A DNA stretch of 63,408 nucleotides, filler included, from Octopus bimaculoides (GCF_001194135.2; 6 parts of 5 records of this genome joined end to end with filler, not necessarily neighbours in it), one strand, 5' to 3'; shown: positions 1 through 63,408, counted from the first letter of the whole stretch. Numbers and translations: made by a program. The notes: generated by a model from the letters alone, not told the origin.

Positions 1-600
1 GAAATATAAAACCACCCTGCCAACTAAGATTCAACCTCCTATTGACCAGGAAGAGACAAGGGCAAAGCTAGCAGCCACTCAGGAACAAGCACAGAAATAT
101 TACAACAGACATGCACAATATTTACCTGAGATACTTGGAGGACAACATGTGCATACTCAAGATCCCATAACTAAAACATGGATCCCAGCACAGGTTGTCA
201 GTAGAGCTGAAACTCCAAGATCGTACTTTATAGAAACTGAATCTGGTAGGCTGCTGAGACGTAACAGGGCCCACATCCGCCCAACACCAAAGCTATCGAG
301 GATAGCACGCGCAATACCTGCAGCATCAGTGACAACACCAACAAGAACCACAACACGCACAGCAGATGACGGCACACACAGAATCCGTGTTTCCACAGGA
401 TCATCACCCCCAACGGGTACCAACCACCCATCAGCAGCCCAACAACACACCTCAGACACCAGTGCAGAGCACAAGATCCACCAGATGGAGATCGAACATT
501 TTACCACCGATTCGATACCGTTAAGAGAGAAGGAAAATAAAACAACTACTTCTGCTAGATTAGGAAGCAGAAAACCATGTGTGTGGGCAAAATAATCCCA
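1..600 (+). mobile_element. Ty3/Gypsy retrotransposon, 3' end of pol (integrase C-terminal tail)
   Basis: ORF 149-595 contains WIPAQVVSRAETPRSYFIETESGRLLRRNRAHIRP, typical of Gypsy integrase C-termini; it is followed by a polypurine tract and an LTR. Confidence 0.7.
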
Positions 601-679
601 CGGTTTCTGCTGCAGGATTGCCACCCTTGCGCTGACAATCCATTAGTGTAAGGGAGATTACTTCTATAAGAAGAAGGGA

Positions 680-876
680 TGTTATATGTTCATATCTATG
701 TGCATGCATAGGTATACGTATATATGAATACATCTTCACTAGCAGTACTATTTTGTTAAGCGCATCCACTAAGTAGTATGAACTGTGTTTAAGGCAGATA
801 CGCACAGCGTGTATCACTCCGCTATAGACACTGTTTGTAAACATGTCAAATAAAGTAAACACATAGAAACATAACA
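680..876 (+). repeat. 3' LTR of the Gypsy element
   Basis: Polypurine tract AAGAAGAAGGGA (668-679) directly precedes TGTTAT...ATAACA inverted ends; AATAAA lies near the end. Confidence 0.7.
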
Positions 877-949
877 ATGCCTTCGGTGAGTTGTTTATTA
901 TCCCATAAAGAACAAAAGAATACATAACACAAGTGACATACATGAGAAT

Positions 950-2997
950 CATCTCCAGCACTTGTCTCAGCGTCTTCGCGCCTACGGTGTGCGTATTAAT
1001 CCTGATAAGTGTGTTTTCGGGCAATCTTCTCTTGAATTTCTGGGACATCATATTGATTCGAGTGGCATCGAACCTCTCTCGTCCAAAGTCGATGCAATTC
1101 AACGCATTGCACCTCCTTCTTTGCGTCAGTTGGTCCATTTTCTAGGTATGGTAAATTTCTTTTTTAAGTCAATCAAGAAGAAAATAGCATCTGTCCCTTT
1201 GCTTGCACATCCGGTTCCTGAGGCTTCGCTCTCTTTAACTGTGGATGCATCGGACATTGCGATTGGCGCTGTGCTGCAACACACAGTGGACAACCGAACT
1301 CAACCTTTGGCTTTCTTTTCTCGCCAATTACAACCAGCTGAGCGGCGATACAGTACGTTTGATCATGAGCTCTTGGCGATCTATCTGTCGGTTCGTCATT
1401 TCCAGCATCAGCTCGAAGGTCGAGATTTTATGATCTATACTCATCACAAGCCTCTTACGTTTGCCCTATCGTCTAAGATGGACAAACTCTCGCCTCGTGC
1501 CTTCTGTCACTTGCATTTTATTTCACAGTTTACCAGTGACATTTGTCACATACCTGTCAAAGAGAACATCCCTGCTGACACTCTTTCTCGTCTTCCAGTC
1601 TGCTCTCTTTCATCTCCTGATTTAATTGCCATTTCGCAGGACCAATCAGCTTTGGCGAAGTTAGATTTAACTTCGCCCAAATTCTCCTGTAACCAGTTTG
1701 CCTATCTTCCGCTTCCGTCGGCTGAAGGCACTATTCTTTGTGACATATCTACTGGTTCTCCCTGGCCACTCGTGCCTGAGAATCACCAACGCTCAGTGCT
1801 TGAGGCCCTGCATTCCTTGTCGCATCTGAGCATCACTGCTACACAGAAGCTTATCACTGCTCGTTTCTTTTTCTGGCCAAATATGCGTCGCATGATTACT
1901 TCTTGGACACACACTTGTCCCAAGTGCCAGTGTTTCAAGGTCCAATGGCACATTTATGCTCTGCTTGGACAGTTTTCTCCTCCGGAGGCCCATTTTTGCC
2001 ATGTCCACATTGATCTGGTTGGACCATGAACAGTGAGTCGCAGGTTCTCTTATGCCTTGACCTGTGTCGATCGTTTCTCCCATTAGCCAGAAGCCATTCC
2101 AATAGCAGACATTTCTGCCGAATCTGTTGCTCAAGCTTTTGTTTCTAACTGGATTTCCCGCTTCGGAGTTCCGTCCAGATTAACTACTGATTGCGGACGC
2201 CAGTTTGAAGCTTCTTTATTTCGTGAATTGTCACGAATTCTGAGTATGCATCACATTCGCACGACCAGTTACAATCCAGCTTCCAACGGGATGGTCGAAT
2301 GGTTTCATATACAGCTCAAGGCCGCTCTACGTGCCTCTCCAGATCCACAGTCTTGGACTGAGTTTCTGCCAATTGTGCTTCTTGGCTGTCAAGGCAGACC
2401 ACACTAGCATTACCTGGTACGATGTTGGTGCCAGACATTTCACAGCTTCATGATCCGGCATCGTATGTCACCAGACTATGCACCTATTTTTCTAACCTTC
2501 CACCCATGGGTTCCCAGGACCAGTCTCCACCCTCTAATGTCCCATTAGATATTGACTCTTGGTCACATGTTTTTTGTTCTGGATGACACTGTGAAGGGAC
2601 CTCTCGTTTCTCCTTACAAAGGACCTTTTCGTGTGCTTTCTCGCACACCCAAAGTTTTACGATCGATATGAATGGTCGTATGGAGACCGTTTCTGTAGAT
2701 CGGCTTAAAAGGGCATATTTTGAGGTGTCCACATCTTTTGATGACACCGCTGCCACGCCCACCTTTGAACCTACATGTGCACCTTTGACAACACCATCAC
2801 CTAAACATGCATCTTTGACAACATCACCTACACATGCACCTTTGACAACACCATCACCTACACATGCACCTTTGACAACACCATCACCTACACCACCACC
2901 TTCGTCGTTGCAACCTGCCTCGAGCAGACCCTGTGTCACCAGGACTGGCCAAACTGTTCACTGGCCCAAGAAACTTGCAAAGATTATTTATATTTAA
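950..2997 (+). mobile_element. Second, degenerate Ty3/Gypsy pol (RT C-terminus, RNase H, integrase)
   Basis: INPDKCVFGQSSLEFLGH, TVDASDIAIGAVLQ, YSTFDHELLAIY, HHKPL, FWPNMRRMITSWTHTCPKCQ and HVHIDLVGP motifs, with stops and frameshifts downstream. Confidence 0.9.
2770..2900 (+). repeat. ~30-bp minisatellite inside the Gypsy tail (TPSPTHAPLT repeats)
   Basis: Repeated catgcacctttgacaacaccatcacctaca units. Confidence 0.8.
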
Positions 2998-3234
2998 CAA
3001 TCCCTTTTGTGCTTCTTGTGACAGACAGGTGTTCAATTGTGTACTGGACAGTTTCAATGCTTTGCTATTGAGCATTTTGTAAAAAAAATTTTGTGCATGC
3101 TCATTTATATTGTAATTATTTTCTTTTGACTTGTCATATTTTGTGCCACATCTCGTGGGTGATCGGTAGCCATCTTGCTTCTGGTGCCACCACAATCTTT
3201 CTATTTTCGTGCTTCCGCACTCGAGGGGGAACCT

Positions 3235-3505
3235 TGTAGTGACGCATGGTTCTAGACGCCATGTTGGAACTTTCATCTGTGCATGCACCATGATTAGAGC
3301 CTTCTGAAGACCTGTTGGAAGCCCCTTATGTGCATGCGCAATCATCAGCAGCAGCTAGGGTTCGCCACCATTCACTCTCTTCGATCACGGCTTCCGACTG
3401 GGCAGGAGGACACAACTTAGAGCAGCTCTGTCGAGGATGGGACCCTTAATGGCAAGCAGCACCACAAGTCTGTAATAATGCCTTATTGCCTTGATGCCTA
3501 ACTAC
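3235..3505 (+). repeat. Putative 3' LTR of the second Gypsy element
   Basis: PPT-like GAGGGGGA precedes TGTAGT; possible ACTAC end near 3505. The right boundary is uncertain. Confidence 0.45.
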
Positions 3506-3605
3506 CAACCCTGCTGCTTCTTCACCTAGGGTTCATGGCTACCCTACCGCTAACCAGAGATGGAATATTTATTCAGACAAAATAAATTATTATTGTTATT
3601 TGTTC

Positions 3606-4690
3606 AGAGAGATCTTGTTCTCGCCTTTTCCTTCCATGAACTATGTAAGGAATTGTGAAGCACCCAGCAAGTGCTAATCACTTTTCCTACAATACAAAAG
3701 CTTATTGACTTAACCATGGGTTCATTCTCTAGAAACACTTGACAGAAAACATTCAGAGCATTGATTGGTTGCTCAAATTTTTCTAAAAGTAGATCATGAA
3801 TTTCTGCTGACCTATCTGAGAACCAGTCACTGGTCTTATGTGATTTAAATCCAAATGATAAACTTGTAGCCTGAAATACTTTTGTTTTGAAATCTTCCCA
3901 TAGATTGTTTGGGTCAAGTTTGATACTTTCTATAGCATCGTGGAATCTTTGCAAGTTGCATGATAATTTAGAGTTTGCAACATTTAACTTTTTGGGTACC
4001 TTAGGACTAGACTGTCGATTTTTAGGCATTATCGAAAAATCTATTTTTCCACACACTAGATGATGGTCAGTCCAGCTCTCTGCCCGTCTCATGGCCTGAA
4101 CACTAGAAACGTCTTTCATATCACATTTTCTGATCAGAATATAATCTATGAGATGCCAGTGCTTAGATCTTGGGTGCATCCAGGTGATTTTTTATTTACT
4201 TTTCTGCTTAAACAGAGTGTTGGTGACAACCAGATTATTCTCAGTACAAAACATTAATAGGGCTACTCCATTTTTATTACACTTTCCAATACCATGTCGA
4301 CCTAAAACAGGCCATGAAACATAGTCCTTTCCAACTCTTGCGCTGAAATTTCCCAATATGACCAGCTAGCCATAAATTGTTACTTTCCCCAATAATTGTG
4401 CTAAATCGTCATAAAATTTAATCAGAATGGGACATTGTTCGTACATAAATACTGACAACGGTAAGAAACCTACCTTTTATCAGTTTAATATGGCATAATA
4501 TGATCTGTTCAGAAGTTAGAAGTTCTGCAATGGAGGATACTAATATATTCTTGAGAGCAAACCCAACACCAGATTCTCTACGCTGACCCTTAGGTAGGCC
4601 TTTCCAAAAGATAGTATATCCATAAGTAGGTTCATTTACTTGACCCTCACCAGAGAGATGAGTTTCAGAGAGCGCAACTACAAGGGAATA
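3606..4690 (-). mobile_element. RTE-clade LINE, endonuclease-region remnant
   Basis: WMHPRSKHWHLIDYILIR, AESWTDHHLV, GVGFA and LVVTNTLFKQK motifs of the APE endonuclease; interrupted by stops. Confidence 0.75.
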
Positions 4691-4924
4691 TTTCTTAAGC
4701 TCACATGCAATAAGTGCAGTATGCCTTTCTGGGGATAAGATGATTATATCGACTCTGGTACTTGAGTGATACTTATTCTATTGACTTTGAAAGGATGAAA
4801 TGCAAAGTCGACCTGGGTGAAAGTTGAACTCAATGAGAAGATGAACGAAATGCCACTAAACATTTTGCCTTGCAAGCAAACAGTTCTGCCATCTCACCAC
4901 CTTGTATGTTTTATAAATATTGGT

Positions 4925-5110
4925 TACAAATTTTGGCACAAGACCAGCCGTTTCGGGGACGGGGTAAGTTGATACTTATTTTATCAACCCTGAAAGGATG
5001 AAAGGCAAAGTGGACCTTGGCAGAATTTGAACTCAGAACATAAAGATGGATGAAATACCACTAAGCATTTAGTTCAGCATCCTAAAAATGTTGCCAGCTC
5101 ACTGCCATCA
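4925..5110 (-). mobile_element. tRNA-derived SINE family B (degenerate second copy at ~4730-4900)
   Basis: Minus strand shows gagctggca...gagttcaaattc (A/B-box-like); similar copies at 39935-40110, 41275-41560 and 60715-60930. Confidence 0.7.
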
Positions 5111-5931
5111 GCCAGAATAAATATTGCAAAGCATTCTACACAGCACACAAATGATTCAGCCAATCAAATGCCCAGATAACATGAAAGTAAGTCGTGTTTC
5201 AATTTCTATTATCCTAACGTTCTCCCTGATTTGGACACCAAACCTAGATGATAATGAATGTAAAATTTAATAATTGTACAATAAAAGGAGCTACCTTCAG
5301 TCATTAAATATACTTTCATTTCTTTTCTGAAAGAAAAACTCCACTCAATATGTTTGAATTCATCACTCCGTGAGGTACCACACGTTTGCTGCTTTTGCGA
5401 ACAAAAAAATTGATTTTCACCGAAAAAATTCAAATGCCAGTTCCTCGGACACTGTTTAGATGGTCTTGTATATTTTAGGAGGTTTATTGATCTAAGAAAC
5501 AAACAGCTAAAGATCCTTTAGAAGAATTAAATAATTGGTTATGAGAAAATTGGTAGTCTTTAAAAGAATTATGTAACTGTGAATGAAAGAACTGGCAGTT
5601 TTTAGAAGAAGTGTATACTTAAAGATGGGTGAACTAGTTAATTTTAGAAGAATTATACATTTGGCAGTGGTTGAACTGGCAGTTTGTAGAAGAAATATAG
5701 AGTTGAAGATAATAAAATTGGTAGCTTTTAGAAAACTTGTATAGTTAGAGATGACAAAACTGGTGATTTTTTGAAGAATTATATAGTTTCAAATGTTAGA
5801 ACTGGTAGTTTTTTTTTTAGAATAAATATAGAATTGGTAGTTTTTAGAAAACTGGTTGGAGATGAGAGAACTGGTGGTTTTTACAAGAATTGTACAGTTG
5901 GATGTGAGAAAACCAGTTGTTTTTAGAAAAA

Positions 5932-6110
5932 TTATGCTGGAGCACCGCCTTTAGTCGAGCAAATCAACCCCAGGACTTATTCTTTAGAAGCCTAGTACTT
6001 ATTCTATCGGTCTCTTTTTGCCGAACCGCTAAGTTACGGAGACGTAAACACACCAGCATCGGTTGTCAAGTGATGTTGGGGGGACAAACACAAACACACA
6101 TACACACACA

Positions 6111-6150
<40 letters not shown>

Positions 6151-6288
6151 TATATACGACGGGCTTCTTTCAGTTTCCGTCTACCAAATCCACTCACAAG
6201 GCTTTGGTCAGCCCGAGGCTATAGTAGAAGACACTCGCCCAAGGTGCCATGCAGTGGGACTGAACCCGGAACCATGGGATTTGTATTT
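5932..6288 (-). mobile_element. tRNA-derived SINE family A with internal (TA/CA)n microsatellite
   Basis: Head ...ggttcagtcccactgc...ggcaccttgggc, internal TA/CA run, tail ...ctccagcat; the same structure recurs many times in the window. Confidence 0.85.
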
Positions 6289-6376
6289 TAATGAGATTTT
6301 GTTTTATGTATGTATCACATACATACGTGTTGTATTCCAATAGATATTAAAATCTCATTAAAAATGAATGTATGTA

Positions 6377-6600
6377 GGCACAGGTGTGGTTATATAGTAA
6401 GAAGCTTGCTTCCCAACCACATGATCCTGGGTTCAGTCCCACTGCATGGCACCTTGGGCAAATGTCTTCTACCATAGTCTCAGACTGACCAAAACCTTGT
6501 GAATGGATTTGGTAGATGAAAACTGAAAGAAGCTTGTCGTGTATATACATATATATATATATAATACAAAAAATATATATGCATGTATACACACATATAT
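6377..6600 (+). mobile_element. SINE family A, head
   Basis: ggcacaggtgtggtt...gggttcagtcccactgcatggcaccttgggcaa. Confidence 0.8.
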
Positions 6601-6778
6601 GTATATACTTTCATCTACATGTGTATATAGATGCATATCAGGGTACAGGACGTTAGAACACATAGGAAAACAGAAAGCNNNNNNNNNNNNNNNNNNNNNN
6701 NNNNNNNNNNNNNNNNNNNNNNTTAATTAATTAANNNNNNNNNNNNNNNNNNNNNNNNNNNNNNNNNNNNNNNNNNNN

Positions 6779-6990
6779 GATGTACAGAGAATGGCAGTGA
6801 GAGCAGGAGATGCAATAGATGATGTTGGTAGAAGTGCAGGTGAAGGAGTCGGTGAGGCGAAAGGGTCGGTGATGGGTGCTGGTGAGGAGGGTGGTGTTGG
6901 AGAGGTAAGGGCAAGTGCGGCAGCGTGGGCAGGAGCAAGGGAACGAGCCAGGTTGGGAGGTTGGGTTGGGGAAACTCACACACGCACTTA
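6779..6990 (-). mobile_element. Penelope-like element, GIY-YIG endonuclease fragment
   Basis: PCSCPRCRTCPYL...FTCTSTNIIYCISCSHCHSLYI: the Cys motif followed by the first GIY-YIG block. Confidence 0.8.
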
Positions 6991-7342
6991 TAGTTGAAAC
7001 ATTATCTTACTCGTTATGATATATAACTGGTGAAGATATTTTCTGCCGGTTTCGCGCTCTCTATGTACTTAGACAATATTGACGGCATGAAACTTACTGG
7101 TCGGTAGTATAAAAACCTTTCTGTACTGCAGATGCCAATACACGTTGAGTGACTCAATGTTGATAAATACAAATGCAACGCAACTTGGCGAAATATTCGG
7201 AAAGTATTATAAACTTTTCCCGAGACAAAATAATAATTATTTACTATGCATTGATGTTAAGATTTGAGTGTATAAATGTAGTAGCCTACTTCAGAAATGG
7301 ACAGGACTACATTAAACGAATTTTCATTAATAACAGTAGCAT

Positions 7343-7559
7343 CCAAAGGGATGCTGAAAATTTCCTGGCTTTGGGTAAAGTAAGATGCTAGAGAATCAGT
7401 TAATTATGATTTTACTCAACATAATTCCCCTCTCAGATTTACACACTTACTGCAGTGGTAATTCAGTTTTTCTACGGCTTGTAAAACAACTGGAATGATG
7501 TCCAACCAGGACTTTCGTGATACCTTTAAAGCCAGGAACTTTTTGAGTACCCTCACGTA
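7343..7559. mobile_element. Mariner-type MITE
   Basis: Imperfect TIRs atgctgaaaatttcctggcttt / aaagccaggaactttttgagta ending CGTA; a related copy is at 54228-54443. Confidence 0.65.
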
Positions 7560-7567
7560 TATGAATG

Positions 7568-9240
7568 CTTTTACTCTTTTATACCTTTCAGCCCAAAGTT
7601 TGTGGGCATCCTGGAGCGTCGCCAGTTAATCACCTTTTCAATGGTCATTCTTATGCGACTGGCTTTCAGTGAAGGTGGTAGTTGGACACTGCCCCCCGTT
7701 TTGAAGTTTTTGCTACCTTGGGCAGCAGGAGCTCAATTTTCTTGAGAATATATAATGTAGAATGCTCGTGGCAAGATGTTAAATAGCCGTGCGCACTTGA
7801 ATCCGAAGCCATTGCAATACATAGACATCACTCTAGACGGCGTGGCTGTAATCTTTGGAACAGTGCAGTGATGTTCATTTTTGGGCGGCTATAGCTCCGA
7901 TGGCAACCCCTTTAGTATCCTACATACGTATTTCACTGCTTTCTCTCCCATCTTCGCTATAGGCAGTAGAGTTGTACTTCTTTCAGCGTCTCCCAGCAGC
8001 TCAGGTGTTCCAGTGATGGAATCTTTATGGTGTAGCACCGGTGAACTCTCTCAAGCTCCGCTTTAAAGTTGACACTGTAGGGTGATACAGTTGTTAACGG
8101 TAATCCAGACGGCTGAGGTAAAATGTCCTCTATAGTCCTGAAATTCCTGATAATCCATCTGGCCATTCACCTGTACATTGCCACTCTCTTGATGATATGC
8201 ACGTGAAACGTGGCGTTGTTGCTTATGTCAATCCCCGGATCACGCTCTGAACTTGACACTTAGAAAGCCGCATCATTTGTATCATTTCTTAAGCCCATTT
8301 ACATACGGCATCAAAGTCTTTCTGCAGAAAACTAGAATCGAAATGTCCCTTGACTGCTTGTACTACTTTTGTGTCGTCGGCATAGCTTAGTAAGTGTGTG
8401 TGTCTATCCGATATTATTTTGGAAAGAATTCCCATAAACCAGAGCAGTCCCAAAATAACCCCTTGGGGCACTCCACTCTCTGTTGCTCTTTCCATGGCTT
8501 CTACAACCTGGCTTCTGTCTTTAAAGAAATCATGTAACCAGTTTTCCAATTTTCCAACTAAGCTGCGTTTCCGTAGCTTGTGATATATCATTGCATGATC
8601 GACTTTATCAAAGGCGTTTGTAAAATCACATCTACCTTTCAACGATTCATTAGTTGTTTCAACACCCAAATATAATGATGAAGAAGCAGTGTGAGGCAGC
8701 TTCTTCCTGAGTGGAAGCCATGCTAGATGTCAAGGAGCTACTCATTCGTGCTCAGCTTCCCCTCGACAATGCCTTCCATGATTTTGTTAGAGATGCAGGT
8801 CTATGTTGCCAACCGCTCTGCTACCACCCTTATAGATAGGACGCATTATCCGATCTTTAACTTTAAGGAAGCTTTCGAAGAGGAACTGTAGCGGTCTTGC
8901 TAGAGGCCCCTTTACATTTCTTTACGAGGCTTTCTGGAAATCTGTCAGGGACTGGGGGTTGATGTTCTCTTCTTTTCATCGATGGCTCATATATTATCTC
9001 CGTTTCATCTACTTCGATGTAAACATTGACTGCCTTCTCTTCTTGTAGACCTGTTTTACCGAAAAACACATAAGGCATATCAGTTTACAAGTCTCTGAAC
9101 AGATTTGGGGAAACACTTTTGTATTGCACATCCAGTAATTCACTTATCCTCAGGCGGTCTTCAAATAGTGGCCAGTTCCAGTACAGTACAGAATTAGATT
9201 CTTTTACACATCTTTAGAAGACTTTAAAATTTGTCTTACA
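7568..9240 (-). mobile_element. CR1/L2-group LINE, RT and 3' end
   Basis: DFTNAFDKVDH, SGVPQGVILG and YADDTKV motifs; 3' tail ends in taaaagagtaaaag. Confidence 0.85.
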
Positions 9241-9970
9241 TCGTTTAAGGTCCTTGCTTCTTTCTCTGCCCTCTCCTTTTCATATATTTATTTATGATTT
9301 GTATATGAAATTAAAGTCATCAAGCAAAACGAATTAAAAATTTGTTTGCAGCGTATAAGATATTTTGTTTATTATTTACCACACATTGCCTATATTCACT
9401 CTGCAAAAACAACTGGGCAATGACATGGCGCTTCCAGTAATGTACAAAAATGTTATGTGATTCCACAGTTATATATTAGTATATAATTTAGTAACTTTAC
9501 TGTTACAATTTTATGGTTATATTACAAAATGAGCACGTGATTGTCATCATTTTCTTTGAAGATCGGTAGCGTATGGTTATAAAGTTTATGCGTTTATGTG
9601 CTACTATAATTTTATGATCTATATAATAAACTGCTTGTTCGTTCACTCGTTATGCTTTAGTTAGTTAGAGAGGTAGAAGTGGATTGAGTGAGAGAAAGAG
9701 AGTGTAAGTAGAGAAGGAAGTGAGTAAGAGATAGAAAAAAGTATGATGCCAAGTACATCGCGTGGTTTGTTGAAGGGAGAAGGGAAGAACGAGACAAAAA
9801 CAACAGTGAGAGAAAAGAGGAGGAAGAAGTGTCAATGACTTGTAGAGCGGGGAGGGAAAGGTAAAGAGAAATATATGTTTAAGATAGAATATTTAGTGAT
9901 GGGGTTAAAAAATGGCAGATAGAAAGAGGTGGACAGGGGAGAGGATTACATTGTGTACGTCTGTGAGAGA

Positions 9971-10026
<56 letters not shown>

Positions 10027-10429
10027 AGAGAGATTGAGTCAGATAGCGTTTATAATGTCAGAGTAGAGACACATCAACAGCAAGAAAACGTAGATATAAA
10101 CAAACATCTAGACTGAAGTGAAATGAAATGAGCTTTGTAACTGAAATCTATGATAACTATAATTGCGGTGGTATCGGTGTGTTCATAGTGAAAAGTATTT
10201 TCTTACTGAAATAAATCTATAATATTTTCCTACCTGTTCGATTACACTTTATTAAATTCGATCTAAAGTGGGATACAGTGCGTAAAGCCCAACCATACGC
10301 AAATGGCCAGTAAGTGTGTGGACTATGTTATATGGAAATATATGAAATATTGAAATATAGCGATAATCACAATCTAATTAATAGTAAATTAGATCTTAGA
10401 GCGTCATGTGTTCATAGGATTGCCTGTAC

Positions 10430-11700
10430 ATTTAAATACTTTAGAAGCAGCTAATTAATAATTATATAATGCTGTATTTATGGTGACATAACTTATTCGG
10501 GATGCCATATCATTCATAGCCTACTCTCTGTGATGTCGAAACCTATTTCATAATGCATTCTAGTGATCCTTCGTCCCTCTGATCTATAAACTTTTAATAA
10601 TTACAATATGTACTTACCCTTCCCAGTGGTGAATTTCTTCTATCATGGTTGATATATGATATATTTATTTCTTTAATGGATTCTTAAAATTTGCACCTGC
10701 CCTGAATATGAAATAAACTCTCTCTGATCTATTATTATTCTACCTCGATCATTTTCTTTAGATGTACTTTGGATATATCTTATAAACCCGTTTCCAAATG
10801 TAATTTTGTCTCTATTAAAAAAAGAATTGCTATATTTATATTTTATTTATTTTGCATTAACTATAATATTCCGGCTATAACTTTTTTATATACCAATACC
10901 ACTATAAAAAAACTTTTTAATTTTATTTCATCTCATATCCTTCCTTATATATTTTCATCTTTTTATACGTTCATATATTTTATAAATTTTTCTTGTATTT
11001 TATAATTTTAAAAATATTTTATATTTTGTATTTTATGCCTTTGTGTATCCTTTTATATATTTTCATGGATTTTATAGTTTATATTTCTATATATTTTTAA
11101 TTACGCATTATACCTTATAAATTCTTACATTTTATTTTTTAAATAATTTTATGCCTTTATATATCCTTTTATATACTTTGACAGCTCTTTTTATTGGGAG
11201 AATTTATACTTTTTTCGTAAAATTCACCAAATACTGTAATCTTATTTTATAATATTTTTTAATGATACATGATATTCATTCTGTGATTATAAGACTAAAT
11301 TTGTTTAAATCTTGTATCTCAATGTATTCCTTAATATATTTAATATCTCTAGTTTAATTACCCTGTACATTAGATCTCATTTTTTATTATATCATGGCTT
11401 TATGCACCCGTATTTGACGGAATGGTTTTAATACCAGTTTAATTGCATACTATAAGTATCTATTTATATTATAAATATTTGCGTTAAACCTTTACCATAT
11501 AATATTTTACCACGACATTTATGAAAATCTTAATATTTATCTTATATCTTAATATATCCCCTAACTAAAATTTTAAGTGTAACTTCTAGGCTCCATCTAT
11601 ATATTTAATTATATTTTACTTTAACATTATAAATATGCTAAGTTACAATGTGCTCCTTCCATTATTCTCTGAAATTATCTTCCATCCTAATTTCTAATAC
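10430..11700 (+). mobile_element. Possible ancient Penelope-like remnant
   Basis: Weak WLIYDIF and FLDV/ISYKP-like RT motifs followed by an extremely AT-rich stretch. Confidence 0.3.
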
Positions 11701-13509
11701 TTATTCCTTTAGTTTTCATTACCATGACGATCAAATATTATTAGCTCTTGCTGTCCTTGTTTTCTTCCAACTATCACCCCCTCCCCATCAGTCATTCCTA
11801 TTTTTTTCCACCCAAGCCTTACCCTTTAGTATAGACAAAACTGGATATAAGGTTCCAGTTCTTAGATAGTCTAGTAGCTTGTCATGATAATCATTAATTT
11901 ATCACCTTTGTCTAGAATACAGCTACAACTCCAAAGGATGTAATTTTGGATGATTGAAGACTACATTCCCCCTACTGTCTTCGAAGTGTAGGTAACTAGG
12001 TCACTACATTCCATTATTCCACCCCCACTTCTACTAACCTTCTACTAACCTCTAAATTCTAGTAGGTTAGATACTATGTAGACAATTTTCTAAACTCATT
12101 CTGCCAAAGATTTAGCAGCAAAATTAATGTAAATATTTGAGCTCCGTTGGTGATACGAATATATTAAAGCAATTGGTTTGTCCATTGTGTTTGAAGTCTA
12201 TCACATCGTTCATTCCGCTCCGTTCTCAAATTATTTCATTTCGAATATGATTTCGTAACGAGAATCCTAGCATATATATATTTACGAAAATTAGAGGGGA
12301 AGAGTAGGAGGATAGCAAAAGATGTAAAGATTCTTTAGCTAAAGCTCGATTCAACATTACAGGTAATTACGAATAACTGTGTTTAGTGATTGCTTTCAGC
12401 TGTTTTTTTTTTTTGAGAAATATTCCCTTTTATTTAAGTCATCCTTCAATTTAAGATATGAGTGATTCAATGCATGAAGTGTGAATAATTATTATTAGCT
12501 TACACAAAGTTTGAAACACTGTGTATATTTTCGAAATGTCCAGCGAGGAATGTGTCCTAATGCTTTTACGCAGAAAACCGTTGTGTACAACTACTGCAAC
12601 TTTCGAATACATTTTCATTTTGTATATCCCGCTGATACATTGCATTCTGCTTATGCATAATTTATATTCTTATGGAAAATTCCAAGTCTCTAAATTAAGC
12701 CTGAAATCCATGTCAACAGAGTGAAATAAGAATTGCAAACTAACACAATTCATACAAATTAAATGCTTCATAATCTTTACTATGGCACCTGTCATTTCCC
12801 AGTTCAGGTAACACCAGTGTTGACTTATTCTAAGAGATTAATAAAGCATTTATGCCTGTAGAATATTAAAGAGGTTTGAGTCGATGATATTCTATAACCT
12901 TACAATAGATAAAAATTGATGGTGCTAAAATCCCAAAAGGCTATTTGTAACTTTACGATGCTGTATTTGATGTTTGATTAAATTTGGTTGATCGCTGCAT
13001 ATATTCTTAGCATTCAAAAATAGTGTACTCCTTCGTTATGCATACATGGTTTTTCGACAAGCGTCGTATAGCTTGCATATTTCAAATAAATTTATTTAAA
13101 ATAGATCGATGGACTAGATAAAATTTCCCAATATATGCCATTAGAAAGAAGGCAGAATTGAAAGGGATAACCAATATACCGTTGAAACAAAAACAATATG
13201 AAATACATAACTATAAAATGACACACAGAGTTAAATAACACTCGTGAAAGAAAGTCTATATTGATGAATATTTTACAAATGTAAAGGAGTAATTCCAAAA
13301 TTATATTTAGAGCTACTTACATTGTTATACTGAGGTTATACATTTTGCTTGTAAAACATTTATAATTTTCATTATAGGTTTTGAAACTCTCTTTCGCCCA
13401 CCAACGTTATGTTATCAGATTGCAGAGCTACTAAGAATTTTCCTAACTCTACATAGTCAATAAATGAACTAAAATATACACACGTATGGACCTATTCATA
13501 GATAGTGCA

Positions 13510-13863
13510 CACTCCGTCGCTTACGACGACGAAGGTTCCAATTGATCCGATCAACGGAACAGCCTGCTCCTGAAATTAACGTACAAGTGGCTGAGCACTT
13601 CACAGACACATGTACCCTTAACATAGTTCTAGGGGACATTCAGCGTGTCACAGAGTGTAGGCACAACAGAAACAGGAAGTAAGAGTGAGAGAAAGTTGTG
13701 GTGGAAGAGTACAGCAGGGTTCGCCACCATCCCCTGCCAGAGTCTCGAGGAGCTTTAGATGTTTTCGCTCAATAAACACTCACAACGCCCGGTCTGGGAA
13801 TCGAAACCGTGATCCTATCACCGCGAGTCCGCTGTCCTAACCACTGGACCATTACGCCTCCAC
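13510..13863 (-). mobile_element. tRNA-derived SINE family C (young)
   Basis: gtggaggcgtaatggtccagtggttagg head; highly similar to copies at 26126, 37102 and 43559. Confidence 0.9.
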
Positions 13864-14420
13864 ATAGATAGTGCACACAGGTACATACATTCACACATAC
13901 ACAAATATAATTATTTGCATGTATTCTCAAACAAACTTCCAAGAGGAAATAAAGAGAAGGGCTTAGTATTATAGGGATAATCCCCAAAACGGTGCCAAGC
14001 ATCAAAATAGAGACATATTAGCATATTCAATTTATCGAAGTGTCACTAAATACTCACTCCTAATCACGTAGTGTTCACGTCAAGTTGTGTTCCTGGATAG
14101 ATCACAATCTTATACATTGCGTCGATTCATTTACTGATTGAAAGAAGTATCGTGTAAAATGAGACTGTTGTTGCAATGTATTGACAAGTTTTCCCGATGT
14201 ACAATTACTCGCAGGCACTAAATATAATGACACCAAAGCTACGCAGTGGCTTGTTAAAGATTTTCAAGACTGGAAACATTTTGCATTTGACATCACGCTA
14301 CACAAAGAGGTGAATTAATGGAAAGTTTCAGTGCTCATCTGTCAGACATCCAAAAAAGATGAAAAGTTCAGCAGAGCAAAGAATTATTCACACACGCACG
14401 CGCGCGCAGACACAGACTCA

Positions 14421-14474
<54 letters not shown>

Positions 14475-15179
14475 GATTGAGAGAAATTCATTCGGTGAAA
14501 CTGATATCGAACAGAAAATATTAACGGCGTAAGTGAAGTTAAAACAGTTATAATCTCAAAGTAAGAACGATCCTTTAGATGACCGAAATCATATTTTGTA
14601 TTACTACGGTTAGTAAAGATTTTATCAAATCTAAAAATCAATTTCCTCGAATTGACTGTGATCGAAATTATTGGTGCCTGTCAGAAAGAATAGTACTTTA
14701 ATTGTACAAATATTCAACATGGCAAAGCCATGGCACACACATGGATATATTTATATGCGGAGAGCATCTGCGCTACTTTCTCACGAGAGAGTGATGATAT
14801 TGACGTGGTTAATATTTTTCTTGAACAATTGCAAGTAGACAGCTGCAGGGGCAATACCTATTGGGAGGGAAATCCTGAGAACCCATGTTTAGGTTCAAGG
14901 AATTTTGTGCATAATATTTTAAGTAGGCTTGTAAGTGCATGAAAAATGTGTTGTAAATGACTCACTGGAATTAGCTAGATACTAGTCAACTCCGAGAATG
15001 TATGTAGGTATAATTTTGTCCTAAATAGAGAAGTGAGATGTCCATGAGCAACCCAGAATACATCCTTAGTCATGTTGAATCATGTTTCTAGTTGCGCAGT
15101 GTTCAAGTTTGATATAGGTATGTAGCTAAAATATTATGTTCGCATGTTTAGTGATTATGTTGAAGGACAGGAATTTGGC

Positions 15180-16010
15180 GTAACCACATTCGGGAATGTG
15201 TTCTATGCCTATATTCAAGTGAAGCACGAGGTATCTTGTTTGTATTAGGAGAAATGTTGATGTGGAATGTTAGTAAAAAAGAAAGAGCAGCGTCATCGAA
15301 GAGTAGTCGCTATTGGAAATACCGTCAACAAATGACTGACAGTTTCGATATAGGAGGAGAAAAGTGAATGGTAAAAGAAAACGAACTTTAATGCCAAAAA
15401 GTTGATATGTTGTATATCAGAGATATTCATCCAGGCCCTCCCAGATGGCATGGTATATCTAGAAACCAATTCGCTTAACATTTGTATAGTAAATACAGTC
15501 GAATGCTTTGATTTTGAAGACACCAACGCACCTAAATTCGCGAGAGCAAGAGCCCAAAGAGGAGTAACATTAGAAGCGGTCTTCAAACGATATAGCTTTA
15601 AGAAATTTCCATTTGATGACCAAGGAAGTGTTACAAGATGAAGGAAAGCATTGACATTAACGGGAAAAGAATCACCTTTTAGGTGTTAGAATTAAGTACG
15701 CGAAAATGATAACTGAAAGAATGGTGTTACATTTTGGGGAATTGGGAACAATTTTGAATGTTTCCAACATTCCGAATATATCGCGGTAATGTGTTGAAGA
15801 AAATGTAGTGTTGGTAAGCCTAGTTCTGTGGCACATACTTTGAGGGTGTTGTAAATAACTTCGAAAAGAACCGGATCCATATTGGTTTGAAGTCCTCAGA
15901 GGACTCTTTAGCACAAGTGTGCGTAATTGTGAGTCTTGCGGATTATAAGGGAATAGAGATGAAGCGTGGAGTTGGATACTAAGGAAGTAGCTAATGTGTA
16001 GACGCTCATC
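15180..16010 (-). mobile_element. Penelope-like RT remnant
   Basis: SNGNFLK...TPLWALALANL...LVSRY resembles the Penelope RT FNG..Y.Q..GTAMG.PLAP.LANL...RY motifs; frameshifted. Confidence 0.45.
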
Positions 16011-17868
16011 AGAGGGGTGCTACTTATAGTATATAGTTATGCAGACGGGCACGCACATTGCAAACCATCTTTTATTTGATGTACCTTAACGTAATACTTA
16101 GAGCATTCAATTCCCCCAAACAGTTAAAATTAATGGTTACATGCGAGCAAAGATACGTAAAATACATTAGCCACGAATGCTGATAGTAAAACAAACATAA
16201 ATTGATCCCATGTGTAAGGGGGGCAACTCATGATAACAGTAAATTATAAAAGTTAAGCTTGACTTAACTCGGTTGGAAAATGATAAAAGTTGATATACAA
16301 ACTAAGAAATAATTTCACTGATATGAAAACATAGTAATAAATGACAAAAGGTATATGAATACCATTGACTATATCACGATAAGCGGAATGAGGAAAGAGA
16401 TTTTGATAAGAATATAAAATATTCTTCTCCATGTCATAAATACTGATAAACGATAAAGTAAAATTGCGTACTCACCGCAGAATAATAAAAGGCAGAATTT
16501 AGAGACAAAATGTTACTAAATTTCGTCCAAGTCAGAAAGTTGCTTCTTAGAAATTGATTCAAATTGAGACAGCATCGATCATGGTATCTAAATATATGAA
16601 TAAATAAGAACTTTTTCGCTGATATTAAACTGTTCATTTTGTGCTCAACTAGTTGTACACATTTTTATGTCTGTTTCATTTCCATTCTCTTTCGCTTACA
16701 TCATGTGAGTTTCACTAAATTCATTGGAACTGACAGCAATGTGTCGGTCTAAAAGCAGGTCGCTCTTCTTTTTCCTTTGTAGTATCTGTGTTAATCTGAT
16801 ATACAATCTTAGTTTTGATGTTATACTCTAGATTGCTTGAAGCGACTGCTTTACAAGCTAAATATTCTAAATATATTTTACAAACTTTTAGTTTTCTATT
16901 ATTCTAAGACATTAATTCTTTATGGTGTAATTGTAATTCGCACAGAGAGAAATATGCGCATATCCGCACATGGAAATGCTCGCATACACATAGAGACACA
17001 CAGATATATGTGTCTGTGGTGGAACTCAGACTTTCTTGATGATAAAAAAAAAACATTCAAAGTACGTCCACTTCGTAGATATAATATATTGCACATAATA
17101 TATAACTTTGATATAACTTGTTTAAAACATCAAACCACACATGATATTGTGAAAAAGATAGGAATATGAAGCGTTATAACAGTAATACATAAGTCCAGAC
17201 AATATATGATTGAATGGCCGTCGGAAATTATTGGATATTTTTCCTTTCACCCGTGTCAGAAAATTACGCAAACGCAGATATACATTTCTATACGAAATCT
17301 TCGTATTGATTACATTTATTAGTTCTTTGAATAATTTTTCTATCCAAGAGAACTACATCGATGGCTGTAGTGTATGTATTTTTCTATACCAGTAAATGTG
17401 ACTTCAAACCTTTACTGTAAATTCAAGCCACAAGAAAGGTCGCATTACAGATATGTCACACAAGATTAGGAGCCCGTAATTGTATGGATTATAACATTAT
17501 TACTACCATTTACGGAACTATTGTGCACTAATCACACTTGTGTAATATTTTATCGGTGAGAGGCCTAAGTAAACGGGCAACGCTCATTTTTGAAATAAAG
17601 AGGTAATAGTCGATTATACTGACTCAATAGCGAGTCATTAATCCAGAATTGGGATGATGGGAGTGGGGTGTGGCACATTTTGCCTCGGTATGATTCGAAC
17701 ACGAAATGTGGAAAGTAAATAATCGAATCTAAATAACTACTTCATAACATTATAGATATTATTTATTGNNNNNNNNNNNNNNNNNNNNNNNNNNNNNNNN
17801 NNNNNNNNNNNNTTAATTAATTAANNNNNNNNNNNNNNNNNNNNNNNNNNNNNNNNNNNNNNNNNNNN

Positions 17869-17906
<38 letters not shown>

Positions 17907-18233
17907 TCTGCCCTACATCATTATGCAACCAGTTGTTTTCCCACATGTCCGCACATTCTATTAAAATAAATCGGATGTGCGCAGACGCCAACAAATAGCG
18001 GACAATTTTGGGGTTGGGTAACATTTTCACCGTCACAAATTAATTATTCGGCAAGATGGATAACGGAAGGTAAGTTATTATGTAACTTTAAAAGACGGAT
18101 GAAAATGGCGTAAGGTTTTCTTCCTACACAATAATGAATTTTCTAATTCGACATCTTCTATGATGTACTATGTATTATAAAAACACAGAAAATCTCAGAT
18201 GACAGAATTTTATAAAATTGTTCTATAACTTAC

Positions 18234-19192
18234 CGATTTATTTAAACGAATTCCAATCCAGATCGTTGCGATCGAAAACATCACGTTCAAAGAAACCACA
18301 AACATAACGGTAGCGTGTACAGAGAATATATTTTTTAATGAATCATTAATAATTATGTAAGTTGCAACACAACATCCAGTAATAGAACTGAGTACGATAC
18401 ATCCTGAAACCAACTGAAATGATTCATTGTTTTACTCAGAGTTTTACTCAGTGTTTTACTCAGAGTATGATGAGTGTTACATATTTCTGGGATCTCTTTA
18501 TATTTCTTAAAGAAATACGAAGTATTAGATTGCTTTTCTTCTACGTATCTCTGAGCCTCCCTCGCTACTTTATTAAACTCGTACAGCAGTATAGTCCCAA
18601 TTGCAATATCCATATACCAATCAAACATGACAGACACAACTGATACAATTTTAAATACAATGTGCATCATTGAAATAATTACGTCAAGAAGTTTGTTAGT
18701 TTTGCTATGAATGACTGAGGAACTCCAAATATACTTATTGAAAAGCGGGAGAACGTGGTACATAGTAGGGATCACAATAACAGGTGAGAGTATAAATACA
18801 AGAGATGTAAAAGAAAATATTGCGTTATTATTATAAAACTTTCTATCGTCTTCTTCAACTGTATGTTTGGTGAATGCTTCGATTATTTGTTTGTCCTTAG
18901 GCTTTCTGAAGACTTTCGATGCACAGTAGAATGAAAGCAAACACTGGATAAATACTGAATAAATATATGCGGATATCACATCTGTTGCACTCTGATCTAT
19001 TTGTATCACACGAAAGAAATATATAACGGGGATTGCAATGAGATATACAGAATACATGATATAAAAGGCAGAGATACAGATAGTTTTACATTTGAGGGGC
19101 TTCAGTGATATATTCATAAATGATAGCTTAGAAATATTAACTTTCCCATAAAATTGTAATATTTTATAGAATCGTGTTTCTTTTAGTTCCAT
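18234..19192 (-). pseudogene. Gustatory-receptor-like exon GRL-1 (TM1-TM6), frameshifted
   Basis: Paralogous to GRL-2 and GRL-3. Starts MELKETRFYKILQFYG; a 12-bp triplication at 18428-18466 shifts the frame; the alternate frame continues to IGIRLNKS|GTAAGT. Length 959 nt is not a multiple of 3. Confidence 0.8.
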
Positions 19193-19560
19193 ACTTTTTG
19201 TAATTATGTATTCCTCAAAAGTTACTTATATATAAAGAACTAAACTCGTTGACATAAAACACGGAAGCTCTATTTCTTTGTAAGATCTCTACTTCATCAA
19301 TTTTGCCTCTATAATGAGTTGCGAGTGTTGCACCGCTTCGTCTGTCACGAAACAACTGGTAATAAAGAGGAGACGTGATAAAGTTTTTATATTCAGCCTT
19401 CCGCTTTGTTTGTATGTTGGTATTATTTTTAATTTATTGCTATGGCTGTAATATATAAATCAAATTGAATATTGCACGCTAATCTTCTTAAAAACGTATG
19501 AACCTTAGATGCAATACATTAAACTAATATTTTTGAAAGCATGTAAGAAGATTAATATCA
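19193..19560 (-). promoter_or_regulatory. Conserved 5' region of GRL-1 with acceptor-like site (CAG|19355)
   Basis: TTTATCACGTCTCCTCTTTATTACCAG; aligns with the upstream regions of GRL-2 and GRL-3. Confidence 0.55.
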
Positions 19561-19597
19561 ATATCAATATATATATATATATATATAGTATATAGTA

Positions 19598-19665
<68 letters not shown>

Positions 19666-19815
19666 CATCTATCTATATATTTGAGTTTGAGTAATTTTAT
19701 GTCTGTAAATGTAGGCTGATTGTGTGCATGTACATGTACACACACACACACACACACATATATATACATATATATATGTATATATGTATACATATATATG
19801 TGTGTGCATGTGTGC

Positions 19816-19859
<44 letters not shown>

Positions 19860-19860
19860 C

Positions 19861-21340
19861 TTTCTAGTTTCATGTCAGAGCTCTGGCCATGCTGGAGGAC
19901 AGCAGTTTTGCTACGCAGTTATTACTGGAGAGCCTAATTTAATATGTGGCATTTGGTGAATAAGACAGATTGATACCGCTACCCTCATTTGCACCTCTTG
20001 CCACGAGATAGGTTTATCTGGGACTCTCGAGAGGAAGAGGTCCAGTTTAGATTTGAAAACACCTACATTCACTTTGTGTAGGTCCCTCAAGCTCTTTGGC
20101 AGAATATTAAAAAGCTGTGGGTCCCTGAAACCCAGTTTTATTATCTGGTCCTGAAGCTCGATGGCTTTGCTGGGATCTTTGGTACTATGCAGTGTCGACC
20201 CGTTCTGGCATTTGTGTAGCTTTCAATGCCAACATTTGGCACAATTCCTTCCATGATCTTCCAGATGTAAATTACTGTATACCTCTCCCGCCTTCGCTCC
20301 AGAGAGTAGAGTTTTAGCTGTCTCAGCCTTTCTCAGTAGCTGAGCTGTTGCAATGAGACGATCTTCGTGACGATTCGCTGGATTGCTTCAAGGTTCGCTG
20401 TCAGTTTTACACTGTTGGGTGACCATAGCTGGGAGCAGTAATCGAGGCGGGTGAGGACGAATGTCCTTCAGAGGACCATCATTGTTTCCTTCTCTCTGGT
20501 TCTGAACGTTCTCAGGATCCATCCAGCCAGTTGTCTGCACGCTATCGCCATCCTGGCAATGTGGATTTGGAAAGAAGTATCATCACTCATGTCGATACCC
20601 AGGTCCCTCACTGATTTAGGCTCTGGGATTGAAATCCCCTGTGGACCAGTGTACCTTGTAAGTTTTGTACTCAGTTTTGGGCGCTGGTAGCGCACGGCTT
20701 GGAATTTTTCAGCATTAAACTGCATATTATTATCCTCAGCATATCTATAAATTGAGTCCAACTCCTGCTGCATGTGTGCAACATCGCTGGGGTTCTGTAT
20801 TTTCTGTGAGACTTGCGTATCATCTGCGTAGCTGGCAAGGGTGGCTATCCGGCAGCTGAGGGCATATCAAAAGCTTTTGCAAAGTCAATATATATTACGT
20901 CCACATTTGAGTTGTTGAGTTACTGTCTCAACACCCAGTGCTGTAGGAGCTGGGTCAAGCAGCTCCTACCTGGTCCAAAGCCATGCTGGGTATCACTCAG
21001 CGTGTCGTTTGCTTCACGAAACGCGATTAGTTTCCCTCTGATTATCCGTTCCATGATATTGCTGATGTGTGAAGTCAGAGAGATAGGCCTACGTTTTTTG
21101 GCATCTGCTCTGCTTCCTTATTTGTGGATTGAGCAAATTATTCCCGCCTTCAGTTTGCTTGGCAAACTACTATTTGCAAGAAAGCTGTAGAAGAGAATCT
21201 GCAGTGATTTCGCCAGGGTGCGAATACACGAGGAGGATTCCTAGGACACTATCAGGACCAGCAGTTGAGTGTGCGTCCAGCTCACCTATTGGTAAGTATT
21301 TCTTCTTCGCTAATGTCGATGTATTCCATCGTAACTGAGT
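19861..21340 (-). mobile_element. CR1/L2-group LINE, RT fragments and 3' end
   Basis: YADDT-type motif, QQELDSIYRYAEDNNMQFNAEKFQ and RDLGIDMS; same family as 7568-9240. Confidence 0.85.
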
Positions 21341-21418
21341 CGCTGTTCATATATTATTAGGGATAAAAATCCAAATTTACAGGAGTATCTTTTCCCTAAA
21401 ACTATGTATATATATATA

Positions 21419-21452
<34 letters not shown>

Positions 21453-21749
21453 NNNNNNNNNNNNNNNNNNNNNNNNNNNNNNNNNNNNNNNNNNNNNNNN
21501 NNNNNNNNNNNNNNNNNNNNNNNNNNNNNNNNNNNNNNNNNNNNNNNNNNNNNNNNNNNNNNNNNNNNNNNNNNNNNNNNNNNNNNNNNNNNNNNNNNNN
21601 NNNNNNNNNNNNNNNNNNNNNNNNNNNNNNNNNNNNNNNNNNNNNNNNNNNNNNNNNNNNNNNNNNNNNNNNNNNNNNNNNNNNTATATATATATACACA
21701 CATACATACATACTTATATTTATATATATATATATTTACATTTATATAT

Positions 21750-23080
21750 ATAAATTGATCAGGGCCCCACCAAAGCCATCTTTAGTCCCGGCCCTTTCTA
21801 CGATGTATCGCATAAGGTGGAGGTTGTTGTGGATAGACCTGCTCGGGATTGCTCAAGTTTGTGCTTCCCCGATCAGATTACCAACTACAAACGCCAGCCT
21901 TTTCACTAACACCTTGGGTAAAATCTTAAACTCTGTATTTTGCAAGGGTATGGGCCGAAAATTTCCAAGCACGTCCCCATTATCAGTGTCCTTTCTCAGC
22001 AGTGTTACTACACTCCGGCTAACAGCACTAGGAATTCTCCCATTCTGCTACCAGTTACTGTAGACATCTGCGAAGAAGCTGCCAAACAAATCTGGCATGA
22101 AAATATGGAATTCGTTGGGCAACCATCCAAACCAGGTGATTTGGGACTTATGAAATCGCTTATTACCTCCCGTGTTTCAGAGGCTGTAATCAGCCTTTCG
22201 CAGAATCTCACGTCCGTCATCGAGAAACATGGTAGGCTGTCTAGGCACGAAGTAAAGTTCGCTACCGTCGTCGACCCATCACCCTCCCCAAATTGCCGTG
22301 CAAAGTGCTGCCGGAAAGTCGCACAAACCTGCTCAGAACCGAGTAGCACACGTCCGTCCCGATCCATCAAAGACTTGATTGTGGGTTTATTTCCACGTCG
22401 CGTCTCTACTCTTCGGGCCCATCGGACGGCTTTAGTTCCTTCGTGTTTTAGCGCACCGGCCTTAGCTTTGACATTCGTGTTTCGCCTAAAGAAATGGACA
22501 AGGGCCATTCTCGCCACTAACACGTCGGCCGCGATGCCTTTACTTAATAGCTTCTAATTTGCCAACTAGTTCTCTCTCTGATCTATTTCTTTCTATTGCT
22601 AAATCTTTGCTAAACACCATCGATTCCACTCTAATCGCTCCTTTCAGAGCGATCCACCGCCGGCTGTTGACGATAGCCCCAGTCAGCTACCGCTTAACTA
22701 GTTCACTAATCGGGTCCCTGTAGTCTTTTCCGGGTCCTATTTAAATCGAGGGGCCCTATTTAAATCGACTGAGAATATCACAAGTTTGTGATCTGTGCAG
22801 CCGACCAATTTAAATATATCCTCTTACCTATCACATACTCTTTCTAAATACGATCTGGATGACCCGCTGTGGTTGCTCCATGTCCACACTGGCACATCAG
22901 GGAAAATCTAGTCGGTACCTGTCAGAAAACTGGAAAGTCCTGAGCAGATTTTCGAGACTTTTACACTCCCTTTTACAATGTACTAAACCCACACAATCCT
23001 TTCGTGCGTCCTTCCAAAATACTATTCCAGTCCCTCACTAATACTAAAGTGCGAAACGTTCCCAAGAATGTTTCTAGACA
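21750..23080 (-). mobile_element. Tx1/L1-clade LINE remnant (linker and RT N-terminus)
   Basis: KSPGLDG, LQNTEFKILPKVLVKRL, QTCAIPSRSIHNNLHLMR and GGALINL. Confidence 0.8.
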
Positions 23081-23084
23081 CCTA

Positions 23085-24790
23085 AAGAACTCTGGCCTTC
23101 TAGCCCCTGTTGGGGCATAAACTGCCATTCACTTCCAGGACCACCGCAGAAATCATGTCTCTGGCATTCTGCTTTGAAGCCAGTATTATTCTTATTCGCA
23201 GCAGATACTCTCTGTTTTGTCTTTTCCTTCATGTCGTTGTTTAATTTCATCTGCCTCAAGTATTCTCAGGTATCTATAGCTGGAATGAGGTTGAATTATC
23301 TTAATCATTTCACCACTTGGAAAGCTTATGTCTTCTGTCCTGACAAGCTTTCGTCGTCTCACCACCATCGTAACACATTTTGAGAGCCCAAACTCCAACT
23401 TGATATCATTGGAGAAAATCCGCACAGACTGGACTTGGCTGTCTAGTTCTGCATGGCTTCTTGTGACTAGCTTCAAGTCGTCCATGAGCAGCAAGTGGTT
23501 CAGTTTTCCCTTACCTCTTCCTGGGTCATACTCCAACTTTGGTTTCTGAAGTATTTCACTCAACAGGATAATTCCCAGCACAAAGATCAGTGGGGACCCA
23601 CTGTTTCCTTTGGAAGATTCTTCTCTTGATTGTCGCCTCTCAATGATTCCCTACTGTCAATACTTGATTCCCTGCTGTCGATTCTCTTCTGCAATTCCAT
23701 ATTGTTTCATATAAGGCTTCTCATGTTTTCTGCTACTCCATACATTTCCATTGTTATAATCCAGGAATGCTGACTGAAAAATCCCAAAGGATAATGTCAT
23801 TTTAATCTTCAACGACTGGTTCGGGGGTGATATTCATACCAGTAAGCAGGAGTGCCGATTTTGTAATGCTTACATATTTTCCAGTGTAAATACTGTCCTA
23901 TCCAATTGTGGCGACTTTTCTATTCGTTCGGTGTCAGCATAAGTCATCCCAACACGAGATGATCTATTGTTTCGTCCAATGTGTCACAGATTCTACATTT
24001 AGGGTCAGAACCGTTTTGAAGAACGTTATCCTGGTAGTTTTTGTAAGCAAGCTATTATCTTGTGCAGCCAATATGAAACCTTCAGTCTCTGCTTTCCGTC
24101 CTGAACTTCTCAACAACTGATACGTTGTTGCTTGGTCTACATCAGCATTGTGGCTTCGAAGTATATACTTTCTATCCAGACATTTCTGGCTCCAACGCTC
24201 CTCAATTTGTTTCTGCTTGTTCTTTTTATTTGCAGTATGTTTGATCCGTTTTGCTTCTTTGGTGGCGGTGGTTTCAGGTTCTTCAACTATTTCAGGGATA
24301 ATACCAAGTTCTCTTGCGAATTTGCAAGATTCCTTGACAATAAAATATGAATTTTCGCTGCTTTTGTGTTTGCGTACAAATCGCAGCGTCCAGTCCTCTG
24401 TATTAGATAAGTACCTGCTCATTGCTATTGTGGAGGTGTTATAGCACAGTCCTACCTGCATCATTCCTCTTCTCCCATTACTACTAGGTAGGTGCAGACG
24501 ATCAGCGTCTGCATTTGGGCGGTGCTTGTTATTAGATGTTAGTAGTTGTCTTGTCTTACTGTCCAGGCGTTGGAGTTCTCTAAGATTCTAGTTAATGATG
24601 TAAAAACCGTATTGGAATACTGGAAGTTCTAGTGTGTTAATGGCTTCGATACGATTTTTCGAGCTGAGCTCAGTTTTTAGTATGAGTCATATTTTTCTGT
24701 AATACTATTTTCGTATTTCTTTCTTCATAGTAGCATGTTGTATGCCATCTCCTTCGTTTACGACGGACTTGTGTCGGCGAAAAACGGAAA
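23085..24790 (-). mobile_element. R4/Dong-like LINE remnant
   Basis: LNHLLLMDDLKL, DIKLEFGLSKC, YRYLRILE, LHLPTSSNGRRG-like segment and ETEGFILAAQD. Confidence 0.8.
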
Positions 24791-25355
24791 AGTAGTTTTT
24801 AAAAAGGCCGTCCTATACTGAAAGTGAAAAGACAGGGCAAGGAATATCGACTTGATCCACGAGCTACAATAACAACACCACCGACACACTCACCCAAATC
24901 CCAACAACAAAAGCAATTCTTACTCATTCAACCACAACCACGATTATACGAAGCACCAAAACAGAAACAAATACACGAACAGAAACAACAATCAAAAGAA
25001 ATACTCGTACAACTTACCAGAGAACCCGAACGCCTCATCAACTTCAAGTCATTCGCAAGAGCAACAGCGATCTGATGCAAGAAGTAGGGAAGAACACAAA
25101 TATCCATACAAGAGGAGTAGGATTCCACGATCTTCTGTCGAAAACATGACAGAAGCTGATAAAAACTGATAGAAGCACATACCTAGAAAATTAAAAAAAA
25201 AATACCCAAAAGACATTCAGCCGTTTAGGCTAAAGCCGGACAAAAGGATATTAGGAAGGCCATTACATTAATGATTCAGACGAAGTAGCTGAATCGACCG
25301 GCCTTCTTACAATCCAAGATAAGTAACCTTCTTCCATTTTGTTTCTCCGATAAAC

Positions 25356-26070
25356 ATGGTCGTCTTCAGAGTGGTGTGTGTGAATGTCCGTAGTCTGGGG
25401 TCAGCTTGGAAGCTAGGTCACTTGTTAAACAACCTTAGGTCGCTCGATTTGTATGTGGCTGCAATTCGTGAGACAAGGATTTTTAATGCACAAGCACTAG
25501 CGTCCATTTTCGATGACTATGAGATATATTCATCGTGTGGTCTGTCTACGGGAGGCTCTGATAAGCTGACTATGGGGGTGCTCTGATAAATTTGGATCTA
25601 TCAAAAGCATTCGATACGGTTAACCATCGCTACTTGGAAGTCGTCCTAAGAGCCGGCGGTTTCGGGCCCGTTTTCAGACGCTGGATCACTGCAAACACAG
25701 TGGCGTCTGTTGAGTGGTCAAAGTAAACAGCCACCTATCGGAACCGTTTGGCATCGCACGCTCGGTAGTAGTAACACTGCTACCCTGTCTGGTGGCAGGG
25801 TAGCAGTGTTACTCCGAAAATTCTTAGATATCGAAGTAAAGGCAATCTTCTTGGACCCAGGTAGCAGGTTGGTGGTCGTCAATGTGTATGGTAGCGAAGT
25901 TGGTGCGCTTAGACTGATGATCGTCTATGTGCCAAGAGGAGCTGGAAGGCCAGGATTCTTCAGGTGTCCAGAAACATTCCTGGAAACGTTTTGCAGTTTA
26001 GTACTTGTAGTGGACTAGAATAGTATCTTGGATGCACGGATGTCTAGGTCTAGGACATAGAAGGAGAGGG
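25356..26070 (+). mobile_element. Rearranged Tx1/L1-clade LINE fragments (endonuclease N-terminus plus an RT piece)
   Basis: VVCVNVRSL...AAIRETR, GGRVAVLLRK, GALINLDLSKAFDTVNHRYL. Confidence 0.75.
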
Positions 26071-26125
26071 TGCTACGGATTTAAAATATATATCAAATGG
26101 ATTACTTCTCGCTAATATTCTTAAA
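26071..26125 (-). other. Orphan copy of the GRL upstream flank (vestige of a fourth unit)
   Basis: tgctacggatttaaaatatatatcaaat is identical over 28 nt to 28805-28832, and similarity continues to ...cttaaag. Confidence 0.75.
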
Positions 26126-26485
26126 GTGGAGGCGCAATGGCCCAGTGGTTAGGGCAGCGGACTCGCGGTCATAGGATCGCAGTTTCGTTTCCCAGACCGG
26201 GCGTTGTGTGTGTTTATTGAGCGAAAACACCTAAAGCTCCACGAGGCTCCGGCAGGGGATGGTGGCGAACCCTGCTGAACTCTTTCACCACAACTTTCTC
26301 TCACTCTTACTTCCTGTTTCTGTTGTGCCTGTAATTCAAAGGGTCAGCCTTGTCACACTGTGTCACGCTGAATATCCCCGAGGACTACGTTAAGGGTACA
26401 CGTGTCTGTGGAGTGCTCAGCCACTTGCACGCTAATTTCACGAGCAGGCTGTTCCGTTGATCGGATCAACTGGAACCATCGACGT
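26126..26485 (+). mobile_element. SINE family C, 3'-truncated
   Basis: Near-identical to 37102-37490 and 43559-43944. Confidence 0.9.
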
Positions 26486-26739
26486 TTGTAACCGTGAATT
26501 TTATAGTTTATATTTGTTTTTATGTCTCTTCTTTTCTTATTAATATTCATCATTGGTATTTTTTTATTCTTTTAGTTGTTTCAAGCATTTGACTGCGGCC
26601 AAATATTAAAGATACCCTATTCAAATACAGATTAGGTTAACATTTTCGAAGCCTAGCAGAATCTGGTATTGATATTTCGTTCGTAAATGACCTGTTTGAA
26701 CAACAGTATTCCTATCATTTTATGAGATTTCCTAGATGC

Positions 26740-26791
<52 letters not shown>

Positions 26792-26880
26792 AGCATTTCG
26801 CCCGGTGTGCTAACGATTCTGCCAGCTCGTCGCCTTATACTCATAAATATATATATTTGAGTGTGTATGTGTGTGTGTGC

Positions 26881-26931
<51 letters not shown>

Positions 26932-27639
26932 TGTGTGTATGACCGTGTGTAGCTGTGTGGTAATGTATAAACACTCTAAAAAAAAACATACATTTGTATG
27001 CATAAACATTCAGAAGGAGTTAAAGAAAGAGGAAAATCACAAAAGGAGGAGACGAAGGAGGAGGAGGAAGAGGAGAAGCAGAAGAAAGAATGAAAGACTA
27101 TTAGGAAATACAGAAACATCAGAAAAGCATTCGTAAATTGTTACTGAAATTATCACAATGTCGGTCTGTTGTGTCCCGAAAATAAAGCCTTTGTTGAGAC
27201 TGGACAATGCTGCGTCTATTGCCAATTGTTTTCTAACTCCTCACTCAAGCCTTCTCCATTCATTGGATAAGCGAGATTTTGTGTGGCGTCCCTAAGACGC
27301 TTTACGATGAATAGTAGCAAAGTCCGACGACCAAGAGAGAGAAAGTATGAATGAATGAAGGAATAAGAAAATGAGTAGAATGTCGGTAGTGATAATAGTC
27401 ATAGTGGTAAAGACGGAAGATTTTGGTTCATTATTTCACCTTTATCCAATGTTTAAATTTGGGAAACGAAAGTGGCAAGACGGACATCGGAAGGAAAGAT
27501 ACCAAACAACTTTAAAAACTGCAGATATTGGCGTCACAGAGTCTTTCAATACGTTAAGGAATATGCTAATTCGATATCTTTTATGATGGAATACTAGATA
27601 TAGAGAAAAACTTATTTGACAGAATTATATAAAACTTAC

Positions 27640-28560
27640 CGATTTATTTAAACGAACTCCAATCCCCACCATTGTAATCAAAGCCGCCATGATGCTAGAA
27701 GCTGCAAACATAACGGGAATGTATATAGAGGATATATTCTTAGATGAAACATTTATAATTCCGTAAGTTGCAGTACAACATATAGGAATACTACTGAGTA
27801 CGAAATATCCCGAAGTCAACTGAAATGATTCATTTACTAAATTCAGTATTCTACTCAGGGTATCGTGTAAGTTACATATTTCTGTGATCTCTTTATATTT
27901 CTTAAAGAAATACGAAGTATTAGATTGCTTTTCTTTTACGTACTTCTCAGCCTCGCTCGCTACTTTATTAAACTCATGCTGCAGTGCAATCCCAATTGCT
28001 ATATTGATATACCAATCAAATAGCGCGGATATTATTGATATGCTATTGAATAAATTGTCTATCATTAAAATTGGTAAAAAATTTGTTGAGAAAATGCCAA
28101 TATCGTTCATGCAAAACGGCAATACATTCATAGTAAGTTGAATAATTACAGGTAGCAATACAACTAGAAAAAGTGTCAGAAAAGAAAACGTGTTGTTGTT
28201 ATAGAATACTTGATCGTCTTCTTTAATTGTAAGTTTGGTGAAAGCTTGGACAATTTCTTTGACTTTAGATTTTTTGAAGGTTTTCATTAGAAAAAGCAGC
28301 GAAAGTAAAATATGGAGAAATATCCCGAGAATAAATGCAAACTTCATTTTATTTCCGTGAGGAAGCATTTGTTCAGTAGCATCAGCATATTTAATGAGGT
28401 CTGCAAACAGATATACAGAATACAAGATATAAACCGCATAGAAACACATAGTGTTACATTTGACAGACTTCAGGGATATGTCAGTAAATAACATCCTAAA
28501 AATGTTATTTTTCTCATAGAATTGCAGTATTCTATAGAATCGTGTATCTTTTAGTTCCAT
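27640..28560 (-). CDS. Gustatory-receptor-like exon GRL-2 (TM1-TM6, 307 codons, open)
   Basis: ATG at 28560 (MELKDTRF) matches the paralogs; the track's start at 28629 is a GTG. Six hydrophobic segments; ALQHEFNKV and HDTLSRILNLVNESF motifs; ends VGIGVRLNKS|GTAAGT, phase 0. Confidence 0.85.
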
Positions 28561-28940
28561 AATTTTAGTAAGTAAATATTCGTCAAAGGTTACTGCTATA
28601 TAAAGAGCTAACCCGTTGACATAAGACACACGAGATCTATTTGTATCTACGATGGTTACTTCTTCAATTTTCCCTCTACAATGTCTTGAGAGCGTCGCAC
28701 TCCTTCGTTAGTCACGAAAGAACTGGAAATAAAGAGAAGACGCGATAAAGCTGTTATATAATGTCTTCTACTGTGTTTATATGTAGGGATTATTTCAAAT
28801 CTGTTGCTACGGATTTAAAATATATATCAAATTGAATGCTGCTCTCTAATCCGCTTAAAGCCTATGAATCTTAGATGATTTATATTAAACCATCACTTTA
28901 TAAAAAGTAGAAGAGAATGGATATCAACATCAATATATAT
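28561..28940 (-). promoter_or_regulatory. Conserved 5' region of GRL-2 with acceptor-like site (CAG|28722)
   Basis: CTTTATCGCGTCTTCTCTTTATTTCCAG, 162 nt upstream of the ATG. Confidence 0.55.
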
Positions 28941-29242
28941 AAATAAAATAAAGAGGGTAGAAATTGATATTAATCGATTCACATCAATTTAAACCAGTGC
29001 CTTGGTATATTTAAAGCGACAGACTACGCTGTGAGTTGCAGATATTTACATTCGTAAATATTAACAATGAAACCATGGTTCGTAGGTAACCGTTTTATTT
29101 TGTATATTTTCATTTGTCTTGCTCATTTTTACATTCTGGCATTTTGCTGAAATTTTCTTGAGAACACACTCTTTGCGGTAAGGCGATTTGACGTCTATTC
29201 TTAGCATATTAAGAATCCACTTCGGTGGTTATTCATCTTGTA

Positions 29243-29292
<50 letters not shown>

Positions 29293-29401
29293 ATTAAAAC
29301 AGTAGGGTAAAAAATTGGATATTAATTAATATCAATTTAATACCAGGGAACAAGCAGATTGAAAGAATCAAGGAGATTCAGAAAAATATCTGAGATCTCA
29401 A

Positions 29402-29581
29402 AGGATCATTGTATATGTATATATAAAGGAGACCACTAGGTGGACTGTTAATGTGCTAGAAGAAGCTCACATGTAATGTGTCTACTAATGTGTCTTAGTA
29501 GACACATTACATGTGATCTTCTTCTAGCACATTAACAGTCCACCTAGTGGTCTCCTTTATATATACATATACAATGATCCT
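29402..29581. repeat. Near-perfect ~180-bp palindrome abutting a gap
   Basis: ~87-bp arms with one mismatch around a TGTGTC loop. Confidence 0.9.
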
Positions 29582-29761
29582 NNNNNNNNNNNNNNNNNNN
29601 NNNNNNNNNNNNNNNNNNNNNNNNNNNNNNNNNNNNNNNNNNNNNNNNNNNNNNNNNNNNNNNNNNNNNNNNNNNNNNNNNNNNNNNNNNNNNNNNNNNN
29701 NNNNNNNNNNNNNNNNNNNNNNNNNNNNNNNNNNNNTATATATATATATATATATATATAT

Positions 29762-31408
29762 CAGTGGTACCTTGACTTACGAATGTCCCAACTAACGAGT
29801 TTTTCGAGATACGAGCCTTCTCTTGGCCGAGTTTTTTTTTGCTTTGAGCTGCGAGCTAAAATTCGAGTTAGGAGCTAGCTTCAGACCCCTCACTGCTAGT
29901 CAGCGTAGCGTACGTCACAAAGAACGCCGTAATATCCGCCCACCATTCCGTGCCTCAGTCGACAGCTAGACATATATGCAGGCTAGCAAGTGCGAAGATC
30001 ATTAGTAGATCGATAGCTAGACAGACATGCTCGTTAGTAAGTGAGATCGTTAGCTAGGCTGGTAGTAAACTGCTTACTTACTGTTTGCAGGCTACAGAAG
30101 CATCAGTGATGTGCTCGCCGTTGTGGTTGTGGTTATTTTGCAGAACTTCGTTTTTCCATCATGGGTTCGAAGAAAATGAGTGTGAAGGACAGTGGGGAGA
30201 AGTAGAAAAACGTGACTAAGTATGCATATAGTTGCCATGGCAAAGCATTACGAGTATATTAGTTCAAAGATCTGCACCATACTGAAGCAGAAGGAATCGA
30301 TAAAGGATATAACGCCAGCCAAGGGCATGAAAATAATATCTAAACAGTGGATATCTATCCGTGAAAATATGGTGAACCTGCTGATAGTGTTGTTAGCCGA
30401 GGAGAAGCTCGCAGGAGATAGAGTGACGGAGGCTATAATCTGCTGGAAGGCAAGAGCTATTTATGCTGACTTGTTGCAGCAGACCCCTGGCACTTCTACA
30501 TACAAGGCACCAGGCGAGCCGTTTAAAGCGAGTCGGAGCTAGTTCGAGAATTCACCTCCTTGTCAGGCATGGTGAGGCAGCAAGAACGAATATGAAATGG
30601 ATTTTGAAACACTCGAACCCGAAGCAGCAGTGGTGGAGGAGATTGCATCCTTCGGCAAGTCCATGGCCCTGGGCGAGTATGAAGATGATATCAATGATCT
30701 CATCGAGGATTACACCGAGACACTAACAACAGAGGAGCTAAAGGAGCGATAGACGCAGCAGCACACGGAGGTTTTGCAGGAAATAGGTGACTCAGAGGAG
30801 ATGGAGGCGGTTATCTCTACAAGTGAAGTAAAGGAAATGTCGAGGGATGTGGGAGAAACTTTCAGACTTTATTCAAAAGAGACACTCATGAAAATTGCAA
30901 CCGGGCGTGCGACGGCGCTATTTAATGACACTTGCCAAACGCATTTCGGAAACATTCTGAAAGGAAGGATGAAGCAGACCTTATTGGACAAGTACTTTAT
31001 CTAAAATTCCTGCAGATGAAAGTGAATAAAGCGTGGTGAGAAGGGCAAAAATCAGATAATAAAATTCAGTAACTCAATTCAGCATTTCTCCTCCACCTCC
31101 GTCAGTATCCTCAAGTCGTCTGATCTCCAAGGTAAATGCTGTACATCATACTTAATAAAACCAGTTTATTACAGTACATTCTGTTCCATTGTTTTTTTAA
31201 AATACAATATTCGTTATTTAGTACATTTTTCTTATTTAAAAACACGCAACAACAAAGAAATGGTATGTTTTTTTTTTGTGTCGGGCGAGCGGAACGGATT
31301 AATGGTATTTAGATTCATTTCAATGAGGAAATTTGATTTGACATACGAATAATTTGAGTTACGAGCTAGTTACGGAACGAATTAAACTCGTAAGTCAAAG
31401 TACCACTG
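29762..31408 (+). mobile_element. Tigger/pogo DNA transposon, internally deleted
   Basis: TIRs CAGTGGTACCTTGACTTACGA / TCGTAAGTCAAAGTACCACTG followed by TA; CENP-B HTH-like SKICTILKQKE...ICWKARAIYADL...FKASRS and C-terminal ATALFND..HF. Confidence 0.9.
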
Positions 31409-31444
<36 letters not shown>

Positions 31445-31448
<4 letters not shown>

Positions 31449-31730
31449 TTATTACTTGTTTGACTGCGGCCATGCTGGAGCACCACCTTTAGTCGAGCAA
31501 ATCGACTCCAGGACTTATTCTTAGTAAGCCTAGTACTTATTCTATCGGTCTCTTTTGCCGAACCCCTAAGTTACGAGCACGTAAACACACCAGCATCGGT
31601 TGTCAAAGCGATGGTGGGAGGGACGAATACAGGCACACAAACGTATACATACATACATACATACATACATACACACGTGTGTGTGTGTGTGTGTGCGTGT
31701 AGATACAACGGGCTTCTTTCAGTTTCAATC
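31445..31730 (-). mobile_element. SINE family A, 5'-truncated
   Basis: Tail ggccatgctggagcacc, internal (TACA/TG)n, and part of the head. Confidence 0.85.
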
Positions 31731-32328
31731 TACATCAAAATATTTAGAAAGATGCACGAGCAAGTGCTAATAATAAAGTGAATATTGTCTCGTAGAAAAC
31801 TATTAATACATGAATAATTGTATCTCAAATTATTACCTTATATGAAGTTCATTTCCGTTTTCGTTCCGTGCTCTTCTAAATACGAAGCCATCGTTGACAC
31901 CGCCCAATAGTGTTCCCATATAAATAGTGTTGCAACCCCTCGCCTAATCCTTAAACGATATTTTCTGCGGCTTCCCAACCACACATCGTAACACGAATTG
32001 TAGCTAGGAAGGAAGAGAGTGACAGACAGATAGATAGACGGACAGAGACAGACAGAGACAGAGAGACTGAGAGACAGAGACATAGAGCAAAAGAGTGGGG
32101 TCAGAAAAACATTTTAGACCATTATTTCAGGTCTGTCTTATTTCTACAACAGGGGAAAAAATGGCCAGATAGACATCAGATAATGGAAAACAGGCGAAAA
32201 TGACGTAATGTGATCTATCTACGTATTAACGAATCTGTTAATTCCACATCTTTTAAGATGTAAGACGCATTATAAAAATACAAATAAAATCAAATAAGAG
32301 AATTTTATAAAATTATTATATAACTTAC

Positions 32329-33270
32329 CGTTTTATTTAAACGAACTCCAATCCAAACCATGGTTGTCAAATACATCAAGCAAATAGATTCCGAAGTTGT
32401 AACATAGATGTATTCATGAGATTTATTTTTCAAGGAATCATTTATGATTCTGTAAGTAGCAATACAACTTCCAGCAATACCACCGAGTACTAGAAACCCC
32501 GAAGACAACTGAAATGATTCATTTACCAATTTCAGTATTCTACTCAGAGTATCATGTGAGTTACATATTTCTGGAATTTCTTTATATTTCTTAAAGAAAC
32601 ACGAAGTGTCTGATTGCTTTTCTTTTACATATATCTGAGCTTCATTCTCTAATTTATTAAACTCATAAATCAGTGCAAACCCAAATGCAAAGTTCATATA
32701 GTAATCAAATAGAACGGAGGCAGATAATATAGAATAAAATATAACGTGTATTGTGAAAATTGGTACATGATACACATTAGTGATTTTTACAGAAATTCTC
32801 AAGGAACTCTGAGAGCTTATAATGAAAAACGAAGGAACGAAAATCATAAGATAAACAATAAGAGGCAATAACACAAATGTATAAAGTGATATACCGGAAA
32901 ATATTAAACTAGAATTATAGAATTTTCTATCATTTTCTTCAATTTTAAGTTTGGTAAATGCTTCGATTATTTCTTTGTCGTTAGATTTTCTGAAGATTTT
33001 TATCAGACAATAAATTGAAAGGAATCCCTGGAGATATATTGTGTAAATATATCTAAATATTTCACCGCTTGTGCTTTGATCCATTTGTATTATATCAATA
33101 ATAGGTCTCGCAAGCAGATATATACAATACACGATATAACAACCATAAAAGCAGATTATGCGAGGCTTCAGTGATTTCAGTGGTGATAGGTTCATAACTG
33201 ATATACCGAAAATATTAATCTTCCGATAGAATTCCAGCATTTTATAGAAGCCTGTGTCCTTCAGGTCCAT
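32329..33270 (-). CDS. Gustatory-receptor-like exon GRL-3 (TM1-TM6, 314 codons, open)
   Basis: Starts MDLKDTGFYKMLEFY; ALIYEFNKL, HDTLSRILKLVNESF and CIATYRII motifs; ends VWIGVRLNKT|GTAAGT, phase 0. Confidence 0.85.
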
Positions 33271-33460
33271 AATTTCCGTAATTCAATATCCTTCGCCGGT
33301 TACTTCTATGTGAACAGCTAAACTATTTGACATAGGCTGCGCAAGGTTAGCTCCCTTGTCAGGTTGCAAGTTCTTCAATTTAACTGTTACACAATGCTGC
33401 ACTGTTTCATGTGTCAGGAAAGAACTAACAATGAACGTGAAACGAGATAAAAGACATATA
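33271..33460 (-). promoter_or_regulatory. Conserved 5' region of GRL-3 with acceptor-like site (TAG|33424)
   Basis: TTTTATCTCGTTTCACGTTCATTGTTAG|TTCTTTCCTGAC aligns with the GRL-1 and GRL-2 acceptors. Confidence 0.5.
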
Positions 33461-33589
33461 TATATATATATATANNNNNNNNNNNNNNNNNNNNNNNNNN
33501 NNNNNNNNNNNNNNNNNNTTAATTAATTAANNNNNNNNNNNNNNNNNNNNNNNNNNNNNNNNNNNNNNNNNNNNTTCTTTTCTTTTTTT

Positions 33590-33960
33590 ATTTGTTTCAG
33601 TCATTTGACAGTGGCCATGCTGGAGCACCACCTGAAGTCAAACAAATCAACCCCAGGACATTTTTGTTAGCCTAGTACTTATTTTATTGGTCCCTTTTGC
33701 CGAACCACTAGTTACGGGGACATAAACACACCAACATCAGTTGTCAAATGATGGTGTGGAGGACAAACACAGACACACAAACATATACATAAAAATATAT
33801 ACGACAGGCTTCTTTCAATTTCTATCTACCAAATCCACTCACAAGGCTTTGGTCGGCCCGAGGCTATAGTAGAAGACACCTACCCAAGGTGCCACGCAGT
33901 AGGACGGAACCCAGAATCATGTGATTAGGAAGCAAGTTTCTTACCATGCCTACACCTGTA
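33590..33960 (-). mobile_element. SINE family A, near full length
   Basis: Head and tail both present. Confidence 0.85.
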
Positions 33961-34670
33961 TATATATTGTTGGAAAAATATATATATATATATATATATT
34001 GTTGGAAAAGCTTCTTACCACATGGCCACACCTGCACCAGTATTTTATATATTGTTGGAAAATTAAAAATTTCCAAATGCCAAAACTAACGTTTACTATT
34101 TCATGTCTGTGCTAATAAAGCTTAAACATGGGCATAGAATTACCTATTATATTCGGGGTAAAAGCAAAATTCATTTATCAGCTAAAGTGTCAGACCAGAA
34201 GCCATAGTTCCAATACCATTATTGCTGCTGCTGTAGCTGCTGCCACGGCTTCTGCTGCTTCTGTTACCACCACCACCACCACTACTGCTGCTACTACTGC
34301 CGTTGTTGCTACACATTGTAGATCTATCAATTTCTGGAGAACATATTTGTATTCGTATGCGAGTTTGTGTTCATATGTATACATGCGTACACACATACAC
34401 ACGTTATACACATACATAAATATATATATACATATATATGTGCGTGTATATATATATGTATATGTATGTATGTATGTATGTATACACATACATACAGACA
34501 CACATAATTATAAGGATACACCTAGCAATTTCAATAAAATGGTTTTAGTTGTATGGTTACTTTAGTGAGTTGCAAGAAGCCAAATTATTGTAATCACTTT
34601 GACAAACTAACCATTTATATCTGTATTTATATAAATTTGTTTGTGTGAGTGTGAGTGTGTGTGTGTGTAT

Positions 34671-34757
<87 letters not shown>

Positions 34758-35708
34758 TTTACATACACACATTGCTACTGTGGACAAGCACAAATAAAAG
34801 TACTCAATCGCAGCGCATGGTGCATATAACTAGAGAATGCAGCAGATTCACTCCATCTACACAAAACCCCAAATTTTCACATGGGGTACTTAAACCCAAG
34901 TGAATCCACTGACGGTAGAAAAGAAAGAAGTAGCGGTGTAGCAAGATATAAAGTTAACTAAAGGGCAGGGACCAATACCACAAGGTATCAAGGCCAATGC
35001 ACGAGCAAGTCCAGCAACAAGGCCAATGCACGAACAAGCTTACCAATTCACTTCTTTGGACTGATACTTCAGTTTATTGTCCTCAAAAAGATGAAAGGCT
35101 ACATGTATCTTGGTCAGACTTAGATTCAGAGTGTGAAAAGTCAGAAGACATATTACAAGGTATTTTGACCCATGGCTTAACTACTCTGCAAATTTCACAC
35201 TGAGGTGGTAAACTGTGAGAGTCATTGCAGCACAGGACAAAATGCCTTGGGACACATGAATGACCATAGGATTGCACCTACTAAGCTACCCTCTGAGGCA
35301 CAAGGCCAGGCAAGGTTGTTTAGGGAAAACCAGTAGTCATTCATGCATACCAGCCTTCCCTCTCTGTGCCACCAATATTATTCAAGGGAAAGGCAAAAAC
35401 CGATACAGTTTGGCACCAGTGACATCACAGTTCATTTCTACAGTTGAGTGAACTGGAGCAATGTGAAACAAAGTGTCTTGCTCAAGAACACAACACACAA
35501 CCCAGTCTAGGAATTGAACTCACTACCTCAAGGTTGTGAGCCTGATACTCTAATCACTGAGCCTTCACACATGTTAGGTAAAACAGGATTACCTATCCTA
35601 GCCAAAGTTTCGTTCAACAGTCAGACTGATGTGTAACAACTTACCAAAATACTGATAGAACAAAACTTTGGTTCAAATATGTAATCTTGTCCCTCTTTAC
35701 ATGTGGAT

Positions 35709-35910
35709 AATCCTTTAACATTTAGATTATTAATTCACATTGTTTTGAATTAATCATGCATTATCTCAAAGCTTCAAGATTTCAATGATGTGGTTGCATA
35801 TTTTTAGAATGACACAGTAGGGTAGTGTAAGAAGTCAGATCTAGCTTCTTTCAGCATATAACATTGAATATTTTAGCCTGGTATGGCCCGGTTTAAATGC
35901 TAAAGGGATA
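35709..35910. mobile_element. TTAA-type (piggyBac-like) MITE, degenerate
   Basis: Similar to 52414-52641; ends atgctaaaggg. Confidence 0.65.
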
Positions 35911-37011
35911 CACATAAATAAGAACAGATATCTTCTTTCAGTTTTAATAGTACATAAACTTACAGAGAAGAACCATTTCTTTCTATTTATCTCATTGATA
36001 CTACATTGGCCTCTGAACTAGTAAGTTGTATACTACATCCACCCTAAACCCACTTCAAACACATTAGTCTCATCTTTCTGCCACTCATATTGAGCCTTAT
36101 CATCACCCAAAGATTACAAATTAACCCACAGAACATCAGTCCTCTCAAATTCCTCTTCTCACTCAAGGTCCTTCGACAGACACCAGCTTACATATCAACC
36201 ACATTAATCTCACATATCTCGGAGGGTCTAGAAAAACTATAGGCCTTACCCGTTCCACCTGATAAGGTCATAAAAAGCAGTGGAAAATTACATGCTGCTA
36301 CAGTAGTGTAGCAATCTGCTAAAAATAGCAACCAAATCAGATCTTACCATCTCCAAATAAAAGGACATATTTGATAATGTAATCCTAGATACCTAATTTC
36401 TAAAAACAGCCTTTGGAATGGCTGCAGACGGAACAAACTCAACGATTAATGTAATCCAAGATACTTTATGCCTGAAAAATAGTTGGAATTTTCATAAGTA
36501 GAATGTTTCTGATCATAGATCTGCTTGAACAAGATTGACTTAGGGATCATCAAGAGGTAGACTTCCAGATATGCTAAATTCCATTCTATAACAACAAACA
36601 AACCTGAACCTTACCACTTAGCATTGTTCAACAAACAGCCACTTAGAGCATTTATTACATCAATGTTGTTGAATCAGTGAGCAAATACTTGCCATGGGTT
36701 GCTGGTGATTGAAAGTTTGTATGTCAGTGAAACTGTTTGTTTTTGTTTGTATCTGTATTAGTAAGAGACAGCGGGGAACAGGAGGGATATGAGGCTCTGT
36801 CTGTGTGTGTGTGTATGTGTGTGAGCAAGCGAACATAGGAATGGCCTTGATAGATATTATTATTAATGGTGTCAAGGAAACAACTATGTTGCAGAGAAGG
36901 GGGGTTATAACCAATGAAAAGTTGATAGACACCTTGGATGGTAAACACTCTGGGTAAACTTTTGATGAATGGTAATGGTAGGGGTGAAGTAAACCTAATC
37001 AATCACTTTCT

Positions 37012-37629
37012 TTAACCCCTTCGTTATCAAATTTTTGTTATCATATGCTACCTTTGTTTCAAGCAATTTTGAAAATAATAAGGAATTTGTCATTATCAAG
37101 CGTGGAGGCGCAATGGCCCAGTGGTTAGGGCAGCTGACTCGCTGTCATAGGATCGCAGTTTCGATTCCCAGACCAGGCGTTGTGAGTGTTTATTGAGCGA
37201 AAACACCTAAAGCTCCACGAGGCTCCAGCAGGGGATGGTGGCGAACCCTGCTGTACTCTTTCACCACAACTTTCTCTCACTCTTACTTCCTGTTTCTGTC
37301 GTGCCTGTATTTCAAAGGGTCAGCCTTGTCACACTGTGTCACGCTGAATATCCCCAAGAACTACGTCAAGGGTACATGTGTCTGTGGAGTGCTCAGCCAC
37401 TTGCACGTTAATTTCACGAGCAGGCTGTTCCGTTGATCGGATCAACTGGAACCCTCGACATCGTAAGCGATGAAGTGCCAACAACAACAATAATATAACT
37501 GGTGCTTTGGAACTTAAATTAACATTAATTGTAGATGGATAGCTTTAATTTAGATTGCTTTAAATAGGAGGTTTATATTACAGAGCCAGGGTTGGTGTCA
37601 GGCAGGTTAATAATATTAAAAGGTATTAA
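37012..37629. mobile_element. TTAA-flanked MITE with a nested SINE C (37102-37490)
   Basis: TTAACCCCTTCG...AAAAGGTATTAA ends; the SINE C copy interrupts it. Confidence 0.6.
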
Positions 37630-37904
37630 CACCACTACCTGGACCACAGGTGTTTTTAGTAGGGTCCAACCTGTATCACTTGAGTAATCAATCTAATCTG
37701 TTGCTCCAACTTAATGTCATCCCCTGGTACTAACCCATAAAAAGAATAATTTTAAATCAGTTTCGATGTTTCCGCACTCCCCTAATCCTTTCTGACATTG
37801 GGTATGGCCATAAATGAAGAGGCAAGCAAAAAATAAGATTTTTTAAGCTGGATATTAAAACAGGACATAGATTACAAAATATCCACTGCTGTAAGGAATC
37901 CAAA

Positions 37905-38060
37905 TAAGTAGTCATCTTAGCGGTTCAGCAAAAGGGACCGATAGAATAAGTACTAGGCTTACAAAGAATAAGTCCTGGGGGTCGATCTGCTCAACTATAA
38001 AGGCGGTACTCCAGCATGGCCACAGTCAAATGACTGAAACAAGTAAAAGAGTAAAAGAGT
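37905..38060 (+). mobile_element. SINE family A, tail
   Basis: cttagcggttcagcaaaag...ctccagcatggccacagtcaaatgactgaaacaagtaaaagagtaaaagag. Confidence 0.85.
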
Positions 38061-38689
38061 TAAACTATTGTTCCCTCTCAGAGAAGAAGGCAAAGAAAAC
38101 AATTGCAGCCAAATTTGAAAAAAAGATGTCGTGGACAGATAAGCAGGATCCAACAGGAATGGAAACAGGAAGTAATAAAGATTACAAAACTATAAATAAA
38201 ATTTTTAATTTATACACTTTTACCACATGATAAACATAAATAAAAGTGAGTGTTTAAAAAGATTGTCTGATTTCACTAAAATAGATAGTTAATTCTGGGA
38301 CGCCTATATATATCTAGTACAGTGGAGTGTATATTTCCTACCTAACATATAATACACAGGTNNNNNNNNNNNNNNNNNNNNNNNNNNNNNNNNNNNNNNN
38401 NNNNNNNNNNNNNNNNNNNNNNNNNNNNNNNNNNNNNNNNNNNNNNNNNNNNNNNNNNNNNNNNNNNNNNNNNNNNNNNNNNNNNNNNNNNNNNNNNNNN
38501 NNNNNNNNNNNNNNNNNNNNNNNNNNNNNNNNNNNNNNNNNNNNNNNNNNNNNNNNNNNNNNNNNNNNNNNNNNNNNNNNNNNNNNNNNNNNNNNNNNNN
38601 NNNNNNNNNNNNNNNNNNNNNNNNNNNNNNNNNNNNNNNNNNNNNNNNNNNNNNNNNNNNNNNNNNNNNNNNNNNNNNNNNNNNNNNNA

Positions 38690-38862
38690 TATACATATAC
38701 GACGGGCTTCTTTCAGTTTCTGTCTACCAAATCCACTCACAAGGCTTTGGTCGGCCCGAGGCTATAGTAGAAGACACTTGCCCAAGGTGCCACGCAGTGG
38801 GACTGAACCCGGAACCATGTGGTTCGTAAGCAAGCTACTTACCACACAGCCACTCCTGCGCC
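38690..38862 (-). mobile_element. SINE family A, head
   Basis: ggcgcaggagtggctgtgtggtaagtagc...ggttcagtccc. Confidence 0.9.
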
Positions 38863-39072
38863 TATATTTATATTTCATATATAACATATCAAATTTATTG
38901 TAGAATATATTTAGTATACAGCAGTATATATCTACACTACATGGTATATCTGGAATTTCCAAATGGGTCTGTTTTTTATAAGACAGGAAGGTGTGAGTTG
39001 AGGTGGAGTTGGTTGCTATTTCTAGCAGCTCGAATGTCCATATAAATATTACTTTCCCTTCCTTTGACTCAC

Positions 39073-39186
39073 TGGCATGCTGTAACCACAAACAGACTTC
39101 ACTGAAGTCATCAAGGGAACAATTCATACAACGCTCTTCCACACCTTCCACCTCCTTCTTTCGTTCTGTTTTTCTTTTAGCGCCTC
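39073..39186 (-). CDS. Putative internal coding exon (114 nt, phase 1-1) of an unidentified gene
   Basis: tgaaacag|GA...GCCA|GTGAGT; open frame GAKRKTERKKEVEGVEERCMNCSLDDFSEVCLWLQHA in non-repetitive sequence. Confidence 0.5.
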
Positions 39187-40155
39187 CTGTTTCATAGATA
39201 ATTTAAACAGCAATTAAGGTGTTTCTCATTTGAATTCTTTGTAATGAATACACAACACACTTAACAGGAGTAAAACATGGCCATCAAAATTTGTGCCAAA
39301 GTCTGTAGCCAACCAGGAGGCTGCATTCTTCTCTTAAGCATCTTCTTCTATCTCTAGTATTATCATACATTAGTAACTCCTACATATGTTACTGTCGATG
39401 TTTCTGATGTAATTCTTGTTGTTCCTGCTGCTGTTGATAACCAGGGGAAGAGAGGGGGGGGTTAAGATTAGTGCTTTTTTTTTTTTTTTTTTTTTTTTCC
39501 CTGTCAACAATATCATCATTATCAGGGCCAGCACTTGGAAGTGCAGGGACCCAATTATAGTATTGTCAGCGCAGTCCTCTCCTTTACAAAAGCTGAAGAT
39601 TGATGTTTTATGCTTCGTGTAGTATGCCAGTCCCAGTCAAAAAACATTGAGGGTTTGAGGCTCCATCATTAGTTACAATGATATACTAAAACCTCGTAAA
39701 AACGTCCTCCCCTCAAGTGTATGCATGGGGCCCTCTTTTGGTGCTGGGCCCAATTTGAACAAATCTTTCTTTTACTTTCTTTTACTTGCTTCAGTCATTT
39801 GCTGGAGCACCGCCTTAAAGGGTTTTAGTCGAAGAAAATGAACCCCAGGACTCATTTTCTGTAAGCCTAGTACTTATTCTATCAGCCTCTTTAGCCGAAC
39901 CACTAAGTTATGGGGACATAAACATACCAACTTAAGGTGACGAGCCGGCAGAACTGTTAGCATGCTGGACAAAATGCTTAGTGGCATTTCATGAGTCTTC
40001 ACATTCTGAGTTCAAATTCTACCAAGGTCGACTATGCCTTTCATTCTTTGGGGTCTGACTTACCTCCTTCTCCAGACTTGCTGGCCTTGTACTAAAATTT
40101 GAAACCAATATCATATATATACACCCTAACACGCTCGGTTATAACTATTTTAGAT

Positions 40156-40318
40156 TATTCACATTCGACGGATATTTGTCCTCGTTTTGTTTGTTGTTAA
40201 CACAACATTTCGGCTGATATACCCTCCAGCCTTCACCATGAAGGCTGGAGGGTATATCAGCCGAAATGTTGTGTTAACAACAAACAAGATGAGAACAAAT
40301 ATCCATCAAATGTAAATA
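40156..40318. repeat. Hairpin from an inverted Penelope-type terminal sequence
   Basis: ~49-bp perfect arms around a CCA loop, with imperfect extension to ~80 bp. Confidence 0.8.
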
Positions 40319-40814
40319 AAGTACATAATTCCTCATCTCTTAAATATAGAACTGTATTACCCTTCAATATTGAAGGCCTTGTACCTAAATTAGAAATCAT
40401 TATTATTAAGGTCATAGATTGGCAGAATCACAGAATGTTAGACAAAAAATCCTGCAGTAGAGCCATTATATTTGGAGTTCAAATCTCACCAGGGTTAACT
40501 CCCAGTATTCAGGGTGTTGACAAAATAGAGTATTCAAGCTGATAAAATTGACTGTTCCCTGCTCACAAAATTTCTGGTTGGCTGGTCTTGTGCCAGAAAT
40601 CATTGTAATTACTATTATCATCATTAAGCCGTCTACTACTACTACTACTACTACTACTACAACCACTGCTGCTGCTACCATCATGACCTTTTCACCTGAC
40701 ATTAATTTAGCAATGTAAATTATTGCTGAGAGCCACCAGAGGAAATGGTTATGCCATAAGACAAGGCATGATGAAACATTAAACTGAATCTCTCTCTCTC
40801 TCTCTCTCTTTCTC

Positions 40815-40881
<67 letters not shown>

Positions 40882-41759
40882 CTCTCTGTACCACTACACC
40901 TTACTACAAGCTTTATATTTCACTCACTGAACTAACTACTAACTTTTAGATAGTATCATATAAAAACAAAAACAATAACAAAAATCCTATCTTGACTGTA
41001 TTAAAAAAAAAAAAAAGATAAGCAGAAACTTAAGGAAAAGAAAAAAATACAGAAAGAAAGAAAATTACCCATATCATGTTAGAAGCTGCCTAGCACTCAT
41101 CAAGCCTATAAGTAATAAATATATATATGCACATATTTATAGGTCTTCAACTATAACACTGGGCTAGCTAAAGCTTTGTGTGTGAACTTGGTAGACAGAA
41201 ACTCTGTGTGTGTGTGTTTCCTTGTCTTGATATTGTGTGTTAAACTGTAAACAAATTTTGATGTTCATACAAGCAGGAAGGTGGTGAGCTGGCAGAATCA
41301 TTAGCACACCACGCAAAATGCTCAGCGGTATTTTATCCATCTTTACGTGCTGAGTTCAAATTCTACCAAGGTCGGATTTACTTTTCATACTTTCGGGGTT
41401 GATGAAATAGGTACCAGTCATGTATTGGGGGGGGGGATCAATAAAATAAGTACCAGTCATGTACTGAGGTTCAATAAAATAAGTGCCAGTTGTGTACTAA
41501 GGGTCAATGTAATCAACCTACTCCCCCCACCCCCTGGCTTTGTGTCAACATTTGAAACCAATATTCATCCAAACAGTGATGTTTGTGTGGCACCCTCTAT
41601 GCAAACATATCCAGGCTAGAGTATAACACTACTTTGTTGGAAACGGGTGAGGATTGGTGACAGGAAGGGCATCCAGCCGTAAAGAATCTGCCTCGACAAC
41701 TGTTGTCTCAACCAGTCAAGCGTGGAAAAATAGACATTAAAATGATGATGGCGATAGTG

Positions 41760-42335
<576 letters not shown>

Positions 42336-42771
42336 GACATATGCACACATTGCAGCTACCCAGAATGCATACAGTATACATACATAAAGATTATACAATA
42401 TGAACATAATACATGAGCACACACACACATACACACACATGTTTGTGGATTTTCCAGCTGTTTCTATGATGAGTACTTCAGCTGTTCTATCCAGCTGAAT
42501 TAACCTACTCACAGAATCTGAGTATTCCACAGACATGTGCACTCTTAACATAATCTTCAGGCAGAATAAAGCAGAATGATATGTGATAAGGTGAACTCTT
42601 TGGATCACAAACACATTAGTTAGTGCAGCAAATGGGCTTCCATACAATAACTTTCTACACAATTTCCCACAGAAGGCTTGTATTATCTTGAGGTTATAAG
42701 AGAAGTCACTTTCAAAAGGTGCCGCACAATGGCATTAAACTCACTCAAGACATCATAATTGCAAAGACATC

Positions 42772-43219
42772 TTAACCATTTCGCATTCAGATTACTGTGT
42801 CAGAGTAATCTTTACTGATTCACTTTGATCCGAATTAATCATGCATTATCTTGTAGCATTGAGATTTCATTGATGTGAATGTATATTTTTTTTATATCGA
42901 CATTATTAAGTAAGTGTGAGAAGCCTGATCTGGCCAGTTTGCATATAAAACAGATGGAATATTTGGGCTGGATATATATGGTCGGGTTAACCCTTTAGCA
43001 TTCATATTATTCTGTCAAACGTTATGCGTATTGGTTCACATTGATTCGAATTAATCATGCATTATCTCACTACATCTAGATGTCAATGATGTGATTGTAT
43101 ATTTTTAGAATAACATTGTATGGTAGGTGTGAGATGCCTGATCTAACCAGTTTGAACATAAAACAGGTAGGATATTCGGGCCGGATATGGCCAGTTTAAA
43201 TGCTAAACTAAAGGGTCAA
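42772..43219. mobile_element. Two tandem TTAA-type MITE copies sharing TTAA at 42987-42990
   Basis: TTAACC(A/C)TTT(C/A)GCATTCA... unit present twice. Confidence 0.75.
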
Positions 43220-43558
43220 ACAATTAGGCCATGTGCACACATGCTCAAGCCGACAAGGGTTGGTCAATCTACTCTGAATAGCAGACAAATTCTCCTGCAA
43301 ATCCCATCCTACCATCTTTAAAAGAGAAGGACACAGTTGTTTGAATTTTATCTGACTTGATCACGCCACTCACTATGATCCCGTTTAGTATTTGAGAAGT
43401 TAACAGAACAAACATCTCATGTTTGTATAGAGTTGCTTGATGGAAGTTTCTCAGTCAAAGAGACAGGAGTGTCACAGCTGTAATACTCGATTATAGTTGT
43501 GTTGAACCAGAGGCAGGACTGATTATTCGTTCCTTGCACACGCATACCTTAGCCTATA

Positions 43559-43944
43559 GTGGAGGCACAATGGCCCAGTGGTTAGGGCAACGGACTCGCA
43601 GTCATAGGATCGCAGTTTCGATTCCTAGACTGGGCGTTGTGAGTGTTTATTGAGCGAAAACACCTAAAGCTCCACGAGGCTCCAGCAGGGGATGGTGACG
43701 AACCCTGCTGTACTCTTTCACCACAACTTTCTCTCACTCTTACTTCCTGTTTCTGTTGTGCCTGTAATTCAAAGGGTTAGCCTTGTCACACTGTGTCACG
43801 CTGAATATCCCCGAGAACTACGTTAAGGGTACACGTGTCTGTGGAGTGCTCAGCCACTTGCACGTTAATTTCATGAGCAGGCTGTTCCATTGATCAGATC
43901 AACTGGAACCCTCGACGTCGTAAGCGACGGAGTGCCAACAACAA
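43559..43944 (+). mobile_element. SINE family C, full length
   Basis: gtggaggcacaatggcccagtggttagg...gtgccaacaacaa. Confidence 0.9.
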
Positions 43945-44374
43945 ACCCACACTCAGTTTACTAGTCACTTCCTAAATTTCCAGAAAAATCAACCAGGGAG
44001 AAACTGGTATATTAATATTTTTCATAGACAGCACTCAAATCAGTGAGTGTATGTGTGTATGTTTGAGAGAGAGAGAGAGTGGCGGAGAGAGTGGAGAGAG
44101 GGGGGGGGGAGAGAGAGAGAGAGAGAGAGAAACTGAAATTTGATATCATTGTTTCTCATGATAAATAAAAGTGCATATTGCACAGTGAAAAGTTATGTTA
44201 AGTATCTTAGCATACTTATATTATTATGTAGCAAAGTACATTAAGTGAAATGTATACCAAACACCATTTAACGTTCTCAGTTCTGGTGTCTGAATCAAGT
44301 ACAGTTAATGATACTGGACTGGAATTTGAGCAATTTCTTGCAGAACTATGATCAAAGGCAATCAAGACATGACC

Positions 44375-44770
44375 ATCCTTTATTTTTGCTTGTTTCAGTC
44401 TTTTGACTGTGGCCTTTGCTGGGTTACTGCACTGAAGGGTTTTAGTCAAACTAATCAACTCCAGGACTTCTTTTTTTTTTTTTTCTTTTTAAGCCTAGTA
44501 TTTATTCTATCAGTCTCATTTGCCAAACTGCTAATTTACAGGGATGTAAACACACCAACACTGGTTGTCAAGTGATGGTGGGAGACAAACACACACACAC
44601 AAACACACACGGACTTCTTTCAGTTTCCATCTACCAAATCCACCCAAAGGTCTTTGGTTGGCCTGAGGCTATAATAGAAGAAACTTACAAGGTGTCACAC
44701 AGAGGAACTGAACCCAAAACCATGTGGCTGGGAAACAAGCTTCTTACCACACAGCCATGCCTGTGCATAT
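44375..44770 (-). mobile_element. SINE family A
   Basis: Tail and head similarity. Confidence 0.8.
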
Positions 44771-45432
44771 ATATATANNNNNNNNNNNNNNNNNNNNNNN
44801 NNNNNNNNNNNNNNNNNNNNNNNNNNNNNNNNNNNNNNNNNNNNNNNNNNNNNNNNNNNNNNNNNNNNNNNNNNNNNNNNNNNNNNNNNNNNNNNNNNNN
44901 NNNNNNNNNNNNNNNNNNNNNNNNNNNNNNNNNNNNNNNNNNNNNNNNNNNNNNNNNNNNNNNNNNNNNNNNNNNNNNNNNNNNNNNNNNNNNNNNNNNN
45001 NNNNNNNNNNNNNNNNNNNNNNNNNNNNNNNNNNNNNNNNNNNNNNNNNNNNNNNNNNNNNNNNNNNNNNNNNNNNNNNNNNNNNNNNNNNNNNNNNNNN
45101 NNNNNNNNNNNNNNNNNNNNNNNNNNNNNNNNNNNNNNNNNNNNNNNNNNNNNNNNNNNNNNNNNNNNNNNNNNNNNNNNNNNNNNNNNNNNNNNNNNNN
45201 NNNNNNNNNNNNNNNNNNNNNNNNNNNNNNNNNNNNNNNNNNNNNNNNNNNNNNNNNNNNNNNNNNNNNNNNNNNNNNNNNNNNNNNNNNNNNNNNNNNN
45301 NNNNNNNNNNNNNNNNNNNNNNNNNACATACATACATACATACATACATACATACATACATACATACATACATACATACATACATACATACATACATACA
45401 TACATACATACATACATACATACATACATACA

Positions 45433-45468
<36 letters not shown>

Positions 45469-45819
45469 TACCATCCTGTACTTTTATTTTTGTTTCAGAT
45501 AGTGTGCATTCATAAATACATATATCTACTTAAATAAAATATCTTTATACTTTTAAGAAAGTATGGTGTGATGAGAGAGGGATTTGGTTGCTATTAGTAA
45601 CTGCATAGAAGCTCAATTATTGGCTAGCAGCAGCAGCAGTAGTAGTAGTAACTATTTTCGTTGCTGTTTAGTCCCCGATGAACCCTGATCATAACTGATT
45701 TATAACTGAAGGTGTTACAACTGTGACATTTCCAATTTTATTTTCTATCAAGCATTGCACGTCTTGAACTACAATCTCAAATATGGTACTTCTAATAGGA
45801 TGTCAGCGTTGGCGTTGTC

Positions 45820-46000
45820 GGCAGCAGCGGCATCTAACAGCCATCTTCCATGCTGGCATGGGTTGGACGGTTTAACAGGAGCAGACCAGCTGAAGAGCTG
45901 CCCAGGCTCCATGTCTGTTTCGGCATGGTTTCTATGGTTGGATGCGTTTCCTAAAACCAACCACTATACCTTGTCCTAGGTGTGTTTACATGACACCAGA
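45820..46000 (+). mobile_element. SINE-like repeat (catgggttggacgg...ggatgc..tcctaa); opposite-strand copy at ~41630-41750
   Basis: Recurrent sequence within the window. Confidence 0.55.
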
Positions 46001-46079
46001 CCAGTACAGGTGCGTTTTACATGGCATCAGCATCCACGAGCCTACATGATTAGGAACACTCAGCCGGAGAGAAATGCAG

Positions 46080-46640
46080 GAGACATGCTTGTATACTAGG
46101 ACAATCGGGATTTTACTTAGCTTGTCAAGTCTTTTCAGGCACAGCAAACCATCAGGAGTCTCAGTCCCTTGTTATCCCCTCTGTGAGGCCCAATGTCTGA
46201 AGATCCTTTCTCACAATTTCGTCCCATGTCTTCCCTGGTCTACTCCTCCCACATGTTCCCTCTACAAATAGAGATCGGTATCTTTGGTGCAACTGTCTTC
46301 ATTCAAATGCATTACAAGACCATACCAGAGCAGTCTTCTCTCTTACACACTACATCTGATGCCCTGTATACCCAGTTATTCTCTCAAATCACTTACACTC
46401 TGTTGTACACGTACACTGACATTACCCATCCAGTGGAGAATACCGGCTTCATTTCTTTCAAGTCTTTGCATATCTTCAGTAGTCACGGGCCATGTCTTGC
46501 TGCCACATAGCAAAACTATTCACACACAGGCATCATACCATCTGCCTTTCATTCTGAGAGAGAGACCCTTGTGATTTAAGGAAGACTTGGAGATTATTTA
46601 CAACTGGTTGTGTGATATCCTGGCGGTTTTCTTATTGGCT
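46080..46640 (-). mobile_element. RTE-clade LINE, 3' end remnant
   Basis: CGVQERRLLWYGLVMHLNED resembles the RTE RRLRWYGHV motif. Confidence 0.6.
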
Positions 46641-47520
46641 GAACCGAATGTAATATACATGTTTTGAAATAGTTAACATGAAATCTGATTCTACTGCGTC
46701 ACAGTAATTACAGTCTCAACCCACGAGACTCAAATGCTACTAAATTTTCTACCGAATAAAAAGTCTACAGAAAGCAACAAGAACAACAAATTATTCAGAA
46801 TTATTCAGAAATAAACTTGCAAAACATTATTATTCATGACTTCGTTTATAAAGTTTATATCCATGTTTTATAGATGCCAGCATGCATGGAAAACGGATGC
46901 TAAATGGTGGTGGTGGTGGTGGTGGTGGTGGACATGATGATGATGATGATGATGATGACGGTGACAATGACAGGCAGACAGATCTCTCCTTTTATCTTCT
47001 TTTATTTGTTTCAGCCAGAGGTGATGGCCATACTGGGGCACCACCATTTAGTGTGATTGCTTTATTTCAAACTCATTTTCTGGAATTGGCTCTGGTGAAG
47101 TATTAAGTTGGACAAAGGTGCCCCTTTCTTTGCATTTCTTGCCACAAGGTGGGTTCATCTGGTGTCACAGATGATAATACGCTTAAATGATTGTTAAACA
47201 TGTCAACATATTATCCTTATAGATCTCTGAGGGTCTTTTGGCAAGGTAGTGAAACACTGCAGACCCATGGGTACCCTGATTTTTGGGGTAAGTGCCTTTT
47301 TTCCCCCTTTCCCTTCTTTTTTCCAACTACAGGCGTATGCTCAGAGCAGGCCCGTTCATCCACACCATTCTTGCCACTTTCATCCACCTTTCAACAAATT
47401 GGCTAGAAGACAACACTTCCCTCTCTACCCTTATTTTTCTTTCCAAGTAAAACTTGAGGAAATTGATCAGGGATTGGCCAAAGAGAAAAGTGTTTGTCTT
47501 AATAATAATAATAATAATAA

Positions 47521-47735
47521 TTCAGACAAATACATAACAAAAACACCAGGACTTACAAATATATATAACATACAGAAAATTGCACTACTGGGCACTGCAC
47601 ACATCCTACGCAAAACACTTTCAATACAGTAACCATAAGAGCATCACAGCAAACTACAGCACATACCCAAGGCACGCAGAGCTGCGCTCGGTCGTGAAGT
47701 GAAAGCACGTTATAAAAATAAAACTACTGAACAAT
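47521..47735 (+). mobile_element. R4/Dong-like LINE 3' end in a (TAA)n repeat
   Basis: QKIALLGTAHILRKTLSIQ* plus 3' UTR, flanked by (AAT)n on both sides. Confidence 0.8.
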
Positions 47736-49501
47736 AATAATAATAATAATTGATTTTGATCTTAGCCATAAGGCCAAGAGAACAAAAGTGAATATGACAG
47801 CATACATTATGTTTGTTTTAATATGTTTGTACTATGGCATGTTTGTTTTATAACTCCTCTCTACGTAAATCTTTCAATTTCAACTTCAACGCAAAATCTT
47901 GAACAAAAGCCATTATTAAAGCTTTAGACAGGTCGTAAAAAGAAATTCTTGAGGCATGCTACTACTTGTTGTGCTCGGGAAGATAGCAACACAACAGTAA
48001 CCACACTTTGTAAATTGCTGGCTTTCACATAAAATCTACATATTTTGGTTTTATTTTATATCACAATTTGGGAACAATAGCAATCATTGGCTACAGGTAC
48101 TGAAAGAGTTAATCCCTGGTTTCTAACAATCACACAGCTTCTAAATCACACAGCAAGAGTGAGAATGGAAGGTCTATGCAACTAGGTGCAGAGCTAATGT
48201 CAAGAGGGAATTTCGTGTGAAGGACATCCATTATCCAATTGTCTTGCTGATGTTTACATCCACTGTTGATATGTATGTGTTCAAATGTTGGTCTGAGTTG
48301 AACAACAGAGGGTGTGAACACTCAGGACAATGTTATAATGTGCACTGGTTTTTCAAATGAACATATGTCTAGTGATCTGAGTTTCACAGTGCTGCAATCT
48401 TCAGACAAGTTGACCCGAGTACTGTTCTCCTTTGAGGGTCATATCACTGTGAAATTCAAATCAGGAGATAGATATCCACTTCAAATAAAATTCTGTGGGC
48501 AACCAGGAGAAACAGAACTCAATATACTAAGTAAAGCAATATATATATATATATATATANNNNNNNNNNNNNNNNNNNNNNNNNNNNNNNNNNNNNNNNN
48601 NNNNNNNNNNNNNNNNNNNNNNNNNNNNNNNNNNNNNNNNNNNNNNNNNNNNNNNNNNNNNNNNNNNNNNNNNNNNNNNNNNNNNNNNNNNNNNNNNNNN
48701 NNNNNNNNNNNNNNNNNNNNNNNNNNNNNNNNNNNNNNNNNNNNNNNNNNNNNNNNNNNNNNNNNNNNNNNNNNNNNNNNNNNNNNNNNNNNNNNNNNNN
48801 NNNNNNNNNNNNNNNNNNNNNNNNNNNNNNNNNNNNNNNNNNNNNNNNNNNNNNNNNNNNNNNNNNNNNNNNNNNNNNNNNNNNNNNNNNNNNNNNNNNN
48901 NNNNNNNNNNNNNNNNNNNNNNNNNNNNNNNNNNNNNNNNNNNNNNNNNNNNNNNNNNNNNNNNNNNNNNNNNNNNNNNNNNNNNNNNNNNNNNNNNNNN
49001 NNNNNNNNNNNNNNNNNNNNNNNNNNNNNNNNNNNNNNNNNNNNNNNNNNNNNNNNNNNNNNNNNNNNNNNNNNNNNNNNNNNNNNNNNNNNNNNNNNNN
49101 NNNNNNNNNNNNNNNNNNNNNNNNNNNNNNNNNNNNNNNNNNNNNNNNNNNNNNNNNNNNNNNNNNNNNNNNNNNNNNNNNNNNNNNNNNNNNNNNNNNN
49201 NNNNNNNNNNNNNNNNNNNNNNNNNNNNNNNNNNNNNNNNNNNNNNNNNNNNNNNNNNNNNNNNNNNNNNNNNNNNNNNNNNNNNNNNNNNNNNNNNNNN
49301 NNNNNNNNNNNNNTTTTATTTTATACAATTCCTTATAATATTTAACTATAAAAATATAGTAGGATGTATTTTTTTTTATATGCATTGAATGGCTATGGAG
49401 GTTCAATAGAGTAAAATAGGAATCACAAGGCATTCATTGGCAATAAATGGTTGAGAACCACTGCTGAAGACTCTCAAGCCACTGATGTAACCCCACAACA
49501 A

Positions 49502-49553
<52 letters not shown>

Positions 49554-50599
49554 ACGTGCTTGTTTGCACATACTTGCAACAAACATCTGTACAGTTCACA
49601 CCTACCGAATTCCACTTACAAGAGATTAGCAAACTGTTAGACACAGTTTGACAGAAGTGCCATATAATGGGATGAAACCCAGACCTAAATATTTGTGAAA
49701 CCAATTTCTTAAACATGCCGCAATATTTGTACAAAAGAAAATTCTTATGTTTGCATAATTTAATCAGATCTGGAAAAAATGCTCTTCCATTCTTTCCGTG
49801 AGATTTTTTGGGGTTTTTTGGGGGGTTTTTTCTTTCTTTTTTTTTTTTTTTGTTAGCAGTTATCAAATTTCATGTTCCATATTAAATAGAAATAGAAAGC
49901 TAACCAACAAAACCAAGCAGTAATTGCTTCATCAATTAAACCATCTTATCTCTTGTGAGTAAGAAATAAATAAATAAAAACTATGTATAATAATAATATT
50001 TATTTAACATTAACTATCAGCTTTCAAAAGTAAATTTTTGAAAAATTCTGACATTAACAACTGGGGTCTAACTGCAGTTATTAAAGGGTCTGTCTTGGCA
50101 GGGAATAAACAGATGCTATTGCTAGGCCTGTTGTTGCACAAGTAATTCTAAAGACATCAATGCCACCACCACCACCTCCACCACAACCATCACCACCAAC
50201 ATCACCACCACCACCTCCACCATCATCCCCACCACAACCACCACCACCACCACCACTGCAGCCACCCAACAACAATGACAAAGGGTTTCTGACAATATAT
50301 AGTGAGTGGGGGTGTGTAGCATGTATGGTGAACAGTTACGTGAATGATTTACAAATGATTTACACTGAAATGGTTTTCCTACTATGGGGACAGCAACCAC
50401 ACTTCATTTCACGTTGCTCCAGTCCACTCAGCTGGCAAAAATGAGTAACGCTGCAATGGACTGGCATCCCATCCAGCTGGGAAACACATACGCCACTGAA
50501 ACCGGGAAACCGGGCCCATGAGCCTGGTTAGGCTTTAAAAGAGCGCAAAAAAAAAAAAAAAGATTTGGAAATAGAGAAGACTCATATTTTCATTTATGA

Positions 50600-50800
50600 C
50601 ACCAGTTGAACCCACCTTCTAGTAAGAAATACAAAGAAGGTCACCTTTTGACCAACTTAATGTGGGTGCCAGAAGGCAGAAATAATCCCTATAACAATAG
50701 GGGCCTTGATAAGGATAATAGAGAAAAACATGTTGAGAAACATGGAACTAAACCACCAGGACGTATACTATGCAGACTACTGTCAATACAATAGAAAATG
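50600..50800 (+). mobile_element. R4/Dong-like LINE C-terminal remnant
   Basis: CQKAEIIPITIGAL frame resembles the restriction-like endonuclease C-terminus. Confidence 0.5.
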
Positions 50801-51383
50801 AAAAACCCAAATGAAATGCTACACATACCTATGGCTTACTGAGTTGCACTCTGTGATGCAGTGAAAACAATAAAAATAAGAGTACTGAAGAACAACATCA
50901 ACAACAGAAAGAGGGCAATCCCTAGATAAGGAAAATCATGTGGTTTTTTAGGAGATTGTTTACTTGAAAGTAGGTGACCGTACAGAGTTCACAAAAGAGG
51001 GGCTTTCAGTGGTTAAGGACATACAGCTGTAAAAACACATTTCCTTCATTTCATAAATATATCAAAGACATTCTAGACATGCCACCACATAGAAATTAAC
51101 ATAAGGCAAATTATATCAAGAAAAATAACTTCTCATTTTACTCAAATTTAGATCTATTTAATTTTTACTACAAAATTCCATGCTTAAATTATATTGATCA
51201 TTATGACTTTGCAAAAACTCACACATATATACCAAAGAGAGCAAGTGTATGTATATATGTGCGTGCAAAACGTTCTAAGTATTAATACATCAAAGACAGA
51301 GAGAAACTAAAGAGAGAACAGAAAGAGAGAGAGAGAGAAAATTCAAATGAAAATTATGAATTACTAAAACATGAAACACATAC

Positions 51384-51423
<40 letters not shown>

Positions 51424-51859
51424 CTATTTATGTGTGTATATTCTAATTATTAAAACATAATTTAATATTTCAAAATGCTTAGTAGAAAGTGTAACAGTAA
51501 ATNNNNNNNNNNNNNNNNNNNNNNNNNNNNNNNNNNNNNNNNNNNNNNNNNNNNNNNNNNNNNNNNNNNNNNNNNNNNNNNNNNNNNNNNNNNNNNNNNN
51601 NNNNNNNNNNNNNNNNNNNNNNNNNNNNNNNNNNNNNNNNNNNNNNNNNNNNNNNNNNNNNNNNNNNNNNNNNNNNNNNNNNNNNNNNNNNNNNNNNNNN
51701 NNNNNNNNNNNNNNNNNNNNNNNNNNNNNNNNNNNNNNNNNNNNNNNNNNNNNNNNNNNNNNNNNNNNNNNNNNNNNNNNNNNNNNNNNNNNNNNNNNNN
51801 NNNNNNNNNNNNNNNNNNNNNNNNNNNNNNNNNNNNNNNNNNNNNNNNNNNNNNNNNNN

Positions 51860-51920
<61 letters not shown>

Positions 51921-52413
51921 TATATGCATACACACACTTGCACGTAAGTGATATTACCAAATATCTAATGGATATGTTATACGCACACCCATATCTGAGA
52001 GAGGAGGCTGAGTGTGAGTGGACGGAGAAAAATGGGTGGTTTTATGGCTTTATTACATGAAAAGATTAGTGTGCTCAATATATATAGTATGAGAAAGATC
52101 AATAAACTACATCACTTCATCAATACTGTGGTCTCTTCATTGCGACATAACTGAATGAATGTCAGTCCAAATGGAGGGAGATAGGTGATGTCAGAACAGA
52201 ACTTGTCATCTCTCTATCATCAGTATCTTCTCAGACTGATGTCCACAAGAGATACCAATGTAAAAGCATGGTATCATAATAATGGTATGATTGATTTATC
52301 CAAACCCAAACACACAAATGCACACATGCCAACAAGAGGCCTTGATGTGGTTGCTCAAACTGCAAGAAATACCAACTAAATTTCCCTCAAATCAAATCCT
52401 CACTCTACCAGCT

Positions 52414-52641
52414 TTAACCCTTTAGCATTTAAACCACCCGTGTTCAACCCAAACATTCTTCTTGGTTCATGGTCAAACCAGCCAGATCTGGTCTCTCACA
52501 CCTACCCTACAATGTCATTCTAAAAATAAACAATCACATCATCAAAATCTCGAGGCTACAAGATAATACATGATTAATTTAAAACAATGTGAATGAAGAA
52601 ATTTTACATTTGACAAAGTAATTTGAATGCTAAAGGGTTAA
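52414..52641. mobile_element. TTAA-type (piggyBac-like) MITE, intact
   Basis: TTAACCCTTTAGCATT...AATGCTAAAGGGTTAA: TIRs plus a TTAA target site. Confidence 0.85.
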
Positions 52642-53489
52642 ATAGGACATATTGGATAATGTAGGCTGCAACATGCAGGGCCATATGGAGAGGTCATGGA
52701 TGGAATGGTTGTGATCATAGAAAGCTCAGTAAGAGTTGACTTAGTAGTATGTAACAGTGGCAGTACCACTACCGATAACAACAACACACACACATACAAA
52801 CACACACTACATGACCTTGCGTGTCTCAAACTAAGGTAGGAAACATATGTAGCCTGGAATTTACCTGCTCCACTCCCTCAATTTGGATTTATATTTACAT
52901 TCATAGCAACTGAAGTTGCTAACTGTGAGCTATACAAAAATATTTTCAGCTTATCAAATTTTGATATGGGAAAAGCCTACAACCTTCGACGCCAATAAAT
53001 TATTATTGTTCCTGGACATTGTTTTTTTTTATACCTATCATGGACTGCTCGAAGCTTCGAAACTTCTTACACTTAAATCCTTCGACCTTGTAATTACATC
53101 TGTGTGTGTGTGNNNNNNNNNNNNNNNNNNNNNNNNNNNNNNNNNNNNNNNNNNNNNNNNNNNNNNNNNNNNNNNNNNNNNNNNNNNNNNNNNNNNNNNN
53201 NNNNNNNNNNNNNNNNNNNNNNNNNNNNNNNNNNNNNNNNNAACTCTTATAGCTCAAAGTCAATTAGTGCTTTACAAGTGAATTTGGTCAACAGAAATGG
53301 TTTGAATGCCTGTTTTCTGTGTCTGTCTGTCTGTCTGTATGTATGCTTGTATGTATGTATGTATGTAGGTAGGTAGGTAGGATAGACAGGTAGGTAGGAA
53401 GGAAGATGGATAGGTAGACAGACAGGTGTGTGTGTGTGTGTACTTGTATGGATATGTTTGTGGTGTGTGCCACATTTGGCAGTGCATGC

Positions 53490-54200
53490 CTGATATAAGG
53501 TGCACCCCCAGTCACAAGAATATTTTGCAGACAAAAGTACAATTTTAGTCAACACTTCATCATATGTAGAATGATTAAGTGATTTCAGCATGGTTTTTCA
53601 AAGGAAAACATATTTTTGTGCATGGAAATGCAATATATGCTAGAATCATGTCTGAAATGATACACAATAACATTATACTGACTATTAAGGGAAAATAAAT
53701 TACATTTATTATAAGTGAAAATAAATTCCATACATTGCTATCAGTCAATACCAGTAACTGCAGACAAAGCAAATTTATCAGTGAAAACTGGAACAAAGCA
53801 AGTAGCAAGATACAATAAATGTGAATTCCTTGCACACAAAGCAAATATTTCATTAATATTAGTCCACAGCAAGCAACTAGAAACATTTTAATAGAAACTG
53901 GTAATTCAGAGAACAGAATAGGCTACATAACAACCAGTAAAGTACAATAAAATTGAAGGAAGAAAAAAAAACTAGTTTGAGGTTTATTTAATCATCAGTT
54001 GCAAAACCGAGGAAATTATCATCTTCAGAACTGAATAAACTGGTGTCCTCAAAGCCCGAGAACTCATTGTTGGTGTTGGCATACTCTCTTTACCAAAGGA
54101 ATTCTCTTGTAATAGGATCTGGAACATTAATATTTTCTTTGAACAATAATTGTCCTCAGTAACATCAAGAACATTAATGAATGCTGTTCTGGTTTGATTT
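53490..54200 (-). mobile_element. Possible pogo-family transposon 3' remnant
   Basis: Acidic C-terminal-like EFSGFEDTSLFSSEDDNFLGF; tataaggtgcacccc TIR-like end. Confidence 0.4.
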
Positions 54201-54227
54201 TGTTTTAGATTTTTTTTTTTTTTAACC

Positions 54228-54443
54228 ACAGGAGGGTGCTGAAGAGTTCCTGGTTTTAAGGGTGTTGTGAAAGGCCAGGTTGGAGGTCCAACCATCCGAG
54301 TCCTTTTACAGGGCTTAGAAAAATTGAAGGATCACTGCAATAAGTTTGTGATTCTGAGAAGGCAATCTGTTGAATAAAATCATAATTAACTGATCCTCCT
54401 GTATTTTCCTTTACCCAAAACCAGGAACTTTTCAGCATGTGTG
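54228..54443. mobile_element. Mariner-type MITE
   Basis: gagggtgctgaagagttcctggttt...aaaccaggaacttttcagcat TIRs. Confidence 0.7.
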
Positions 54444-54575
54444 NNNNNNNNNNNNNNNNNNNNNNNNNNNNNNNNNNNNNNNNNNNNTTAATTAATTAAN
54501 NNNNNNNNNNNNNNNNNNNNNNNNNNNNNNNNNNNNNNNNNNNATATATATATATATAATATATATTTGAAGATA

Positions 54576-54903
54576 AGCAACAAAAATTCAATAGGTTATA
54601 GCAGTACGTACGTTTCGTACAAGCTCCATTTATTCATGTAGTGAGAACACCACATAGAATGTACAATGGAAATGTACTCTTCAGCTGCATAATGGAATTT
54701 CATTTTAGAAAGACATTTTGAAGACGTTTGCAAAAAACGAGAGTAAGAGAAGAAAACATACCATCTCGAACTATGCTGATGTTCCATTATGCAGCTGAGG
54801 AGTACATTTTCCTTGTACATTCTATGTGGTGTTCTCACTACATGAATAAATGGAGCTTGTACGAAACGTACGTACTGCTATAACCTATTGAATTTTTGTT
54901 GCT
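54576..54903. repeat. Inverted repeat with ~120-bp arms and a ~85-bp spacer
   Basis: 54576-54697 is the near-perfect reverse complement of 54782-54903. Confidence 0.9.
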
Positions 54904-55487
54904 TTACTTCAAATTTTATTCACCAAATCTCTTGATTTTGTTTTTGGTTATTACCCTACCAAATTCTGGTGCCTCAAATATTTTAAGTACCACATTTAAT
55001 CTTTTGATTAAATCTATATTATTATTATATATAATATATATACATCTGTGTGTATGCATGTGTGTATTCAATTGTCGCTCTTATATCATGCAATGCGCAC
55101 TTGCTGTAGAACACAGATCTACCTACACAGTGAGTACCTTTAACTTGCATAGCAGCAGAAGTAAAATAGCTAAAAAGGTGTTTTCCTTTACTGTCCTAGC
55201 TCGCTTTTGATACGGCAAAACTGTATTCTCTGGGACAGTATTGATTCAAGTACCAAATTCGCAGTTTTGCGTATGCTTAAATTTTGTTCCATTATAATCC
55301 CGCTTTCTGAGTTTCTTCTTCACCAAGAACTGAAAATTCTCAAATCCGTACAATGTTACAGATATATAAACGTGAAAGTATCGTCGATGTGATTCATTCT
55401 AATATACTTCTAGTCGGAATTTTATTGGCCCTTGAGAGATATAATAGAAAGTCGGTCCTGGAGGGGGTTTTATATATAAAATAAATG

Positions 55488-56275
55488 CTAAGAAGGTGCA
55501 GGAATGAGTGTGCAGTCACGAAGCTTCCTTGCAATCAGGTGGTTTGGGATTCGGTTCCACTGCACGGCAGATTGGACTGTTGGTATAGCCTCGAGCCGAC
55601 TAATACTTTTTGACTGAATTCGGTACACGAAAACTGTATCGATGTCCGTCAAGTGTGTGTATGTGTATTNNNNNNNNNNNNNNNNNNNNNNNNNNNNNNN
55701 NNNNNNNNNNNNNNNNNNNNNNNNNNNNNNNNNNNNNNNNNNNNNNNNNNNNNNNNNNNNNNNNNNNNNNNNNNNNNNNNNNNNNNNNNNNNNNNNNNNN
55801 NNNNNNNNNNNNNNNNNNNNNNNNNNNNNNNNNNNNNNNNNNNNNNNNNNNNNNNNNNNNNNNNNNNNNNNNNNNNNNNNNNNNNNNNNNNNNNNNNNNN
55901 NNNNNNNNNNNNNNNNNNNNNNNNNNNNNNNNNNNNNNNNNNNNNNNNNNNNNNNNNNNNNNNNNNNNNNNNNNNNNNNNNNNNNNNNNNNNNNNNNNNN
56001 NNNNNNNNNNNNNNNNNNNNNNNNNNNNNNNNNNNNNNNNNNNNNNNNNNNNNNNNNNNNNNNNNNNNNNNNNNNNNNNNNNNNNNNNNNNNNNNNNNNN
56101 NNNNNNNNNNNNNNNNNNNNNNNNNNNNNNNNNNNNNNNNNNNNNNNNNNNNNNNNNNNNNNNNNNNNNNNNNNNNNNNNNNNNNNNNNNNNNNNNNNNN
56201 NNNNNNNNNNNNNNNNNNNNNNNNNNNNNNNNNNNNNNTCTTTACGTCCCCGCACCCTAGCGGTTCGGCACAAGA
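55488..56275 (+). mobile_element. SINE family A spanning a gap
   Basis: Head at 55488-55668 and tail fragment after the N run. Confidence 0.6.
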
Positions 56276-56813
56276 TACCGATCGACTTGAAACTAATAAT
56301 GATATACATACATACGACCTTATTTCACACAGTTTCAATCTACCACTTCAATCATAAGGCATTATTTGCCCCGGATCTATACTAGAATACACATGTCCCG
56401 AAGTGTGACTGAACCCAAAACTGCATTATTGCAAAGCGAGTTTCTTAAACAGATTAGCAATTTGTATTCACTAGTAGTAAAGTGTAACTAATAGTTCATA
56501 GAAGCCATTCCCAGAACTTGTGAATACCATATCTAAACTTTCACTGGCGTCGATTGATAAGATAATTTCGTTCTAGTTGATTATCATGTTTTAGCTAAAC
56601 TCGAACTCACAGTTTATGTTACCAGTGATTTTTCACACATCGTTTGTTCATTAGTCTAAATCATGGTAATGACAAAACTATCAGTCCAAAATAGCTGCCA
56701 AAATCGTTTATGGTGTGGAATTTTTTGTTAATCTAGTTATCAAATTTTCTTAACTTCCACCACGAGTGAATATTGAGCATGAAATCGTACTAGGAAACAG
56801 GAATATATACACA

Positions 56814-56854
<41 letters not shown>

Positions 56855-57133
56855 GGTATGTCAGTTATTTTTTTTTATTTCACGAGGCATGCATGAAAGA
56901 AAGTATTGTGTGCTGCTTATGTTGCAGGTTTCTGCATTACGAAAGTTGCCAGAAATTACAAAATATGTGTACTCAACATTGCTGTTAATTGATGAGCTTC
57001 AAAAGCTCTCCTCCTTGTATTAATCATTTCCCCTCTTTCATAGGTAGAACATGAAACTTCGTTTCTAGTCCTTTGTAGAATGTATTTCTGTACAATATTG
57101 CAATATTACTTTGATTCCAAAATATACACTTAC

Positions 57134-57302
57134 TGAAATCTCAACTATGCAGACAATAGAATTTTCGATGGATAAAAGCTTCAAGATGTATATCCTATGG
57201 TGAAAAGAGATAATTTCTATGAAATTATTCCTGGCGTAGAAATTATGACAATCATTGGAAATAAGAGATGGATTGAAAGGCATTGATCTATATTCTTTTA
57301 GC
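57134..57302 (-). CDS. Possible internal exon (169 nt)
   Basis: Strong acceptor gggttttctctttag| and donor TCA|GTAAGT; one open frame LKEYRSMPFNPSLISNDCH...VEIS. No family recognised. Confidence 0.3.
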
Positions 57303-58254
57303 CTAAAGAGAAAACCCAATTGCATAATTGTTAATTATGCAATAATTGTGTGGTCTTCACACACAATGTATAGTGTTTGCTTCTACTTATTTAATCACTT
57401 ATATGTTGGGCTTAAGAACGTTCCACTTGCTGAAATTGATCTCAATATGAGAATAGTTTTACATTAAAGGAAATAGGCAAGATTCTACATCGAAAAATCA
57501 CAGCAATTAGCGAACTTATTTATCTCATTTGATGTTATACAAAATGAAAGAATGAAGCTATTTCAATCTAAGCAAGCTTCAATGACTTCTCATTGCCAAT
57601 CATATATCCATTCATCAAAGTGAAGCTATCTGTAGGATACCAAGCAGTTTCCTTGCTTTGATTTTCAAAATGATTGCTGATTTGATAATCCCTGCGGGAA
57701 AGAACTTCTTAACTACACATACAAAGAATTAATCTAGATCGTGTAATTTTCACTTATAGACATTTAACTATAGCGTTGCTCATTTGAACAGAAATATTAG
57801 TTATTCAGCTAGATTATCTTGATGTTGCATTCTCATTAATATTCTAGAGACACATGATAACGGAAAACAATAATCTTTTACATTTTGAACTTTTAAAGCA
57901 ATTATCCATTATTAAACATTATATATTAATCCGAGGCCGATTAATATCGAAACTTAATTCCTTATTTCTGTTATATTTGCTTTGTATAATTTATTAATTG
58001 TCTGTAGTAAAGTAAATATACCGCAAGGGCTAAGCAATGATACTATGAGTATATGATTGTTGAAAAATTAATAGCTTTTATTCTCAAAGTTGAACACAGA
58101 CTAAAACTATTACAGCAATTAAGATAAAACGAAACTATTTTATAAACCCTAAATTCTTTATAAGTGAAAATGTGTATTTGGAATGTTCATGCATGCATCT
58201 CTGTATATATTCATATACATGTATGCAGACATGCATGTAAACATGTATATATAC

Positions 58255-58290
<36 letters not shown>

Positions 58291-58324
58291 GGACAGACAG
58301 ACAGACAGATAGACAGACAGATAT

Positions 58325-58369
<45 letters not shown>

Positions 58370-58389
58370 TAGCTAGCTAGCTAGCTAGC

Positions 58390-58442
<53 letters not shown>

Positions 58443-58796
58443 TTCATTAATAACGACAGAAGCAGTCTTTATGTCCAACTTAACGCGGATGTTTCGTGAG
58501 ATCACCGAATACTATATTATTTACCAAGAGAGAAACAGGTAAAAAATACATCCACGTTTATTTAGACATAAACACAAACACAAACACCTCACACACACAC
58601 ATACATGTTCTTTTCTTTTCTTTTGCTAGCTTGAGCCATTTTACTGTGGTTATGCTGGAGCATAGCCTTTAGTCGAAAAAATCGACTAAATACTTTATAG
58701 CCTACTACTATCGGAAACTTTTGCGGCGAATAAAATACAAGATCGGTTGTCAAGTAATGGTGGTGGGGGGACAATCTCAGACACACAAATATATAC

Positions 58797-59600
58797 ATGG
58801 TTCTCGGAACACCTCCGAGACATCTGACTCAGCAATGACACCCCGGTCTCACGCCATTTCCGCTCTACCGGTCACTCTTTGCAACACCTGTCTGTGTTCG
58901 GATTGTCCTTGCACAGGGGCCATCCGGACTCCCGTCTTCGCTGTGAACAGGGATTAATCTTCTCTCTTCGCTCGTTTGCGTCACATGGGCTCAAATCTCC
59001 TCCCCTCTACATCTAACTCTTCACCCCTCTCCTCTCTTCCTCTCACACCTACTTCCTCCCATCCACATCTCTTCTCTTGCTCCGACTGCTACTTCTTCTC
59101 TTCACTCCTACCCTCCTTCTCTTTTCTCTTCACTCTTACCTACCTCTTCCCTTCCAACCCCTCCCTCATAACCCCACTCCTACACAATCCAACCCCACTT
59201 TCCCTATCCATTCCCAACTCATCCATTACACTCACTCCCACATACCCCACCTCTACACCCACCCTTGCTTTCCCCACTCTCGCCTCCCCCACATCCCAAC
59301 ACCACCACACCACACACCACCACACCATACACCACACACAACACACCACCACATCACATCATACCACCGCGCTCACACTAGCACTGACCACGTTCCAGCA
59401 CCCACACCATCATCCACACGCCTACACATGCACACACGTACATATCAAGGTCACCCACCCTCTTCCATACGCACATACATGCTCTCTTATACACACGCAC
59501 GTGCACCTTCGTTTTGGGATCACCACAACTTTATTATCCCCCTTCTTCCTAGCTCTCCTGTGTGACCCCTCTGTTCAGCATAATCTAGGCAATTTTTTGT
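58797..59600 (+). mobile_element. Penelope-like element: GIY-YIG C-terminus and 3' region
   Basis: RFSEHLRDI..NDTPVSRHFRSTGHSL...RLRCEQGLIFSLRSFASHGL. Confidence 0.8.
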
Positions 59601-59949
59601 AAGACAACGCCAGACCACACATCGCAAAAATGACATTGGCAAAACTACAGGAGTTGGAATTGGAAGTTCCCCATCATCCACCATACTCACTTGAGCTTGC
59701 CCCCACTGACTACCACTTCTTCCAAAATTTGGATAAATTTTTGATTAGAAAAAAAATTAATTCCAAAATTTTATTGACTCTAGATTGCCAGGCTTTTACA
59801 GTTCCGGGATAGACAAGCTACCACTGAAACGGCAAACGTGTATTGACCATATGGGTGCATACTTTCATGAATAATACTAGTCCTTGTATTTATAAAACAT
59901 TAGCAAACTTTTTTTCTTTTCTACAAATTTCATACTTGACGACCTAATA
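59601..59949 (+). mobile_element. Mariner transposase 3' fragment
   Basis: DNARPHIAKMT...HPPYSLELAPTDYHFF (YSPDLAP-like); ends ttgacgacctaata. Confidence 0.85.
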
Positions 59950-61364
59950 GTTTCTTAATTGTAAGAGATCATAGTTAATGTACAGGCCACCTTCATAAAA
60001 CGAAATATTGATTTTAAACTATACTTAAACTATACAAGAATAATGCACCCAGTCAACTATGAGTTAATTTAAGTCTGTCTTTGATAAACATAACTCTCAT
60101 TTTCCACAAACTGATTTAAAAGGTTATTTCGCACCTATTTTCAAACCTCTTATCAGGAAAGTCCTATATTGCGCTAAAACTATAATTCATTTTAGTGACA
60201 AAACAGATATCGCTTTATAAACGAGGAAACCTTTTGTTTGAACTTTATCTGAAAGAACTCTTCAGATACAACAATGTTTGATATAGACATTGGGCTAAAT
60301 ACTTCTGAGTTGTTTGTGAGTTTTTTGGTTTATTATTACACAGTTTCTGCCAGAGAGACGTCTATGCAGTTCTATGCTAATGTCTTTCTACAAAATTTTC
60401 ATTCTAAAAAATCTTTCTATTTAATTATATTTTCAAAATTTTTTAACGTAAAATCTCTATTATAGCAGCAACAAAAAAATCTCATCGAATAGATCAGCAC
60501 AAAAATATTAATCTATTTCTCAATATCTCCCAATTCAAGCCTAAAATTATATCTAATGTGACACTAGTCCATCATATATTTCCCCATCTTTGCCCTGTAT
60601 CACTTTTGCACATAGTATTTATTCTATAGTTTGTCAAGTAGCCATCATGCTTTCAGTCATTCATACCAAATATCTCTTTAATGTTACCGTTTATCTCTTT
60701 AATATAACCATATATTAAGGTTTCGAACTGGTAGGATCGTTAGCGTACCCGTTTGAATGACTAATAAACATTTTATCTGCCTTCACGTTCCGAGTTCATA
60801 TTCTGTTGAGGTCGACTTTGCCTTTTGTCCTTTCGTAGTCAATAGAATAAGAACCAGTTGAACACTACAGTAAATGTAATCGCCTTACACTCTCCCCGAA
60901 ACAGCTGGCCTTGTGTCAAAATTAGAAAAGAATATATGTCTTGCAAACAACTTTCACATGCAAGTGCCACCAGTCGAGAACGCCACACACCGGAAGCCAA
61001 CAAGTGTATGAGGTCATCAGGAGAGGATATAGCACCGTAACCAGTTATTTATCATTATTGACTATACGCTTTACGCACTGTTCGCTATTTTGTTCATCAT
61101 AAATTACTATTACTCTTAGATTCTTTATTCCAGCTGATTATTTTCCATTCATTATTTATTTAGTTAGATTACCTCTTGCCATTTTAACGTTATATCATAT
61201 AATGTTTACGTCTCATTACATATTGTATCTCACAACTTATTACTGCTGATATTCCGCCAAAATCTTAATTACTATTCCTATTTCGTATATCTGCTATTGG
61301 CATTTTAAAAATCAATCTCATCACCATCTCTCCTTAATATTCATTATACGCTATTATCACTGAG

Positions 61365-61395
<31 letters not shown>

Positions 61396-61400
<5 letters not shown>

Positions 61401-61684
61401 TAGTTTTATTTTTATAACGTGCTTTCACTTCACTACCGAGCGCAGCTCTGTGCGCCTTGGGTATGTGCTGTGGTTTGCTGTGTTGCTCTTATGTTTACTG
61501 TATTGAAAGTGTTTTGCGTAGAATGTGTGCAGTACCCAGTAGTGCAATTTTCTGTATGTTATATATATTTGTAAGTCCTGGTGTTTTTGTTATGTATTTG
61601 TCTGAATATTTTTTTATTATACCTAAGGCACCTACTATGATAGGAATTGTTTCTGTTTTTAGATTCCACATTCGAGTTATCTCT
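61396..61684 (-). mobile_element. R4/Dong-like LINE 3' end with a (TAA)n tail
   Basis: Same sequence as 47521-47735; ETIPIIVGALG...IQKIALLGTAHILRKTLSIQ*. Confidence 0.85.
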
Positions 61685-61881
61685 NNNNNNNNNNNNNNNN
61701 NNNNNNNNNNNNNNNNNNNNNNNNNNNNTTAATTAATTAANNNNNNNNNNNNNNNNNNNNNNNNNNNNNNNNNNNNNNNNNNNNGAAAGAGAAACAGGGA
61801 GGTCAGGGGTAAGAGTGAAAGGAAAGGAGGTGGAGGAGGAGGGGGAAATCAGTAAAACTAATACAGAAAGAAAGAAAGGAA

Positions 61882-61922
<41 letters not shown>

Positions 61923-62324
61923 CAAGGAAACAAAGTGAAAAGGGGCGAGTGGGTAGAATGGAGAAAGTCATGTGAGGTCGAATATAAATGAAAGGTTAGC
62001 GATGAACAGGTGAAGAGAGAGAGAAAGAGAGGGAGAAAGAGAAAGAGAGGGAGAAAGAGAAAGAGAGGGAGAGAGAACGAAAGAGAGATGCTGAAGGCTG
62101 ATTCGGAATCAAGAATTAGTGAGGTTGGCGTACGGCACATATATATGTAATACATAAATACAGCCTTACACACACACACACACACACACGCACACACACA
62201 CACACGCACACACACACACACACACAGACAAAGATGTAAAAGAAAAGTTCAAAATTCGTCGGTCGATCTTAAATGAGTTGAAAGTTTTTGAATAGAAAAC
62301 AGAAATATAATAATAATAATAATG

Positions 62325-62376
<52 letters not shown>

Positions 62377-63408
62377 CAACAGAGTGGGAAGTGAGAGTTG
62401 GGCTGAAAACAAAGGATTCGGTTAACCACTAAGAGTAATAAATGAGACCACAAAAGAATTGTTTCAGTGAGGGAAGCAAAACAGGAACTCTTTTACAAAA
62501 AGAGACGGAAAAGTAGGAGGGAAAGATAAGGTTTCATCGAGAAGGAAAATGAACAGAGAGAAAGATCAGAGATAAAGAGAGGGGGAGGAGGGGGAGAGAG
62601 AGTGGAAGAGAGAAAGAGAGGAGGAGAAGGGGGNNNNNNNNNNCCAAGAATCGAAACCACAATCTTATGCTCATGAGTACAACACTCCTAACCACTGACC
62701 CACGAGCCTCCACGCTCACACACACATACAGAAGTAGTATATATATATATATATATATACACATGATAATATATACGTATGTGTGTATGTGTATGTGTGT
62801 GTGTGCATATACATATACATATGTGTATGCGTTTATATATATATGCATGTATNNNNNNNNNNATATGTGTATGCGTTTATATATATATGCATGTATATAT
62901 ATGTGTGTGTGTGTATGTGTATGCTTGTGTGTGTGTATATATTTGTACATAAACACACACACACACAAACATACACACACACATACATACATACGTACAC
63001 ACACAAATGTGCATATGTCTATAATGAATAAAGCAGTCATTAAAATATTAAAACCACCGACACCAAAATCAATAGTATTGATTATTGTCAACAAAAATAT
63101 TTGAACAACCAACCGAGCGAGCGAGTTTGCTTTTCTAAGACAGCAGCGCCATCTACGTAGAAGTTGGTTTTTCTGTTCAGAGTAACAATACCATGTGAGG
63201 GCAAACTGTGTGTATATGCCTTGTATGTGTTTGTGCGTGTTGGTTTTTTTTTTTTATATGTGAATGTTTGGGTGGTGAGTGGTGTTGGAGGCGGGGAGCA
63301 TGTCAGAAGAAACGAGATAAAAGATGGTTAAAATACCAACTAGAAACAGGTCTAGCGTGGATTGGGAAGAAATGTAATTGACGTCATATATATATATTTG
63401 TGTGTGTG

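Follow-up and report, generated by a model that had tools for sequence, protein, structure and literature searches.

The octopus sequence analysed here is probably a segment of an octopod gustatory receptor-like (GRL; 7tm_7; 7TMIC) locus, in which alternative first exons encoding TM1-TM6 share a downstream set of exons encoding TM7. Such a layout is already known from insect taste-receptor genes and is here seen in a cephalopod. The window, i.e. the whole analysed stretch of 63,408 nucleotides from Octopus bimaculoides (GCF_001194135.2; six parts of five records joined with filler), had originally been predicted from sequence to contain a tandem cluster of GR-like genes. The tandem paralogues of that prediction were recovered, but they are probably not three separate genes, and one of them, exon A, is frameshifted. 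In the literature searched, no description of an alternative-first-exon GR-like layout in a cephalopod and no paper describing members of this octopus GRL family were found.

First exons and upstream blocks

Open reading frames and sequence comparison identified three paralogous exons on the minus strand at the places predicted, each encoding six transmembrane helices and each ending, in tandem units of the same orientation, at a phase-0 GTAAGT donor (Table 1). The predicted phase-0 intron directly after TM6 was found in all three exons, and also in nine of nine read-through relatives. The six-helix products of the window exons range from 307 to 319 aa, and pairwise identity is 51-52% between the proteins and about 70% between the DNA sequences. 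Three stop-free runs of more than 300 codons in DNA of 32% GC, together with the conserved donor, are not a product of chance. The motif expected after TM4 (L..EF.KL) is present in all three exons in the form L..EFNK[LV], and the motif expected before TM5 (H..L....VN..F) is also present but with a different spacing, six residues rather than four separating L from VN (H..L......VN..F). The limits originally given for the cluster match the exons exactly: 18234 is the final base of exon A, and 33270 marks the ATG that opens exon C.

Table 1. Positions of first exons, donors, upstream blocks and repeats in the window, and of the tail exons in the O. sinensis locus L006.
Feature	Position	Strand	Description and evidence
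Exon C	33270..32329	-	First exon, 314 codons, from ATG to AAA ACG followed by GTAAGT; N-terminus and TM1-TM6; intact (ORF, family alignment)
Exon B	28560..27640	-	First exon, 307 codons, last codons AAA TCG followed by GTAAGT; TM1-TM6; intact
Exon A	19192..18234	-	First exon, TM1-TM6, last codons AAA TCG followed by GTAAGT; one frameshift
Exon A reading-frame parts	part 1 19192-18431; part 2 18428-18234	-	
12-nt tandem repeat inside exon A	18429..18466	-	3.2 copies; Tandem Repeats Finder and sequence comparison
Phase-0 donor GTAAGT, exon C	32323..32328	-	Sequence; kept in O. vulgaris ortholog
Phase-0 donor GTAAGT, exon B	27634..27639	-	Sequence; kept in O. vulgaris ortholog
Phase-0 donor GTAAGT, exon A	18228..18233	-	Sequence
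Unit C conserved upstream block	33271..33462	-	TATA-like element ~40 nt 5' of ATG; 84% identity to O. vulgaris ortholog
Unit B conserved upstream block	28561..28945	-	Contains CTTTATATAG ~40 nt 5' of ATG; 88% identity to O. vulgaris ortholog
Unit A conserved upstream block	19193..19580	-	Contains CTTTATATATAAG; paralog DNA similarity and multi-unit alignment
Repeat-rich spacer, units B to A	19860..25440	.	Reverse-transcriptase fragments; encloses assembly gap 21453-21684
O. sinensis L006 tail exon T1	75234-75302		Short (tail exons 57-90 nt)
O. sinensis L006 tail exon T2	79184-79273		Short
O. sinensis L006 tail exon T3	81267-81323		Short

An alignment of eight units from three sources revealed upstream blocks of approximately 300 nt with a TATA-like element, conserved both between units and between species, and the DNA similarity of unit B to its paralogues reaches upstream as far as 28945. 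From this conservation, we infer that the blocks may act as each unit's own promoter.

The spacer between units B and A is not part of the receptor. It includes an RVT_1 fragment at 23192-23581, and copies of its repeats occur in the O. sinensis locus L006 and the O. vulgaris array L007. It is missing from the orthologous O. vulgaris interval, in which the anchors corresponding to 25444-26073 and 19646-19859 lie only 464 nt apart. Within exon A, the tandem repeat results in a net gain of 11 nt relative to exon B, shifting the frame and leading to a stop codon at 18353-18355; beyond the frameshift, 65 codons are open to the donor in the corrected frame. Exon A is likely a recent pseudo-exon or the result of an assembly error.

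Two assembly gaps (21453-21684 and 29582-29736), the lengths of which are only estimated, both fall in (TA)n microsatellite between exons and are crossed by no exon reading frame. Exons A, B and C are each on a separate contig, such that their tandem order rests on scaffolding. However, a gapless orthologous segment of O. vulgaris (L009; 84-87% DNA identity) spans both gaps and is collinear on either side of each, supporting the order and orientation of the exons.

TM7 exons and the state of the array

No TM7 tail exon or TY.....Q motif was found in any frame of the window by tblastn, motif scan or tail profile. In the O. sinensis locus L006, seven tandem first exons of 954 nt, all with phase-0 GT donors, are followed by one tail set, and database gene models connect the two. 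In one of these (P0030, LOC118764607 isoform X4), exon 1 is joined to the L006 tail with six first exons skipped, and a second model, for a 389-aa product (318 + 71 aa), begins upstream of the locus and has the same end coordinate. Isoforms X2 and X3 of LOC118764608 have identical tails and differ in their TM5-TM6 regions. The sole difference between the annotated O. sinensis isoforms is the first exon. In O. sinensis the first exons occupy a stretch of at least 71 kb. In O. vulgaris, sampling either end of ~197 kb on one chromosome strand yielded family exons in both places. The absence of a TM7 exon from the window, together with the seven-exon, one-tail layout in O. sinensis, suggests that the window exons are probably alternative first exons.

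Given this layout, we infer that transcription would begin at one unit, and that the chosen first exon would be spliced past the downstream units onto one common trio of short phase-0 exons, presumably located past the low-coordinate end of the window. The outcome would be a family of ~380-aa proteins with variable TM1-TM6 and a common TM7. In solved insect OR/GR structures, the ligand pocket is formed by TM1-TM6 and the pore is lined by TM7. By homology, the octopus products may assemble as subunits into tetrameric ligand-gated cation channels, and are candidate chemoreceptors.

A different explanation is that the exons are dead relics, i.e. duplicated first exons that were severed from TM7 and are drifting neutrally, with no functional receptor produced. 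The dN/dS ratios against the O. vulgaris orthologues, 0.69 for exon C and 0.82 for exon B, are in keeping with this explanation, as are the frameshifts in exon A and in the O. vulgaris exon C orthologue (89% nucleotide identity, one 1-nt insertion) and the stop codon in one O. sinensis first exon; dN/dS between paralogues was 0.51-0.82. Since such disabled copies are common, the array appears to be partly decaying. However, neither species has a disrupted copy of exon B, exon C is intact in the window, and both exons are stop-free after 103-138 substitutions, an outcome with P = 0.001 and 0.002 in neutral simulations. Further, gap openings are approximately seven-fold rarer in the exons (3 per 1859 nt) than in the flanks (31 per 2808 nt), the indels in exon B sum to 15 nt and so keep the frame, and the donors and upstream blocks are conserved. 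The relic explanation is accordingly considered unlikely, and exons B and C look functional.

The default reading of the original prediction, that the units are three independent, complete tandem GRL genes whose own TM7 exons went undetected, either in the gaps or through excessive divergence, is very improbable. Both gaps are of estimated length, and tail exons of 57-90 nt might escape tblastn, but the motif scan and tail profile also returned nothing in any frame of the window, and the orthologous O. vulgaris segment, which has no gaps, yielded no tail exon either, including in ~12 kb downstream of the exon B orthologue. In that segment the interval between exons C and B is collinear with, and shorter than, that of the window. 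A further 73 kb of O. vulgaris array (L007/L008), with at least six intact exons, was likewise free of tail exons, and in O. sinensis one tail set follows seven exons. Sharing of TM7 exons among alternative first exons remains the preferred reading of the window.

Relation to gustatory receptor-like proteins

A family profile search of 1.84 billion representative proteins returned 18 matches, all of which belong to one narrow family, with the named members coming from O. sinensis and O. vulgaris and carrying the database label 'uncharacterized protein'. This narrow octopus distribution and the collinear O. vulgaris chromosome segment bear out the cephalopod-type genome recognised at the outset. 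When the family profile was compared by sequence with solved structures, no match was found.

Detection of the family by Pfam 7tm_7 (PF08395; gathering score 26.6 bits), which had been proposed as a check, is borderline and erratic. The window exons alone gave no match even at E<=10, whereas spliced relatives bearing TM7 passed, scoring 27.4 (P0011), 30.3 (P0030) and 33.8 bits (P0029, over profile positions 31-365). Exon 3 of L006 with its tail scored 28.9 bits, and an artificial join of exon B to the O. sinensis tail scored 34.7 bits, aligning collinearly with positions 35-367 of the 370 in the profile, against 15.8 bits for the tail by itself. No 7tm_7 match was obtained for any of four shuffled or reversed controls, nor for exon C plus tail, exon A plus tail or four real O. 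sinensis exon-plus-tail products.

The gene structure of the relatives points in the same direction. A trio of phase-0 introns close to the 3' end is a hallmark of GR genes (PMC9998090; PMC7746228), and L006 has three, one following TM6, one following ...EVVAK and one preceding MIGSFITY..., of which the window shows only the first. The relatives add a 71-aa tail with TM7, for totals of 389-421 aa. In the tails of LOC118764607 and LOC118764608 the TM7 motif is TYILVVIQT, agreeing with TYhhhhhQF at three of four positions, and in LOC118764605 it is TYSIVAYQT; T, Y and Q are retained across these relatives, with the final F replaced by T.

The structure predicted for exon B by AlphaFold (pLDDT 80.7, pTM 0.80) contained six of the seven helices, at residues 35-65, 71-95, 127-151, 161-212, 222-270 and 277-306. 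In line with the structural check that had been suggested, Foldseek matches to this model at a TM-score of at least 0.40 were exclusively insect OR/GR/Orco structures. Query-normalised TM-scores were 0.66 for ApisOR5 (8z9a_C), 0.65 for AgamOR28 (8v3c_D), 0.62 for MhOR5 (7lid_A), 0.54 for 8z9z_D, 0.51-0.53 for BmGr9 and 0.46 for DmGr43a, the highest of which lie above the score of 0.5 to a solved member taken to define the Orco/OR/GR fold. The OR/GR matches had probabilities of 0.97-1.00 with weak E-values of 0.04-0.4, none being at or below 0.001, and all non-7TMIC matches had TM-scores of 0.28 or less.

Lysine and arginine residues of exon B number 7, 7 and 8 in the N-terminus, loop 2-3 and loop 4-5, versus 2, 0 and 1 in loops 1-2, 3-4 and 5-6, and the corresponding segment lengths are 35, 34 and 67 aa on the inside versus 15, 13 and 11 aa for the outside loops. 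These charges and loop lengths indicate a predicted intracellular N-terminus, the inverse of the GPCR arrangement. Against a rhodopsin-type GPCR chemoreceptor stand this predicted topology, the lack of any GPCR family match in Pfam and a TM-score of 0.16 for the sole GPCR structure match.

It is extremely improbable that the six helices belong to some other membrane-protein family, such as half of a transporter or a receptor of GPCR type, with only superficial GR resemblance: the window exons alone have no Pfam match and several of the best Foldseek E-values belong to ABC-transporter chains, but those chains have TM-scores of 0.14-0.28 and rmsd of 15-28 A, against 0.40-0.66 for the high-probability OR/GR matches, 7tm_1 and all other Pfam families were also without a match, the predicted topology is N-in, and the spliced relatives pass 7tm_7 with a TM7 motif and three phase-0 introns. 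The GR-like (7TMIC) reading is instead supported by the 7tm_7 scores that spliced relatives reach, by exon B's fold and by the N-in topology; both a profile and a structural match were found, and neither an N-out topology nor a better match to another family, which had been named as counting against it, was observed.

Comparison with known systems

In insect GR loci such as Drosophila Gr28b, Gr39a and Gr23a and Blattella germanica Gr60a-m, tandem long first exons encoding TM1-TM6 are joined through a phase-0 donor to three shared short final exons encoding the C-terminus with TM7, and some first exons of such alternatively spliced loci are pseudogenic (PMC6175461). The octopus family shares this layout, as shown in O. 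sinensis L006, but differs from the Gr28b/Gr39a-type loci in that its host is a cephalopod mollusc and its arrays appear much longer. Over the Foldseek alignments, exon B has only 7-14% protein identity with insect ORs and GRs of solved structure, and the TM7 motif ends in T, not F.

GRL proteins are also known from animals other than arthropods, Mollusca among them (Robertson 2015, Eyun et al. 2017 and Saina et al. 2015, as cited in PMC7746228). The octopus members resemble these proteins in having ~380-420 aa, seven helices, a TM7 motif and borderline 7tm_7 similarity, as well as a predicted intracellular N-terminus and intracellular loops longer than the extracellular ones. To our knowledge, none of the molluscan GRLs has a known function.

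In clustered protocadherin and UGT1A loci, each variable first exon has a promoter of its own and the constant exons are shared. By analogy, the octopus locus may be organised in a similar way, with an array of first exons, conserved upstream elements and shared 3' exons, although the protein families are unrelated and promoter choice among the octopus units is putative. Octopus chemotactile receptors (CRs) are derived from nicotinic acetylcholine receptors and are pentameric Cys-loop channels with demonstrated ligands and sucker expression, as opposed to the tetrameric 7TMICs. They are lineage-expanded and fast-evolving ionotropic chemoreceptors (PMC11526382). The octopus GRLs may, by analogy, likewise be regarded as candidate ionotropic chemoreceptors, built on an unrelated fold.

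Three paralogous first exons and their scaffold

As originally predicted, three minus-strand paralogous exons (A, B and C; see table) lie in the part of the window derived from NC_068988.1 (17869-33474, hereafter the piece). Each codes for TM1-TM6, starts at a conserved ATG (MELK[DE]T.FY...) and ends in R-L-N-K-[TS], followed by a GTAAGT donor after a complete codon, so that the intron directly after TM6 is of phase 0, again as predicted. Pairwise identity among the three is 51-52% for protein and ~70% for DNA, with DNA similarity extending upstream for as much as 385 nt and covering the first 100-170 nt of the intron. The motif anticipated after TM4 is present as L..EFNK[LV], and that before TM5 as H..L......VN..F, although with six rather than four intervening residues. 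There were no matches in tRNA and Rfam scans of the piece.

Exons A, B and C each lie on a separate contig and their tandem arrangement therefore depends on the scaffold. Both assembly gaps fall within a (TA)n microsatellite between exons, no exon frame spans either, and attempts to bridge the gaps by homology via repeat copies found no bridge. The scaffold is nevertheless supported by L009, an O. vulgaris chromosome segment without N runs that is orthologous to the piece and collinear with it at 84-87% identity, since the L009 anchors flank both gaps in one order and orientation. (TA)n tracts adjoin both gaps and both ends of the piece (21403-21452, 21685-21752, 29737-29761, 17869-17905 and 33455-33474), i.e. 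contig breaks of this assembly fall at TA repeats. The insertion between units B and A carries minus-strand fragments that resemble reverse transcriptase (RVT_1 at 23192-23581) and has a counterpart of only 464 nt in O. vulgaris; the arrays of both O. sinensis and O. vulgaris contain copies of it at 70-86% identity.

Coordinates of features in the window and in related Octopus loci
Feature	Window position	Strand	Position in other locus	Remarks
Exon C	33270..32329	minus		314 codons, open
Exon B	28560..27640	minus		307 codons, open
Exon A	19192..18234	minus		frame broken
Upstream block	33271-33462			alignment A5
Upstream block	28561-28945			alignment A5
Upstream block	19193-19580			alignment A5
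Repeat-rich insertion	19860-25440			~5.6 kb, between units B and A; holds gap 1
Collinear block	31732-33462		L009 3306-1569	
Collinear block	30593-31413		L009 7642-6791	
Collinear block	28941-29297		L009 8931-8576	
Collinear block	26928-28945		L009 11633-9612	
Collinear block	25444-26073		L009 15476-15125	
Collinear block	19646-19859		L009 16155-15940	
Tail exon T1			L006 75234-75302	single tail set, after the first exons
Tail exon T2			L006 79184-79273	as T1
Tail exon T3			L006 81267-81323	as T1

In exon A the frame is broken at 18429-18466 by a tandem repeat of 12-nt units, with a net gain of 11 nt over B, and then terminates at the stop codon 18353-18355. With the frame corrected, the final 65 codons remain open, and the lesion is therefore either recent or an assembly error. 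The repeat comprises 3.2 copies coding for TLSK repeats, and two imperfect copies are already present at that spot in the intact exons B and C; the site may be one of recurrent slippage. An ortholog of exon A is absent from the 6.6 kb of O. vulgaris sequence after the last orthologous anchor (L009 16155-22771); it may lie further on or have been lost in that species, or exon A may have arisen by lineage-specific duplication.

Assignment to the gustatory-receptor-like family

A word-indexed search with the exons returned one relative, and an exhaustive profile search of 1.84 billion representative proteins returned 18, all belonging to one narrow family. The named relatives are the Octopus sinensis 'uncharacterized protein' products of LOC118764605, LOC118764607 and LOC118764608 and one O. 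vulgaris hypothetical protein; the remainder come from Logan assemblies of public sequencing runs, as short contigs with ORFs that read through the same donor and continue as 'VS...' (translated GTNAGT) in 9/9 donor read-through cases. O. vulgaris CAI9727304.1 (P0010; 360 aa, 'hypothetical protein') is a chimera over 48 kb (L007 10001-58380): its N-terminal part is unrelated and probably derives from a repeat, and it also includes pieces of two different gustatory-receptor-like (GRL) first exons in non-natural order. Standard gene callers mis-model arrays of this kind, and cephalopod GRL counts are therefore probably too low.

The Pfam search with exons A, B and C alone matched no family, even at E<=10; the 7tm_7 (PF08395) signal needs TM7. 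Two spliced O. sinensis products supply this segment in a C-terminal tail, in which TM6 is followed by VHSIT.SIHYMQFQ....EVVAKILVFLNRLTTESHGIDVGGCFVITPSSTLTMIGSFITYILVVIQTK.L. The HMMER comparison with PF08395 hence supported the original prediction in part: the exons alone gave no match, but the tail-bearing relatives reached the gathering score of 26.6 bits (P0011, 27.4; P0030, an isoform joining the first L006 exon to the tail, 30.3; full-length P0029, 33.8, profile 31-365), as did an artificial join of exon B to the O. sinensis tail (34.7 bits, profile 35-367 of 370). The tail alone scored 15.8 bits, and none of four reversed or shuffled versions of exon B with the tail scored. Joins of C or A to the tail and four real O. 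sinensis combinations were dropped by HMMER's filters. P0030 gained its score in shortened form, but the full exon with the same tail had no match, and near-identical O. sinensis exon-plus-tail products gave 28.9 bits versus no match. Given this unstable detection by hmmscan, GRL profile screens will miss members unpredictably. The family profile recovered chance matches only among PDB sequences (ferritin, Cas9; E>0.1) and no solved structure.

An AlphaFold model of exon B from a 22-row alignment had a pLDDT of 80.7, a pTM of 0.80 and six long helices (an earlier 5-row alignment gave a pLDDT of 41 and was discarded). In the proposed Foldseek comparison of this model with the PDB, E-values were weak (0.04-0.4) and, among the matches listed, all those with a query-normalised TM-score >=0.40 were insect odorant or gustatory receptors or Orco, in keeping with the original prediction: 8z9a_C (ApisOR5), 0.66; 8v3c_D (AgamOR28), 0.65; 7lid_A (MhOR5), 0.62; 8z9z_D (Orco), 0.54; BmGr9 (8vc1, 8vc2), 0.51-0.53; and Gr43a (several entries), 0.40-0.46. 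Matches to ABC transporters were long-helix artefacts (TM-score 0.14-0.28, rmsd 15-28 A). Positive charges and loop lengths predict an inside N-terminus for exon B, with the long loops also inside, which fits GRLs and not GPCRs by published criteria (PMC7746228); the GPCR-like N-out topology named beforehand as contrary evidence was not seen. The TM7 motif of the tail, TYILVVIQT, keeps three of four positions of TYhhhhhQF, and in the O. sinensis gene three introns near the 3' end are of phase 0, the feature named as the hallmark of gustatory receptor (GR) genes (PMC9998090). From profile, structure, topology and gene structure, it was concluded that the octopus family belongs to GR/GRL and that the window exons are the TM1-TM6 parts of its members.

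Array layout and probable sharing of TM7 exons

The predicted tandem gustatory-receptor-like cluster stands as three paralogous units of the GR/GRL family but probably not as separate complete genes, as no TM7 exon was found in the piece by tblastx between paralog downstream regions, by tblastn with three tails, or by a TY.....Q motif scan and a tail HMM in any frame. The gap-free O. sinensis locus L006 (91 kb) contains seven tandem same-strand 954-nt exons, six open and one with a stop, each with a phase-0 donor (GTAAGT, GTAAGC or GTGAGT), and a single tail set after them. In LOC118764607, the annotated isoform X4 links the leading exon of this row to the tail, over a distance of 65 kb and past six other first exons; a 389-aa product (318 + 71 aa) shares its end coordinate but has its start even further upstream. 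For LOC118764608, the annotated isoforms X2 and X3 are identical in their tails but differ in TM5-TM6. The LOC118764605 model covers 105 kb, and its end coordinate is also that of a second product, of 403 aa. X4 uses an internal acceptor (TTTCAG/GAC) inside T1, dropping 14 residues (VHSITRSIHYMQFQ) from the TM6-TM7 loop. In O. vulgaris, segments L007 and L008 (73 kb, the window's own subfamily) contain at least six intact-looking first exons, several partial ones and no tail exons, and L009 holds orthologs of C and B, likewise with no tail exons. On one O. vulgaris chromosome strand, sampling recovered family exons at the two ends of a ~197 kb span.

A conserved upstream block, common to units and species, accompanies each unit, with a TATA-like CTTTATATA ~40 nt before the ATG. 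The degree of conservation of these blocks, both among paralogs and across species, is similar to that of the coding exons, and the shared elements also include TTATGTCAACG.GTTTAGC. They may act in promoter choice, and on sequence grounds each first exon probably has its own promoter. What is established here is the anatomy and the family assignment; in the proposed mechanism, which probably covers the exons of the window too, one first exon would be transcribed from its own promoter and spliced to the shared TM7 exons, and the products would assemble into ligand-gated cation channels in which the ligand-facing part (TM1-TM6) varies and the pore helix is common, with a putative chemosensory function.

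Turnover of the arrays and comparison with known systems

The relatives place the piece in an octopod, at a dS of ~0.16-0.20 from O. vulgaris. Exon C and its ortholog gave dN 0.108, dS 0.158 and dN/dS 0.69, and exon B and its ortholog, which differ by one in-frame 15-nt indel, gave dN 0.163, dS 0.199 and dN/dS 0.82, indicating amino-acid change close to the neutral rate. The frame of exon B is uninterrupted in both species, as is that of C in the window; in a neutral simulation with the observed number of substitutions the frame was stop-free in 0.1-0.2% of trials, and gap openings numbered 3 per 1859 nt in exons versus 31 per 2808 nt in flanks. The frames are thus kept open as the sequence diversifies, a combination common in birth-and-death chemoreceptor families.

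In the octopus arrays this pattern is accompanied by a noticeable share of dead copies, and first exons are often disabled: the O. vulgaris ortholog of C (L009 1758-2700) has a 1-nt insertion, the sixth O. sinensis exon (L006 56579-57532) one in-frame stop and the O. vulgaris exon at L007 19978-20931 one stop, and there are partial or inverted fragments at L006 38068-37778 and 49662-49210 and at L007 39535-40048, 46446-47054 and 58074-58810. Four O. vulgaris first exons (L007 30072-31022, 44569-45510 and 63234-64172; L008 19160-20110) differ by 5-12% per codon position, with pairwise dN/dS of 0.5-1.1, and are very recent duplications within the array, which is therefore still expanding. The O. 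vulgaris exon Ov2, which had one stop and yielded meaningless distances at the coordinates used, does not enter the conclusions.

Studies of octopus chemosensation deal mainly with chemotactile receptors derived from acetylcholine receptors, with ionotropic receptors and with GPCRs. GRLs have been reported across protostomes, Mollusca included (PMC7746228; PMC11526382); no description of octopus GRLs was found in the searched literature, which omits most subscription journals, and members bear the database name 'uncharacterized protein'. The octopus has a fast-evolving, locally duplicating GRL family that keeps the ancestral GR plan, in which three short exons, each preceded by a phase-0 intron, come after a long first exon. 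The family is an overlooked candidate chemoreceptor repertoire and is evidence for the GR gene plan, with its splicing mode, in cephalopods too. The unusual alternative-first-exon arrangement that it probably uses is the same as that known in insect GRs (PMC6175461), and is accordingly either very old or has arisen repeatedly. A broader and less probable reading is that alternatively promoted GRL first exons form very large arrays in octopods, with pore-forming TM7 exons in common, and that these arrays turn over rapidly by duplication and decay, change at near-neutral amino-acid rates yet stay open, and make up a second undescribed ionotropic chemoreceptor repertoire beside the chemotactile receptors, in which perhaps one first exon would be chosen per sensory cell, by analogy with clustered protocadherins.

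Follow-up and report, generated by a model that had tools for sequence, protein, structure and literature searches.

Findings

The analysed segment of Octopus bimaculoides DNA (~15.6 kb, positions 17869-33474 of the window, a stretch of 63,408 nucleotides including filler) is probably an internal part of a complex gustatory-receptor-like (GRL) locus of this octopus, coding for members of the 7tm_7, seven-TM ion-channel superfamily. It contains three tandem paralogous units, all on the minus strand, which are named here by coordinate as V-33k, V-28k and V-19k. Under the mechanism that we favor, each unit would be a long alternative 5' exon ("V exon") with its own ATG and a strong phase-0 donor, and a transcript would start at, or splice into, one V exon, skipping all downstream V exons, before joining three short phase-0 exons that encode intracellular loop 3 (IL3) and TM7, the pore-lining helix bearing TYILVVIQT. 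This C-terminal set would be placed beyond the left end of the segment. Sequence comparisons make it likely that the V exons of the array are joined in this manner, one at a time, to one common C-terminal set; each V exon presumably has its own promoter. V-33k and V-28k would be usable and V-19k dead. The TM1-TM6 region is the ligand-binding part in insect GR and OR structures, and if our proposal is correct the array would specify several receptors that differ in their sensing half and have one pore and assembly module in common. We regard the encoded proteins as putative chemoreceptor channels.

The exon units and their duplicated flanks

V-33k (GRL-3 of the initial annotation; minus strand, 32329-33270) is a long first exon with an intact frame of 314 codons, running from an ATG at 33270 to RLNKT at its last exon base, 32329, with a phase-0 GTAAGT donor at 32328-32323. 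V-28k (formerly GRL-2; minus strand, 27640-28560) is likewise intact, with 307 codons from an ATG at 28560 to RLNKS, last exon base 27640, and a phase-0 GTAAGT donor at 27639-27634. V-19k (formerly GRL-1; minus strand, 18234-19192) retains its ATG at 19192 and the RLNKS codons followed by GTAAGT after its last exon base, 18234. The common end of the three units is CGTTTAAATAAA(T/A)CG followed directly by GTAAGT, i.e. RLNK[S/T] with a phase-0 donor. The initial annotation had held that every unit stops at this same codon, which is correct for all three, and the donor positions that it gave (18234, 27640 and 32329) are exact. The intact units encode the N-terminus and TM1-TM6, each with six hydrophobic segments and a long TM4-TM5 loop. 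A chance origin of the V-28k open frame can be rejected, as shuffled versions of this 921-nt exon have stop-free runs of 61 codons on average and 135 at most, against the observed 307.

In V-19k a net gain of 11 nt within a 12-mer tandem array of 3.2 copies (minus strand, 18429-18466) shifts the frame, leading to a stop at 18353-18355. Dropping one copy of the 12-mer does not rescue it, since a -1 shift would remain; hence, barring an assembly error at the array, V-19k is a pseudo-exon.

The duplicated unit spans ~1.5 kb, comprising the exon, a 5' flank of at most ~390 nt and a 3' flank of ~180 nt, and is 68-72% identical among the three copies. Because the copied ~1.5 kb consists of the exon and its flanks, with no C-terminal exon in the spacers, what was duplicated is an exon with short flanks rather than a gene, as had been proposed earlier. 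The array probably grew by tandem duplication of such ~1.5-kb units, which were later spread apart by transposon insertions.

The 3' flanks, which represent the start of the intron, lie at 27474-27639 for V-28k and 32196-32328 for V-33k (both minus strand); read-through from the exon meets a stop after four codons (VSFI) in the former and after seven (VSYIIIL) in the latter. On the 3' side of V-19k the intron start continues to the segment end (minus strand, 17869-18233) without a C-terminal exon; its part at 18050-18233 is homologous to the other two 3' flanks and an (AT)n run occupies 17869-17905. The co-duplicated 5' flank measures ~200-390 nt. In V-28k (minus strand, 28561-28945) it includes a TATA-like TATATAG beginning 42 nt 5' of the ATG and, 162 nt 5' of it, an acceptor-like pyrimidine tract with CAG, and judging from these motifs it could be either a candidate promoter or a candidate leader acceptor. 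The V-19k flank (minus strand, 19193-19579) is homologous to it, as is the proximal part of the V-33k flank (minus strand, 33271-33474), which ends at the segment edge. The TATA-like box is found 42 nt before the ATG in two of the three units.

Spacers and the search for C-terminal exons

V-33k and V-28k are 3.77 kb apart, and V-28k and V-19k 8.4 kb. The first spacer (28946-32195) consists of repeat debris, microsatellites, a 180-nt palindrome at 29402-29581 and an assembly gap. Of the make-up that had been ascribed to it, the microsatellites and the palindrome were recovered, whereas a Pfam search gave no confirmation of a Tigger element. The second spacer (19580-27473) contains SINE-like sequence, microsatellites, a gap and two minus-strand reverse-transcriptase fragments (23195-23650 and 20471-20866), whose RVT_1 matches (E 2.9e-5 and 5.5e-4) are both under the gathering score. 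The gaps, at 29582-29736 and 21453-21684, are in or beside (TA)n microsatellites, and their sizes of 155 and 232 nt are estimates from which the true lengths may differ. As they sit in spacers and not in exons, the continuity of the reading frames is not at issue.

Neither spacer contains a C-terminal exon. The claim that the segment lacks an IC3-TM7 part and any TY-hhhhh-QF exon was borne out: searches of the segment with a TY-5-QF regular expression and looser forms gave nothing relevant, and the best tblastn match to the 71-residue C-terminal tail of spliced family members had an E-value of 0.75. The O. vulgaris region L003 is gapless and collinear with the segment, its V-33k/V-28k spacer being partly collinear. 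There, tblastn at E<=10 detected no C-terminal exon in the interval separating the V-33k and V-28k orthologs or over the 11.9 kb that follow the V-28k ortholog, and L002, an O. vulgaris array farther upstream, likewise yielded none in 68 kb. Given the gapless O. vulgaris sequence, the 29582-29736 gap cannot conceal a TM7 exon, and because the 11.9 kb beyond the V-28k ortholog holds none, the 21453-21684 gap is unlikely to do so either. With no C-terminal exon between the two orthologs, V-33k would have to splice across V-28k. The segment ends only 365 nt past the last donor, that of V-19k, so that the common C-terminal exons of the array would lie outside it.

Membership in the 7tm_7 superfamily

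Among 1.84 billion proteins, just 17 are relatives of this exon family; all those that are named belong to Octopus, and NCBI labels them "uncharacterized". Its spliced NCBI models possess an additional 71-aa tail ending in TYILVVIQT, which agrees with three of the four fixed positions of the TM7 motif of GRs and GRLs, (T/S)Yhhhhh(Q/K/E)(F/L/M) (PMC7746228); the exon expected to bear the motif in the window array would be outside the segment. Against the Pfam 7tm_7 profile (PF08395, gathering score 26.6 bits), XP_036361419.1 (P0011) scores 27.4 bits and the TM4-TM7 part of XP_036361421.1 35.0 bits. Hypothetical joins of TM4-TM6 from V-28k and V-33k to an O. bimaculoides tail reach 29.3 and 28.3 bits, respectively, and the V exons of the window matched no Pfam family when searched alone. 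AlphaFold models of a full-length paralog (P0029; pLDDT 67.7) and of the V-28k exon (69.2) retrieved from the PDB with Foldseek, at a probability of at least ~0.96, exclusively insect OR, Orco and GR structures, with TM-scores up to 0.64 for the V-28k model. The profile scores and the predicted fold thus support the assignment to the GRLs, the label under which the units had initially been described.

A paralogous locus with annotated splicing

The O. sinensis locus LOC118764608 (L001) is paralogous, not orthologous, to the window array (35-47% amino acid identity). In it five or six long ATG-to-TM6 exons, starting at 1457, 6109 (partial), 10001, 16398, 27576 and 42321, lie upstream of a single trio of short phase-0 exons, C1 (46673-46741), C2 (47649-47738) and C3 (49533-49586), which span 2.9 kb and encode IL3 and TM7. 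Every junction (V with C1, C1 with C2, C2 with C3) falls in phase 0, and C3, the final exon, is 18 codons long. Two NCBI models, which are annotation-level isoforms, correspond, at 99-100% identity, to different V exons and end in an identical 71-aa tail: X1 (XP_036361421.1) uses 10001-10954 and X3 (XP_036361423.1) uses 28302-28511. The likeness to Drosophila Gr39a/Gr28b that had been suggested for the window therefore appears, on these models, to be real in this octopus family. That the window array too has a single common C-terminal set we infer by homology with this locus.

Conservation and alternative readings

The non-coding DNA of the segment is ~85% identical to that of O. vulgaris. There the V-28k ortholog is intact (70% amino acid identity), and the V-33k ortholog (L003, 1758-2700; 78%) is frameshifted. 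At least 12 V-type exons extend on the same strand over ~197 kb from L002 to L003, at least nine of them in L002, and the 91 kb of this array that were sampled contain no C-terminal set.

These data bear on the possibility that the units are decaying orphan exons, i.e. V copies without usable C-terminal exons that give rise to no receptors and whose open frames are recent leftovers. Several features are compatible with such decay: dN/dS is 0.82 for the V-28k ortholog pair (0.5-0.9 among paralogs), exon and flank are similarly conserved in the same comparison (~84-85% nucleotide identity), V-19k and the O. vulgaris V-33k ortholog are frameshifted, and L002 includes, besides many fragments, one exon interrupted by an early stop. 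We also found no annotated products containing the window exons, and the guessed products joining them to a C-terminal tail were absent from the protein collection searched. However, two frames of over 300 codons have been kept in 68% A+T DNA, and V-28k has stayed open in O. bimaculoides and O. vulgaris alike despite ~16% divergence, for which the probability under neutral substitution is ~0.0024 even before indels are considered. Furthermore, the donor is positioned at the RLNK[S/T] codon in all 16 scorable V-type exons, drawn from the window and from three loci in two further species (15 with GTAAGT, one with GTGAGT), even between exons that are 35-40% identical in protein, whereas both the read-through tails and the bases past the donor differ throughout. 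High turnover and pseudo-exons are normal in working spliced GR loci (PMC6175461). We accordingly consider orphan decay unlikely.

The same donor conservation argues against the notion that the donor is ignored and that translation ends at a nearby stop, yielding six-TM proteins without TM7. In-frame stops are present four and seven codons past the V-28k and V-33k donors, and all database proteins predicted from short sequencing-run contigs are read-through ORFs of this kind; but the latter were called automatically on short contigs in which the intron is still present, spliced gene models have been annotated, and the tails vary from 4 to ~80 codons with no conservation of length or sequence. 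TM7 is the pore helix in Orco and GRs, and a GR or OR devoid of it would lack that helix. This reading strikes us as improbable in the extreme. Hardly better is the proposal that each unit has private IL3/TM7 exons, located in an assembly gap or farther off in an interleaved fashion, such that the units are separate genes. The uncertain true length of the two spacer gaps would leave room for it, and O. sinensis has at least two C-terminal exon sets, the tails of LOC118764607 and LOC118764608 differing at six of 71 residues. Yet the 2.9 kb of the constant set in L001 compare poorly with gaps estimated at 155 and 232 nt in (TA)n, and the absence of C-terminal exons between the O. vulgaris orthologs and in the 11.9 kb after them makes separate genes highly improbable.

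It is also conceivable that the units are mutually exclusive internal cassettes, with a common non-coding 5' leader, a single promoter and choice by splicing. In favor of this, and of the upstream acceptors noted in the initial annotation, an acceptor-like pyrimidine tract with YAG is present 151-163 nt 5' of the ATG in all three units and their O. vulgaris orthologs. However, the more distant V exons of L001 showed no such site in their upstream DNA; the site is confined to a young subfamily and its conservation may therefore reflect recent duplication only. Insect GR loci of this type are, moreover, described as long-first-exon arrays (PMC6175461), and we deem internal cassettes very unlikely. 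Such cassettes would represent a variant of the arrangement that we favor and not a contradiction of it.

Comparison with known systems

Tandem variable first exons, each joinable to one downstream constant set, characterize the clustered protocadherins and UGT1A. The octopus V exons would resemble them in being joined to a constant set with intervening variable exons skipped, but the protein families are unrelated. Every protocadherin variable exon is driven by a promoter of its own that includes a conserved sequence element, and choice among them is stochastic, whereas no family-wide upstream element was found for the octopus V exons, the window units having no upstream motif in common with the distant V exons of L001.

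The closest parallels are insect GR loci, for which long first exons followed by three short common final exons across three phase-0 introns have been documented (PMC3011837; PMC6175461). Drosophila Gr39a and Gr28b and cockroach Gr60a-m comprise same-strand tandem long exons, each with its own ATG and coding from the N-terminus through TM6, that are spliced to three common short final exons across phase-0 introns, the layout displayed by L001. Insect and octopus introns agree in phase (phase 0 in L001 and at the window donors) and, in L001, in the shortness of the final exons. In the insect loci, too, conservation is highest at the C-terminus and pseudogenic members occur (PMC3011837; PMC6175461). 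GRLs outside arthropods, including Mollusca in general, have been reported (Robertson 2015; Saina et al. 2015, as cited in PMC7746228). Within the literature library searched, we found neither a description of cephalopod GRLs nor alternative V-exon splicing in a non-arthropod GRL; with no earlier report found there, an array of this type would be new in a cephalopod and is of a kind known from insect GR loci.

The octopus array differs from the insect loci in its host, a cephalopod mollusc, and in having V exons too divergent to be recognized by Pfam when alone, with named relatives only in Octopus. Unlike those of insects, these exons are 4-15 kb apart with transposons between them, and the array may be much larger, given the extent of its O. 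vulgaris counterpart. This raises the more speculative, and decidedly doubtful, possibility that it is part of one giant locus, in which dozens of V exons with their own promoters would compete for one IL3/TM7 set under protocadherin-like stochastic choice, such that each octopus chemosensory cell would draw one receptor from one gene. A minor distinction from the insect proteins is the last position of the TM7 motif, which is T in the octopus family versus F, L or M.

Three paralogous exons and their surroundings

The piece of the window at 17869-33474 is rich in A+T (G+C 27-48%) and carries three paralogous open frames on the minus strand, which share ~68-72% DNA identity over 1.1-1.5 kb in DNA alignments. 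V-33k (GRL-3 in the initial annotation; 33270 to 32329 from the ATG to the last exon base) and V-28k (GRL-2; 28560 to 27640) are intact, with 314 and 307 codons respectively, and V-19k (GRL-1; 19192 to 18234) is frameshifted. All three open with M-[ED]-L-K-[DE]-T, and the common RLNK[S/T] end and splice donor ascribed to them earlier are borne out in 3/3 units, each of which terminates in ...G[VI]RLNK[ST] followed by GTAAGT, a perfect phase-0 donor. In both intact units there are six hydrophobic segments, and a long loop separates the fourth from the fifth. Inter-unit homology takes in up to ~390 nt ahead of the ATG and ~180 nt beyond the donor and then ends, which indicates that the duplicated unit is the exon with short flanks and, as had been proposed, not a gene.

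In V-19k a net gain of 11 nt relative to the paralogs lies inside a 12-mer tandem array (GTTTTACTCAGA x3.2) at 18429-18466. The shift leads to a stop at 18353-18355. Past the shift, the proper frame is once more open as far as the donor. A mere assembly slip in the number of repeat copies cannot be the cause, as the frame would stay shifted by -1 after deletion of one 12-mer copy; gain of one repeat and loss of 1 nt are needed to account for the frameshift.

An acceptor-like pyrimidine tract with a YAG is seen 151-163 nt upstream of the ATGs (33424-33403, 28722-28701 and 19355-19334, minus strand) and could be the splice site of a 5' leader. It is common to the O. vulgaris orthologs and absent from the paralogous O. 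sinensis cluster; being thus confined to a young subfamily, it is not informative. A search ahead of the V exons, the probable long alternative 5' exons, for a family-wide motif resembling the protocadherin conserved element recovered only subfamily-level conservation.

Both N runs (21453-21684 and 29582-29736) lie in spacers, adjoin (TA)n microsatellites and are crossed by no reading frame. Between V-28k and V-19k, the 8.4 kb spacer contains microsatellites, SINE-like sequence and two fragments of reverse transcriptase. At 26400-26870 its (ATA)n and (GT)n microsatellites are bordered by SINE-like sequences, which appear to resemble the abundant octopus SINE. In the 3.77 kb spacer between V-33k and V-28k the microsatellites and palindrome described initially are present, but the Tigger element is unconfirmed, as no confirmation of this identity was obtained for the 30.2-31.0 kb segment. 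The palindrome (29402-29581; 180 nt, 95.6% inverted self-match) directly abuts the gap at 29582-29736 and may be either a hairpin-forming repeat or a gap-edge assembly artefact. An Rfam search of the piece returned no match. The earlier reading that neither spacer holds a TM7 exon agrees with searches of the whole piece for C-terminal exons, in which motif regular expressions found none and tblastn with the true family tail gave a best E of 0.75.

A divergent octopus branch of the GR/GRL family

Conventional searches gave little indication of the affinities of these exons. A word-indexed protein search with V-28k found no relatives, Pfam gave no 7tm_7 match for the window V exons alone or for a full-length O. 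sinensis paralog (P0029), and a profile search of PDB sequences yielded only chance ferritin matches. When a profile of the units was run exhaustively with HMMER against 1.84 billion representative proteins, only 17 proteins were detected, all with E below 1e-10. The named ones come from Octopus sinensis, O. vulgaris and O. bimaculoides and are termed "uncharacterized" or "hypothetical"; the unnamed ones, on short contigs from sequencing runs, are ORFs that continue beyond the donor into intronic sequence.

Four NCBI models (XP_036361419.1, XP_036361423.1, XP_036361421.1 and isoform X3 of O. bimaculoides LOC106880719) continue past RLNxS or RLHAA into a 71-aa tail, VHSITQSIHYMQFQ...ILVFLNRLTTESHGIDVGGCFVITPSSTLT-MIGSFITYILVVIQTKPL. 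Across genes and species the tail keeps 90-92% identity, in contrast to only 35-60% for the long exons. Within the tail, TYILVVIQT matches 3/4 fixed positions of the GRL TM7 motif, (T/S)Yhhhhh(Q/K/E)(F/L/M) (PMC7746228). With the tail present, 7tm_7 scores of 27.4 and 35.0 bits exceed the gathering score of 26.6 bits, as do those of hypothetical joins of window exons to the O. bimaculoides tail (29.3 and 28.3 bits), though the threshold is passed only by constructs running from TM4 to the C-terminus.

For the full-length O. sinensis protein, the 13 best PDB matches of the AlphaFold model (pLDDT 67.7) are exclusively mosquito and aphid ORs, Orco, MhOR5, BmGr9 and Gr43a. The model of the V-28k exon (pLDDT 69.2) matches Gr43a, Gr64a, OR5, AaegOR10 and AgamOR28 with TM-scores of up to 0.64, against <=0.29 for the unrelated ABC transporters. 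Together, the 7tm_7 scores obtained with the tail and the structural matches justify the "GRL" label. Judging by these profile comparisons and predicted structures, the window exons belong to an octopus-restricted and very divergent GR/GRL branch.

A probable shared C-terminal exon set and the evolution of the array

The gap-free 59.6 kb O. sinensis LOC118764608 locus, in which exons were placed by mapping family proteins, has window-type long exons starting at 1457, 6109 (partial), 10001, 16398, 27576 and 42321. Those with a family-matching 3' end, which excludes the partial copy at 6109, each finish in ...RLN/HLNxS followed by GT[AG]AGT in phase 0. Downstream of them lies a single set of short exons, C1 (46673-46741), C2 (47649-47738) and C3 (49533-49586, with the stop codon after it), each with an AG acceptor and a phase-0 junction. 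In the NCBI models, the long exon of isoform X1 is that at 10001-10954, and isoform X3 draws on 28302-28511 within the exon starting at 27576; both carry the identical 71-aa tail. A further V-type exon (59371-59586) begins 9.8 kb after these constant exons and opens the next cluster; complex loci of the family therefore lie in head-to-tail succession on the O. sinensis chromosome.

A gap-free O. vulgaris region (L003) is collinear with the window: 33462-31732 corresponds to 1569-3306 (85% identity), 31413-30593 to 6791-7642 (87%) and 28945-26928 to 9612-11633 (84%). No C-terminal exon was found anywhere in L003 at E<=10, including the counterpart of the 29582-29736 gap, which the initial annotation had singled out for checking, and 11.9 kb past the V-28k ortholog. 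Hence V-33k cannot have private C-terminal exons and, if used at all, must splice across V-28k. Another O. vulgaris region (L002), ~106 kb upstream on the same strand, has at least nine further V-type exons and no C-terminal exon in its 68 kb. The layout of the O. sinensis locus and the collinearity of L003 thus support, through homology and synteny, the earlier interpretation of the window as a putative variable-exon GR locus of the Gr39a/Gr28b type in a cephalopod.

It might be asked whether these exons are used or are relics. The donor is conserved across all copies but the read-through tails are not, and the V-28k frame is open in two species (P ~0.0024 under neutral substitution), both of which argue for use. 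Conversely, dN/dS is high (0.5-0.9) and pseudo-exons are common, so a portion of the array is in decay. No contigs, clusters or annotated products turned up in exact look-ups with the window ORFs, and guessed V+C chimeras of the window exons are absent from the protein collection. In O. vulgaris the V-28k ortholog is intact (70% aa identity), and that of V-33k (L003 1758-2700; 78% aa) is frameshifted while the window copy is intact. Of a third unit, nothing but a degenerate remnant (12961-13262) follows the V-28k ortholog, leaving V-19k without an intact ortholog in this species. V-exon birth and death differ between O. bimaculoides and O. vulgaris.

Implications for octopus chemoreception and genome annotation

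Octopus chemosensation is currently explained mainly by chemotactile receptors derived from nicotinic receptors. The GRL exons point to a second receptor family of the insect GR type, unannotated, fast-evolving and barely detectable by ordinary sequence searches. The GR-specific mode of diversification, in which the sensing half is swapped and the pore exons are kept, would also exist outside arthropods. Either three ancestral phase-0 introns predispose the GR family to repeated evolution of exon swapping, or the swapping is old. The literature searched, which offered partial coverage, held no description of cephalopod GRLs or of variable-exon splicing outside arthropods, and novelty is thus unproven.

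Such loci are mis-modelled by gene predictors. The family is mis-annotated in the O. vulgaris genome, where CAI9727304.1, CAI9727303.1 and CAI9727301.1 (L002 10001-58380 and 63234-63733; L003 10001-12771) are chimeric models in which fragments of different V exons, or a V exon's first 43-46 codons, are joined to unrelated sequence; cephalopod GRL counts are therefore likely to be underestimated. The "isoform X3" models P0028 (O. bimaculoides LOC106880719), P0011 (XP_036361419.1) and P0016 all begin inside a V exon, at TM4, TM5 or TM6, and in one of them the N-terminal 19 aa bear no relation to the family, which hints at internal starts or at extra 5' exons spliced into V exons.
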